Notes under the pieces: model-generated
What the model saw: only the letters and a program-made list of their open reading frames with translations
Told to the model about the DNA's origin: nothing
The model's database searches: none
Translations under genes and position numbers: made by a program
Part shown: positions 1-64,000 of the stretch, piece after piece
Numbering within the stretch: the stretch's first letter is position 1
Layout: each line of letters opens with the position of its first letter
Source of the DNA: Eledone cirrhosa
Lineage: Eukaryota
Direction: 5' to 3'
Assembly: GCA_964016885.1 (NCBI GenBank)
Contig: OZ024742.1
Coordinates: 343,418,001-343,482,000 of the forward strand
DNA: 64,000 nt

Positions 1-280
1 ATTGTCATGACACCTACGTGACCACTTTACAGTGTGTACTGGGTGCTTATTGTCATGACACCTACGTGACCACTTTACAGTGTGTACTGGGTGCTTATTG
101 TCATGACACCTACATGACCACTTTACAGTGTGGGCTGGGTGCTTTCTGTCGTGACACCTACATGACCACTTTACAGTGTGTCAGTTTTTTGTCATGACAC
201 CTACACAACCATTTTACAATTATGGCTGGGTACTTTTTGTCATAACAGTGTGGGCTGAGTTCTTTCTGTTGTGGCACCAA
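1..280. repeat. 48-bp minisatellite (ATTGTCATGACACCTACGTGACCACTTTACAGTGTGTACTGGGTGCTT), 3 near-perfect plus degenerate copies; runs off the window start
   Basis: Unit restarts at 1, 49 and 97. The motif resembles the TTTACAGTGTG..CTGGGTGCTT segment in the RTE 3'UTR and SINE tails nearby. Confidence 0.85.
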
Positions 281-647
281 AATGATCAATGTGTGGTCTG
301 GTGTGTGTGTGGGGGGGGAGGGGGTGCATGGGAATAGGAGAGATAGATCTAAGCATGGGGGACTTAGTAGGTGGGGGGTATGGACGTGAGTGAAGGGTTG
401 AGTGTTTTTAGGATGTGGCTGATGAAGGTAGGGCAAAGTAGAACATACTGAATGCAGGCTCCAGCCAGTGTATTCTGGCAAGTATTCTGTATAAGTGCAT
501 AACGCCAGAGATCTCAATCCTGTCATCATTTTAGAGAGGTGCAACTATCGCAGGTCAGCCTTTATCACCTCATCACAAGTCTTCCTACTCAATATATATA
601 TATGTATATATATGTGTGTGTGCGTATATATATATATATATATATAT

Positions 648-3097
648 CATCATCATCATCGTTTAACGTCCATATTCCACGCTTGCATAGGTTTGGACGG
701 GAGTTTTCCCACTTGAGGCAAGAGTGGTTGTCTTGCTCGCATAGGACTGTCTGGCGGGTTTTCTACGGCTGGATGCCCTTCCTAACACCAACCACATTTA
801 CAGTGTGGAACTGGGAGGTTTTTACCGTGTTACCTACACGGCCCCATTACAGCGTGGACTGTGTGTTTTTTTGTCGTGACACCTACACGACCTCATTTGT
901 TTCGGGCTGGATGTTGTGACCCCAACATAACTTTACATTGAAAGGGGTGGGGGTAGTGGGACGGGGGTGTATTTTGTTAGAGGTGCCTACTGACTGTAGT
1001 AGATTTCACTTTGCACTTAGGTAAGGCGGGTCTTCTCTATTACTGTGTAGCGCCAAAGCTCTTGGTCCAGTGACATTGTCTTGGAGAGGTGTAAGTGTGT
1101 GAGGTCGGAATTTATCAAGTCGTCCCAGGTTTTTCTGGGTCTGCCTACTCCGTGGCTACCGTCTATTTTTATTGCCCTGCACTTTTTTATACAGCTGTCG
1201 TCTTTCATGCGCATCACGTGACCATACCAACGTAGTCTTCTCTCGAGTAAACAACATCTGATCCCTCCTATTTCTAATTTCTCCCTTAGTTCGTTTATGC
1301 TTTGCCGTTCACGTATATTACTATTACATATCCAGCGGAGCATGCAAGCTTCGTTTCTCTCCAGTCTGCGTATATCCTCTGCACACAATGCCCAGATCTC
1401 ACTGCCATGTAACATTGCTGTTCGTATGCAGTCATCATACAGCCTGCCTTTCATTTTTAGAGAGAACTCTTTAGCGGCCAATAGTGGTATAAGCTCTCTG
1501 AACTTTTTCCATCCCGTTCTGACTCTAGCTACTGTACTTTCAGAGCACCCTCCTCCACTGCTGATTTTATCACCCAGGTAACGGAAGCTGTCCACTATTT
1601 CTATAGAACCATCTGTGCAATGGAATGAGTTAGTATTCTGTGGGCACTTGCTGCTACCAGAGCACCGGCCACATATAAAATCTATATTCTTAGTTAGCTT
1701 ACCTGTGATCCCACTACATCTTTTATGTACCCATACTTTGCATTTGGGACATAAAATGGAGTTTCTACCTACTCTGTTCCTACACACTGAGCATGGCCAT
1801 TTCCCAGATGGGACCGGTGCCCTATTTTCCTTCCTACAAACTAGAACTTTAGTCTTAGACAAGTTAACTTTAAGGCCTTTTGATTCTAGGCCATGCTTCC
1901 ATGTTTGGAATTTCTTCTCTAGTTCAGCCATTGATTCAGCTATGAGCGTTAGATCATCTGCATATAGAAGTTCCCATGGGAAGCCGGTCTTGAACTCCTC
2001 TGTTATAGCCTGAAGGGCAATAATAAACTCTTCACTATATTCGTTGTTAATTCTAACCTTGCTGACTGTTTCTTTATACATGGCTTGTATAGCTCTCACA
2101 AGCCATTCATCAACACCTAGTTTTCTAAGAGCCCACCAGATAATCGAGCGGGGTACTCTGTCAAAGGCTTTCTCCAAGTCAACAAAAGCTAAGTATAGGG
2201 GTTTACTTTTAGCTAGGTACTTCTCCTGTAGTTGTCGTACAATGAAAAGAGCGTCTGTTGTACTTTTACCTGACACAAACCCGAACTGCATTTCATCTAG
2301 ATCAATTCTCTCTCTGATTAGTTGCGCTATTACTTTTTCTGTGACCTTCATGACCTGGTTAATTAATTTAATGCCTCTATAGTTTCCCCTATCTAGGGCA
2401 TCACCTTTACCCTTGTAGCAGTTAATGATGATGCTGCTGCGCCAGTCCTTCGGAACGACCCCATTCTGTATGACTTGGTTTACTATCCGGGTGACCATAG
2501 TGTGTCCCACTGCTCCAGATGCTTTCAGCATTTCGGCAACTATTTCCTAAGGCCCGGCCGCCTTGTCCGTCCCTCTATTGGGTCAATGTGGGGGAGACTG
2601 TCTTTCTCCCAATTATTCTCATTTAGTAGCCTTTCGTAGTGATACTTCCAAGCTACCTTCTTATCAGCGTCAGTGATGGCAAGTACACCATCATTTAGGA
2701 CACACTTCTCCCCGACAATATCACGGTTTTCCTTGATACATTGCCTAGCAATCCTGAACACCTCACGTTTTTGGTCCCCGCGTTGTAGAACATACTTGAA
2801 CTTTCTTTCCTCTGCTTCCCTTCTTGCGAAGTACACTTGTCTCCTAGCTTCCCTCCTGGCCACTTGATTGTCTTCTCTACTGCCCCCCATCCCGCCATGC
2901 TTTCCAAGCCTGCTTTTTGGCCTTGATTGACCTCTCCACCTTACTGTTCCACCACCAAGTTACTCTCCTCCTGCCTATAGGCCTGCTCCAGCCACAGGTT
3001 TCATCTGTCGCCTTCAGCAGGTTAGCTTTCAGGAATTCCCACTGTTCCTCTATAGTGTACGACTCTAATTGCTCTTCCTTACTATCAAAAGCATCAA
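648..3097 (-). mobile_element. RTE-clade LINE, 5'-truncated, degenerate (copy 1)
   Basis: ORFs 2877-3097, 2540-2890 and 1017-2531 give WWWN, YRGIKL, QFGF, DLEKAFD, YADD, YLG, LRWYGH and GRPRKTW motifs. The 3'UTR ends in a (GAT)n tail at about 648-660, and the 5' end abuts (TA)n. Confidence 0.93.
1017..2531 (-). pseudogene. RTE ORF2 reverse transcriptase with internal PHD finger; RT motif B (QG) deleted in frame
   Basis: 504-aa ORF reading EEF|IIALQ, versus EEFSVKVGVHQSSVLNPLLFLIALQ in the 11039 copy. A C4HC3 motif lies at 1662-1799. Confidence 0.9.
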
Positions 3098-3108
3098 GTG
3101 TATGTATG

Positions 3109-3253
<145 letters not shown>

Positions 3254-3592
3254 GGAGGCACATGGCTTAGTGGTTAGAGCATTGGCCTTGCAATCGAAAG
3301 TTGTGAGTTCAATTCTCAGACTGGGTGATGTGTTGTTTCCTTGAGCAAGACACTTTATTTCACATTGCTCCAGTTTACTCAGCTGTAGAAATGAGATAGG
3401 GATTGGGGTTCCTATCATTCCATTGCAAAGTGGTCGTGGAGGTGCCACGGCAAAAAAGCACCCAGCACTCACTGTAAATGAGGTTGGTGTTAGGAAGGGC
3501 ATCCTGCTGTAGAAATCAAGCCAGAATCAGTTCCCGTCCTACCCTTGCAAGCAGGGAAAAGTGGACGTAAAATGAAATGAAATGAAATGATG
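3254..3592 (+). mobile_element. tRNA-derived SINE with RTE-like 3' tail
   Basis: A-box TGGCTTAGTGG, B-box GAGTTCAATTC, central CCTTGAGCAAGACACT motif and (AATGA)n tail. Two more copies lie at 10187-10959. Confidence 0.88.
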
Positions 3593-4594
3593 ATATATAT
3601 ATAGAGTAGGAAGACTTGTGATGAGGTGATAAAGGGATGATGATGATGATATATATATATATGTGTCACAACAAAAAGCACCCAGCACACAATGTGGCTG
3701 GCATTAGGAAGGACATCCAGCCATAGAAACCAAGCCCAAAACAGTTTTGTATGAAGAAGACATGGTCACCTGAGCTGACATGCATCAAACAGGACAAGCT
3801 TTCTAACCTTTGTTAGCATGGAAGATGAACGTTAAAACCTGCCAGATAGTCCTATACGAGTGGGACACGGTCATCCAACCAATCTTGCCTCAAATGGGAC
3901 AATTCCTATTTAACTCCTGCTAGCGTGAAAGATGGACGTTAAATGGTGATGATGATATATAAAACATCATTTAACATCTGCTTTCTTATTTCATCAGATG
4001 TTGTCATAGAACACTCAAAACTGGGGCCAGTGTCCTAACAGATGGGTCAGAGGCTGCCTGTCGCTTACATAAATTGCTACACTTTACACAGAATACTGGG
4101 TGTATTTTATTGTGTTATCAGCACTAGAGAGGGTCTCTTGCCCTTGACACAACTGAAGTGCCTATGTTTAACAAGATTTCTATTGCTGGATGCCTTTAGT
4201 AACACTAACTATTTTACAGAGTGTACTGGGGCCATATTTTGTGGCAGCAGCGTTAGGAAAGTTGTTGTGCCCTCAACTATTGTGTCGAACAACTTTCTAT
4301 GGCCAGATGATCTTCCTAATGCCAATCTCTTTACAGAGCGTAATGGCAGCATTTTTTATGTCATCATCTCTAGGGAGATTATCATGTCTGTGATGTAATT
4401 AAAGAGTCCTCTCAACTCTTGGCATCACATTTCTGCAGTTATCATCTACCAAATATCTCTCACAAGACTTTAGTTCACATGAGGTTGACCATGTTACAGG
4501 TTTTACTTGATTACATCTTATCAGTAGCACCAATGAGCGACTTAATTCAAACAGATATGCGAGAAATAAAGCAACCATGCTTTATTGGATGTGT

Positions 4595-4925
4595 TATGTA
4601 CATGTGAGAGAAAGGCAGAGCTTGGATGAGAAGCTGGTTTTAAGAGGAATCCGAGTTGGTGTGTAGGAGAGAAGACTGCGTTGGTATGGACATGTGATGC
4701 ACATGGATAATGACTGCTGGGTGAAGAAATGCCAGAAAATCCCAGTGGAAGTAAGCTGCGCTAGAGGAAAACCAAGAAAGACCTGAGCAGATGTGAGAGC
4801 TGACCTCAAATCTTTATGACTGGCAGAGGAGATGACAAAGGGAGGAATTGAGAGATGTTGTTCTGAAAAGGACCTGTCTAACCCATGCAAGCATGGGAAA
4901 ATGGACATAAAAACAATGATGATGC
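4595..4925 (+). mobile_element. RTE LINE 3'-end fragment
   Basis: Encodes RRLRWYGHVMHM..CWVKKC..RGKPRKT, then a GCATGG..ATGGAC..(GAT)n tail. Confidence 0.8.
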
Positions 4926-4936
4926 ATGTATATTTG

Positions 4937-5250
4937 AAGGCACACTTTTTAGTGATTAGGGCGTTTGATTCATGATTGTAAGGAGTTCAATCCCCTGTGG
5001 AAAGTTATGTCCTTGAGCAAGACTTTTTATTTCAGCTGGAAAAATTGGTCAAACACATAATTAAAAAAAATCTTTCTTACAGTATATTGTGGCGAATCTC
5101 ACTGACACCTACGTTAAGAGTGCACGTGCCTGTGGAATGCTCAGCCACATGCAATTTAATCTCACAGGCTGCTCCATTATTTGAACAAGAATATTTGTCA
5201 TCAAGTCATCAAGTCGATAGAGGCCCAACATGTATGTATGTGAGGTTGAG
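4937..5250 (+). mobile_element. Degenerate tRNA-type SINE (different body)
   Basis: Decayed A/B boxes (GAGTTCAATCCC) followed by the same CCTTGAGCAAGAC central motif. Confidence 0.55.
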
Positions 5251-5559
5251 TTTGCTTTTTTATATGAAATCTACCTGCTAAAAATGTATACGACAGTTGT
5301 AGACTTTTACTGTTTTAAGTCTAGTTCATATTCACTAAGAAATAGTACAAAAAATAAACAACAAACAGCTGATGGATTTTATTAAACTTTTAAACAGTTG
5401 ATAGACTTTATTAGACTTTTTGTGAAATTATTGTTATTTAATATCCTTTTGGGTGTGGAGACAGGATCTGTGTGTTGACAGCTGGATTGGCCCAGTTATT
5501 AGGTTCTTTGATAGTATGGAGGGCTGGGAAATATAAGAAAAATAAATATTTAATAAATA

Positions 5560-8500
5560 TCATCATCATCATCATCATTTTATGTCTGCTTTTCACTGCT
5601 TGGACGGGTGGGACGGGTCCTATTCAGCACAGCATCTTTCCATTTGTCAGAGTCCTTCGTCATCTACGTGAGCCTCAGCGATCTGAGGTCTGCTCTCACC
5701 ACCTCCGCCCATGTTTTTTTTGTGGTCTTCCTTCTGGGATTTCTTGGCACTTCTTTACCCAGTGGTCTTCCTTCATGCGCATCATATGTCCATACCATCA
5801 CAGTCTTCTCTCCTGCACACTACAACTTATCCCTCTTATACACAGTTTCTCTCTCAACTCATCTATGCTTGGTCATTCATGCACATTGACATCCAATGGA
5901 GCATGCTTGCTTCATTTCTCTCCAGCCATCGTATATCCTCTGCTGTTGCTGCCCATGTCTCACTACCATGTAGCATCGTGCATCTCACACAGGCATCATA
6001 TAACCGGCCTTTTATACGCAGGGAGAAACCATTCTTTGTCAACAGAGGAAGTAGCTCCCTACACGTCTTCTAACCTCTCCTTATTCTAGATACTATGGCC
6101 TCGGAGCACCCCCCTCCCTTGCTAATCTGATCACCTAGGTACCGGAAACTATCAACCACTTCTATAGAACCCACCTGCATTTCAAAAATGTGTCTATCAC
6201 TGCAACTTCTACTGTCAAATTTCCCTGTACATCTACTGCATACATAGTTTTATCTGTCTCTTAGTTTGCCTGCTATCTCTTGTGTACCCAAGATCTGCAT
6301 TGTGTACATGTTATAGAATTTATGCCAGTTCCTTTTCTACATATCAAACATGGCCATTTCCCTGATGGAATCAGAGTTTTGTCCTCTTTTCTACTTATCA
6401 ACACTTTTGTCTTAGCTAAGTTCACTCTCAGTTCTCTTGATTCCAACTGCTGTTTCCATAGCCAGAATTTATTCTCTAGCTGCTCTACTGATTCTGCTAT
6501 AAGAACCAGATTGTCAGCATAGAGAAGTTCCCATGGGCATCCAGTCTTAAACTCCTCTGTTATGACTTGGAGGACTATAATGAACAAGAGCAGGCTGAGG
6601 ACCGAACCCTGATGTACTCCTACTTGTATCTGGAATTGCTCACTAAACTCCATTCCTACTCTCACTTTACTGACAGCACCCCTGTACATAGCTTGCACTG
6701 TCCTCACAAGCTATTCCTCTACACCACAGGTTCTCAACCCATTTAGGCCAAACGCTCCCTTTTGTCCCCCGAAATCACAAAACGCCCCCCCCCCCCCCCC
6801 CGCCACCCTATTTTTTCATTTTTCAATATACTACTGATTTTTATATCAATAGATTACTAAAAAATTGATTAACAATATTCCAAACATGTGTGTATTATCT
6901 GATTATGTGTTGTATGTGGTCCTAGATGTGTGTTCTACTCGCTTCTGTTTTTTTCTTTTCTTTTTTTTATTTGTAATATTATTTATACAATAGGGAATAA
7001 AATAGATCTACATAGTGTTAATTCGTTACGGTTGAGTCAATAATTTCAGACATGAAATACATTGTTATCGGTGAAGGAAAGATAAGATTCTAACTGTCTG
7101 CGCTCAAAGTGTCTTTGACCCAGTTGACTGTGGATTTTTCCATTTTTAGGATCTCAATTACCGGTTAACGTCTCAATTACCGGACATGCCTGCACACCTG
7201 CTCATAGCTGCAGACAGCATAACTATAGTCTGACCGCAGCTGTGCAGGCATGTCCGGTAATTGAGATCCTAAAAATGGACCCGCCCTCCAGTTCCAAATG
7301 CCCCCCCCCCCCCCCCCCCCCCCCCTAACGCGACCTTGCTCCCAAACGTCCCCCTGGAGTTTCGAAACGCCCCTCGGGAGTGCATATGCCCTCTGTTGGG
7401 AACCTTTGCTCTACACCTAGTTTCCTTAGGGACCACCAGATGACAGATCGGGGTACCTTATCAAAGTCCTTCTCTAGGTCAACAAAAGCTAAGTATAGTG
7501 GCTTATTCTTCTCTAAGAACCTCTCTTGTAGTTGTCTCACAGGAACAAAACCAAACTGCATCACATCTAATTTGACCCTTTCTCTAATTACTTGTGCTAA
7601 TATTCTTCTTGTCACTTTCATAACTTGATCCATCAGTTTTATGCCCCTATAATTGTTCCTCCCCAGAGCATACCCTTTACCTTTGTAGCAATTTATGAGA
7701 ATACTGCTACACCAGTCTTTGGGTATGACTCCGACATATATAGCCTGATAGATGATGTGTGCAACCAGTTTAGTTCCTACTTCTCCTGACGCCTTCAGCA
7801 TCTCAGCAACTATGCCTGACGGTCCAGTGGCCTTACCATTTTTCATTTCCTTAATTGCCTCTTGGATCCTATATTCGTCAATCTCAATGGCTGGTCCCTC
7901 TGTCGCGTCTACTGGGAGTAATTTCTCTCTCTCCCATTCGTTCTCAACACTCATCAGTCTCTCATAATGACATTTCCAGGCCTCCTTTTTCTGATCATTC
8001 ATGACACTAAGTACACTGGCATCATTCCAGACACATTTATCTCCAACAACATCCTGATTTGCATTGATACACTGCCTTGCAATGTGGAACACTGCACGCC
8101 TCTGATCTTCCCTTTGCAGAACATTGGCAAACCTCCTACTCTCAGCTCCCTGCATGCTTAGTACACCTGACATCTAGCTTCTCTTTTAGTGGCTATGTCT
8201 CGGTCTCTACTCCCGCCATTTTTCCAAGCCTTCCATGCTAGTCTTTTGTCTCTAATAGCCTTATCTACTGCGCTGTTCCACCACCAGGTCACTCTTTGAC
8301 TGGTCGGAGCTCTGCTCCAGCCACAAGTTTCTTCAGTAGCCTGCAGTAAGTTGTCACGTAAGAAATTCCAGTAATTATTTGTCATACTATTCTAAATCGT
8401 CTTCTTTTTCGTCATACACATCTTGAAGGGCTTTCCTAAATTTATATTTTAGTGAAAGGTCTTTTAGCTTCCAGACCTTCCTTTTCCACACCTTCCTGTA

Positions 8501-9350
8501 TGTCTCATTCTGTCTCTTGCTTATTGAGATGTCAATAACGACTAACCTATGCTGTGGGGTACATTCTTCCCCGGGGTATGCCTCAGTATTTGACACCATC
8601 TGTCTGTCTTGCTGCCTAACTAGCAGGAAGTCAATCTGGCTTATGTGCTCGCCTTATTTGTATGTTATGTGATTGGTAGATTTCTGGAAGTTAGTGTTGC
8701 AAATGGTTAGTGCACTTGCATCACAAAATTCAAGAAGCCTCACTCCGTCATTTCTCGAGCTATAACCGTGCCCACCATGTACCCCAGTGTAACCATCCTG
8801 GAGCTGTCCAAAATGACCATTGAAGTCCCCTGCTAGCATAACGATGTCTCTGTCCTCTGTCATTGTGGCTGTTTCTAAAAGTTGCTCATAAAAGTAGTTT
8901 TCTCCTCTTTACCTAGGCCTGCCTGGGGAGCATAGGCAGAGATGATTGTCAGCAGTCTCTTGCCTACAACCTATCAAATCTTAATTCTATTACTACTCTA
9001 ACTACCTCTATTCTCTTATCGATCCGTCTCTCAGCCAGTAAAATGCCTACCCCACCTAACCCATTATCATTACTTACCCAGAAAAGCTTATAACTAAGAT
9101 GTTTTAACCTGCGATTAATCTTGCAGAGGCACTTCTCCATCTCACCTCTTGCACGCAGCACACATCCACATGTATTCTCTTTAGCATCTCCACTATCTCA
9201 TCAGATCTACCTGTTAGAGTGCCAACATTAAGTGTGGCAACTCTGAGATGCGACATCTTCATATTCTTGTTCTTGTGCGATTGCTTGATGACGGTCGGGA
9301 GGTTCTTGCACATGGCCGCACCAGCTACTGTGCGTAACCCTAACATGGTT
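5560..9350 (-). mobile_element. Near-full-length degenerate RTE LINE (copy 2, different subfamily): APE endonuclease + RT + PHD
   Basis: APE motifs TLNVGTL, CVQEVRW, GDFNGH, QIDF and HRLV (8390-9260). RT motifs YRGIKL, DLEKDFD, HQGSVLS and YADN. (GAT)n tail at 5560-5577. Many stops and frameshifts; interrupted by a hAT MITE. Confidence 0.92.
6725..7408. mobile_element. Non-autonomous hAT (Charlie-like) DNA transposon inserted in the RTE RT
   Basis: 8-bp TSD CTCTACAC at 6717-6724 and 7409-7416. TIRs CACAGGTTCTCAAC / GTTGGGAACCTTTG match at 12/14. The RT reading resumes on both sides. Confidence 0.92.
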
Positions 9351-10186
9351 AGTGTTATTGCTGTTCACACAATTATTGCAATACTAATTTGTTGTGCTCA
9401 TAATTTTTGGCATTAATATATACTGGTTGGATGCCCTTCCTAACACCAACACCACATTACAGCATGGACTGGGTGCTTTTATTCGTGCCACCAGCACTAG
9501 AGAGGTTGTCTTACTGGACACCGGGGCCCTCTCCACCCCTCCATTTTACAGCATGGACTGGGTGCTTTTATTCGAGCCACCAGCACTAGGGAAATTGTCT
9601 TACTGGACTTAGGGGATTTCTCTACCCCAAACCAATTTATTCGGATTTATTTGTACATATTATTTGTGATAACTAGTAAAGAGCAGTACAGTTGGACAAT
9701 AGTTGTAGTAGTATCGAGGGTCAGTGTGCCAGAACTGGGGTGAGCCCCTGCTGGCCTACAAAATGGCTCAAATAAGTTGTATTTATCACCTCTGTGTCCC
9801 CATCATGGTACTGGCTCCACCAAATTGAGTTGGGTGAGAAAGTGAGAACTCGGTGCTATAACCGATGCAATGCTTGGGTTGCACTATTGTAAAATGCATA
9901 TACTTCACAGCTTATGAAACTAATCGCCCAAAGAAACTCCATTGAAATGAACTTACCCCGTGAATTCCTTAAATGGAGCCAGCTCAACCCTCCCCAGGTG
10001 AATACCGCCACAAGTAAGTAAGGACTAAAAAGCCATGTTTGTGATGCTCGTGCTTAAGTATCAAGTGATGGCATTACTCGAAATCGAGTTGCAGCCATCA
10101 TGTATGTATTTATATGTGTGTATATATCTATTGTATATGTGTATGTGTATGTATATTTATGTATGTTTGTATATGTGTGTATATGT

Positions 10187-10526
10187 ATCATCATTTCATC
10201 ATTTCATTTTACGTCCGCTTTTCCCTGCTTGCAAGGGTGGGACGGGAACTGATTCTGGCTTGATTTCTACAGCTGGATGCCCTTCCTAACACCCTCATTT
10301 ACAGTGAGTGCTGGGCGCTTTTTTGCCGTGGCACCTCCACGACCACTTTACATTGGAATGATATGGACCCTAGTCCCTATCATCTCATTTCTACAGCTGA
10401 GTAAACTGCAGCAATGTGAAATAAAGTGTCTTGCTCAAGGAAGCAACACATCACCTGGTCTGAGATTTGAACTTACAACCTTTCGATTGCAAGGCCAATG
10501 CTCTAACCACTAAGCCATGTGCCTCC
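10187..10526 (-). mobile_element. tRNA-derived SINE (same family as 3254)
   Basis: Reverse complement of 3254-3592 over the full length. Confidence 0.88.
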
Positions 10527-10573
10527 ATGTATATATATATTTATGTGTGTATATATGTATGTATGTGTGTGTG

Positions 10574-10623
<50 letters not shown>

Positions 10624-10959
10624 GGAGGCACGTGGCTTAGTGGTTAGAGCATTGGCTTTGCAATCGAAAGGTTGTGAGTTCAATTCTCAGACCGGGTGAT
10701 GTGTTGTTTCCTTTAGCAAGACACTTTATTTCATATTGCTCCAGTTTACTCAGCTGTAGAAATGAGATGATAGGGACTGGGATCCCTATCATTCCACTGT
10801 AAAGTGGATGTGTAGGTGCCACGGCAAAAAAGCACCCAGCACTCACTGTAAATGAGGTTGGTGTTAGGAAGGGCATCCAGCTGTAGAAATCAAGCCAGAA
10901 TCAGTTCCCGTCCCACCCTTGCAAGCAGGGAAAAAGCGGACTTAAAATGAAATGATGAT
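10624..10959 (+). mobile_element. tRNA-derived SINE (same family as 3254)
   Basis: Near-identical to 3254-3592; A/B boxes and tail present. Confidence 0.88.
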
Positions 10960-10990
10960 ATATATGGATGTATGTGTGTATGTATGTATA

Positions 10991-11849
10991 GAAAGAGTTA
11001 TAGCGCAACTAATCAGAGAGTGAATTGATCTAGATGAAATGCAGTTTGGGTTTGTGTCAGGTAAAAGTACCACAGATGCTCTTTTCCTTGTACGACAACT
11101 ACAGAAGTACCTAGCTAAAAGTAAACCACTATACTTAACTTTTGTTGACTTAGAGAAAGCCTTTGACAGAGTCCCCCGCTCCATTATCTGGTGGGCCCTT
11201 AGAAAACTAGGTGTTGATGAATGGCTCGTGAGAACTATACAAGCCATGTATAAAGAAACAGTCAGCAAGGTTAGAATTAACAACGAATATAGTGAAGAGT
11301 TTAGCGTAAAAGTTGGTGTTCATCAGAGTTCTGTCCTTAACCCCCTCCTATTTCTTATTGCCCTTCAGGCTATAACAGAGGAGTTCAAGACCAGCTGCCC
11401 ATGGGAACTTCTATATGCATATGATCTAACGCTCATAGCTGAATCAATGGCTGAACTAGAGAAGAAATTCCAAACATGGAAGCATGGCCTAGAATCAAAA
11501 TCCTTAAAATTAACTTGTCTAAGACTAAAGTTCTAGTATGTAGGAAGGAAAATAGGGCACTGGTCCCCTCTGGGAAATGGCCATGCTCAGTGTGTAGGAA
11601 AGGAGTAGGCAGAAACTCCATTTTATGTCCCAAATGCAAAGTATGGGTGCATAAAAGATGTAGTGGGATCACATGTAAGCTAACTAAGAACAGATTTTAT
11701 ATGTGGCTGGTGCTCAGGTGCAATAAGTAGTAGCAAGTGCTCACAGGATACTAGCTCCTTCCATTGCCCAGATGGTTCTATAGAAATAGTTGACACCTTC
11801 CGTTACCTGGGTGACAAAATCAGCAGTGGTGGAGGGTGCTCTGAAAGTA
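10991..11849 (+). mobile_element. RTE LINE internal fragment (copy 3, same subfamily as copy 1)
   Basis: QFGF, DLEKAFD, HQSS, YAYD, PHD finger and FRYLGD; frameshifted and truncated at both ends. Confidence 0.9.
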
Positions 11850-12589
11850 TCAATTATCATACCATCCCAGCCGAAAGTTTATAGAAATTCTTCAGAGATA
11901 GGTCAGCCTGTTATAGTTGTTTTTATCAGAATGCTTAAGTCCAGCTGACCTACTTTACCATGGTGGTAGTGGCGTTAGGAGGTCAGCTAGCAGGTCAACC
12001 TTAGTAGGCTGCTGGTATGATCGGAAGAATTTATGTGTGTAGACTGGCATCTATCCTGCCACCACTTAACGCAGTGGAGGATGCTAAACAAAAAATGCGT
12101 GTGTGTTACGACCAATAAAAATAAAAAAATAAAAAATAAAATGAAATATAAAACCTGTGTCAGAATCCAGAAGTGTAAAGGATTACAATTCTTATTTTAG
12201 TATAAAGTACATCTAAACTATAATAAAGGAAGGTCTGCGGGACTGCATACGTTTTTTTTTTATATCCCGTTTGTAAAATAATTTGGATTACTTTGAATAA
12301 ATAATGAATGAATATTACATAATTTATCTACTAAATTTTGTAAAAATAAATAAATTTCAAATTGACTTCTTTTCAAAGTTACACTTTCGGTATATCGTCG
12401 CCACCACCACCACTTTAACTACCATACATATAGAAAGAGAGAGTGTGTGATGAGAGAGATAGAGAGATTATGACTTTCTACACGCTGACGCGTATGATTG
12501 TGCACATAGTATATAACTATTATGAGTATATAACTATAATCGCGCAAACACAAACTTATAAAAATACACTCTCACGGACATAATTCACA

Positions 12590-12780
12590 CAAATACACAT
12601 ACTTTCACACAAACATACATACATTCACACATATAGATTTACATAAACATACATACATTCACACATACTTTCACACAAATACACATACTTTCACACAAAC
12701 ATACATACATTCACACATATACATTTACACAAACATACATACATTCACACATACTTTCACACAAATATACATACATTCAT
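12590..12780. repeat. CA/TA-rich low-complexity minisatellite
   Basis: Repeated TTCACACAAACATACATACA / CACACATACTT units. Confidence 0.8.
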
Positions 12781-13059
12781 GATAGCGTTCGGTTTAATTG
12801 GAGATGGGAGGGTAAAACAAGTATAACGTTTTATTTATTTATTAACTCTTTTTTTTTAAAACTCATTTAATATAATGGTAACAGAACAAAAACACTAACA
12901 AATATAATATATACAAAGGAAAGGGAAAGGAAAAAAAAAAAGAGAAAAAATACACAAGCAGGTAATACACACATCTTAGACCCCATAGAACAAAGTGCAG
13001 ACGAAAGGGGTGGAAAAACGAGCCCCTACCAGAGCAAAAGATAGCAATATAGCGAGGAG

Positions 13060-13490
13060 CACTGGGAAACCTCTCTAATCATTTTTGAGGCAGGCCAACA
13101 CGCTTGCAACGTTACCTGGGGCGATGGCGAGGCCAAGGTGCTGGAACAATCAAGTGCCCTCACGAGCATCACCAGTTACCTTTGTTTGGTGTCAGTAGCC
13201 CGACTCCCCCAAACGTCTCGAACGCCATAGGCTGGATAATGTAGTTAGCTGACAGAACACGGTATTTTAGGATTTTGTTCGTTCAGCTGCGGATGCTGTA
13301 GCTCTCGTCCTTACCTCTGCATCCAGGATGTGGGAAGAAGCAAAAGAGTTACTAACTGTGACGTCCCAGGTAAGGCACCTGCCTCTTGACCAGGAGCACA
13401 GAGTAAGACCGTCAAGTTTCTCATCAATTCCGGACAACCCAGACGGTTCCAAAATTGAGGGGATGTTTGCCCGGGCCAAAGCTCCTGAGT
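13060..13490 (-). mobile_element. C-terminal restriction-like endonuclease fragment of a CRE-like non-LTR retrotransposon
   Basis: LEPSGL..DGLTL.SW.RG..LTWDVT..AAERTK, followed after frameshifts by KY, ETFG and GNV segments typical of RLE domains. Confidence 0.7.
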
Positions 13491-13664
13491 GGTAATAGGA
13501 CAGTGTGTGTGTGTGCGCGTGCGTGAGTTTATCGGCGTTCTTAAATTAGAGACACGTGTATGTGTCACTGTTTTTAAGTTAAAGACATATATGTGCATAT
13601 CCCTTTCCTTCCTTTTACACACACATACATTCACACAAACACACACACATTTATATACATGTGA

Positions 13665-14300
13665 ATGGAGTTTTACTGAAGCAGTTAGAGAAGTTCAAGT
13701 ATCTTGGAGCCGTGTTCATGAGTGATGGAATGCAGGAGGCTGAATTAAGTGCAAGAATTACAAAAGCTGATGCAATAAAGTGCCAGCCTCATCAATCTGA
13801 TGAAGGAGGGTAGGTGTGAAAACCAAAGTCGCTGTCTTCCTGGTATTCCTGCCAACTCTTACCGAGGATCATGAATCTTGAGTAATGACCAAAAGAATAC
13901 AATTGCAAATAAAAGTGGCAGAAATGGGATTCCTCCGAAGGGTCTTTGGAGTAACGTTACTCGATAAAGTGCATAACTCAGAGACCAGAGAGTCACTCCT
14001 GGTAGAACCGCTACTTCTCCGAATTGAGAGATCACAACTCCGATATTATGAACATGTGGTTAGAATGTTTCAGTAAAGAATCGCTGGACACATATTACAG
14101 GCAAAACCAACCGAGAAGAGACCCAGAGGTAGACCCTGAGCAAGATAGTTGGATAACATTCATGAGCTTGGCTGGTCACGCTTTGGGATCCAGCTGGATC
14201 AGTTAGAGATGTTTGCTACTGACAGACTCGCTGGAAGGAGTGTTTGAGAAGGACTCTGCCCCCACGACCCTCTCAGAAATAAGTGGGTAAAGAAGAAGAT
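13665..14300 (+). mobile_element. 3' fragment of a second RTE family (Expander/REX3-like)
   Basis: EKFKYLG, AEMGFLRR, IERSQLRY..HVVRM and RPRGRP motifs; (AAG)n tail. Confidence 0.8.
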
Positions 14301-14946
14301 ATTGTGAATTTACTTTCAATTTACATATATCTATATGCATATATATTTGCGTATAATATCAATATGCACACTACATAAGCTAGCAGAACGCCCAAGGGCG
14401 GTTTTTCTGCTAGTACGTGTAATTGTCCGCCAACGCACACCATTGCGCTTGCACACGTATAAACACGGGCTCGGGTGCATTCACCTATTTACGTCCACAC
14501 AGTCCAACAAAAGATGGGTGCGTTTTAAAACAAATAAAGTAAAAATGAAGTAAAAAAGTGAAGTGGTGGCAAAAGAGATGCCAGTCTACACACATAAATT
14601 CTTCTGATCATAGCAGCAGCCTAAGATTGACCTGCTGGCTGACCTCCTAACACCACTACCACCGTGGTAAAGTAGGTCAGCTGGACTTAAGCATTCTGAT
14701 AAAAATAACTATAACAGGACGACCTGTCTCTGAAGAATTTCTATAGACTTTCGGCTGGGATGGTATAATAACTGACCAATGAGTTGAGAGCGTGTCCTCT
14801 GACGCTGAAATTCGTTTGTTCTAGTTCATATGATTCCAGTTCCTCGGAGGACTAACAACACACCCAGGAGCTGGACATATCGATGAATTGACAGTGGAAC
14901 ACATTTCAACACCATGTTTACCTGTTTTTTTCTACATTAATTCGTA

Positions 14947-15001
14947 CTGCTTGATGAGGTCACAGCCAATAATAGCTGTCACCAAAAAATATATATAGTA
15001 G
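14947..15001 (+). ncRNA. Degenerate minimal type-I hammerhead ribozyme
   Basis: CTGC-TTGATGA-GGTCACAGC/GCTGTCACC-AAAA-..TATA-GTAG; the core is mutated at C3 and G12. Confidence 0.5.
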
Positions 15002-15070
15002 AGAATTTATAATAAACGAAGCCAACTTTAACATGTTTGACTTACTTATTTTATATATATATATATATAT

Positions 15071-15590
15071 AAAACATCCTCACACAAGCCAAAATTCAAC
15101 AAACCCTCACAATGAACCCTACAGTAACAAAATGCGGAAGGCCCAATTGTGGCATATGCATAAATCTAATAGAAGGTTCAACATTCCATTTTAAACAAGG
15201 ACAATATTTCACAGTTAAACACAACTTTACAGGTGCATCTGAAAACCTAATCTATGTTTTGACCTGCTCAGGTTGTCAAGAGCACTACATAGGACAGGCA
15301 AAAAACAGCCTCCGACAACGTATGACCGTCCATAAATCACAAATCAAAATACAGGAATACAGAAATATTGCATTTAGTGAACATATCGCCAATTGTGCAC
15401 CCAACCAACATCCAAACTTTAAAATTTTCCCCATTTACAAATTCATAGGCAACGCTACTTTCATCCATCGTACCAATAAGGAAACATATTTCATTAACAA
15501 ATTCCATCCTCTACTTAATGCACTAAACTTCGGACTAAACTAAAACTGGAACGAACAATCAAACATTTACAAATACCTATGTCTCTATAA
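15071..15590 (+). mobile_element. Penelope-like element 3' fragment: Cys-rich linker + GIY-YIG endonuclease (Neptune-like)
   Basis: CGRPNCGIC linker, LIYVLTC..C..HYIGQ..LRQRM..H, E and terminal LN motifs; begins at a (TA)n tract. Confidence 0.85.
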
Positions 15591-15594
15591 AAAG

Positions 15595-16085
15595 TCACCT
15601 TGCTTTAAGCAAGGTGATCTTCTTCCCCTGCAAAGCCAAAATGACGCTATTGCATTTGTCGAAGATATCGGTGAGGTAGGCGCAGTTTTGCCTCACATCG
15701 AGGGTTTTCTTGTACAGTTCTGTGTTACGTCCTCGCAGAAACTCAATGATAGAATCGAAGAGTTCAAAGAAGTGAGTAAAGCACTTGCCTTTTGAAAGCC
15801 ACCTCACTTCAGTATGAAGGAGCAACTTGACGAATTCTTCGTCATTATCTTGGCACAGTTGCCGGAAAATTCGTTCATTGAGGGAATACCGCTTGATAAA
15901 ATTGATGATATCAATGGCCACCTGCAAGAACTTGCTCAGCGGCTTGCTGAGTTTCTTCGCAGCCAAGTGTTGTCGATGAATGACACAATGAACAGTAAAT
16001 ACAGATAGATTTTCTCTCTTCAGAAGAGTGACGAAACCCTTATGTTGGCCGATCATTGCTCTTGCGTCGTCTGTAGCAATGATAC
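15595..16085 (-). pseudogene. hAT Buster/Charlie-type transposase fragment (ZBED5/ZBED8/FAM200-like)
   Basis: HCVIHRQHLAAK, LLLHTEVRWLSKG and AYLTDIF..N..LQG motifs. Confidence 0.88.
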
Positions 16086-16086
16086 A

Positions 16087-16290
16087 ATGTGTGTTGTATG
16101 TCGTCCTAGATGTATATATTACCTGCCTGTGTTGTATGTAGTCCTAGATGTATGTATTACCTGTTTATATATTGCATGTGGTCCCAGCTGTATGTATTAC
16201 CTGCTTGTGTGTTGTATGTGGACCTAGATGTGTGTATTACCTCCTTATGTGTTGTATGTGGTCCTAGATGTATGTATTACCTCGTTATGA
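16087..16290. repeat. ~40-bp minisatellite, 5 copies (TGTGTTGTATGTGGTCCTAGATGTGTGTATTACC..)
   Basis: CCTAG-like cores at 16105, 16143, 16183, 16223 and 16263. Confidence 0.85.
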
Positions 16291-16671
16291 CTCAGGGAAA
16301 TATGACAAACCAGTCTGTAAATCCGAAATCAACAAAGTCCACTTACGGGGCATGCAAGTTATTGGTTTTGGAAGATCGAACAGAGGATTTACTTTCTCAA
16401 CAAGTTTTCGTTCTCAGGTTGTGAATTTTAGCAGTAAACACCGCTGGCAGTCACGTAGTTTCCCCGAAGACAGGTAACCCCCGGTTTTGGCGGTCAAAAT
16501 TCAAAATTTGAACAAAGGAATAAATTCCTTTCCACAAACCGAATAATGCTATCAACCAGATGTTATTAAACAAACATAAACAATTAACCAATCAAGAGAA
16601 TTGTCTAATATATATATATATAATATTATTCAAAATATTAATAAATGAAGACGTTCACATAATCAAAATAT

Positions 16672-16740
16672 ATGTTTTATTATATATATTTCGGAGGTAC
16701 TGTGCTGTTTTTTCAGTACGTCCTCATCAGATAAAATACA
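16672..16740 (-). ncRNA. Minimal type-I hammerhead ribozyme with intact core
   Basis: Minus strand reads UUUUAU-CUGAUGA-GGACGUACUG..CAGUACCUCC-GAAA-UAUAUA-UA^AUAAAA, with stems I and II and a palindromic stem III. Confidence 0.82.
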
Positions 16741-16797
16741 TGAATTGATGTATGACATACCTCAACAATCTTCATGGTTCAATTCCAGTGTTGGCAG

Positions 16798-16832
<35 letters not shown>

Positions 16833-16833
<1 letters not shown>

Positions 16834-17224
16834 ATGTATATATAATGTATTTTGCAATACACTTTATGCTTAATTAAAAGTATTTTGAAGACCGTAAGCT
16901 ATTGTTTTAAAGTAGTGACAAATTCACTTGCTTTGATCTCAGCAAACAGGGGAGATAAACCGACAAGTCTTGTTTCGCGTTGGTTGAAGCTTATCAAGGC
17001 CAACTACCCCTCCTGTCTACCGAGATCATTGATGTTATATTCTTATAGAAATCTAGTAAATAATCATGAGCTGATTAAGCGAAACAAGACTTGTCGGCTT
17101 ATCTCCCCTGTTTGCTGAGATCAAAGTAAGTGAATTTGTCACTACTTTAAAACAATAGCTTACGGTCTTCAAAATACTTTTAATTAAGCATAAAGTGTAT
17201 TGCAAAATACATTATATATACATC
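16833..17224. repeat. Fold-back inverted repeat, ~145-bp arms, ~100-bp spacer (PLE pLTR-like)
   Basis: About 16833-16978 is the reverse complement of about 17080-17224 with 2-3 mismatches; flanked by (TA)n. Confidence 0.9.
16958..17001 (-). ncRNA. Type-I hammerhead, U3-A8 core variant
   Basis: GGCC-UUGAUAA-GC..GC-GAAA-CAAGACUUG-UC^GGUU. Confidence 0.6.
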
Positions 17225-17260
17225 CATATATATATATATTGCTATTTCAGAGCTCCAATT

Positions 17261-17329
<69 letters not shown>

Positions 17330-17340
17330 AAAAGTTCAAG

Positions 17341-17436
17341 ACCCCGACGGCAGAGCTCAAGCCGTTTCGACAGCTAGATCCGAACTAAACGAGTAGTATT
17401 AGGACGGTAGGGATCTAGCTGAACTTATCAAGGGGT
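17341..17436 (-). ncRNA. Type-I hammerhead, U3-A8 core variant, with full stems
   Basis: ACCCC-UUGAUAA-G..CAGCUAGAUCC/GGAUCUAGCUG..C-GAAA-CGGC..GCCG-UC^GGGGU. Confidence 0.75.
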
Positions 17437-17681
17437 ACTTTTCATATATGGGTATGCAACCAAAACACAGTAGAATTATCATATCAAGTAAGCCTAAAAA
17501 TTACTCGCAAGGACGCTGTCCGTGCAATTTATGCTCGGAGGAAACGATCCAGATGCTGTTTGCAAAGGATCAACTCTTAAACAAAAAGGTTGACCTTGTT
17601 ACCTCGTGTAAACCCAGAATACATAGGACATGTCTTACCTTCAAACCCCCTCACGACCCGGGTGGGTAGACCTCGGCTGTA

Positions 17682-18410
17682 TCTTTCTTCCACTCCTAGT
17701 TTTCTAAGAACCCACCAGATTAAGGTGCGTGGGACTCTGTCAAAGGCCTTCTCCAGGTCAACAAAAGCTAAGTAGAGGGGTTTACTGTTAGCTAGGTACT
17801 TCTCTTGCAGTTTCCGTACAAGGAAAAGAGCATCCGTTGTACTTTTCCCTAGCACAAACCCAAACTGCATTTCATCAAGATCAATTCGGCCCCTAATCAG
17901 TTGAGTAATAACTCTTTCTGTGACTTTCCTGATCTGGTCAACTAACTTAATACCTCTATAGTTTCATCTATCCAGGGCGTCTCCTTTGCCCTTGTAACAG
18001 GTGATGATTCTGCTGCTACCCCAGTCATTTGGTATGACCCCATTCTGTATTACTTGGTTTACTATCCGGGTGACCATAGTATGTCCCACCAATCCAGATA
18101 CAACATCTGAGTAACTATATCCGAAGGCCCAGTTGCCTTGCATGTCTTCATATCTCTGATTGCCTTACTTACTCTACTACCATTAACTTGCACAGCTGGC
18201 CCTTCTGTTGGATAAATGTGGGGCAGACTATCTTTATTCCATTCATTCTCCTCATTCAGTAGTCTCTCGTAGTGACACTTCCAAGCTACCTTCGTATCAA
18301 TATCAGTGAGGGCAAGTCGTTACGGACACACGTCTCCCCGAAAATATCACATTTCTCCTTGACACATTGCCTCGCAATCCTGAACACCTCGCGCCTTTGG
18401 TCCTCACGTA
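17682..18410 (-). mobile_element. RTE LINE RT fragment (copy 4)
   Basis: QFGFVLGKSTTDA..DLEKAFDRVPR, with upstream homology to 2200-2790. Confidence 0.9.
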
Positions 18411-19395
18411 GAGGCGGTGGTGCGTGGAAGGGGTGGGGAGAGTGAGAGAGAGGGGAAGGAAAAAAGAGGTCCCAGATGGGAGGGCGTAAGGTGAGGTATG
18501 TGTGTGTGTAGGTGTACGTGTGTGTGTGTATGCGTGGATGTAAGTGTGAGAGTCTGGGGAAGAGCAGATTTGCGTGCTAGTGGGTTTTGGAAAATCATTG
18601 TGAATTTTAATAATATATCGAAACCGGTAATACTTTGTATACTTTATATACATTACTCTTTTTTTAAAAAGAATTGTCCCTCTCATTTTTTCAACAATGT
18701 CATCTTTTCATTAATATCACTTTGACGAATCAAAGAAAGGAAAAAAAAAAAGAAAATCAGACCCTAAAATATATTTTCCGTGCTCTTTCCAACGTCACCT
18801 TATCTCTATATAAATATATGGTGGCTGCCAACTCGTTTTCGAGTACGGCCACTACTTTATATCCATGTAGGAGAACCCCTACCGATGCGCTGAACGAGTG
18901 TGACTTTTTAGTCCAGCCAGCGACTTGAAAACTCTGGTACAAACACTACAATTATATAGTGCTGGCCCCATGGTACCATGTGACGACAAGTGCAGAGAGA
19001 TCTCCAGATATAAAGCAATGCCTGTGCCGTGAAGCTTTTATAGTGAGCAAAGGCACTGCACAAAGCAAGTCCCACTCTCTTAACCAAGATGATATTTACC
19101 AAAAAGAAGAACAAGTCAACATCATTGGATACCATCAGGGTTGCAGGTGTTATATCAGAGTTTTCCTTCTCCTAGAATTCTGCCTTGACAAAGGTCAGGT
19201 CGTTGGCGACTAAACTGGCAACCCCACCAAGGTTTCTTGGTGAGGAGGGTGACTTTGGACATCCTGCAGGACTAAAAACAAAACCTGTCAAAGGGCAAAG
19301 GAGCTCTTAAGAGTCAATGGCCATCCAAAATCACCGGGAGAGATGACCCCTTAGCCTTTGTCAAGGCAGAATATATATATATGTGTATATATATA

Positions 19396-20178
19396 TATAA
19401 AGAATTAGTATATCTACCAACATATATATACAGATGTATACCTATGCAAGCAAATATATAGGTTTTGTCTTAGTAACTTTGCGGTTCAATGCAAGGGGAT
19501 GCTGAACAATTATATGAAAAACGTCAAATAAGAAAATTATAGTAATTAGCTTACTTACTTAAATTTCACTCCAACTAATTAGTTTCTGAAAGGGAATATA
19601 CATAGTCTCCAAATGGAGATCATGGAGAAACCTTTTCGTCATCAGGGAGTCATTCTCAGCTAAGATACCTGGCGATGCGCGGACACAGGGAACTTATACA
19701 AAAATATTCAGTGGATGGAAAAGAGTAAGCGGGGACTAAATTCCAAGACACTGAAAAAATCACTGCCTTCTTGTTCGGTGGCAAATTTAAAAGAATCAAT
19801 CACGTGACATCGAGGTTAATCAGTGAGGAGTGGGGTGTTAAAAAGACAGTAGCTAAGCTGTTACTATGAACTATAGTAGTAATTTTGGCATATTTTTGCT
19901 CAACAAAATAATTTGGAGATAATTATAAAGAATTAGTATATCTACCAACATATATATACAGATGTATACCTATGCAAGCAAATATATAGGTTTTGTCTTA
20001 GTAACTTTGTGGTTCAATGCAAGGGGATTCAGAACAATTATATGAAAAACGTAAAATAAGAAAATTATAGTAATTAGCTTACTTACTTATGACTATGTAT
20101 ATTCCCTTTCAAAAACTAATTAGTTGGAGTGAAATTTAAGTAAGGAAGCTAATTACTATAATTTTCTTATTTTACGTT

Positions 20179-20188
<10 letters not shown>
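19396..20188 (-). mobile_element. Penelope-like terminal structure: 166-bp direct repeat plus ~97-bp inverted copy, with hammerhead motif
   Basis: 19396-19561 matches 19924-20089 (offset 528). 20091-20188 is the reverse complement of about 19511-19607. Flanked by (TA)n. Confidence 0.7.
19568..19650 (-). ncRNA. Type-I hammerhead motif with long stem-loop II
   Basis: ACUCC-CUGAUGA-C-GAAAAGG..CCCUUUC-A-GAAA-CUAAUUAG-UU^GGAGU; the 10.1-11.1 pair is mismatched. Confidence 0.62.
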
Positions 20189-20253
<65 letters not shown>

Positions 20254-20384
20254 GATAAATCTACCAAGAGTTTACGGTAGTGTCCAATCCGTATGAAGAA
20301 CTCAATGTAATCCGGATATCATGGAAAGAAGAGATGCAATGAAAAATCACTTTCGGTGAAAGATAAACGGAATACAGAGTCAAG

Positions 20385-20765
20385 ATAAAATATTAAAAAA
20401 AATAATGAATAAAACAATGAAACAGTTCCTTATATTAAACAAAAAAAGTTCATTATTTAACGATCGTTTCTAGGATATATATGTGTTAGAATTGGCATGC
20501 ATATTCAACAGATCTATGTACAAAATTATACAAAATTATACAAACTATCAAAATTAAATATACATACCCAACACATATATATGTATGTGTTGGGTATGTA
20601 TATTTAATTTTGATAGTTTGTATAATTTTGTATAATTTTGTACATAGATCTGTTGAATATGCATGCCAATTCTAACACATATATATCCTAGAAACGATCG
20701 TTAAATAATGAACTTTTTTTGTTTAATATAAGGAACTGTTTCATTGTTTTATTCATTATTTTTTA

Positions 20766-20774
<9 letters not shown>
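20385..20774. repeat. Near-perfect palindrome, ~192-bp arms, 6-bp spacer
   Basis: 20385-20577 is the reverse complement of 20584-20774. Confidence 0.93.
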
Positions 20775-20819
<45 letters not shown>

Positions 20820-20829
<10 letters not shown>

Positions 20830-21566
20830 CGAGGATGTGCGTGTGTGTGTGTGTCTGTGGACAACTTTGGACAGCTAAGGCTTTTACAATTCCCAACCGA
20901 ATTTGACCAAATTTTCTTTGCACATTGCACCTGTCACTAAGATGGTCACATCACAAATTTTTCAAATCGACCCACGTTGAGCAATAAAAAATCGATAGCA
21001 AAATTATCGATAGCAAAATTATTTTTTCTAAAGTGCATGATGTAAGGGAGATAACAATGAAGTCAAAATCGTTATGGGATTTTCCATGCAAATTAAAAGT
21101 TGCAATTACTTTTACATTTTTCGAGCTTTTTTTTACCAAATGTGAGACAGGCATTGCCTATGCCATCGAAGTAATGCAACAAGATTATTTTTTCTAAAGT
21201 GTATGCTGTAAGGGCGAAATCAATCTAAAAACAATCCTTATGGGACTTTCCATTCAAAACGTTGGGACCTATAACTTTTACATTTTTAAAGTAATTTCGT
21301 CCACATTTGAGGCAGGCATTATCTATGCTTCCAGGATATTGTGAATTTATTAAAAAAACTATTATTACAACGAAGAAATCAGTTAAAACAACATTTTCCT
21401 TCATTATCAGCATAGTTTTGTGTGTACAAAGATTCGTTTGCATTAATTATTGAAGACTTCTGCTTATTTTGACAGGTTGGGGACAAATAATTTTCTTCTT
21501 TTACTTCCTAGCTGTATATTCTTAGCATAATTTCAAACCCCGGGCAACGCCGGGTAAATCTCCTAG
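20820..21566 (+). mobile_element. Non-autonomous Helitron-like element
   Basis: 3' hairpin CCCGG-GCAACG-CCGGG (21539-21554) followed by CTAG|T (21563-21566). (GT)n near the 5' end and an internal ~170-bp duplication. The 5' end is obscured by (TA)n. Confidence 0.75.
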
Positions 21567-21603
21567 TATATATATATACAACACACACATATATATGTGT
21601 GTG

Positions 21604-21667
<64 letters not shown>

Positions 21668-21672
<5 letters not shown>

Positions 21673-24400
21673 TAGACTCTACCCTTATACAACTGAAAAA
21701 TTCAAACAAGGTCCATGTCCATTCTGACAAAACTGGTAATCTGTACCATATGGATATCGATAAATATAACCAGTTCATATATAAAGAACTTAGAAAAAAC
21801 TATAAGAAAGCAAATACCACCGCACTGACATCGCTGAATAACATATCATGTGATATAGTAAAAAAGCTCCAGATTGAAGATAGGACTGAGCCTTTCACGC
21901 CTAAAAGCCCGCACTTCAACCTGAAAGACCATAAATCTGACTTTAACTCGAACCCATCTATTAGACTGATATGCCCATAAAAATCTGATATCGGTAATAT
22001 CAGCAAAAAGATTATTGATTGTATCATTCCGCAAATTAGAAAATTTGTAACACTTCCATTATGAGATAACACTTCCTAAGTTATTGAATGGTTCACTAAC
22101 ATTGAGAATAAAAATTCAGCTTCATTCATTCAATTCGACATCGATTCTTACTATTCTTCGATTTCTCCAATTCTTTTAAACAAATCATTCATCTTCGCTA
22201 GAAATAGATCGGATTTATCTACTGAGGAAATCAACATAGGGGAGATAAGCCGACTCACGGTAGAAAAACCTTACTAAACTTCCAATAAAAATATTGGACA
22301 AGAAACACATATATCAACTTATTCGACATTACGATGGGATCGATGGACTCTGCTCAAGTTACAGACCTCGTTGGACTATTTCTCCTCTATAATATTCATT
22401 ACTCTTTTCCCCACCTCAAAGGTGGTCTTTATCGGGATGATTGTCTATTGTTATCTAACAATCTTAGTAATTCCAATATAGAGAAAAACAAAAAACAAAT
22501 TAGAAAATTCCTGAAGGACTATTACAGCCTTAGCATCACTATTGAAAACACTGCAAAAGTAGCTAATTTCCTTGACGTTACCTTAGACCTCTCTACGAAT
22601 ATTTATCAACCTTACCACAAACCCAACCAGAATCTACACTATGTACATTCACGATCTAACCACCCTGGCTCTATACTCAAGAACTTAGTATATAACATAT
22701 CTCTTAGACTTTCTAAATTATCTTCCAATGAAGATATATTTTATAATAATGCACCCTTCTACAACGAGGCCTTATCTAGAAGTGGATATAAAGAAAAAAT
22801 CTCATATATCCCCAACACTACTATGGACCAAAATATAAAACCTAGCAAAAACTACAAACACCAAAAAATATAATTGAAACAAATACCTAAAGAGGTTATT
22901 CCTATTACACCAAACATCCTAAAAACCACAACAACTATTACTACACGATCTATGACCAATGTTATCAACCCACATATGAATACCAAGCACTCAAAATCTC
23001 ATAATCTACTAAAATAACACCAAATACAACCACGGTAATTTACCAAATTCCACAAATACGGATACTAACCATAGAAATTCTTCTAGAACACAACACAATA
23101 ATATAAGTGGTAATAAGAACTTAACTAAAAACCGCAAACGAAACATAACATGGTACAACGCACCCTTCAACCTGCAAACTATTGGACAAATCCCCCCAAA
23201 ATTCTTTGAAATTCTACATAAACATTTTCCACCAAACCACAGATACCACCAAATATTTAACAAATATACTGTTAAATTCTCATACTCTTCATCAAACAAT
23301 CTCCAGCAAAAAATAAGCAACTTCAACATTTATAAACTTAAAGATAATATGACTACACCACTACAACATAATTTAAATAGGACTGCACCTTTTAAAAGGA
23401 CAAATAATACAATCCTTCAACCTGAAAAACACAACCATCCAAATCACCAACACAAAAACAACAGAACACAAACTCACAATACAACCCTAGAACTAAACCA
23501 CCCACAAAGCAACCTTCATTCTCCTGATAACATTAATTACAATAGGAATAACTCAAGGATTAATGAGAATAGTATAGGCACCCCCAACAACCATCTTACG
23601 TATGGTTGTAATTGCAGAAATAGAAGTATTTGCCCATTAAATGGCAACTGTTTGATTAATAATTGTTTCTACTTTAGGCACAAGGCCAGCAATTACCCAG
23701 TACATTACTGGTACTTTATTTTATCGACCCCGTAAGGATGAAAGGCAAAGTTAACCTCGGCAGGATTTGAACTCAGACTGTAAAGGGACGTAACTATGCT
23801 AGAAAGCATGGCGTCCAACCCTCTACCGATACTGCCAATTCACCGACCTTTGATTAATAATGTAATATATAAATGCCAATTCACCAACTGTTTGATTAAT
23901 AAGGTAATATATAAATGCACTGTGTCTACTACTGGCTCCAACAAAACACATATAGGATCTACATCAAACACATTTAAGAAAAGATTTTATGCACACTCTA
24001 GTAGTTTTAACAATACTAAACTAGCTAACACCACATCTTTAGCTGAAGCAGTAAATAATTATAAAAAGAAAAAAATAGATTTCAAACTATCGTGGAACAC
24101 CATTCTACAAAGAACTCCTTATCTTGGGAACAGGAGGGAATGCAGATTATGTTAAGGGGAGATCTTGGAAATTACTAAATCTAAGGACGATTTATTAAAT
24201 AAAAGACAGGAACTGATTATAGTTTGTAATCACCGTATACGAAGAACATTTAAATACTATAAACCTAATTAAATATTCTAAATAGCAACTCACTATAATT
24301 CTATATAGAGTAACATTTGTTAGTACCCCTTTCCCCTAATTATATGCATTCATGCTTATCTTTTACCTTTTAATGTTTTAGCTTCCTTAGGTTTATGCAT
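21668..24400 (+). mobile_element. Degenerate Penelope-like element (Naiad-like): RT + GIY-YIG
   Basis: DKTGNLY, LKDHK, RLICP, FDIDSYY, MGSMDSA..DLVGL, YRDD, FLDVTLDL, SNHP, WYNAPF, CNCR..CPL.GNC, VIYKC..HIG..FKKR and CRLC. Multiple stops; starts at (TA)n. Confidence 0.9.
23664..23848 (-). mobile_element. Second tRNA-derived SINE family inserted in the PLE
   Basis: Minus-strand A-box TGGCAGTATCGG and B-box GAGTTCAAATCC; 13-bp TSD TTTGATTAATAAT at 23651-23663 and 23849-23861. Confidence 0.82.
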
Positions 24401-24526
24401 TAATGACTAAAGGCAACAAGGTACACAACCACCCGTAATTGCATGAGTAGATATATATCTATGTATGTATGATATGGGAATATATTTGTATATATATGTA
24501 TATATATGTATATATATATATGTGTC

Positions 24527-24557
<31 letters not shown>

Positions 24558-24639
24558 GTGTGTTTGTGTGTGTGTGTATGTGAGTATATGTGTATGAGTG
24601 ATTATATATGAGTGTCTGTACTTGTATGAGTGTGTGCAT

Positions 24640-24716
<77 letters not shown>

Positions 24717-24807
24717 GTAATAATAATAAATTTGTAGACTAAAATCCAAAGAGGGCTCGATAAGGATAAATATATGTCAAATGTATAAGAACCGTAGAGC
24801 AAATATT

Positions 24808-25095
24808 TATTAAAATAACAGATTAACGTTTAAGCAAAGAATCGCTGCTTTTGTCTTTGGTTGTCTTTGCGTGTAATTGGTTTTCACTGCTCCAAATAAT
24901 GACGTATTATATTCGTTTTTTCCGGTTCTTTGCCAGGGAACGTTTCCACGAGCCAAAGTATCGTCTTCCTGTCTTCCTCCGGTTGCAACGTTTTTTGAAA
25001 TATTCACTTCTGCGTTCACAGATTGACTTTATTAGTTTCAGAAGATCCCGTTAAGGGTGAAAGCAGCGATTCTTTGCTTAAACTTTAATCTGTTA

Positions 25096-25103
<8 letters not shown>
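24808..25103. repeat. Inverted repeat, 44-bp arms, between microsatellites
   Basis: 24808-24851 is the reverse complement of 25060-25103 with 1 mismatch. Confidence 0.85.
25034..25084 (+). ncRNA. Degenerate type-I hammerhead
   Basis: AGUUU-CAGAAGA-UCCC..GGGU-GAAA-GCA..UGC-UU^AAACU; U4->A in the core. Confidence 0.55.
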
Positions 25104-25145
<42 letters not shown>

Positions 25146-25601
25146 GGTATAGGTGTGTATGTGTAAATATAGATGTGTATAAATATGTGTGTATATGATT
25201 ATGTGCACATGTGTAAATGTGTATTTATATTTGCATCTATCTCTATGCATCTTATGTATATTTTTGGTTGTGTATCAATGTAACTATATCTTTCTATATA
25301 TAGTGTGGGTATAAGCACTTTGTGATCTATTAAATTTATGCGTTTTGACTATATCAACATCTATTTATCTGAGTTTGATTATTTATACATAAACATACTT
25401 GATAGCATTTTAGAGCGTATCATATGCTGTATTGTACTAAGTGCAATTTACCACACCGTACTATATTGTGTTGGTTATATTATATTATTGCATTACTATA
25501 TTTCATTATCTTATTATAATTTTCATCTTTTAATATACTATCTTTCCTAGCCATGACCTTAATTTATATTCACCTAAAAACTCCATACAACACTAATCAA
25601 C

Positions 25602-25764
25602 ACTTGAGAGCGGTGCCGAGCATCTAGACGTGTTTGGTGCTCGACTCCAGCACGGTGACGTCGTCGGCGTAAGCTGACACGGATCTCCCACGTCCCAGCT
25701 TGCGTGGGACCCCCGTCATGGTCTTCAATTTGTGCAGTAATGGCTCGAGGACCAGTACGTACAT
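25602..25764 (-). pseudogene. Tx1/L1-clade RT core fragment
   Basis: Manual translation gives MYVLVLEPLLHKL..VSAYADDVTVL (YADD at 25660-25671); GC-rich; not in the ORF track in this frame. Confidence 0.8.
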
Positions 25765-28700
25765 ACTGGAAGAGAGTAACACTACATCTATTCCCTAAAC
25801 ATATCTCTATACTGGAAGACAGTAACACTACATCTATTCCCTAAATATATCTCTATACTGGAAGACAGTAACACTACATCTATTCCCTAAATATATCTCC
25901 AAACTGGAAGACAGTAACACTACATCTATTCCCTAAATATATCTCTATACTGGAAGACAGTAACACTACATCTATTTCCTAAATATATATCTCTACTGGA
26001 AGACAGTAACACTACATCTATTCCCTAAATATTTCTCTCTACTGGAAGACAGTAACACTACATCTATTCCCTAAATATATCTCTCTACTGGAAGACAGTA
26101 ACACTACATCTATTCCCTAAATATATCTCTCTACTGGAAGACAGTAACACTACATCTATTCCCTAAATATATCTCTCTACTGGAAGACAGTAACACTACA
26201 TCTCTTCCCTAAATGTATCTCTACTGGAAGATAGTAACACTACATCTATTCCCTAAATATATCTCTACTGGAAGACAGTAACACTACATCTCTTCCCTAT
26301 ATATATTTCTACTGGAAGAGAGTAACACTACATCTATTCCCTATATATATCTCTATACTGGAAGAGAGTAACACTACATCTATTCCCTAAATATATCTCT
26401 ACTGGAAGACAGTAACACTACATCTATTCCATAAATATCTCTATACTGGAAGACAGTAACACTACATCTTTTCCCTAAATATATCTCTATACTGGAAGAC
26501 AGTAACACTACATCTATTCCATAAATATCTCTATACTGGAAGACAGTAACACTACATCTATTCCCTAAATATATCTCTATACTGGAAGACAGTAACACTA
26601 CATCTATTCCCTAAATATATCTCTATACTGGAAGACAGTAACACTACATCTATTCCCTAAATATCTCTATACTGGAAGACAGTAACACTACATCTATTCC
26701 CTAAATATATCTCCATACTGGAAGACAGTAACACTACATCTCTTCCCTAAATATATCTCTCTACTGGAAGACAGTAACACTACATCTATTCCCTAAATAT
26801 ATCTCTCTACTGGAAGACAGTAACACTACATCTATTCCCTAAATATATCTGTCTACTGGAAGACAGTAACACTACATCTATTCCCTGAATATATCTCTCT
26901 ACTGGAAGACAGTAACACTATATCTATTCCTGAAATATATCTCTACTGGAAGACAGTAACACTACATCTATTCGCTAAATATATCTCTACTGGAAGACAG
27001 TAACACTACATCTATTCCCTAAATATATCTCTAATGGAAGACAGTAACACTATATCTATTCCCTAAATATATCTCTAATGGAAGACAGTAACGCTACATC
27101 TATTCCCTAAATATCTCTCTTTATTGGAAGACAGTAACACTACATCTATTCCCTAAATATATCTCTCTACTGGAAGACAGTAACACTACATCTATTCCCT
27201 AAATATATCTCTCTACTGGAAGACGGTAAAACTACATCTATTCCCTAAATATATCTCTCTACTGGAAGACAGTAACACTACATCTATTCCCTAAATATCT
27301 CTATACTGGAAGACAGAAACACTACATCTATTCTCTAAATATATCTCACTACTGGAAGACAGTAACACTACATCTATTCCCTAAATATATCTCTACTGGA
27401 AGACAGTAACACTACATCTATTCCCTAAATATATCTCTATACTGGAAGACAGTAACACTATATCTATTCCTGAAATATATCTCTACTGGAAGACAGTAAG
27501 ACTATATCTGTTCCCTAAATATATCTCTAATGGAAGACAGTAACACTACATCTCTTCCCTAAATATATCTCTATACTGGAAGACAGTAACACTACATCTA
27601 TTCCCTAAATATATCTCTCTACTGGAAGACAGTAACACTACATCTATTCCCTAAATATATCTATACTGGAAGACAGTAACACTACATCTATTCCCTAAAT
27701 ATCTCTCTTTATTGGAAGACAGTAACACTACATCTATTCCCTAAATATATCTCTCTACTGGAAGACAGTAACACTACATCTATTCCCTAAATATATCTCT
27801 CTACTGGAAGACGGTAAAACTACATCTATTCCCTAAATATATCTCTATACTGGAAGACAGTAACACTACATCTATTCCCTAAATATATCTCTATACTGGA
27901 AGACAGTAACACAACATCTATTCCCTAAATATATCTCTATACTGGAAGACAGTAACACTACATCTATTCCCTAAATATATATCTCTACTGGAAGACAGTA
28001 ACACTACATCTATTCCCTAAATATATCTCTTTATTCGAAGACAGTAACACTACATCTATTCCCTATATATATCTCTATACTGGAAGAGAGTAACACTACA
28101 TCTATTCCCTAAATATATCTCTACTGGAAGATAGTAACACTACATCTATTCCCTAAATATATCTCTCTACTGGAAAACAGTAACACTACATCTATTCCCT
28201 AAATATATCTCTTTATTGGAAGACAGTAACACTACATCTATTCCCTATATATATCTCTATACTGGAAGAGAGTAACACTACATCTATTCCCTAAATATAT
28301 CTCTATACTGGAAGACAGTAACACAACATCTATTCCCTAAATATATCTCTATACTGGAAGACAGTAACACTACATCTATTCCCTAAATATATATCTCTAC
28401 TGGAAGACAGTAACACTACATCTATTCCCTAAATATATCTCTTTATTCGAAGACAGTAACACTACATCTATTCCCTATATATATCTCTATACTGGAAGAG
28501 AGTAACACTACATCTATTCCCTAAATATATCTCTACTGGAAGATAGTAACACTACATCTATTCCCTAAATATATCTCTCTACTGGAAAACAGTAACACTA
28601 CATCTATTCCCTAAATATATCTCTTTATTGGAAGACAGTAACACTACATCTATTCCCTATATATATCTCTATACTGGAAGAGAGTAACACTACATCTATT

Positions 28701-29965
28701 CCCTAAATATATCTCTACTGGAAGACAGTAACACTACATCTATTCCCTAAATATCTCTATACTGGAAGACAGTAACACTACATCTATTCCCTAAATATAT
28801 CTATTTATTGGAAGACAGTAACACTACATCTATTCCCTAAATATATCTCTACTGGAAGACAGTAACACTACATCTATTCCCTAAATATATCTCTCTACTG
28901 GAAGACAGTAACACTACGTCTATTTCCTAAATATATCTCTCTACTGGAAGACAGTAACACTACATCTATTCCCTAAATATCTCTATACTGGAAGACAGTA
29001 ACACTACATCTATTCCCTAAATATATCTATTTATTGGAAGACAGTAACACTACATCTATTCCCTAAATATATCTCTACTGGAAGACAGTAACACTACATC
29101 TATTCCCTAAATATATCTCTCTACTGGAAGACAGTAACACTACATCTATTCCCTAAATATGTCTGTCTACTGGAAGACAGTAACACTACATCTATTCCCT
29201 AAATATATCTCTCTACTGGAAGGCAGTAACATTACATCTATTCCCTAAATATATCACTCTACTGGAAGACAGTAACACTACATCTATTCCCTAAATATAT
29301 CTCTCTACTGGAAGAGAGTAACACTACATCTATTCCCTAAATATATCTCTCTACTGGAAGACAGTAACACTACATCTATTCCCTAAATATCTCTATACTG
29401 GAAGACAGTAACACTACATCTATTCCCTAAATATATCTGTCTACTGGAAGACACTAACACTACATCTATTCCCTAAATATCTCTATACTGGAAGACAGTA
29501 ACGCTACATCTATTCCCTAAATATATCTCTATACTGGAACACAGTAACACTACATCTTTTCCCTTAATATATCTGTCTACTGGAAGACACTAACACTATA
29601 TCTATTCCCTAAATATATCTCTTTACTGGAAGACAGTAACACTACATCTATTCCCTAAATATATCTCTCTACTGGAAGACAGTAACACTACATCTATTCC
29701 CTAAATATATGTAGCGAGAGTACTGGGTTATATGAATGTAACAAGGAATACATTGTTTGTGTGTATAATATTTAATTAACAATGGTAGATAGTATAGTTG
29801 ACATGTCAAAGAAATAGATGATAGAATGAAACAAAGTTAGTCGTTACCGTTTTGATTGCCAGGCAAACGCGGCTGGCAGAGGACGCCTGGCGAAGGCCAG
29901 CCAGGCGCCGGAAGGCCAAATGAGAGGCAGAGCCAAATGAGAGAGTGAGAACTTAAAGTTGTTAG

Positions 29966-29972
29966 TTTTATA
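29966..29972 (-). promoter_or_regulatory. LTR TATA box (TATAAAA), present in all 8 LTRs
   Basis: Minus-strand CCCTATAAAA upstream of ATTAAA/AATAAA (29771-29776), consistent with the PBS/PPT orientation. Confidence 0.55.
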
Positions 29973-30404
29973 GGGTTCTGACCGGAAGTTACAGAAAGGG
30001 TTCTACTTCCCGTCTAGATGTTAATCCAAACAAGGGAGACAACCGCTACATAACCTCCCGCCAGAATTCTAGAATATAAAAATCGAATTGAAATATGTAG
30101 CAAGTTGGCGAGAATGTTGTAACAGGCATGAAAATTACGACAAAAGAATGTTTGCAAAAATCAATGATAGATATCAAGGTAGTAAAGTAAGAGAAGGGCT
30201 CAAAGTTCAAATGTACAAAATATAGTTCACAGGTGTGCAATCACATGACAGCAGGAAAGAAAGTGTGTTCCAGAGAATGAATGCAGGTGGTCTCTGTTCT
30301 GTGGTATATCGTGAAATTTCCAACCTCCGAATGGATTTTCTCACAGAAAGAGTGCTGCAAAAATAAATTCTCTGGCTTTGGTTGTTGGTGAAGCTGTGTT
30401 GATG

Positions 30405-30630
30405 TATTGCTGTTGCTGTTGCTGCTGTATTGCCGTTGCTATTGCTGTCGCTGCTGTATTGCTGTTGCTGCTGCTGCCGCTGCTGTATTGCTGTTGCTGC
30501 TGCTGTTGCTGTTATATTGCTGTTGCTGTTGCCGCTGCTGTTGCTGCTGTATTGCTGTTGCTGCTGTATTGCTGTTGCTGCTGTATTGCTGTTGCTGCTG
30601 TATTGCTGTTGCTGTTGCTGCTGCTGTTGT
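30405..30630. repeat. Degenerate (GCT/GTT)n trinucleotide tract inside the LTR element
   Basis: Source of the poly-Q/poly-C pseudo-ORFs; a shorter version lies at 43583-43753. Confidence 0.9.
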
Positions 30631-31515
30631 CTCGCTGAGTGAGCGTATTCGGTGTTTAAATTCACAGTAAAAAAAAAATTATTTTTAGAAAAAATGAGTT
30701 GCGCAAAGTGCTAGAAATAGCAGCCGAAGTTGATGGTCGATGTTGAGAATGCGTTGACCTGGAAGGGTCAAGAGGCCAGCGACCAAAGAAATAAGCATTC
30801 TGAATAAATGCGCAGTTTTCAACGGCAAATTTACGTAGTAAATTTTTAAACCGGCAAATAGGAGAATATAGCTTAAGGCTGAAGAATCCTTGGCGAGAAA
30901 CGTTATCTCTGGCGTGCGGCTATCTCTGAGAGTCGAGATATCTCTGTGAGTCGAGAATTTGTGCTGCCTACACGTGCCAATACAAGGTTGAAAAAATAAT
31001 ATTTCTAACGCGCGAGAAAATGATAGTGCAATTTTGAAAGTGACAATGATGAAAAAGAAAGGCTTCACTCAGCATAATTATTGGTGTGAACTTTGGGAAA
31101 AAAACTTGAACGATGAAGAAAACGATGAACAAAAAGGCAATGGTTCATCGAAAATAAATGTTCCTGTTGAAATGTTTTTTAAAGAATATCAAATTTCTTT
31201 TTTTTTTTTGTTTTGAAAGAGTTCGTTGTAAGAAACGAGAAACATATATATATATCGTGAAATGTTTTTTATTTTTTTTTGTTTTGAAAGTGTTCGTTGT
31301 AAGAAACGAGAATATATATCGTGAAATGCGACAGTTAGTTGATGCGTGAGAGAAAAAGTTCGTCTGAACGCGAATTCCACATGTGCGTGTGTCCGTTTCT
31401 TTGAGTATTTTCATAGTTTGTCGATAAATTTGCTGTGTATTCGTAATGTTACCCAGACAACTCCAGAATCTGCTATCTTTTTCTTTTTTCGGGGTGACCA
31501 CTTATAGTGATGAAC

Positions 31516-31547
31516 GGCTGCGTGTTCGTATCACGCCAGGGTTACCA
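31516..31547 (+). other. tRNA-Trp 3'-half copy (positions 45-76 incl. CCA) = extended primer-binding site
   Basis: GGCTGCGTGTTCGTATCACGCCAGGGTTACCA matches the recalled metazoan tRNA-Trp GGCTGCGTGTTCGAATCACGTCGGGGTCACCA at 28/32. Confidence 0.8.
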
Positions 31548-34500
31548 ATGTAGCGAGGAGTACTGGGTTATATGAATGTAACAAGGAATACATTGTTTGT
31601 GTGTATAATATTTATTTAACAATGGTAGATAGTATAGTTAACATGTCAAAGAAATAGATGATAGAATGAAACAAAGTTAGTCGTTACCGTTTTAATTGCC
31701 AGGCAAACGCGGCTGGCAGAGGACGCCTGGCTAAGGCCAGCCAGGCACCGGAAGGCCAAGTGAGAGGCAGAACCAAATGAGAGAGTGAGAACTTAAAGTT
31801 GTTAGTTTTATAGGGTTCTGACCGGAAGTTACAGAAAGGGTTCTACTTCCCGTCTAGATGTTAATCCAAACAAGGGAGACAACCGCTACATATATCTCTC
31901 TACTGGAAGACAGTAACACTACATCTATTCCCTAAATATCTCTCTTTATTGGAAAACAGTAACACTACATCTATTCCCTAAATATATCTCTACTGGAAGA
32001 CAGTAACACTACATCAATTCCCTAAATATATCTCTACTGGAAGACAGTAACACTACATCTATTCCCTAAATATATCTCTACTGGAAGACAGTAACACTAC
32101 ATCTATTCCCTAAATATATCTATACTGGAAGACAGTAACACTACATCTATTCCCTAAATATCTCTCTTTATTGGAAGACAGTAACACTACATCTATTCCC
32201 TAAATATATCTCTATACTGGAAGACAGTAGCACTACATCTATTCCCTAAATATATCTCTCTACTGGAAGACAGTAACACTAAATCTATTCCCTAAATATA
32301 TCTCTACTGGAAGACAGTAACACTACATCTATTCCCTAAATATATCTCTCTACTGGAAGACAGTAACACTACATCTATTCCCTAAATATATCTCTCTACT
32401 GGAAGACAGTAACACTACATCTATTCCCTAAATATATCTCTACTGGAAGACAGTAACACTACATCTATTCCCTAAATATATCTCTACTGGAAGACAGTAA
32501 CACTACATCTATTCGCTAAATATATCTCTCTACTGGAAGACAGTAACACTACATCTATTCCCTAAATATATCTCTATACTGGAAGACAGTAACACTACAT
32601 CTATTCCCTAAATATATCTCTACTGGAAGACAGTAACACTACATCTATTCGCTAAATATATCTCTCTACTGGAAGACAGTAAAACTACATCTATTCCCTA
32701 AATATATCTCTCTACTGGAAGACAGTAACACTACATCTATTCCCTAAATATATCTCTCTACTGGAAGACAGCAACACTACATCTATTCCCTAAATATATC
32801 TCTTTACTGGAAGACAGTAACACTACATCTATTCCCTGAATATATCTCTCTATTGGAAGACAGTAACACTACATCTATTCCCTAAATATATCTCTACTGG
32901 AAGACAGTAACACTACATCTATTCCCTAAATATTTCTCTCTATTGGAAGACAGTAACACTACATCTATTCCCTAACTATATCTCTACTGGAAGACAGTAA
33001 CACTACATCTATTCCCTAAATATATCTCTCTACTGGAAGACAGTAACACTACATCTATTCCCTAAATATATCTCTTTATTGGAAGACAGTAACACTACAT
33101 CTATTCCCTAAATATATCTCTCTACTGGAAGACAGTAACACTACATCTATTCCCTAAATATATCTCTCTACTGGAAGACAGTAACACTACATCTATTCCC
33201 TAAATATATCTCTCTATTGGAAGACAGTAACACTACATCTATTCCCTAAATATATCTCTACTGGAAGACAGTAACACTACATCTATTCCCTAAATATTTC
33301 TCTCTATTGGGAGACAGTAACACTACATCTATTCCCTAAATATATCTCTACTGGAAGACAGTAACACTACATCTATTCCCTAAATATATCTCTCTACTGG
33401 AAGACAGTAACACTACATCTATTCCCTAAATATATCTCTCTACTGGAAGACAGTAACACTACATCTATTGCCTAAATATATCTCTCTACTGGAAGACAGT
33501 AACACTACATATATTCCCTAAATATATCTCTTTACTGGAAGACAGTAACACTACATCTATTCCCTAAATATATCTCTCTATTGGAAGACAGTAACACTAC
33601 ATCTATTCCCTAAATATATCTCTACTGGAAGACAGTAACACTACATCTATTCCCTAAATATTTCTCTCTATTGGAAGACAGTAACACTACATCTATTCCC
33701 TAAATATATCTCTACTGGAAGACAGTAACACTACATCTATTCCCTAAATATATCTCTCTACTGGAAGACAGTAACACTACATCTATTCCCTAAATATATC
33801 TCTTTATTGGAAGACAGTAACACTACATCTATTCCCTAAATATTTCTCTCTATTGGAAGACAGTAACACTACATCTATTCCCTAAATATTTCTCGTTATT
33901 GGAAGACAGTAACACTACATCTATTCCCTAAATATATCTCTACTGGAAGACAGTAACACTACATCTATTCCCTAAATATATCTCTCTACTGGAAGACAGT
34001 AACACTAGATCTATTCCCTAAATATATCTCTCTACTGGAAGACAGTAACACTACATCTATTCCCTAAATATATCTCTCTACTGGAAGACAGTAACACTAC
34101 ATCTAAACCCTAACTATATCTCTTTATTGGAAGACAGTAACCCTACATCTATTACCTAAATATATCTCTACTGGAAGACAGTAACACTACATCTATTCCC
34201 TAAATATCTCTCTATACTGGAAGACAGTAACACTACATCCAATCCCCAAATATATCTCTTTATTGGAAGACAGTAACACTACATCTATTCCCTAAATATA
34301 TCTCTTTACTGGACGACAGTAACACTACATCTATTCCCTAAATATATCTCTACTGGAAGATAGTAACACTACATCTATTCCCTAAATATATCTCTACTGG
34401 AAGACAGTAACACTACATCTATTCCCTAAACATATCTCTCTACTGGAAGACAGTAACACTACATCTATTCCCTAAATATATCTCTACTGGAAGACAGTAA

Positions 34501-35298
34501 CACTACATCTATTCCCTAAATATATCTCTACTGGAAGACAGTAACACTACATCTATTCCCTAAACATATCTCTCTACTGGAAGACAGTAACACTACATCT
34601 ATTCCCTAAATATATCTCTCTACTGGAAGACAGTAACACTACATCTATTCCCTAAATATATCTCTCTATTGGAAGACAGTAACACTACATCTATTCCCTA
34701 AATATTTCTCTCTATTGGAAGACAGTAACACTACATCTATTCCCTAAATATTTCTCTCTATTGGAAGACAGTAACACTATATCTATTCCCTAAATATATC
34801 TCTACTGGAAGACAGTAACACTACATCTATTCCCTAAATATATCTCTCTACTGGAAGACAGTAACACTACATCTAAACCCTAAATATATCTCTTTATTGG
34901 AAGACAGTAACCCTACATCTATTACCTAAATATATCTCAACTGGAAGACAGTAACACTACATCTATTCCCTAAATATCTCTCTATACTGGAAGTCAGTAA
35001 CACTACATCCAATCCCCAAATATATCTCTTTATTGGAAGACAGTAACACTACATCTATTCCCTAAATATATCTCTATACTGAAAGACAGTAACACTACAT
35101 CTATTCCCTAAATATATCTCTCTACTGGAAGACAGTAACACTACATCTATTCCCTAAATATATCTCTCTACTGGAAGACAGCAACACTACATCTATTCCC
35201 TAAATATATCTCTCTACTGGAAGACAGTAACACTACATCTATTCCCTAAATATATCTCTACTGGAAGACAGTAACACTACATCTATTCCCTAAATATA

Positions 35299-35639
35299 TG
35301 TAGCGAGAGTACTGGGTTATATGAATGTAACAAGGAATACATTGTTTGTGTGTATAATATTTAATTAACAATGGTAGATAGTATAGGTAACATGTCAAAG
35401 ACATAGATGATAGAATGAAACAAAGTTAGTCGTTACCGTTTTGATTGCTAGGCAAACGCGGCTGGCAGAGGACGCCTGGCTAAGGCCAGCCAGGCGCCGG
35501 AAGGCCAAATGTGAGGCAGAGCCAAATGAGAGAGTGAGAACTTAAAGTTGTTAGTTTTATAGGGTTCTGACTGGAAGTTACAGAAAGGGTTCTACTTCTC
35601 GTCTAGATGTCAATCCAAACAAGGGAGACAACCGCTACA
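35299..35639 (-). mobile_element. Solo LTR
   Basis: 341 bp, TG...CA, flanks TATA/TATT. Confidence 0.95.
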
Positions 35640-36728
35640 TATTTCTCTACTGGAAGACAGTAACACTACATCTATTCCCTAAATATCTCTCTCTAATGGA
35701 AGACAGTAACACTACATCTGTTCCCTAAATATATCTCTATACTGGAAGACAGTAACACTACATCTATTCCCTAAATATATCTCTCTACTGGAAGACAGTA
35801 ACACTACATCTGTTCCCTAAATATATCTCTATACTGGAAGACAGTAACACTAAATCTATTCCCTAAATATATCTCTCTACTGGAAGACAGTAACACTACA
35901 TCTATTCCCGAAATATATCTCTCTACTGGAAGACAGCAACACTACATCTATTCCCTAAATATATCTCTCTACTGGAAGACAGTAACACTACATCTATTCC
36001 CTAAATATATTTCTCTACTGGAAGACAGTAACACTACATCTATTCCCCAAATATATCTCTCTACTGGAAGACAGTAACACTACATCTATTCCCTAAATAT
36101 ATCTCTCTACTGGAAGACAGTAACACTACATCTATTCCCTAAATATATCTCTCTACTGGAAGACAGTAACACTACATCTATTCCCTAAATATATCTCTCT
36201 ACTGGAAGACAGTAACACTACATCTGTTCCCTAAATATATCTCTATACTGGAAGACAGTAACACTAAATCTATCTCTCTACTGGAAGACAGTAACACTAC
36301 ATCTATTCCCGAAATATATCTCTCTACTGGAAGACAGTAACACTACATCTATTCCCTATATATATCTCTTTATTGGAAGATAGTAACACTACAACTATTC
36401 CCTAAATATCTCTCTCTACTGGAAGACAGTAACACTACATCTATTCCCTAAATACATCTCTACTGGAAGACAGTAACACTACATCTATTCCCTAAATATA
36501 TCTCTCTACTGGAAGACAGTAACACTACATCTATTCCCTAAATGTATCTCCCTACTGGAAGAGAGTAACACTACATCTATTCCCTAAATACATATCTCTA
36601 CTGGAAGACAGTAACACTACATCTATTTCCTAAATATATCTCTCTACTGGAAGACAGTAACCCTACATCTATTCCCTAAATATATCTCTACTGGAAGACA
36701 GTAACACTACATCTATTCCCTAAATATA

Positions 36729-37069
36729 TGTAGCGAGAGTACTGGGTTATATGAATGCAACAAGGAATACATTGTTTGTGTGTATAATATTTAATTAACA
36801 ATGGTAGATAGTATAGGTAACATGTCAAAGAAATAGATGATAGAATGAAACAAAGTTAGTCGTTACCGTTTTGATTGCCAGGCAAACGCGGCTGGCAGAG
36901 GACGCCTGGCTAAGGCCAGCCAGGCACCGGAAGGCCAAATGTGAGGCAGAGCCAAATGAGAGAGTGAGAACTTAAAGTTGTTAGTTTTATAGGGTTCTGA
37001 CTGGAAGTTACAGAAAGGGTTCTACTTCTCGTCTAGATGTCAATCCAAACAAGGGAGACAACCGCTACA
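36729..37069 (-). mobile_element. Solo LTR
   Basis: 341 bp; same flanks as 35299. Confidence 0.95.
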
Positions 37070-38627
37070 TATTTCTCTACTGGAAGACAGTAACACTACA
37101 TCTATTCCCTAAATATCTCTCTCTAATGGAAGACAGTAACACTACATCTATTCCCTAAATATATCTCTCTACTGGAAGACAGTAACACTACATCTGTTCC
37201 CTAAATATATCTCTATACTGGAAGACAGTAACACTAAATCTATTCCCTAAATATATCTCTCTACTGGAAGACAGTAACACTACATCTATTCCCTAAATAT
37301 ATTTCTCTACTGGAAGACAGTAACACTACATCTATTCCCTAAATATATCTCTCTACTGGAAGACTGTAACACTACATCTATTCCCTAAATATATCTCTCT
37401 ACTGGAAGACAGTAACACTACATCTATTCCCTAAATATATCTCTCTACTGGAAGACAGTAACACTACATCTATTCCCTAAATATATCTCTCTACTGGAAG
37501 ACAGTAACACTACATCTGTTCCCTAAATATATCTCTATACTGGAAGACAGTAACACTAAATCTATTCCCTAAATATATCTCTCTACTGGAAGACAGTAAC
37601 ACTAAATCTATTCCCTAAATATATCTCTACTAGAAGACAGCAACACTACATCTATTCCCTAAATATATCTCTCTACTGGAAGACAGTAACACTACATCTA
37701 TTCCCGAAATATATCTCTCTACTGGAAGACAGTAACACTACATCTATTCCCTAAATATATCTCTTTATTGGAAGACAGTAACACGACATCTATTCCCTAA
37801 ATATCTCTCTCTACTGGAAGACAGTAACACTACATCTATTCCCTAAATATATCTCTACTGGAAGACAGTAACACTACATCTATTCCCTAAATATATCTCC
37901 CTACTGGAAGAGAGTAACACTACATCTATTCCCTAAATATATCTCTCTACTGGAAGACAGTAACACTACATCTATTCCCTAAATATATCTCTTTACTGGA
38001 AGACAGTAACACTACATCTATTCCCTAAATATATCTCTACTAGAAGACAGTAACACTACATCTATTCCCTAAATATCTCTGTTTACTGGAAGACAGTAAC
38101 ACTACATCTATTCCCTAAATATATCTCTTTATTGGAACACAGTAACACTATATCTTTTCCCTAAATATATCTGTCTACTGGAAGACACTAACACTATATC
38201 TATTCCCTAAATATATCTCTTTACTGGAAGACCGTAACACTACATCTATTCCCTAAATATATCTCTCTACTGGAAGACAGTAACACTACATCTATTCCCT
38301 AAATATATCTCTCTACTGGAAGACAGTAACACTACATCTATTCCCTAAATATATCTGTCTACTGGAAGACACTAACACTATATCTATTCCCTAAATATAT
38401 CTCTCTACTGGAAGACAGTAACACTACATCTATTCCCTAAATATACCTCTCTACAGGAAGACAGTAACACTACATCTATTCCCTAAATATATCTCTCTAC
38501 TGGAAGACAGTAACACTACATCTATTTCCTAAATATATCTCTCTACTGGAAGACAGTAACACTACATCTATTCCCTAAATATATCTCTACTGGAAGACAG
38601 TAACACTACATCTATTCCCTAAATATA

Positions 38628-38968
38628 TGTAGCGAGAGTACTGTGTTATATGAATGTAACAAGGAATACATTGTTTGTGTGTATAATATTTAATTAACAA
38701 TGGTAGATAGTATAGGTAACATGTCAAAGAAATAGATGATAGAATGAAACAAAGTTAGTCGTTACCGTTTTGATTGCCAGGCAAACGCGGCTGGCAGAGA
38801 ACGCCTGGCTAAGGCCAGCCAGGCGCCGGAAGGCCAAATGTGAGGCAGAGCCAAATGAGAGAGTGAGAACTTAAAGTTGTTAGTTTTATAGGGTTCTGAC
38901 TGGAAGTTACAGAAAGGGTTCTACTTCTCGTCTAGATGTCAATCCAAACAAGGGAGACAACCGCTACA
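38628..38968 (-). mobile_element. Solo LTR
   Basis: 341 bp; same flanks as 35299. Confidence 0.95.
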
Positions 38969-41210
38969 TATTTCTCTACTGGAAGACAGTAACACTACAT
39001 CTATTCCCTAAATATCTCTCTCTAATGGAAGACAGTAACACTACATCTATTCCCTAAATATATCTCTCTACTGGAAGACAGTAACACTACATCTGTTCCC
39101 TAAATATATCTCTATACTGGAAGACAGTAACACTAAATCTATTCCCTAAATATATCTCTCTACTGGAAGACAGTAACACTACATCTATTCCCTAAATATA
39201 TTTCTCTACTGGAAGACAGTAACACTACATCTATTCCCTAAATATATCTCTCTACTGGAAGACAGTAACACTACATCTATTCCCTAAATATATCTCTCTA
39301 CTGGAAGACAGTAACACTACATCTATTCCCTAAATATATCTCTATACTGGAAGACAGTAACACTAAATCTATTCCCTAAATATATCTCTCTACTGGAAGA
39401 CAGTAACACTACATCCATTCCCTAAATATATCTCTCTACTGGAAGACAGTAACACTACATCTATTCCCTAAATATATCTCTCTACTGGAAGACAGTAACA
39501 CTAAATCTGTTCCCTAAATATATCTCTATACTGGAAGACAGTAACACTAAATCTATTCCCCAAATATATCTCTCTACTGGAAGACAGTAACACTACATCT
39601 ATTCCCTAAATATATCTCTCTACTGGAAGACAGTAACACTACATCTGTTCCCTAAATATATCTCTATACTGGAAGACAGTAACACTAAATCTATTCCCTA
39701 AATATATCTCTCTACTGGAAGACAGTAACACTAAATCTATTCCCTAAATATATCTCTACTGGAAGACAGTAACACTATATCTATTCGCTAAATATATCTC
39801 TCTACTGGAAGACAGTAACACTACATCTATTCCCTAAATATATCTCTCTACTGGAAGACAGTAACACTACATCTATTCCCTAAATATAACTCTCTACTGG
39901 AAGACAGTAACACTACATCTATTCCCTAAATATATCTCTCTACTGGAAGACAGTAACACTACATCTGTTCCCTAAATATATCTTTATACTGGAAGACAGT
40001 AACACTAAATCTATTCCCTAAATATATCTCTACTGGAAGACAGTAACACTACATCTATTCCCTAAATATATCGCTCTACTGGAAGACAGTAACACTACAT
40101 CTATTCCCTAAATATACCTCTCTACTGGAAGACAGTAACACTACATCTCTTCCCTAAATATATCTCTACTGGAAGACAGTAACACTACATCTATTCCCTA
40201 AATATATCTCTCTACTGGAAGACAGTAACACTACATCTGTTCCCTAAATATATCTCCATACTGGAAGACAGTAACACTACATCTATTCCCTAAATATATC
40301 TCTCTACTGGAAGACAGTAACACTACATCTATTCCCTAAATATATCTCTACTGGAAGACAGTAACACTACATCTATTCCCTAAATATATCTCTCTACTGG
40401 AAGACAGTAACACTACATCTATTCCCTAAATATATCTCTACTGGAAGACAGTAACACTACATCTCTTCCCTAAATATATCTCTCTACTGGAAGACAGTAA
40501 CACTACATCTATTCCCTAAATATATCTCTCTACTGGAAGACAGTAACACTACATCTCTTCCCTAAATATATCTCTCTACTGGAAGACAGTAACACTACAT
40601 CTATTCCCTAAATATATCTCTCTACTGGAAGACAGTAACACTACATCTATTCCCTAAATATATCTCTCTACTGGAAGACAGTAACACTACATCTATTTCC
40701 TAAATATATCTCTCTACTGGAAGACAGTAACACTACATCTATTCCCTAAATATATCTCTCTACTGGAAGACAGTAACACTACATCTATTCCCTAAATATA
40801 TCTCTCTACTGGAAGACAGTAACACTACATCTGTTCCCTAAATATATCTTTATACTGGAAGACAGTAACACTAAATCTATTCCCTAAATATATCTCTACT
40901 GGAAGACAGTAACACTACATCTATTCCCTAAATATATCTCTCTACTGGAAGACAGTAACACTACATCTATTCCCTAAATATATCTGTCTACTGGAAGACA
41001 CTAACACTATATCTATTCCCTAAATATATCTCTCTACTGGAAGACAGTAACACTACATCTATTCCCTAAATATCTCTCTCTACTGGAAGACAGTAACACT
41101 ACATCTATTTCCTAAATATATCTCTCTACTGGAAGACAGTAACACTACATCTATTCCCTAAATATATCTCTACTGGAAGACAGTAACACTACATCTATTC
41201 CCTAAATATA

Positions 41211-41551
41211 TGTAGCGAGAGTACTGGGTTATATGAATGTAACAAGGAATACATTGTTTGTGTGTATAATATTTAATTAACAATGGTAGATAGTATAGGT
41301 AACATCTCAAAGAAATAGATGATAGAATGAAACAAAGTTAGTCGTTACCGTTTTGATTGCCAGGCAAACGCGGCTGGCAGAGAACGCCTGGCTAAGGCCA
41401 GCCAGGCGCCGGAAGGCCAAATGTGAGGCAGAGCCAAATGAGAGAGTGAGAACTTAAAGTTGTTAGTTTTATAGGGTTCTGACCGGAAGTTACAGAAAGG
41501 GTTCTACTTCCCGTCTAGATGTTAATCCAAACAAGGGAGACAACCGCTACA
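41211..41551 (-). mobile_element. Solo LTR (mosaic variants)
   Basis: 341 bp; TATA/TATT flanks. Confidence 0.95.
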
Positions 41552-42883
41552 TATTTCTCTCTACTGGAAGACAGTAACACTACATCTATTCCCTAAATAT
41601 ATCTCTAATGGAAGACAGTAACACTACATCTATTCCCTAAATATATCTCTCTACTGGAAGACAGTAATACTACATCTGTTCCCTAAATATATCTCTATAC
41701 TGGAAGACAGTAACACTAAATCTATTCCCTAAATATATCTCTCTACTGGAAGACAGTAACACTACATCTATTCCCTAAATATATCTCTCTACTGGAAGAC
41801 AGTAACACTACATCTATTCCCTAAATATATCTCTCTACTGGAAGACAGTAACACTACATCTGTTCCCTAAATATATCTCTCTACTGGAAGACAGTAACAC
41901 TACATCTATTCCCTAAATAGATCTCTCTACTGGAAGACAGTAACACTACATCTATTCCCTAAATAGATCTCTCTATTGGAAGACAGTAACACTACATCTA
42001 TTCCCTAAATATATCTCTCTACTGGAAGACAGTAACACTACATCTATTCCCTAAATATATCTCTCTACTGGAAGACAGTAACACTACATCTATTCCCTAA
42101 ATATATCTCTCTACTGGAAGACAGTAACACTACATCTATTCCCTAAATAGATCTCTCTACTGGAAGACAGTAACACTACATCTGTTCCCTAAATATATCT
42201 CTATACTGGAAGACAGTAACACTAAATCTATTCCCTAAATATATCTCTCTACTGGAAGACAGTAACACTAAATCTATTCCCTAAATATATCTCTCTACTG
42301 GAAGAGAGTAACCCTACGTCTATTCGCTAAATATATCTCTCTACTGGAAGACAGTAACACTACATCTATTCCCTAAATATATCTCTCTACTGGAAGACAG
42401 TAACACTACATCTATTCCCTAAATATATCTCTCTACTGGAAGACAGTAACACTACATCTGTTCCCTAAATATATCTTTATACTGGAAGACAGTAACACTA
42501 AATCTATTCCCTAAATATATCTCTACTGGAAGACAGTAACACTACATCTATTCCCTAAATATATCTCTCTACTGGAAGACAGTAACACTACATCTATTCC
42601 CTAAATATCTCTCTCTACTGGAAGACAGTAAGACTACATCTATTCCCTAAATATATCTTTTTACTGGAAGACACTAACACTATATCTATTCCCTAAATGT
42701 ATCTCTTTACTGGAAGGCAGTAACACTACATCTATTCCCTAAATATATCTCTCTACTGGAAGACAGTAACACTACATCTATTCCCTAAATATATCTCTCT
42801 ACTGGAAGACAGTAATACTACATCTATTCCCTAAATATATCTCTACTGGAAGACAGTAACACTACATCTATTCCCTAAATATA

Positions 42884-44926
42884 TGTAGCGAGAGTACTTA
42901 CAGGGTTATATGAATGTAACAAGGAATACATTGTTTGTGTGTATAATATTTAATTAACAATGGTAGATAGTATAGTTAACATGTCAAAGAAATAGATGAT
43001 AGAATGAAACAAAGTTAGTCGTTACCGTTTTGATTGCCAGGCAAACGCGGCTGGCAGAGGACGCCTGGCTAAGGCCAGCCAGGCGCCGGAAGGCCAAATG
43101 AGAGGCAGAGCCAAATGAGAGAGTGAGAACTTAAAGTTGTTAGTTTTATAGGGTTCTGACTGGAAGTTACAGAAAGGGTTCTACTTCTCGTCTAGATGTC
43201 AATCCAAACAAGGGAGACAACCGCTACATAATCTCCCGCCAGAATTTTAGAATATAAAAATCGAATTGAAATATGTAGCAAGTTGGCGAGAATGTTGTAA
43301 CAGGCATGAAAATTACCACAAAAGAATGTATGCAAAAATCAATGATAGATATCAAGGTCGTAAAGTAAGAGAAGGGCTCAAAGTTCAAATGTACAAAATA
43401 TAGTTCACAGGTATGCAGTCACATGACAGCAGGAAAGAAAGTGTGTTCCAGAGAATGAATGCAGGTGGTCTCTGTTCTGTGGTATATCGTGAAATTTCCA
43501 ACCTCCGAATGTATTTTCTCACAGGAAGAGTGCTGCAAAAATAAATTCTCTGGCTTTGGTTGTTGGTGAAGCTGTGTTGATGTATTGCTGTTGCTGTTGC
43601 TGCTGTATTGCCGTTGCTGTTGCTGTCGCTGCTGTATTGCTGTTGCTGCTGCTGCTGCCGCCGCCGCTGCTGTATTGCTGTTGCTGTTATATTGCTGTTG
43701 CTGTTGCCGCTGCTGTTGATGCTGTATTGCTGTTGCTGTTGCTGCTGCTGTTGTCTCGCTGAGTGAGCGTATTCGGTGTTTAAATTCACAGTAAAAAAAT
43801 AATTTTTTTTTAGAAAAAATGAGTTGCGCAAAGTGCTAGAAATAGCAGCCGAAGTTGATGGTCGATGTTGAGAATGCGTTGACCTGGAAGGGTCAAGAGG
43901 CCAGCGACCAAAGAAATAAGCATTCTGAATAAATGCGCAGTTTTCAACGGCAAATTTACGTAGTAAATTTTTAAACCGGCAAATAGGAGAATATAGCTTA
44001 AGGCTGAAGAATCCTTGGCGAAAAACGTTATCTCTGGCGTGCGGCTATCTCTGTGAGTCGAGAATTTGTGCTGCCTACACGTGCCAATACAAGGTTGAAA
44101 AAATAATATTTCTAACGCGCGAGAAAATGATAGTGCAATTTTGAAAGTGACAATGATGAAAAAGAAAGGCTTCACTCAGCATAATTATTGGTGTGAACTT
44201 TGGAAAAAAAACTTGAACGATGAAGAAAACGATGAACAAAAACGCAATGGTTCATCGAAAATAAATGTTCCTGTTGAAATGTTTTTTAAAGAATATCAAA
44301 TTTCTTTTTTTTTTTTTTTTTGAAAGAGTTCGTTGTAAGAAACAAGAATATATATTGTGAAATGCGACAGTTAGTTGATGCGTGAGAGAAAAAGTCCGTC
44401 TGAACGCGAATTCCACATGTGCGTGTGTCCGTTTCTTTGAGTATTTTCATAGTTTGTCGATAAATTTGCTGTGTATTCGTAATGTTACTCACACAAAACC
44501 AGAATCTGCTATCTTTTTCTTTTTTCGGGGTGACCACTTATAGTGATGAACGGCTGCGTGTTCGTATCACGTCAGAGTTACCAATGTAGCGAGGAGTACT
44601 GGGTTATATGAATGTAACAAGGAATACATTGTTTGTGTGTATAATATTTAATTAACAATGGTAGATAGTATAGTTAACATGTCAAAGAAATAGATGATAG
44701 AATGAAACAAAGTTAGTCGTTACCGTTTTGATTGCCAGGCAAACGCGGCTGGCAGAGGACGCCTGGCTAAGGCCAGCCAGGCACCGGAAGGCCAAGTGAG
44801 AGGCAGAACCAAATGAGAGAGTGAGAACTTAAAGTTGTTAGTTTTATAGGGTTCTGACCGGAAGTTACAGAAAGGGTTCTACTTCCCGTCTAGATGTTAA
44901 TCCAAACAAGGGAGACAACCGCTACA
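42884..44926 (-). mobile_element. Non-autonomous LTR retrotransposon, copy B (LTRs 42884-43228 and 44585-44926)
   Basis: Same architecture as copy A, with TSD TATA, tRNA-Trp segment at 44552-44583 and a 1356-bp internal region (1498 bp in A). Confidence 0.93.
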
Positions 44927-47900
44927 TATATCTCTCTACTGGAAGACAGTAACACTACATCTATTCCCTAAATATCTCTCTTTATTGGAAAACAGTAACA
45001 CTACATCTATTCCCTAAATATATCTCTACTGGAAGACAGTAACACTACATCAATTCCCTAAATATATCTCTACTGGAAGACAGTAACACTACATCTATTC
45101 CCTAAATATATCTCTACTGGAAGACAGTAACACTACATCTATTCCCTAAATATATCTATACTGGAAGACAGTAACACTACATCTATTCCCTAAATATCTC
45201 TCTTTATTGGAAGACAGTAACACTACATCTATTCCCTAAATATATCTATACTGGAAGACAGTAACACTACATCTATTCCCTAAATATCTCTCTTTATTGG
45301 AAGACAGTAACACTACATCTATTCCCTAAATATATCTCTCTACTGGAAGACAGTAACACTAAATCTGTTCCCTAAATATATCTCTATACTGGAAGACAGT
45401 AACACTAAATCTATTCCCTAAATATATCTCTCTACTGGAAGACAGTAACACTACATCTATTCCCTAAATATATCTCTACTGGAAGACAGTAACACTACAT
45501 CTATTCGCTAAATATATCTCTCTACTGGAAGACAGTAACACTACATCTATTCCCTAAATATATCTCTATACTGGAAGACAGTAACACTACATCTATTCCC
45601 TAAATATATCTCTACTGGAAGACAGTAACACTACATCTATTCGCTAAATATATCTCTCTACTGGAAGACAGTAACACTACATCTATTCCCTAAATATATC
45701 TCTCTACTGGAAGACAGTAACACTACATCTATTCCCTAAATATATCTCTCTACTGGAAGACAGCAACACTACATCTATTCCCTAAATATATCTCTTTACT
45801 GGAAGACAGTAACACTACATCTATTCCCTGAATATATCTCTCTATTGGAAGACAGTAACACTACATCTATTCCCTAAATATATCTCTACTGGAAGACAGT
45901 AACACTACATCTATTCCCTAAATATTTCTCTCTATTGGAAGACAGTAACACTACATCTATTCCCTAACTATATCTCTACTGGAAGACAGTAACACTACAT
46001 CTATTCCCTAAATATATCTCTCTACTGGAAGACAGTAACACTACATCTATTCCCTAAATATATCTCTTTATTGGAAGACAGTAACACTAAATCTATTCCC
46101 TAAATATATCTCTCTACTGGAAGACAGTAACACTACATCTATTCCCTAAATATATCTCTCTACTGGAAGACAGTAACACTACATCTATTCCCTAAATATA
46201 TCTCTTTACCGAAAGACAGTAACACTACATCTATTCCCTAAATATATCTCTCTATTGGAAGACAGTAACACTACATCTATTCCCTAAATATATCTCTACT
46301 GGAAGACAGTAACACTACATCTATTCCCTAAATATTTCTCTCTATTGGAAGACAGTAACACTACATCTATTCCCTAAATATATCTCTACTGGAAGACAGT
46401 AACACTACATCTATTCCCTAAATATATCTCTCTACTGGAAGACAGTAACACTACATCTATTCCCTAAATATATCTCTCTACTGGAAGACAGTAACACTAC
46501 ATCTATTGCCTAAATATATCTCTCTACTGGAAGACAGTAACACTACATATATTCCCTAAATATATCTCTTTACTGGAAGACAGTAACACTACATCTATTC
46601 CCTAAATATATCTCTCTATTGGAAGACAGTAACACTACATCTATTCCCTAAATATATCTCTACTGGAAGACAGTAACACTACATCTATTCCCTAAATATT
46701 TCTCTCTATTGGAAGACAGTAACACTACATCTATTCCCTAAATATATCTCTACTGGAAGACAGTAACACTACATCTATTCCCTAAATATATCTCTCTACT
46801 GGAAGACAGTAACACTACATCTATTCCCTAAATATATCTCTTTATTGGAAGACAGTAACACTACATCTATTCCCTAAATATTTCTCTCTATTGGAAGACA
46901 GTAACACTACATCTATTCCCGAAATATTTCTCGTTATTGGAAGACAGTAACACTACATCTATTCCCTAAATATATCTCTACTGGAAGACAGTAACACTAC
47001 ATCTATTCCCTAAATATATCTCTCTACTGGAAGACAGTAACACTAGATCTATTCCCTAAATATATCTCTCTACTGGAAGACAGTAACACTACATCTATTC
47101 CCTAAATATATCTCTCTACTGGAAGACAGTAACACTACATCTAAACCCTAACTATATCTCTTTATTGGAAGACAGTAACCCTACATCTATTACCTAAATA
47201 TATCTCTACTGGAAGACAGTAACACTACATCTATTCCCTAAATATCTCTCTATACTGGAAGACAGTAACACTACATCCAATCCCCAAATATATCTCTTTA
47301 TTGGAAGACAGTAACACTACATCTATTCCCTAAATATATCTCTATACTGGAAGACAGTAACACTACATCTATTCCCTAAATATATCTCTCTACTGGAAGA
47401 CAATAACACTACATCTATTCCCTAAATATATCTCTCTACCTGAAGACAGCAACACTACATCTATTCCCTAAATATATCTCTCTACTGGAAGACAGTCATA
47501 CTACATCTATTCCCTAAATATATCTCTCTACTGGAAGACAGTGACACTACGTCTAATCCCCAAATATATCTCTTTATTGGAAGACAGTAGCACTACATCT
47601 ATTCCCTAAATATATCTCTATACTGGAAGACAGTAACACTACATCTATTCCCTAAATATATCTCTCTACTGGACGACAGTAACACTACATCTATTCCCTA
47701 AATATATCTCTACTGGAAGATAGTAACACTACATCTATTCCCTAAATATATCTCTACTGGAAGACAGTAACACTACATCTATTCCCTAAACATATCTCTA
47801 TACTGGAAGACAGTAACACTACATCTATTCCCTAAATATATCTCTCTACTGGAAGACAATAACACTACATCTATTCCCTAAATATATCTCTCTACCTGAA

Positions 47901-50900
47901 GACAGCAACACTACATCTATTCCCTAAATATATCTCTCTACTGGAAGACAGTCATACTACATCTATTCCCTAAATATATCTCTCTACTGGAAGACAGTAA
48001 CACTACATCTATTCCCTAAACATATCTCTCTACTGGAAGACAGTAACACTACATCTATTCCCTAAATATATCTCTACTGGAAGACAGTAACACTACATCT
48101 ATTCCCTAAATATATCTCTACTGGAAGACAGTAACACTACATCTATTCCCTAAACATATCTCTCTACTGGAAGACAGTAACACTACATCTATTCCCTAAA
48201 TATATCTCTCTACTGGAAGACAGTAACACTACATCTATTCCCTAAATATATCTCTCTATTGGAAGACAGTAACACTACATCTATTCCCTAAATATTTCTC
48301 TCTATTGGAAGACAGTAACACTACATCTATTCCCTAAATACTTCTCTCTATTGGAAGACAGTAACACTATATCTATTCCCTAAATATATCTCTACTGGAA
48401 GACAGTAACACTACATCTATTCCCTAAATATATCTCTCTACTGGAAGACAGTAACACTACATCTAAACCCTAAATATATCTCTTTATTGGAAGACAGTAA
48501 CCCTACATCTATTACCTAAATATATCTCTACTGGAAGACAGTAACACTACATCTATTCCCTAAATATCTCTCTATACTGGAAGTCAGTAACACTACATCC
48601 AATCCCCAAATATATCTCTTTATTGGAAGACAGTAACACTACATCTATTCCCTAAATATATCTCTATACTGAAAGACAGTAACACTACATCTATTCCCTA
48701 AATATATCTCTCTACTGGAAGACAGTAACACTACATCTATTCCCTAAATATATCTCTCTACTGGAAGACAGCAACACTACATCTATTCCCTAAATATATC
48801 TCTCTACTGGAAGACAGTAACACTACATCTATTCCCTAAATATCTCTCTCTACTGGAAGACAGTAACACTACATCTATTCCCTAAATATATCTCTCTATT
48901 GGAAGACAGTAACACTACATCTATTCCCTAAATATATCTCTACTGGAAGACAGTAACACTACATCTATTCCCTAAATATTTCTCTCTATTGGAAGACAGT
49001 AACACTACATCTATTCCCTAAATATATCTCTACTGGAAGACAGTAACACTACTTCTATTCCCTAAATATATCTCTCTACTGGAAGACAGTAACACTACAT
49101 CTATTCCCTAAATATATCTCTCTACTGGAAGACAGTAACACTACATCTATTCCCTAAATATATCTCTCTACTGGAAGACAGTAACACTACATCTATTCCC
49201 TAAATATATCTCTTTACTGGAAGACAGTAACACTACATCTATTCCCTAAATATATCTCTCTATTGGAAGACAGTAACACTACATCTATTCCCTAAATATA
49301 TCTCTACTGGAAGACAGTAACACTACATCTATTCCCTAAATATTTCTCTCTATTGGAAGACAGTAACACTACATCTATTCCCTAAATATATCTCTACTGG
49401 AAGACAGTAACACTACATCTATTCCCTAAATATATCTCTCTACTGGAAGACAGTAACACTACATCTATTCCCTAAATATATCTCTTTATTGGAAGACAGT
49501 AACACTACATCTATTCCCTAAATATTTCTCTCTATTGGAAGACAGTAACACTACATCTATTCCCTAAATATATCTCTACTGGAAGACAGTAACACTACAT
49601 CTATTCCCTAAATATATCTCTCTACTGGAAGATAGTAACACTACATCTATTCCCTAAATATATCTCTTTACTGGAAGACAGTAACACTACATCTATTCCC
49701 TAAATATTTCTCTCTATTGGAAGACAGTAACACTACATCTATTCCCTAAATATCTCTCTTTATTGGAAAACAGTAACACTACATCTATTCCCTAAATATA
49801 TCTCTACTGGAAGACAGTAACACTACATCAATTCCCTAAATATATCTCTACTGGAAGACAGTAACACTACATCTATTCCCTAAATATATCTCTTTATTGG
49901 AAAACAGTAACACTACATCTATTCCCTAAATATATCTCTACTGGAAGACAGTAACACTACATCAATTCCCTAAATATATCTCTACTGGAAGACAGTAACA
50001 CTACATCTATTCCCTAAATATATCTCTACTGGAAGACAGTAACACTACATCTATTCCCTAAATATATCTATACTGGAAGACAGTAACACTACATCTATTC
50101 CCTAAATATCTCTCTTTATTGGAAAACAGTAACACTACATCTATTCCCTAAATATATCTCTACTGGAAGACAGTAACACTACATCAATTCCCTAAATATA
50201 TCTCTACTGGAAGACAGTAACACTACATCTATTCCCTAAATATATCTCTACTGGAAGACAGTAACACTACATCTATTCCCTAAATATATCTATACTGGAA
50301 GACAGTAACACTACATCTATTCCCTAAATATCTCTCTTTATTGGAAGACAGTAACACTACATCTATTCCCTAAATATATCTCTCTACTGGAAGACAGTAA
50401 CACTAAATCTGTTCCCTAAATATATCTCTATACTGGAAGACAGTAACACTAAATCTATTCCCTAAATATATCTCTCTACTGGAAGACAGTAACACTACAT
50501 CTATTCCCTAAATATATCTCTACTGGAAGACAGTAACACTACATCTATTCGCTAAATATATCTCTCTACTGGAAGACAGTAACACTACATCTATTCCCTA
50601 AATATATCTCTATACTGGAAGACAGTAACACTACATCTATTCCCTAAATATATCTCTACTGGAAGACAGTAACACTACATCTATTCGCTAAATATATCTC
50701 TCTACTGGAAGACAGTAACACTACATCTATTCCCTAAATATATCTCTCTACTGGAAGACAGTAACACTACATCTATTCCCTAAATATATCTCTCTACTGG
50801 AAGACAGCAACACTACATCTATTCCCTAAATATATCTCTTTACTGGAAGACAGTAACACTACATCTATTCCCTGAATATATCTCTCTATTGGAAGACAGT

Positions 50901-53900
50901 AACACTACATCTATTCCCTAAATATATCTCTACTGGAAGACAGTAACACTACATCTATTCCCTAAATATTTCTCTCTATTGGAAGACAGTAACACTACAT
51001 CTATTCCCTAACTATATCTCTACTGGAAGACAGTAACACTACATCTATTCCCTAAATATATCTCTCTACTGGAAGACAGTAACACTACATCTATTCCCTA
51101 AATATATCTCTTTATTGGAAGACAGTAACACTAAATCTATTCCCTAAATATATCTCTCTACTGGAAGACAGTAACACTACATCTATTCCCTAAATATATC
51201 TCTCTACTGGAAGACAGTAACACTACATCTATTCCCTAAATATATCTCTTTACCGAAAGACAGTAACACTACATCTATTCCCTAAATATATCTCTCTATT
51301 GGAAGACAGTAACACTACATCTATTCCCTAAATATATCTCTACTGGAAGACAGTAACACTACATCTATTCCCTAAATATTTCTCTCTATTGGAAGACAGT
51401 AACACTACATCTATTCCCTAAATATATCTCTACTGGAAGACAGTAACACTACATCTATTCCCTAAATATATCTCTCTACTGGAAGACAGTAACACTACAT
51501 CTATTCCCTAAATATATCTCTCTACTGGAAGACAGTAACACTACATCTATTGCCTAAATATATCTCTCTACTGGAAGACAGTAACACTACATATATTCCC
51601 TAAATATATCTCTTTACTGGAAGACAGTAACACTACATCTATTCCCTAAATATATCTCTCTATTGGAAGACAGTAACACTACATCTATTCCCTAAATATA
51701 TCTCTACTGGAAGACAGTAACACTACATCTATTCCCTAAATATTTCTCTCTATTGGAAGACAGTAACACTACATCTATTCCCTAAATATATCTCTACTGG
51801 AAGACAGTAACACTACATCTATTCCCTAAATATATCTCTCTACTGGAAGACAGTAACACTACATCTATTCCCTAAATATATCTCTTTATTGGAAGACAGT
51901 AACACTACATCTATTCCCTAAATATTTCTCTCTATTGGAAGACAGTAACACTACATCTATTCCCGAAATATTTCTCGTTATTGGAAGACAGTAACACTAC
52001 ATCTATTCCCTAAATATATCTCTACTGGAAGACAGTAACACTACATCTATTCCCTAAATATATCTCTCTACTGGAAGACAGTAACACTAGATCTATTCCC
52101 TAAATATATCTCTCTACTGGAAGACAGTAACACTACATCTATTCCCTAAATATATCTCTCTACTGGAAGACAGTAACACTACATCTAAACCCTAACTATA
52201 TCTCTTTATTGGAAGACAGTAACCCTACATCTATTACCTAAATATATCTCTACTGGAAGACAGTAACACTACATCTATTCCCTAAATATCTCTCTATACT
52301 GGAAGACAGTAACACTACATCCAATCCCCAAATATATCTCTTTATTGGAAGACAGTAACACTACATCTATTCCCTAAATATATCTCTATACTGGAAGACA
52401 GTAACACTACATCTATTCCCTAAATATATATCTCTACTGGAAGACAATAACACTACATCTATTCCCTAAATATATCTCTCTACCTGAAGACAGCAACACT
52501 ACATCTATTCCCTAAATATATCTCTCTACTGGAAGACAGTCATACTACATCTATTCCCTAAATATATCTCTCTACTGGAAGACAGTGACACTACGTCTAA
52601 TCCCCAAATATATCTCTTTATTGGAAGACAGTAGCACTACATCTATTCCCTAAATATATCTCTATACTGGAAGACAGTAACACTACATCTATTCCCTAAA
52701 TATATCTCTCTACTGGACGACAGTAACACTACATCTATTCCCTAAATATATCTCTACTGGAAGATAGTAACACTACATCTATTCCCTAAATATATCTCTA
52801 CTGGAAGACAGTAACACTACATCTATTCCCTAAACATATCTCTATACTGGAAGACAGTAACACTACATCTATTCCCTAAATATATCTCTCTACTGGAAGA
52901 CAATAACACTACATCTATTCCCTAAATATATCTCTCTACCTGAAGACAGCAACACTACATCTATTCCCTAAATATATCTCTCTACTGGAAGACAGTCATA
53001 CTACATCTATTCCCTAAATATATCTCTCTACTGGAAGACAGTAACACTACATCTATTCCCTAAACATATCTCTCTACTGGAAGACAGTAACACTACATCT
53101 ATTCCCTAAATATATCTCTACTGGAAGACAGTAACACTACATCTATTCCCTAAATATATCTCTACTGGAAGACAGTAACACTACATCTATTCCCTAAACA
53201 TATCTCTCTACTGGAAGACAGTAACACTACATCTATTCCCTAAATATATCTCTCTACTGGAAGACAGTAACACTACATCTATTCCCTAAATATATCTCTC
53301 TATTGGAAGACAGTAACACTACATCTATTCCCTAAATATTTCTCTCTATTGGAAGACAGTAACACTACATCTATTCCCTAAATACTTCTCTCTATTGGAA
53401 GACAGTAACACTATATCTATTCCCTAAATATATCTCTACTGGAAGACAGTAACACTACATCTATTCCCTAAATATATCTCTCTACTGGAAGACAGTAACA
53501 CTACATCTAAACCCTAAATATATCTCTTTATTGGAAGACAGTAACCCTACATCTATTACCTAAATATATCTCTACTGGAAGACAGTAACACTACATCTAT
53601 TCCCTAAATATCTCTCTATACTGGAAGTCAGTAACACTACATCCAATCCCCAAATATATCTCTTTATTGGAAGACAGTAACACTACATCTATTCCCTAAA
53701 TATATCTCTATACTGAAAGACAGTAACACTACATCTATTCCCTAAATATATCTCTCTACTGGAAGACAGTAACACTACATCTATTCCCTAAATATATCTC
53801 TCTACTGGAAGACAGCAACACTACATCTATTCCCTAAATATATCTCTCTACTGGAAGACAGTAACACTACATCTATTCCCTAAATATCTCTCTCTACTGG

Positions 53901-56900
53901 AAGACAGGAACACTACATCTATTCCCTAAATATATCTCTCTATTGGAAGACAGTAACACTACATCTATTCCCTAAATATATCTCTACTGGAAGACAGTAA
54001 CACTACATCTATTCCCTAAATATTTCTCTCTATTGGAAGACAGTAACACTACATCTATTCCCTAAATATATCTCTACTGGAAGACAGTAACACTACATCT
54101 ATTCCCTAAATATATCTCTCTACTGGAAGACAGTAACACTACATCTATTCCCTAAATATATCTCTCTACTGGAAGACAGTAACACTACATCTATTCCCTA
54201 AATATATCTCTCTACTGGAAGACAGTAACACTACATCTATTCCCTAAATATATCTCTTTACTGGAAGACAGTAACACTACATCTATTCCCTAAATATATC
54301 TCTCTATTGGAAGACAGTAACACTACATCTATTCCCTAAATATATCTCTACTGGAAGACAGTAACACTACATCTATTCCCTAAATATTTCTCTCTATTGG
54401 AAGACAGTAACACTACATCTATTCCCTAAATATATCTCTACTGGAAGACAGTAACACTACATCTATTCCCTAAATATATCTCTCTACTGGAAGACAGTAA
54501 CACTACATCTATTCCCTAAATATATCTCTTTATTGGAAGACAGTAACACTACATCTATTCCCTAAATATTTCTCTCTATTGGAAGACAGTAACACTACAT
54601 CTATTCCCTAAATATATCTCTACTGGAAGACAGTAACACTACATCTATTCCCTAAATATATCTCTCTACTGGAAGATAGTAACACTACATCTATTCCCTA
54701 AATATATCTCTTTACTGGAAGACAGTAACACTACATCTATTCCCTAAATATTTCTCTCTATTGGAAGACAGTAACACTACATCTATTCCCTAAATATTTC
54801 TCGTTATTGGAAGACAGTAACACTACATCTATTCCCTAAATATATTTCTACTGGAAGACAGTAACACTACATCTATTCCCTAAATATATCTCTTTATTGG
54901 AAGACAGTAACACTACATCTATTCCCTAAATATATCTCTCTACTGGAAGATAGTAACACTACATCTATTCCCTAAACATATCTCTCTACTGGAAGACAGT
55001 AACACTACATCTATTCCCTAAATATATCTCTACTGGAAGACAGTAACACTACATCTATTCCCTAAATATATCTCTACTGGAAGACAGTAACACTACATCT
55101 ATTCCCTAAACATATCTCTCTACTGGAAGACAGTAACACTACATCTATTCCCTAAATATATCTCTCTACTGGAAGACAGTAACACTACATCTATTCCCTA
55201 AATATATCTCTCTATTGGAAGACAGTAACACTACATCTATTCCCTAAATATTTCTCTCTATTGGAAGACAGTAACACTACATCTATTCCCTAAATACTTC
55301 TCTCTATTGGAAGACAGTAACACTATATCTATTCCCTAAATATATCTCTACTGGAAGACAGTAACACTACATCTATTCCCTAAATATCTCTCTATATTGG
55401 AAGACAGTAACACTACATCCAATCCCCAAATATATCTCTTTATTGGAAGACAGTAACACTACATCTATTCCCTAAATATATCTCTCTACTGGAAGACAGT
55501 AACACTACATCTATTCCCTAAATATATCTCTCTACTGGAAGACAGCAACACTACATCTATTCCCTAAATATATCTCTCTACTGGAAGACAGTAACACTAC
55601 ATCTATTCCCTAAATATATCTCTCTACTGGAAGACAGTAACACTACATCTATTCCCTAAATATATCTCTTTACTGGAAGACAGTAACACTACATCTGTTC
55701 CCTAAATATATCTCTCTACTGGAAGACAGTAACACTACATCTATTCCCTAAATATATCTCTCTACTGGAAGACAGCAACACTACATCTATTCCCTAAATA
55801 TATCTCTTTACGGGAAGACAGTAACACTACATCTATTCCCTAAATATATCTCTCTATTGGAAGACAGTAACACTACATCTATTCCCTAAATATATCTCTA
55901 CTGGAAGACAGTAACACTACATCTATTCCCTAAATATTTCTCTCTATTGGAAGACAGTAACACTACATCTATTCCCTAAATATTTCTCTCTATTGGAAGA
56001 CAGTAACACTACATCTATTCCCTAAATATTTCTCTCTATTGGAAGACAGTAACACATCTATTCCCTAAATATTTCTCGTTATTGGAAGACAGTAACACTA
56101 CATATATTCCCTAAATATATCTCTACTGGAAGACAGTAACACTACATCTATTCCCTAAATATATCTCTCTACTGGAAGACAGTAACACTAGATCTATTCC
56201 CTAAATATATCTCTCTACTGGAAGACAGTAACACTACATCTATTCCCTAAATATATCTCTCTATTGGAAGACAGTAACACTACATCTATTCCCTAAATAT
56301 TTCTCTCTATTGGAAGACAGTAACACTACATCTATTCCCTAAATATTTCTCTCTATTGGAAGACAGTAACACTACATCTATTCCCTAAATATATCTCTCT
56401 ACTGGAAGACAGTAACACTACATCTAAACCCTAAATATATCTCTTTATTGGAAGACAGTAACCCTACATCTATTACCTAAATATATCTCTACTGGAAGAC
56501 AGTAACACTACATCTATTCCCTAAATATTTCTCTCTATTGGAAGACAGTAACACTACATCTATTCCCTAAATATATCTCAAATGGAAGACAGTAACACTA
56601 CATCTATTCCCTAAATATATATCTCTACTGGAAGACAGTAACACTACATCTATTACCTAAATATATCTCTACTGGAAGACAGTAACACTATATCTATTCC
56701 CTAAATATTTCTCTCTATTGGAAGACAGTAACACTACATCTATTCCCTAAATATATCTCTACTGGAAGACAGTAACACTACATCTATTCCCTAAATATAT
56801 CTCTCTACTGAAAGACAGTAACACTACATCTATTACCTAAATATATCTCTACTGGAAGACAGTAACACTACATCTATTCCCTAAATATTTCTCTCTATTG

Positions 56901-59900
56901 GAAGACAGTAACACTACATCTATTCCCTAAATATATCTCTACTGGAAGACAGTAACCCTACATCTATTACCTAAATATATCTCTACTGGAAGACAGTAAC
57001 ACTACATCTATTCCCTAAATATCTCTCTATACTGGAAGTCAGTAACACTACATCCAATCCCCAAATATATCTCTTTATTGGAAGACAGTAACACTACATC
57101 TATTCCCTAAATATATCTCTATACTGGAAGACAGTAACACTACATCTATTCCCTAAATATATCTCTCTACTGGAAGACAGTAACACTACATCTATTCCCT
57201 AAATATATCTCTCTACTGGAAGACAGCAACACTACATCTATTCCCTAAATATATCTCTCTACTGGAAGACAGTAACACTACATCTATTCCCTAAATATAT
57301 CTCTCTACTGGAAGACAGTAATACTACATCTATTCCCTAAATATATCTCTCTACTGGAAGACAGTAACACTACATCTATTCCCTAAATATATCTCTCTAC
57401 TGGAAGACAGCAACACTACATCTATTCCTTAAATATATCTCTTTACTGGAAGACAGTAACACTACATCTATTCCCTGAATATATCTCTCTATTGGAAGAC
57501 AGTAACACTACATCTATTCCCTAAATATATCTCTACTGGAAGACAGTAACACTACATCTATTCCCTAAATATATCTCTCTACTGGAAAACAGTAACACTA
57601 AATCTATTCCCTAAATATATCTCTTTATTGGAAGACAGTAACACTACATCTATTCCCTAAATATATCTCTCTACTGGAGGACAGTAACACTACATCTATT
57701 CCCTAAATATATCTCTTTACTGGAAGACAGTAACACTACATCTATTCCCTAAATATATCTCTCTATTGGAAGACAGTAACACTACATCTATTCCCTAAAT
57801 ATATCTCTACTGGAAGACAGTAACACTACATCTATTCCCTAAATATTTCTCTCTATTGGAAGACAGTAACACTACATCTATTCCCTAAATATATCTCTAC
57901 TGGAAGACAGTAACACTACATCTATTCCCTAAATATATCTCTCTACTGGAAGACAGTAACACTACATCTATTCCCTAAATATATCTTTCTACTGGAAGAC
58001 AGTAACACTACATCTATTCCCTAAATATATCTCTCTACTGGAAGACAGTAACCCTACATCTATTCCCTAATTATATCTCTTTACTGGAAGACAGTAACAC
58101 TACATCTATTCCCTAAATATATCTCTCTATTGGAAGACAGTAACACTACATCTATTCCCTAAATATATCTCTACTGGAAGACAGTAACACTACATCTATT
58201 CCCTAAATATTTCTCTCTATTGGAAGACAGTAACACTACATCTATTCCCTAAATATATCTCTACTGGAAGACAGTAACACTACATCTATTCCCTAAATAT
58301 ATCTCTCTACTGGAAGACAGTAACACTACATCTATTCCCTAAATATATCTCTTTATTGGAAGACAGTAACACTACATCTATTCCCTAAATATTTCTCTCT
58401 ATTGGAAGACAGTAACACTACATCTATTCCCTAAATATATCTCTACTGGAAGACAGCAACACTACATCTATTCCCTAAATATATCTCTCTACTGGAAGAC
58501 AGTAACACTACATCTATTCCCTAAATATATCTCTTTATTGGAAGACAGTAACACTACATCTATTCCCTAAATATTTCTCTCTATTGGAAGACAGTAACAC
58601 TACATCTATTCCCTAAATATTTCTCGTTATTGGAAGACAGTAACACTACATCTATTCCCTAAATATATCTCTACTGGAAGACAGTAACACTACATCTATT
58701 CCCTAAATATATCTCTCTACTGGAAAACAGTAACACTAGATCTATTCCCTAAATATATCTCTCTACTGGAAGACAGTAACACTACATCTATTCCCTAAAT
58801 ATATCTCTCTACTGGAAGACAGTAACACTACATCTAAACCCTAAATATATCTCTTTATTGGAAGACAGTAACCCTACATCTATTAACTAAATATATCACT
58901 ACTGGAAGACAGTAACACTACATCTATTCCCTAAATATCTCTCTATATTGGAAGACAGTAACACTACATCCAATCCCCAAATATATCTCTTTATTGGAAG
59001 ACAGTAACACTACATCTATTCCCTAAATATATCTCTCTACTGGAAGACAGTAACACTACATCTATTCCCTAAATATATCTCTCTACTGGAAGACAGCAAC
59101 ACTACATCTATTCCCTAAATATATCTCTCTACTGGAAGACAGTAACACTACATCTATTCCCTAAATATATCTCTCTACTGGAAGACAGTAACACTACATC
59201 TATTCCCTAAATATATCTCTTTACTGGAAGACAGTAACACTACATCTATTCCCTAAATATATCTCTCTACTGGAAGACAGTAACACTACATCTATTCCCT
59301 AAATATTTCTCGTTATTGGAAGACAGTAACACTACATCTATTCCCTAAATATATCTCTACTGGAAGACAGTAACACTACATCTATTCCCTAAATATATCT
59401 CTCTATGGAAGACAGTAACACTAGATCTATTCCCTAAATATATCTCTCTACTGGAAGACAGTAACACTACATCTATTCCCTAAATATATCTCTCTATTGG
59501 AAGACAGTAACACTACATCTATTCCCTAAATATTTCTCTCTATTGGAAGACAGTAACACTACATCTATTCCCTAAATATTTCTCTCTATTGGAAGACAGT
59601 TACACTATATCTATTCCCTAAATATATCTCTACTGGAAGACAGTAACACTACATCTATTCCCTAAATATATCTCTCTACTGGAAGACAGTAACACTACAT
59701 CTAAACCCTAAATATATCTCTTTATTGGAAGACAGTAACCCTACATCTATTACCTAAATATATCTCTACTGGAAGACAGTTACACTACATCTATTCCCGA
59801 AATATTTCTCTCTATTGGAAGACAGTAACACTACATCTATTCCCTAAATATATCTCTACTGGAAGACAGTAACACTACATCTATTCCCTAAATATATCCC

Positions 59901-62900
59901 TCTACTGGAAGACAGTAACACTACATCTATTCCCTAAATATATCTCTTTACTGGAAGACAGTAACACTACATCTATTCCCTAAATATATCTCTCTATTGG
60001 AAGACAGTAACACTACATCTATTCCCTAAATATATCTCTACTGGAAGACAGTAACACTACATCTAAACCCTAAATATATCTCTTTATTGGAAGACAGTAA
60101 CCCTACATCTATTACCTAAATATATCTCTACTGGAAGACAGTAACACTACATCTATTCCCTAAATATCTCTCTATACTGGAAGTCAGTAACACTACATCC
60201 AATCCCCAAATATATCTCTTTATTGGAAGACAGTAACACTACATCTATTCCCTAAATATATCTCTATACTGGAAGACAGTAACACTACATCTATTCCCTA
60301 AATATATCTCTCTACTGGAAGACAGTAACACTACATCTATTCCCTAAATATATCTCTCTACTGGAAGACAGCAACACTACATCTATTCCCTAAATATATC
60401 TCTCTACTGGAAGACAGTAACACTACATCTATTCCCTAAATATATCTCTCTACTGGAAGACAGTAATACTACATCTATTCCCTAAATATATCTCTCTACT
60501 GGAAGACAGTAACACTACATCTATTCCCTAAATATCTCTCTCTACTGGAAGACAGCAACACTACATCTATTCCCTAAATATATCTCTTTACTGGAAGACA
60601 GTAACACTACATCTATTCCCTGAATATATCTCTCTATTGGAAGACAGTAACACTACATCTATTCCCTAAATATATCTCTACTGGAAGACAGTAACACTAC
60701 ATCTATTCCCTAAATATTTCTCTCTATTGGAAGACAGTAACACTACATCTATTCCCTAAATATATCTCTACTGGAAGACAGTAACACTACATCTATTCCC
60801 TAAATATATCTCTCTACTGGAAGACAGTAACACTACATCTATTCCCTAAATATATCTCTTTATTGGAAGACAGTAACACTACATCTATTCCCTAAATATA
60901 TCTCTCTACTGGAAGACAGTAACACTACATCTATTCCCTAAATATATCTCTTTACTGGAAGACAGTAACACTACATCTATTCCCTAAATACATCTCTCTA
61001 TTGAAAGACAGTAACACTACATCTATTCCCTAAATATATCTCTACTGGAAGACAGTAACACTACATCTATTCCCTAAATATTTCTCTCTATTGGAAGACA
61101 GTAACACTACATCTATTCCCTAAATATATCTCTACTGGAAGACAGTAACACTACATCTATTCCCTAAATATATCTCTCTACTGGAAGACAGTAACACTAC
61201 ATCTATTCCCGAAATATATCTCTTTATTGGAAGACAGTAACACTATATCTATTCCCTAAATATATCTCTCTATTGGAAGACAGTAACACTACATCTATTC
61301 CCTAAATATATCTCTACTGGAAGACAGTAACACTACATCTATTCCCTAAATATATCTCTCTACTGGAAGACAGTAACACTACATCTATTCCCTAAATATA
61401 TCTCTTTATTGGAAGACAGTAACACTACATCTATTCCCTAAATATTTCTCTCTATTGGAAGACAGTAACACTACATCTATTCCCTAAATATTTCTCGTTA
61501 TTGGAAGACAGTAACACTACATCTATTCCCTAAATATATCTCTACTGGAAGACAGTAACACTACATCTATTCCCTAAATATATCTCTCTACTGGAAGACA
61601 GTAACACTAGATCTATTCCCTAAATATATCTCTACTGGAAGACAGTAACACTACATCTATTCCCTAAATATATCTCTCTATGGAAGACAGTAACACTAGA
61701 TCTATTCCCTAAATATATCTCTCTACTGGAAGACAGTAACACTACATCTATTCCCTAAATATATCTCTCTATTGGAAGACAGTAACACTACATCTATTCC
61801 CTAAATATTTCTCTCTATTGGAAGACAGTAACACTACATCTATTCCCTAAATATTTCTCTCTATTGGAAGACAGTTACACTATATCTATTCCCTAAATAT
61901 ATCTCTACTGGAAGACAGTAACACTACATCTATTCCCTAAATATATCTCTCTACTGGAAGACAGTAACACTACATCTAAACCCTAAATATATCTCTTTAT
62001 TGGAAGACAGTAACCCTACATCTATTACCTAAATATATCTCTACTGGAAGACAGTTACACTACATCTATTCCCGAAATATTTCTCTCTATTGGAAGACAG
62101 TAACACTACATCTATTCCCTAAATATATCTCTACTGGAAGACAGTAACACTACATCTATTCCCTAAATATATCCCTCTACTGGAAGACAGTAACACTACA
62201 TCTATTCCCTAAATATATCTCTTTACTGGAAGACAGTAACACTACATCTATTCCCTAAATATATCTCTCTATTGGAAGACAGTAACACTACATCTATTCC
62301 CTAAATATATCTCTACTGGAAGACAGTAACACTACATCTAAACCCTAAATATATCTCTTTATTGGAAGACAGTAACCCTACATCTATTACCTAAATATAT
62401 CTCTACTGGAAGACAGTAACACTACATCTATTCCCTAAATATCTCTCTATACTGGAAGTCAGTAACACTACATCCAATCCCCAAATATATCTCTTTATTG
62501 GAAGACAGTAACACTACATCTATTCCCTAAATATATCTCTATACTGGAAGACAGTAACACTACATCTATTCCCTAAATATATCTCTCTACTGGAAGACAG
62601 TAACACTACATCTATTCCCTAAATATATCTCTCTACTGGAAGACAGCAACACTACATCTATTCCCTAAATATATCTCTCTACTGGAAGACAGTAACACTA
62701 CATCTATTCCCTAAATATATCTCTCTACTGGAAGACAGTAATACTACATCTATTCCCTAAATATATCTCTCTACTGGAAAACAGTAACACTACATCTATT
62801 CCCTAAATATATCTCTCTACTGGAAGACAGCAACACTACATCTATTCCCTAAATATATCTCTCTACTGGAAGACAGTAACACTACATCTATTCCCTAAAT

Positions 62901-64000
62901 ATATCTCTCTACTGGAAGACAGTAACACTACATCTATTCCCTAAATATATCTCTTTACTGGAAGACAGTAACACTACATCTATTCCCTGAATATATCTCT
63001 CTATTGGAAGACAGTAACACTACATCTATTCCCTAAATATATCTCTACTGGAAGACAGTAACACTACATCTATTCCCTAAATATTTCTCTCTATTGGAAG
63101 ACAGTAACACTACATCTATTCCCTAAATATATCTCTACTGGAAGACAGTAACACTACATCTATTCCCTAAATATATCTCTCTACTGGAAGACAGTAACAC
63201 TACATCTATTCCCTAAATATATCTCTTTATTGGAAGACAGTAACACTACATCTATTCCCTAAATATATCTCTCTACTGGAAGACAGTAACACTACATCTA
63301 TTCCCTAAATATATCTCTTTACTGGAAGACAGTAACACTACATCTATTCCCTAAATACATCTCTCTATTGGAAGACAGTAACACTACATCTATTCCCTAA
63401 ATATATCTCTACTGGAAGACAGTAAGACTACATCTATTCCCTAAATATTTCTCTCTATTGGAAGACAGTAACACTACATCTATTCCCGAAATATATCTCC
63501 ACTGGAAGACAGTAACACTACATCTATTCCCTAAATATATCTCTCTACTGGAAGACAGTAACACTACATCTATTCCCTAAATATATCTCTCTACTAGAAG
63601 ACAGTAACACTACATCTATTCCCTAAATATATCTCTTTATTGGAAGACAGTAACCCTACATCTATTACCTAAATATATCTCTACTGGAAGACAGTTACAC
63701 TACATCTATTCCCGAAATATTTCTCTCTATTGGAAGACAGTAACACTACATCTATTCCCTAAATATATCTCTACTGGAAGACAGTAACACTACATCTATT
63801 CCCTAAATATATCCCTCTACTGGAAGACAGTAACACTACATCTATTCCCTAAATATATCTCTTTACTGGAAGACAGTAACACTACATCTATTCCCTAAAT
63901 ATATCTCCCTATTGGAAGACAGTAACACTACATCTATTCCCTAAATATATCTCTACTGGAAGACAGTAACACTACATCTAAACCTTAAATATATCTCTTT

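Follow-up and report, generated by a model that had tools for sequence, protein, structure and literature searches.

A dispersed, gene-less Ty3/Gypsy element of the CsRn1 type in Eledone cirrhosa, and the likely multiplication of one chance insertion within a 46-bp satellite array

Results

We analyzed a 64,000-nucleotide window of the Eledone cirrhosa assembly GCA_964016885.1 (contig OZ024742.1, positions 343,418,001 to 343,482,000), in which a 46-bp (44/46) tandem array occupies 25763..64000 on the plus strand. In window-extended coordinates, this forward block runs on to ~71,650, and a second, inverted block of the satellite covers 47 kb (~96,400-143,700). A satellite 30-mer occurs 404 plus 255 times genome-wide, always inside the window plus 200 kb; the satellite is a single locus of ~93 kb across two blocks. 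Because the array is confined to one locus, a shared, general role as a centromeric repeat is unlikely.

The window holds exactly eight LTR copies, namely those of two full elements with two LTRs each and four solo LTRs. All have TG..CA ends (8/8) and lie on the minus strand, which is the sense strand of the element. E1, a full non-autonomous LTR element of 2181 bp (29710..31890), is flanked by duplicated TATA at 29706-29709 and 31891-31894. Its 341-bp 3' LTR (29710..30050; TATA box 29966-29974) adjoins a polypurine tract (PPT; 30051..30064) resembling the one that precedes the 3' LTR of the host gag-pol element L109. The interior contains a low-complexity (TTGCTG)n tract (30407..30637), which belongs to no protein family and is far shorter in other subfamilies, and a remnant second junction of U5 end and primer-binding site (PBS) at 31489..31510, with a 12-nt PBS copy (31489-31500) and an LTR-end copy (31503-31510). 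Next to the 342-bp 5' LTR (31549..31890; TATA box 31806-31814) lies a 32-nt tRNA-Trp PBS (31516..31547), made up of an 18-nt core (31530-31547) and an extension over tRNA positions 58-45. Solo LTRs 1 to 4, each of 341 bp, follow at 35299..35639, 36729..37069, 38628..38968, and 41211..41551. E2 is a full element of 2043 bp (42884..44926; 3' LTR 42884-43228, PPT 43229-43242, 32-nt PBS 44552-44583, 5' LTR 44585-44926). The interiors of the full elements measure 1.36-1.50 kb.

All six copies are inserted directly after CCCTAAATATA of the 46-bp monomer. The right-hand flank is TATA for E1 and E2 and TATT for all four solos, so that a perfect 4-bp duplication is found in 2/6. This survey bears out the first-pass annotation, which had described two 2.0-2.2 kb elements and four 341-bp solos sharing strand and TATA phase. 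Its further remark that no copy lies outside the satellite in the window is true and uninformative, since the genome-wide density of exact LTR ends (273 over 3.0 Gb) would lead one to expect ~0.002 copies across the 25.8 kb of the window outside the satellite.

A coding remnant in the interior was considered and ruled out: none of the eight longest ORFs tested, out of 54 listed of at least 40 aa, reached the Pfam cut-off, and tblastn with pol pieces of the host gag-pol element gave a single match (E 0.43). Searches of the element with ARAGORN and Rfam gave neither a tRNA gene nor an RNA family. The TG..CA ends, PBS, PPT, and TATA box noted previously could be located by coordinate, and gag/pol is absent, as had been claimed.

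CsRn1 elements are characterized by a Trp PBS, an unselective 4-bp target site duplication (TSD), and TGT..ACA/ATA/AAA ends (PMC2582038, in excerpt). The PBS of the element matches the 3' end of tRNA-Trp and the host tRNA-Trp(CCA) genes, and rearranged copies carry the exact host tRNA-Trp 18-mer. Outside the window, 23 matched 4-bp target duplications of varied sequence were found. The LTR ends, judged on 50 outside LTRs and the 8 in the window, fit the CsRn1 pattern; on the sense strand the outside LTRs end in TA (34), CA (7), AA (7), or GA (2). CHCC Gag, PR-RT-RH-IN, and GPY/F integrase are not encoded by the element itself. Having no Gag/pol of its own, it is therefore filed as a non-autonomous CsRn1 derivative and not as a full member. 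PBS, TSD, and LTR ends support the earlier assignment to tRNA-Trp-primed, non-autonomous Ty3/Gypsy elements of the CsRn1 type. The alternative label TRIM fails on size: two LTRs, PBS, and PPT without coding capacity are present, but at 2181 and 2043 bp the elements exceed the TRIM length of < 1000 bp.

A candidate helper is a host gag-pol family with PR-RT-RH-IN and GPY, whose Gag carries CX2HX9CX3C in 23/30 loci and whose placement in CsRn1/Kabuki is based on motifs. This CHCC-Gag family has the terminal 7 bp, the PPT, and the 32-nt PBS in common with the element, and its LTR interior is unrelated to the element's LTR. No helper with the element's own LTR emerged from three pattern searches: one PBS-junction search yielded 14 matches, none of them gag-pol; a second yielded a gag-pol element with an unrelated LTR and an older subfamily copy; and a PPT-junction search yielded two matches, both from the element's own family. 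The first-pass annotation had suggested looking for an autonomous partner with the same LTR and PBS; the CHCC-Gag family with GPY has the PBS in common with the element, and not the LTR interior.

The element is dispersed, with hundreds of copies across many chromosomes (1994 candidates, of which 40 were scored, on many contigs). Exact LTR ends number 273 genome-wide, 8 in the array and 265 outside. At one LTR position, an A variant occurs eight times in the genome, always in the array; the G variant occurs 138 times, never among those eight, and the private A was found in 0/29 aligned dispersed LTRs. The eight array LTRs form one side of a tree branch with support 93/79, unstarred, for which the bootstrap is not settled. 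The CA end is present in 8/8 array LTRs, compared with 7/50 outside.

Flanking monomers add links between individual copies. E1 and E2 have the same right flank, without a difference in 276 nt (rank 1 of 871 same-phase sites), as do solos 2 and 3, with solo 4 next closest, and the left flank of E2 finds its best match in the left flank of solo 4. The right flanks of full elements and solos are unrelated to each other (ranks 263-551 of 871), and the E1 left flank matches no other copy (ranks 125-704). Flanks alone are insufficient to join all six copies in one step; the shared LTR base does join them. The single origin of the array copies rests mainly on one nucleotide. E2 combines a left LTR and left flank of the solo type with a right LTR and right flank of the E1 type, and is likely a recombinant, judging from sequence comparison. 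Substitutions per 341 positions between paired LTRs (7 in E1, 6 in E2) lie in the range of ten dispersed pairs (0-7); dating by LTR pairs was dropped, because the array LTRs have recombined.

The private base and the rare monomer variants that link the copies together support the branch favored in the first-pass annotation, insertion once and carriage by array expansion. We hold it very probable that the six copies descend from one chance insertion of the dispersed element, multiplied by the array. A second entry, in which cDNA transcribed from a resident copy either integrated into the array again or recombined homologously with an LTR already there, so that the solos are of separate origin, would account for the differing right flanks of full elements and solos and for the 6-12 substitutions between solos and E1 LTRs. 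We consider it improbable: a second integration would need identical phase and strand, the private base is absent elsewhere in the genome, which gives no sign that this lineage transposed, and monomer turnover beside the LTR is a simpler account of the flank change.

Still less credit is due to integrase targeting of the satellite or of its TATA phase, in the manner of centromeric retrotransposons and their own arrays. Six insertions in one phase and on one strand do suggest targeting, and six independent random insertions would share both with a chance of ~1e-10 by our own arithmetic, a figure that does not apply to these copies, as they are not independent. The satellite-LTR junction occurs six times genome-wide, every time in this array. 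Against targeting stand the 265/273 exact LTR ends outside the array, the absence of TATA from all 23 outside target duplications, the private base in all eight array LTRs, and the 47-kb inverted block of identical satellite; neither this block nor the remaining forward block contains a further copy. At element loci outside the window, the 46-bp satellite was found in 0/23 non-window loci and 0/44 loci L063-L106. CsRn1 elements are also reported to have no target preference or chromodomain in the excerpted text of PMC2582038. The first-pass annotation had entitled the family satellite-resident, which is not supported; it had also proposed to give up targeting if copies elsewhere sat in random TA-rich DNA. 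Outside copies do sit in unrelated DNA with varied duplications, and targeting is refuted. Where targeting would place most insertions in the satellite, mutually independent, we found 8/273 LTR ends there, all of one descent. That some copies are assembly duplications within a hard-to-assemble array, as the flanks identical across 276 nt might suggest and as the listed contig pieces, none of which spans the six-insertion stretch to give its junctions read-level support, would allow, is equally implausible, given 2-12 substitutions in shared patterns between every LTR pair and internal indels separating E1 from E2, differences that duplicated reads would not yield.

The PBS complement forms one unbroken run from tRNA-Trp position 76 to 45, 32 nt compared with 18. 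In E1, T replaces A at tRNA position 58 (31529), and a non-A base stands there in 100/100 PBS copies listed. In the candidate helper family position 58 remains A in 17/17 PBS copies, which makes the misread base particular to the gene-less family. Position 45 is also where the complement ends in this host gag-pol family with unrelated LTRs (in 17/17 of the PBS copies seen), and one CHCC-Gag family of another animal has that end point as well (2 metagenome contigs); the metagenome scan required 32 nt and hence provides no denominator, and CHCC Gag was absent behind 9/11 of its matches. That the extended PBS characterizes the clade at large was rejected: among exact Trp PBS of this genome, 20 of the first 30 end at 18 nt, as do 9/9 Trp PBS from viral contigs. 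Folding of the PBS region was no better than that of shuffles (z -0.16), with no stable hairpin.

Discussion

The array copies can be explained by a short series of events. Host tRNA-Trp would prime the element RNA, which a CHCC-Gag helper of the CsRn1 clade would copy and integrate in trans, and a single cDNA bearing the private base in both LTRs would have entered the TATA of one monomer. In a duplicate copy, recombination between the LTRs would leave a solo LTR, which may then have been copied four times through unequal exchange, and E2 may have come from a later exchange of E1 with an LTR of the solo type. Phase and strand are common to all copies because duplication preserves both. The locus thus offers a clear worked example: copies of one phase and strand in a tandem array arise by duplication and should not be read as targeting. 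Its LTR copies may be used as markers of array growth. The element adds one more non-autonomous Gypsy derivative to those of animals and, as reported here, is of limited importance in itself. In rye, solo LTRs are likewise enriched at the pSc200 and pSc250 arrays and amplified with the repeats by recombination (PMC4857426, in excerpt); the case described here differs in involving one small array in which descent can be traced base by base. The literature, with thin coverage of subscription papers, yielded no direct match for insertions duplicated within arrays. The pattern recurs on C1 in an unrelated 38-bp array, where an older copy that is full length and three LTR copies with deletions have the same flanks.

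The CsRn1/Kabuki clade is reported from 9/12 cephalopod species (PMC6238403, in excerpt). Its members PwRn1 and AgCR1-14 resemble the element in tRNA-Trp PBS, unselective 4-bp TSD, and LTR ends; the element differs in being non-coding and in its 32-nt PBS, compared with a 12-nt consensus in the available part of PMC2582038. It also differs in the duplicated U5/PBS junction and the GA end of some copies. TRIMs, including biv-TRIM and Helenus, are likewise non-autonomous with two LTRs, PBS, PPT, many solos, and a presumed Gypsy helper, and animal Helenus shares the 4-bp TSD; the excerpted descriptions give TRIMs < 1000 bp with 100-250-bp repeats, in contrast to ~2.0-2.2 kb and 341-bp LTRs here (PMC6934838, PMC10886601). 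Helenus is described, in excerpt, as having a tRNA-like promoter inside the LTR, whereas the tRNA-like stretch of the element lies in the PBS, outside the LTR. This stretch covers only positions 45-76, and the element's LTR does not have the tRNA-like A and B boxes of Helenus. LARDs are several kilobases in size. They share with the element a non-coding interior between LTRs and the need for a helper in trans; they are plant elements with conserved internal RNA structure (PMC7215508, in excerpt). In the element, folding covered the PBS region of the interior.

With regard to the extended PBS, the excerpts of the primer literature show that pairing of primer tRNA past the core PBS into the T arm is known (Ty1/Ty3, PMC5371799; HIV-1, PMC8599865), that a second PBS has been described in Drosophila gypsy (PMC1635307), and that m1A58 is a plus-strand stop at which read-through is possible (PMC5371799, PMC8599865). 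The HIV-1 complement extends to ~55 and Ty1/Ty3 have split sites, unlike the unbroken 76-to-45 run of the element (PMC8599865, PMC5371799, in excerpt). A literature comparison with thin coverage of subscription papers, and with the PBS alignment of PMC2582038 outside it, gave no direct match for gypsy elements with an extended PBS. The 32-nt PBS is likely a fossil, inherited from a single event in which reverse transcriptase read past m1A58 of its primer tRNA. Ty1/Ty3 do not inherit their PBS from the tRNA, with which the fixed PBS mismatches of the element are consistent (PMC5371799, in excerpt). The position-58 change could be an ordinary mutation; a lone mismatch would hit that position with a chance of ~1 in 32. 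It is tempting to speculate, with considerable doubt, that some CsRn1-clade families turned the read-through accident into a working 32-nt site that opens the whole tRNA-Trp 3' half, with position 58, at which m1A is unable to pair, as the one freely changed in the gene-less element. In that event, PBS extensions would record reverse-transcriptase stops on modified tRNA, and the gene-less element might compete for primer. The longer site would represent an unusual priming arrangement if functional, and genomic evidence of m1A58 read-through if a fossil. At its full 32 nt it would cover the acceptor stem, T arm, and variable loop of tRNA-Trp, up to the anticodon stem.

Probable single origin of the array insertions

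The 46-bp tandem array extends from position 25763 to the end of the window (G000:C3:343,418,001-343,482,000 in the 3.0-Gb host genome). It harbors two full elements on the minus strand, E1 (29710-31890, 2,181 bp) and E2 (42884-44926, 2,043 bp), and, on the same strand, four 341-bp solo LTRs starting at 35299, 36729, 38628, and 41211 (solos 1 to 4). All eight LTRs have TG..CA ends. Each of the six insertions is immediately preceded by CCCTAAATATA; TATA flanks E1 and E2 on both sides, and the right side of all four solos reads TATT. The sense strand of the element is the minus strand, and a PBS, a PPT, and a TATA box were located on it. Eight of the longest ORFs (54 listed) matched no Pfam family at the cut-off. 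The first-pass annotation had described these copies accurately, including their common orientation and monomer phase and the absence of gag/pol.

The array LTRs share a private A, present in 8/8 of them and in 0/29 aligned dispersed LTRs; genome-wide, this form was found eight times, always in the array, and the alternative G form 138 times. In the LTR tree, the eight form one side of a branch (support 93/79, not starred), and their CA ending is a minority form outside (7/50). The right flanks of E1 and E2 are identical over 276 nt, ranking first among 871 same-phase sites. Solos 2 and 3 also have identical right flanks, with solo 4 next closest, and the left flank of E2 is nearest to that of solo 4. 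The left LTR of E2 differs at four positions from three of the solos and at six from its own partner, whereas its right LTR differs at two from that of E1; E2 is therefore likely a recombinant. Other flanks speak against a single insertion: on the right side, the full elements show no relation to the solos (ranks 263 to 551), the left flank of E1 has no match among the other copies (ranks 125 to 704), and solo 1 is tied to the others solely via about 80 nt and TATT. Monomer turnover beside the LTRs would account for such mismatches.

We consider it very probable that one dispersed nonautonomous CsRn1-type element inserted once in the array and that array duplication and LTR recombination, both ordinary mechanisms, then multiplied it. 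This agrees with the proposal that the element was inserted once and carried along by array expansion. An unrelated 38-bp tandem array (G000:C1:204,412,001-204,443,900; loci L110 to L113) carries one full copy of an older subfamily, together with three deleted LTR copies sharing the same flanks, and is a second case of passive amplification with the same outcome.

Distribution of the family and of the satellite

Contrary to the initial description, the element family is not satellite resident. There are 273 genomic copies of the exact 24-nt LTR end, 265 of them beyond the array. The satellite was detected at none of 23 non-window loci from an LTR search (1,994 candidate places, 40 scored) and at none of 44 further loci. 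All six genomic occurrences of the satellite-LTR junction lie inside the window. Outside it, 23 matched target duplications, compiled from three locus sets (12 + 10 + 1) excluding copies with a single flank or unclear boundaries, were all 4 bp long and varied in sequence, and none was TATA. Together with the private A, these dispersed copies refute targeting of the satellite by the element, a reading with next to no probability left. Pieces 90 to 99% similar to the element were also seen on low-depth contigs of other organisms (runs X5 and X8; organisms B and E), and the family may, judging by this resemblance, be shared among related species.

The 46-bp satellite is a single genomic locus: all its exact 30-mers (404 forward, 255 reverse) were recovered in the window and the next 200 kb. 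They form two blocks (L031 to L040) of opposite orientation, 25 kb apart, one of about 46 kb from 25763 to about 71,650 and one of about 47 kb at about 96,400-143,700 in window-extended coordinates. Neither the remaining forward block nor the inverted one contained further element copies. Higher-order blocks are visible at 45,000-64,000, and the rare monomer string that comes after both E1 and E2 recurs farther right without a preceding LTR. Elsewhere in the window, six fragments (1017-2546, 7325-8173, 11024-11536, 15073-15543, 15595-16143, and 22289-23735) carry motifs, inspected by eye, that we take to resemble non-LTR retrotransposon RT, Penelope-type RT/GIY-YIG, and DNA transposase.

Lineage and candidate helper

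The PBS is matched by host tRNA-Trp(CCA) genes. tRNA-Trp genes are clustered in tandem at G000:C4:277.41-277.44 Mb and 353.39-353.49 Mb; their 3' half exists in three or more sequence variants. According to PMC2582038, CsRn1-like elements are defined by a Trp PBS, an unselective 4-bp TSD, TGT..ACA/ATA/AAA ends, a CX2HX9CX3C Gag motif, GPY/F, and absence of a chromodomain. The element shares the first three, in line with the earlier assignment to this type of Ty3/Gypsy from tRNA-Trp priming and TSD length. The label TRIM does not apply, since the element exceeds 2 kb and the definition in PMC10886601 and PMC6934838 is below 1,000 bp. Identity with Helenus was rejected.

L109, a decayed gag-pol copy, shows matches to PR, RT, RNase H, and integrase and a GPY motif. 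Its family is large (150 scored of 1,882 candidates), with a CHCC motif at 23/30 loci. The terminal 7 bp and the long PBS are common to this family and the element, and the PPT is similar, but the LTR interior is not shared. By these similarities, the L109 family is a candidate helper only. Three pattern searches of the genome found no closer one.

Extended primer-binding site

Complementarity to tRNA-Trp extends over 32 nt (tRNA positions 76 to 45), and a remnant second LTR-end/PBS junction comes next. There are 479 occurrences of the long-PBS motif. A by-eye tally of the first 100 listed gave 97 with T at position 58, 3 with C, and none with A; at 67 and 72, the core matched the tRNA fully in 11 and had the family form in 78. 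The helper-family PBS likewise ends at position 45 in 17/17 copies seen among 30 loci, with A58 kept. The genome has 410 exact 18-nt Trp sites; of the first 30, the match is longer in 9 (10 allowing a one-base insertion) and stops at 18 nt in 20; in viral contigs, 0/9 extended. Scanning metagenomes for the 32-nt form yielded 11 matches, of which two belong to a single CHCC gag-pol family whose site stops at 45. According to PMC8599865, m1A58 is the plus-strand stop, at which read-through is possible, and PMC5371799 describes the Ty1/Ty3 PBS as not inherited from the tRNA. We somewhat favor reading the extension as the inherited product of a read-through with a misread base; functional long pairing seems rather unlikely, and another origin equally so. 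No published report of an extended PBS in the CsRn1 clade was found in the literature covered.

Seven rearranged loci have the exact host tRNA-Trp 18-mer beside the LTR, even though the family PBS usually deviates from it at two places; this suggests priming by host tRNA-Trp and a stop at position 58. In these loci (L066, L067, L068, L071, L073, L074, and L075), the LTR and 18-nt tRNA end are fused to a site that is either internal or inverted, with a short CATC microhomology often at the joint, and the fusions look like integrated mistransferred plus-strand strong-stop products. LTR-like ends at L051 to L054, L056 to L058, L172, L184, L145, and L153 lie next to further CCA-bearing 3' pieces of tRNA-Trp, which vary in length. 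Some of these pieces extend no further than tRNA positions 38-39 or 27, immediately ahead of commonly modified bases.

Follow-up and report, generated by a model that had tools for sequence, protein, structure and literature searches.

A non-coding LTR retrotransposon of Eledone cirrhosa with a 32-nt tRNA-Trp primer site changed at position 58: probable read-through of a modified primer

RESULTS

A non-coding LTR retrotransposon housed in a satellite array

The window, that is, the whole stretch of 64,000 nucleotides that was analyzed, contains a minus-strand, non-coding LTR retrotransposon of about 2.1 kb, with 342-bp LTRs, an interior of 1.4 to 1.5 kb, a polypurine tract, and a TATA target duplication. 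It is present in two full copies of 2,181 bp (copy 1) and 2,043 bp (copy 2), together with four solo LTRs. The features are as follows.

25763-63998, no strand: 46-bp satellite array that houses and amplified the insertion
29706-29709 and 31891-31894: 4-bp target duplication TATA, copy 1
29710-30050, minus strand: 3' LTR, copy 1
30051-30064, minus strand: polypurine tract adjoining the 3' LTR, copy 1, visible directly in the sequence
30065-31488, minus strand: non-coding interior, copy 1, with a CAG-rich simple repeat and without gag/pol similarity
31489-31500, minus strand: inner, ancestral 12-nt primer-binding site (PBS), copy 1, 11/12 (12/12 in basal copies and single-site relatives)
31501-31515, minus strand: linker between the sites, copy 1, from a side-by-side comparison of L247, L094, L277, and the window; made up of a 2-nt spacer (31501-31502), a duplicated 8-nt LTR U5 end (31503-31510), and 5 unexplained nt (31511-31515)
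31516-31547, minus strand: outer, extended PBS, copy 1, complement of tRNA-Trp positions 45-76 including CCA, 28/32 against host gene L055
31529, plus strand: T at tRNA position 58, copy 1 (A on the element strand), family-wide
31548: 1-nt spacer between the outer site and the LTR end (31549), copy 1
31549-31890, minus strand: 5' LTR, copy 1, 342 bp, TG...CA inverted ends
35299-35639, 36729-37069, 38628-38968, and 41211-41551, minus strand: four solo LTRs in the same satellite phase
42884-44926, minus strand: copy 2, a duplicate of the same insertion
44525-44536, 44565, and 44552-44583: inner site, T58, and outer site of copy 2

The paired LTRs with inverted ends, PBS, polypurine tract, and target duplication that mark a non-autonomous LTR retrotransposon are all present. 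The single long internal frame that was scanned for gag/pol capacity gave no Pfam match, a six-frame tblastn comparison of the element with 12 loci of coding relatives gave no match, and ARAGORN called no tRNA in the 64,000-nt window.

All eight LTRs in the window (8/8) lie at one phase of the 46-bp satellite and carry the same TATA duplication. The 5' LTRs are 99.4% identical to one another, whereas each is only 96.8 to 97.7% identical to its own 3' LTR. Given the shared satellite phase, the two full copies and four solo LTRs are one insertion that was amplified along with the array, and the use of the window copies as independent support was rejected on the same evidence of phase, TATA, and LTR identity.

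Elsewhere in the window, positions 1-21700 contain numerous long inverted repeats as well as perfect palindromes, for example at 20385-20776 and 16818-17239. The broken frames at 22289-24155, without a Pfam match at an E value of 0.05, resemble by eye what we take to be a Penelope-type reverse transcriptase (RT) with a GIY-YIG endonuclease.

Match of the primer sites to the host tRNA-Trp

The host tRNA-Trp gene at locus L055, with CCA added, was used as the reference for site matching. Both outer segments match its positions 45-76, CCA included, at 28/32, for which the chance expectation in the window is about 2e-7. The original prediction of a CCA-ended 32-nt segment with this identity in both copies, lying one base from the LTR, applies equally to the host's own gene, and 31548 is the sole base before the LTR end. 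The differences are A58T (31529), T65C, G67A, and C72T in copy 1 and A58T (44565), G67A, G69A, and C72T in copy 2. Per copy, three of the four mismatches fall within the span of an ordinary 18-nt site and have nothing to do with position 58. The predicted T at position 58 was confirmed against the host gene, which has A58. The inner motifs, separated from the outer site by 15 bp, match at 11/12 each with the difference C72G, as had been described.

Across the 3.0-Gb genome, host tRNA-Trp genes carry A58, with variation at positions 47, 57, and 67. Among 56 gene copies, which lack CCA by the design of the search, one has T58 (1/56), and it differs from the element in having A57 rather than G57, so that the original interpretation survives this check. 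The best-fitting source is the host's own tRNA-Trp plus CCA, which the genes lack. The search of host tRNA-Trp gene copies turned up no Trp-derived SINE, and no host isodecoder equal to the commonest outer site (A67 plus T72) was found among the host genes. As a separate observation, one tandem tRNA-Trp array (G000:C4:353413703 and seven more copies) carries tRNA-Trp-bodied copies with anticodon CAA rather than CCA, and a cluster at 277.4 Mb of C4 holds single tRNA-Trp-bodied copies with other anticodons.

One founding event in the element family

The family comprises hundreds of genomic copies; the commonest site type (A67/T72) by itself accounts for 374 exact matches. Some copies have identical LTR pairs (L175, 100% over 369 bp), and the family has therefore moved recently. 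T58 was found in 30/30 family loci examined and in 98 of the first 100 rows among the 374 commonest-type matches. Genome-wide, six exact matches carry a base other than T at this position, all of them C and none A or G; these are near the background of 1 to 2 per 100 at neighboring positions and are not counted as signal. Recurrent read-through restoring A58 within the family was considered and rejected, with 0 such copies genome-wide. T58 is thus inherited family-wide from one event (n = 1), and the family alone cannot test the modification idea. What had been presented as two copies with T58 holds as an observation, but not as two independent cases.

A search for the inner motif joined to the LTR end gave five loci in which an exact 12-nt site abuts the LTR. 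None of these single-site relatives has the younger G72 form, and they are therefore unlike deletions from young copies. In a midpoint-rooted tree of 650 nt of the interior (32 rows, primer region excluded), they lie basal to a single group that unites the 27 extended-site rows (support, 91/96). These relatives back the predicted placement of a new, extended PBS ahead of an old one. Between single-site L247 and the basal extended copy L094 there is a clean 47-nt insert, made up of a spacer, tRNA positions 76-45, five unexplained nucleotides, and 8 nt repeated from the LTR end. The basal copies L094 and L277 equal the tRNA at all positions from 45 to 76 except 58. LTR-pair identities (99.4% for L246, 96.6% for L247, and 98.8% for L094, from partial LTRs) give no sign of the single-site copies being older.

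In 54 family loci, the inner site is 12/12 in 5, 11/12 in 22, further changed in 24, and without CCA in 3. The second PBS of the original prediction is real as an older inner site, but a maintained second PBS was rejected on this decay, with only five loci keeping 12/12; it is a decaying relic. The outer site occurs as A67/T72 (374 copies) and G67/T72 (6 copies), and among the first 100 of 168 rows, counted by hand, there were 32 A67/C72 and 44 G67/C72. Since insertion, the outer site has regained part of the tRNA sequence by repair from its 3' end, and the inner site has gone on decaying.

In L130, the 3' LTR bears a copy of the primer site and ends at the duplicated U5 fragment, with the CTCA target duplication directly after that fragment; such fragments can therefore act as integration ends. 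L130 (G000:C1:315.54 Mb), L093, and L107 have three primer sites each. At the LTR ends of the family (e.g., L003-L030), the first 12 to 15 U5 bases beside the primer site differ greatly from copy to copy, and the inner U5 fragment tends to track the LTR's own variant across lineages; readings of the 3' LTR end were taken from L028 and L175 only. A family copy with identical LTRs (L175:3128-5248) adjoins or lies inside a family-D coding element. Copies with T47 are scattered on the family tree, but as a signal they are confounded with older lineages and were set aside.

Excess of changes at position 58 in other tRNA-Trp copies

A pattern search that left positions 50-60 free gave 35 CCA-ended tRNA-Trp copies reaching position 44. 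Their flanks differ: some are primer sites of coding elements, and others resemble one-off fragments that were captured or folded back, of a type known from break repair in yeast (excerpt of PMC11372161). Four rows were dropped, namely one palindrome arm and three family-D copies in which rewriting reached only 59, leaving 31. Position 58 was changed in 9/31 copies (T in five, C in two, and G in two), compared with 7 changes in 279 neighboring cells (2, 1, 1, 2, 0, 0, 0, 0, and 1 at positions 50-56, 59, and 60). The excess over neighboring positions, one of the checks set for the original prediction, was thus found (Fisher p = 2e-6), as was an excess over the 1/56 host genes (p = 3e-4). With no rows dropped and one row per upstream junction, 8/28 were changed at 58 (binomial p = 2e-4). 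Because the changed copies cluster in a few LTR types, the 31 copies are incompletely independent.

A58 is retained in 22/31 read-through copies. Change at 58 is uneven with respect to the neighboring base, with 7/11 in A57 copies versus 2/20 in G57 copies (p = 0.003); the window element has G57. The per-site rate at position 58 is therefore between 10% (G57 class) and 29%, against a background of 2.5%. One-off captured fragments are also changed at 58 (L143, L154, L052, and L165). G37 was changed in 2/6 copies spanning position 37 versus 1/73 gene copies (p = 0.014; small sample); this base of tRNA-Trp is presumably m1G37.

The same signature with other tRNAs at TGT-type LTR ends was at chance level (6 matches versus 3 in a reversed control), and an Rfam tRNA search for a second primer, with 63 candidates scored, gave only Thr genes and an A58 tRNA-like repeat. 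L252-L262 belong to a dispersed tRNA-like repeat with a variable anticodon, probably a SINE head, whose score exceeds the Rfam cut-off for tRNA. L051, L179, and L183 are palindromic or folded-back insertions of the tRNA-Trp 3' half plus an LTR end, probably captured abortive cDNA.

Repeated rewriting of primer tracts in coding families

Coding elements with tRNA-Trp sites and a CHCC Gag motif occur in the genome as families B and D. The coding relatives have the motif as CX2HX9CX3C and the order PR-RT-RH-IN. The window element, with no ORF, does not carry the motif and shares only the primer tract with families B and D, and no autonomous partner sharing its LTR or interior was found among the 12 loci compared. 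The 32-nt tract of family B retains A58 in the roughly 20 copies examined.

In families D and E (best 30 matches each), most copies hold an old, decayed tRNA tract. Among those matches, query copies aside, D has one read-through copy and two copies rewritten to 59, and E has two rewritten to 59; L162, L164, and L173 were added from the set of 35 CCA-ended copies. Fresh tRNA copies end exactly at 59 in L232, L237, L164, L193, and L197, and run past 58 in L215 (A58), L218 (A58), L162 (T58), L185 (G58), and L173 (T58). On the trees, the fresh copies are interspersed among decayed ones. A single clade of the three D read-through copies was rejected (AU p = 0.009); the pairs L215 plus L218 and L185 plus L173 were not rejected as clades (AU p = 0.054 and 0.059). 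The primer tracts of D and E have been rewritten repeatedly, to position 59 exactly or beyond 58. Read by eye, the decayed tracts, which are changed elsewhere too, have T at the equivalent of position 58.

DISCUSSION

Primer read-through as the origin of the outer site

As is well known, m1A58 of the primer is the textbook stop of plus-strand synthesis, and products that overrun it by far are described as dead ends. Here, we propose that an RT overran its tRNA-Trp primer during plus-strand synthesis, likely misreading m1A58 in passing, on the assumption that position 58 is methylated in this host. The overextended plus strand would have rejoined its template some 8 nt inside U5, and a second copy of the U5 end, spacer, and old site would then have been made. 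The 32-nt tRNA copy and the duplicated LTR end would thereby have been placed ahead of the older 12-nt site, after which the outer site may have become the working site and the inner one decayed. The enzymes were presumably supplied in trans by a coding CsRn1-type element.

We hold with high confidence that the insert arose by primer read-through, and it is quite likely that T58 is due to the modification; read-through copying of mature tRNA-Trp with probable misreading of m1A58 is, taken as one, a likely explanation of both the outer site and T58. The claim that read-through of m1A58 fixed T58 is in this sense supported, with the methyl group deduced for this host and with read-through leaving A58 in most of the copies. 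The window copy is one fossil, and it is the genome-wide set that makes the modification reading credible.

An alternative that we consider unlikely is that read-through took place on an unmethylated, or correctly read, tRNA and that T58 is an ordinary point mutation of the founder. The family does trace to a single founder, and A58 is kept in most read-through copies, G57 copies especially (18/20). On the other hand, position 58 is the sole difference from the tRNA across 45-76 in the basal copies L094 and L277, and the decayed D and E tracts, for all their other changes, also appear by eye to have T there. Because the rate is 10 to 29% at position 58 versus 2.5% in the background, a modification-caused T58 is favored about fourfold or better.

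Still less probable is that the extension was selected for long primer pairing and that T58 reflects relaxed selection, as m1A cannot pair, rather than a copying error. The duplex is stronger in silico for 32 nt (-57 kcal/mol) than for 18 nt (-28 kcal/mol), and lentiviruses keep a short primer overextension sequence beside the PBS (excerpt of PMC13191261). However, the tracts decay in families D and E, the captured one-off fragments are changed at 58 although they are beyond selection, and the single-site relatives transposed without any extension. Capture of the tract, through recombination at the DNA level or a template switch, from a genomic tRNA gene or a repeat of tRNA origin that already had T58 is very improbable and, within the assembled tRNA arrays, largely refuted: one T58 gene copy does exist in a tRNA array, but it has A57 and lacks CCA, G57-T58 occurs in 0/56 gene copies, no gene has A67 plus T72, and the tract and the PBS are in register, as expected of a primer copy.

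Comparison with known systems

For read-through and misreading of m1A58, one parallel is the m1A signature in vitro, which consists of arrest after the +1 base and misreading as T, G, or C; the base is sometimes read correctly (excerpt of PMC4787781). The stop at 59 and misreading at 58 observed here are this two-part signature, and all three wrong bases occur at position 58. In vitro, C is low when m1A is followed by A, and there is no effect of the -1 base (same excerpt), whereas C makes up 2/9 of the changes here and change is associated with A57; the enzyme and the setting differ.

In HIV-1, RT mostly stops at 59 but sometimes runs on, with minor stops beyond m1A58, and transfer and integration are ascribed only to products that end by position 54-55 (excerpts of PMC13191261 and PMC8599865). 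In contrast, copies that extend to 45, 37, and about 28 have become fixed here in a germline genome, with mismatches at 58. Shared with lentiviral overextension, as excerpted, is that the genome beside the PBS can match the overrun. The D and E tracts could plausibly work like the lentiviral overextension sequence, with fresh read-through copies landing on old tracts; unlike that sequence, they are not conserved but decay.

Older work on avian retroviruses reportedly found plus-strand products past m1A58 of tRNA-Trp. In the literature searched, mostly non-subscription papers, there was no report of inherited overextended primer copies with changes at position 58, and the excerpts of PMC5322556 and PMC12471100 contain nothing on overextended primer copies.

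Elements of the CsRn1 clade of Ty3/Gypsy (CsRn1, PwRn1, and AgCR) have a tRNA-Trp site of about 12 nt, a 4-bp target duplication, and LTR ends of ACA, ATA, or AAA (excerpt of PMC2582038). The window element shares the tRNA-Trp PBS, the 4-bp duplication (TATA in the window, TGCT in L175, and CTCA in L130), and the TGT...ACA/ATA/AAA ends, with all three end types among family copies, but it has no coding region. By these cis features, it would fit a non-autonomous LTR element that works as a CsRn1 dependent. The text of PMC2582038, as excerpted and apart from its alignment figure, describes no 32- to 50-nt site, duplicated site, or position-58 change.

TRIMs are shorter than 1,000 bp, and Helenus (TRIMp3) has a tRNA-like promoter inside its LTR (excerpt of PMC10886601). 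The window element resembles these in being non-coding, with a PBS, a polypurine tract, and, as in animals, a 4-bp duplication. However, it is longer than TRIMs, at 2.0 to 2.2 kb, and its tRNA copy is a PBS outside the LTR rather than a promoter as in Helenus, consistent with the ARAGORN result.

In mouse ETn/MusD/IAP, mismatched PBSs show reversion, and misincorporation at tRNA modifications was considered but the positions did not match (excerpt of PMC7472051). Likewise, the commonest site here has two tRNA mismatches and a minority revert; in contrast, the changed positions here do match modification sites. In Ty1 and Ty3, the primer sequence is not inherited (excerpt of PMC5371799); this would account for the persistence of mismatched sites here.

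Implications

In the natural insertions described here, overrun products were integrated into the genome, passed on, and multiplied to hundreds of copies. These insertions provide a genome-only, in vivo readout of how retrotransposon RT behaves at modified bases, and the position-58 test can be cheaply repeated in any assembled genome. They also document a path of primer-site change, from a single 12-nt site through a 47-nt insert to decay of the old site; the mechanism of such change is called unknown in the excerpt of PMC10886601.

A broader reading, to which we give an even chance, is that tRNA-Trp-primed CsRn1-type elements have repeatedly read through modified primer bases in the germline and integrated the products. 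The assembly would then be a dated in vivo map of tRNA-Trp modification, containing stops at 59, misreads at m1A58 and position 37, and isodecoder differences (A57 versus G57). If this is true, primer tracts in repeat libraries could be readable as fossil tRNA-seq, and overextension would be one way for LTR elements to rebuild or exchange their primer sites.
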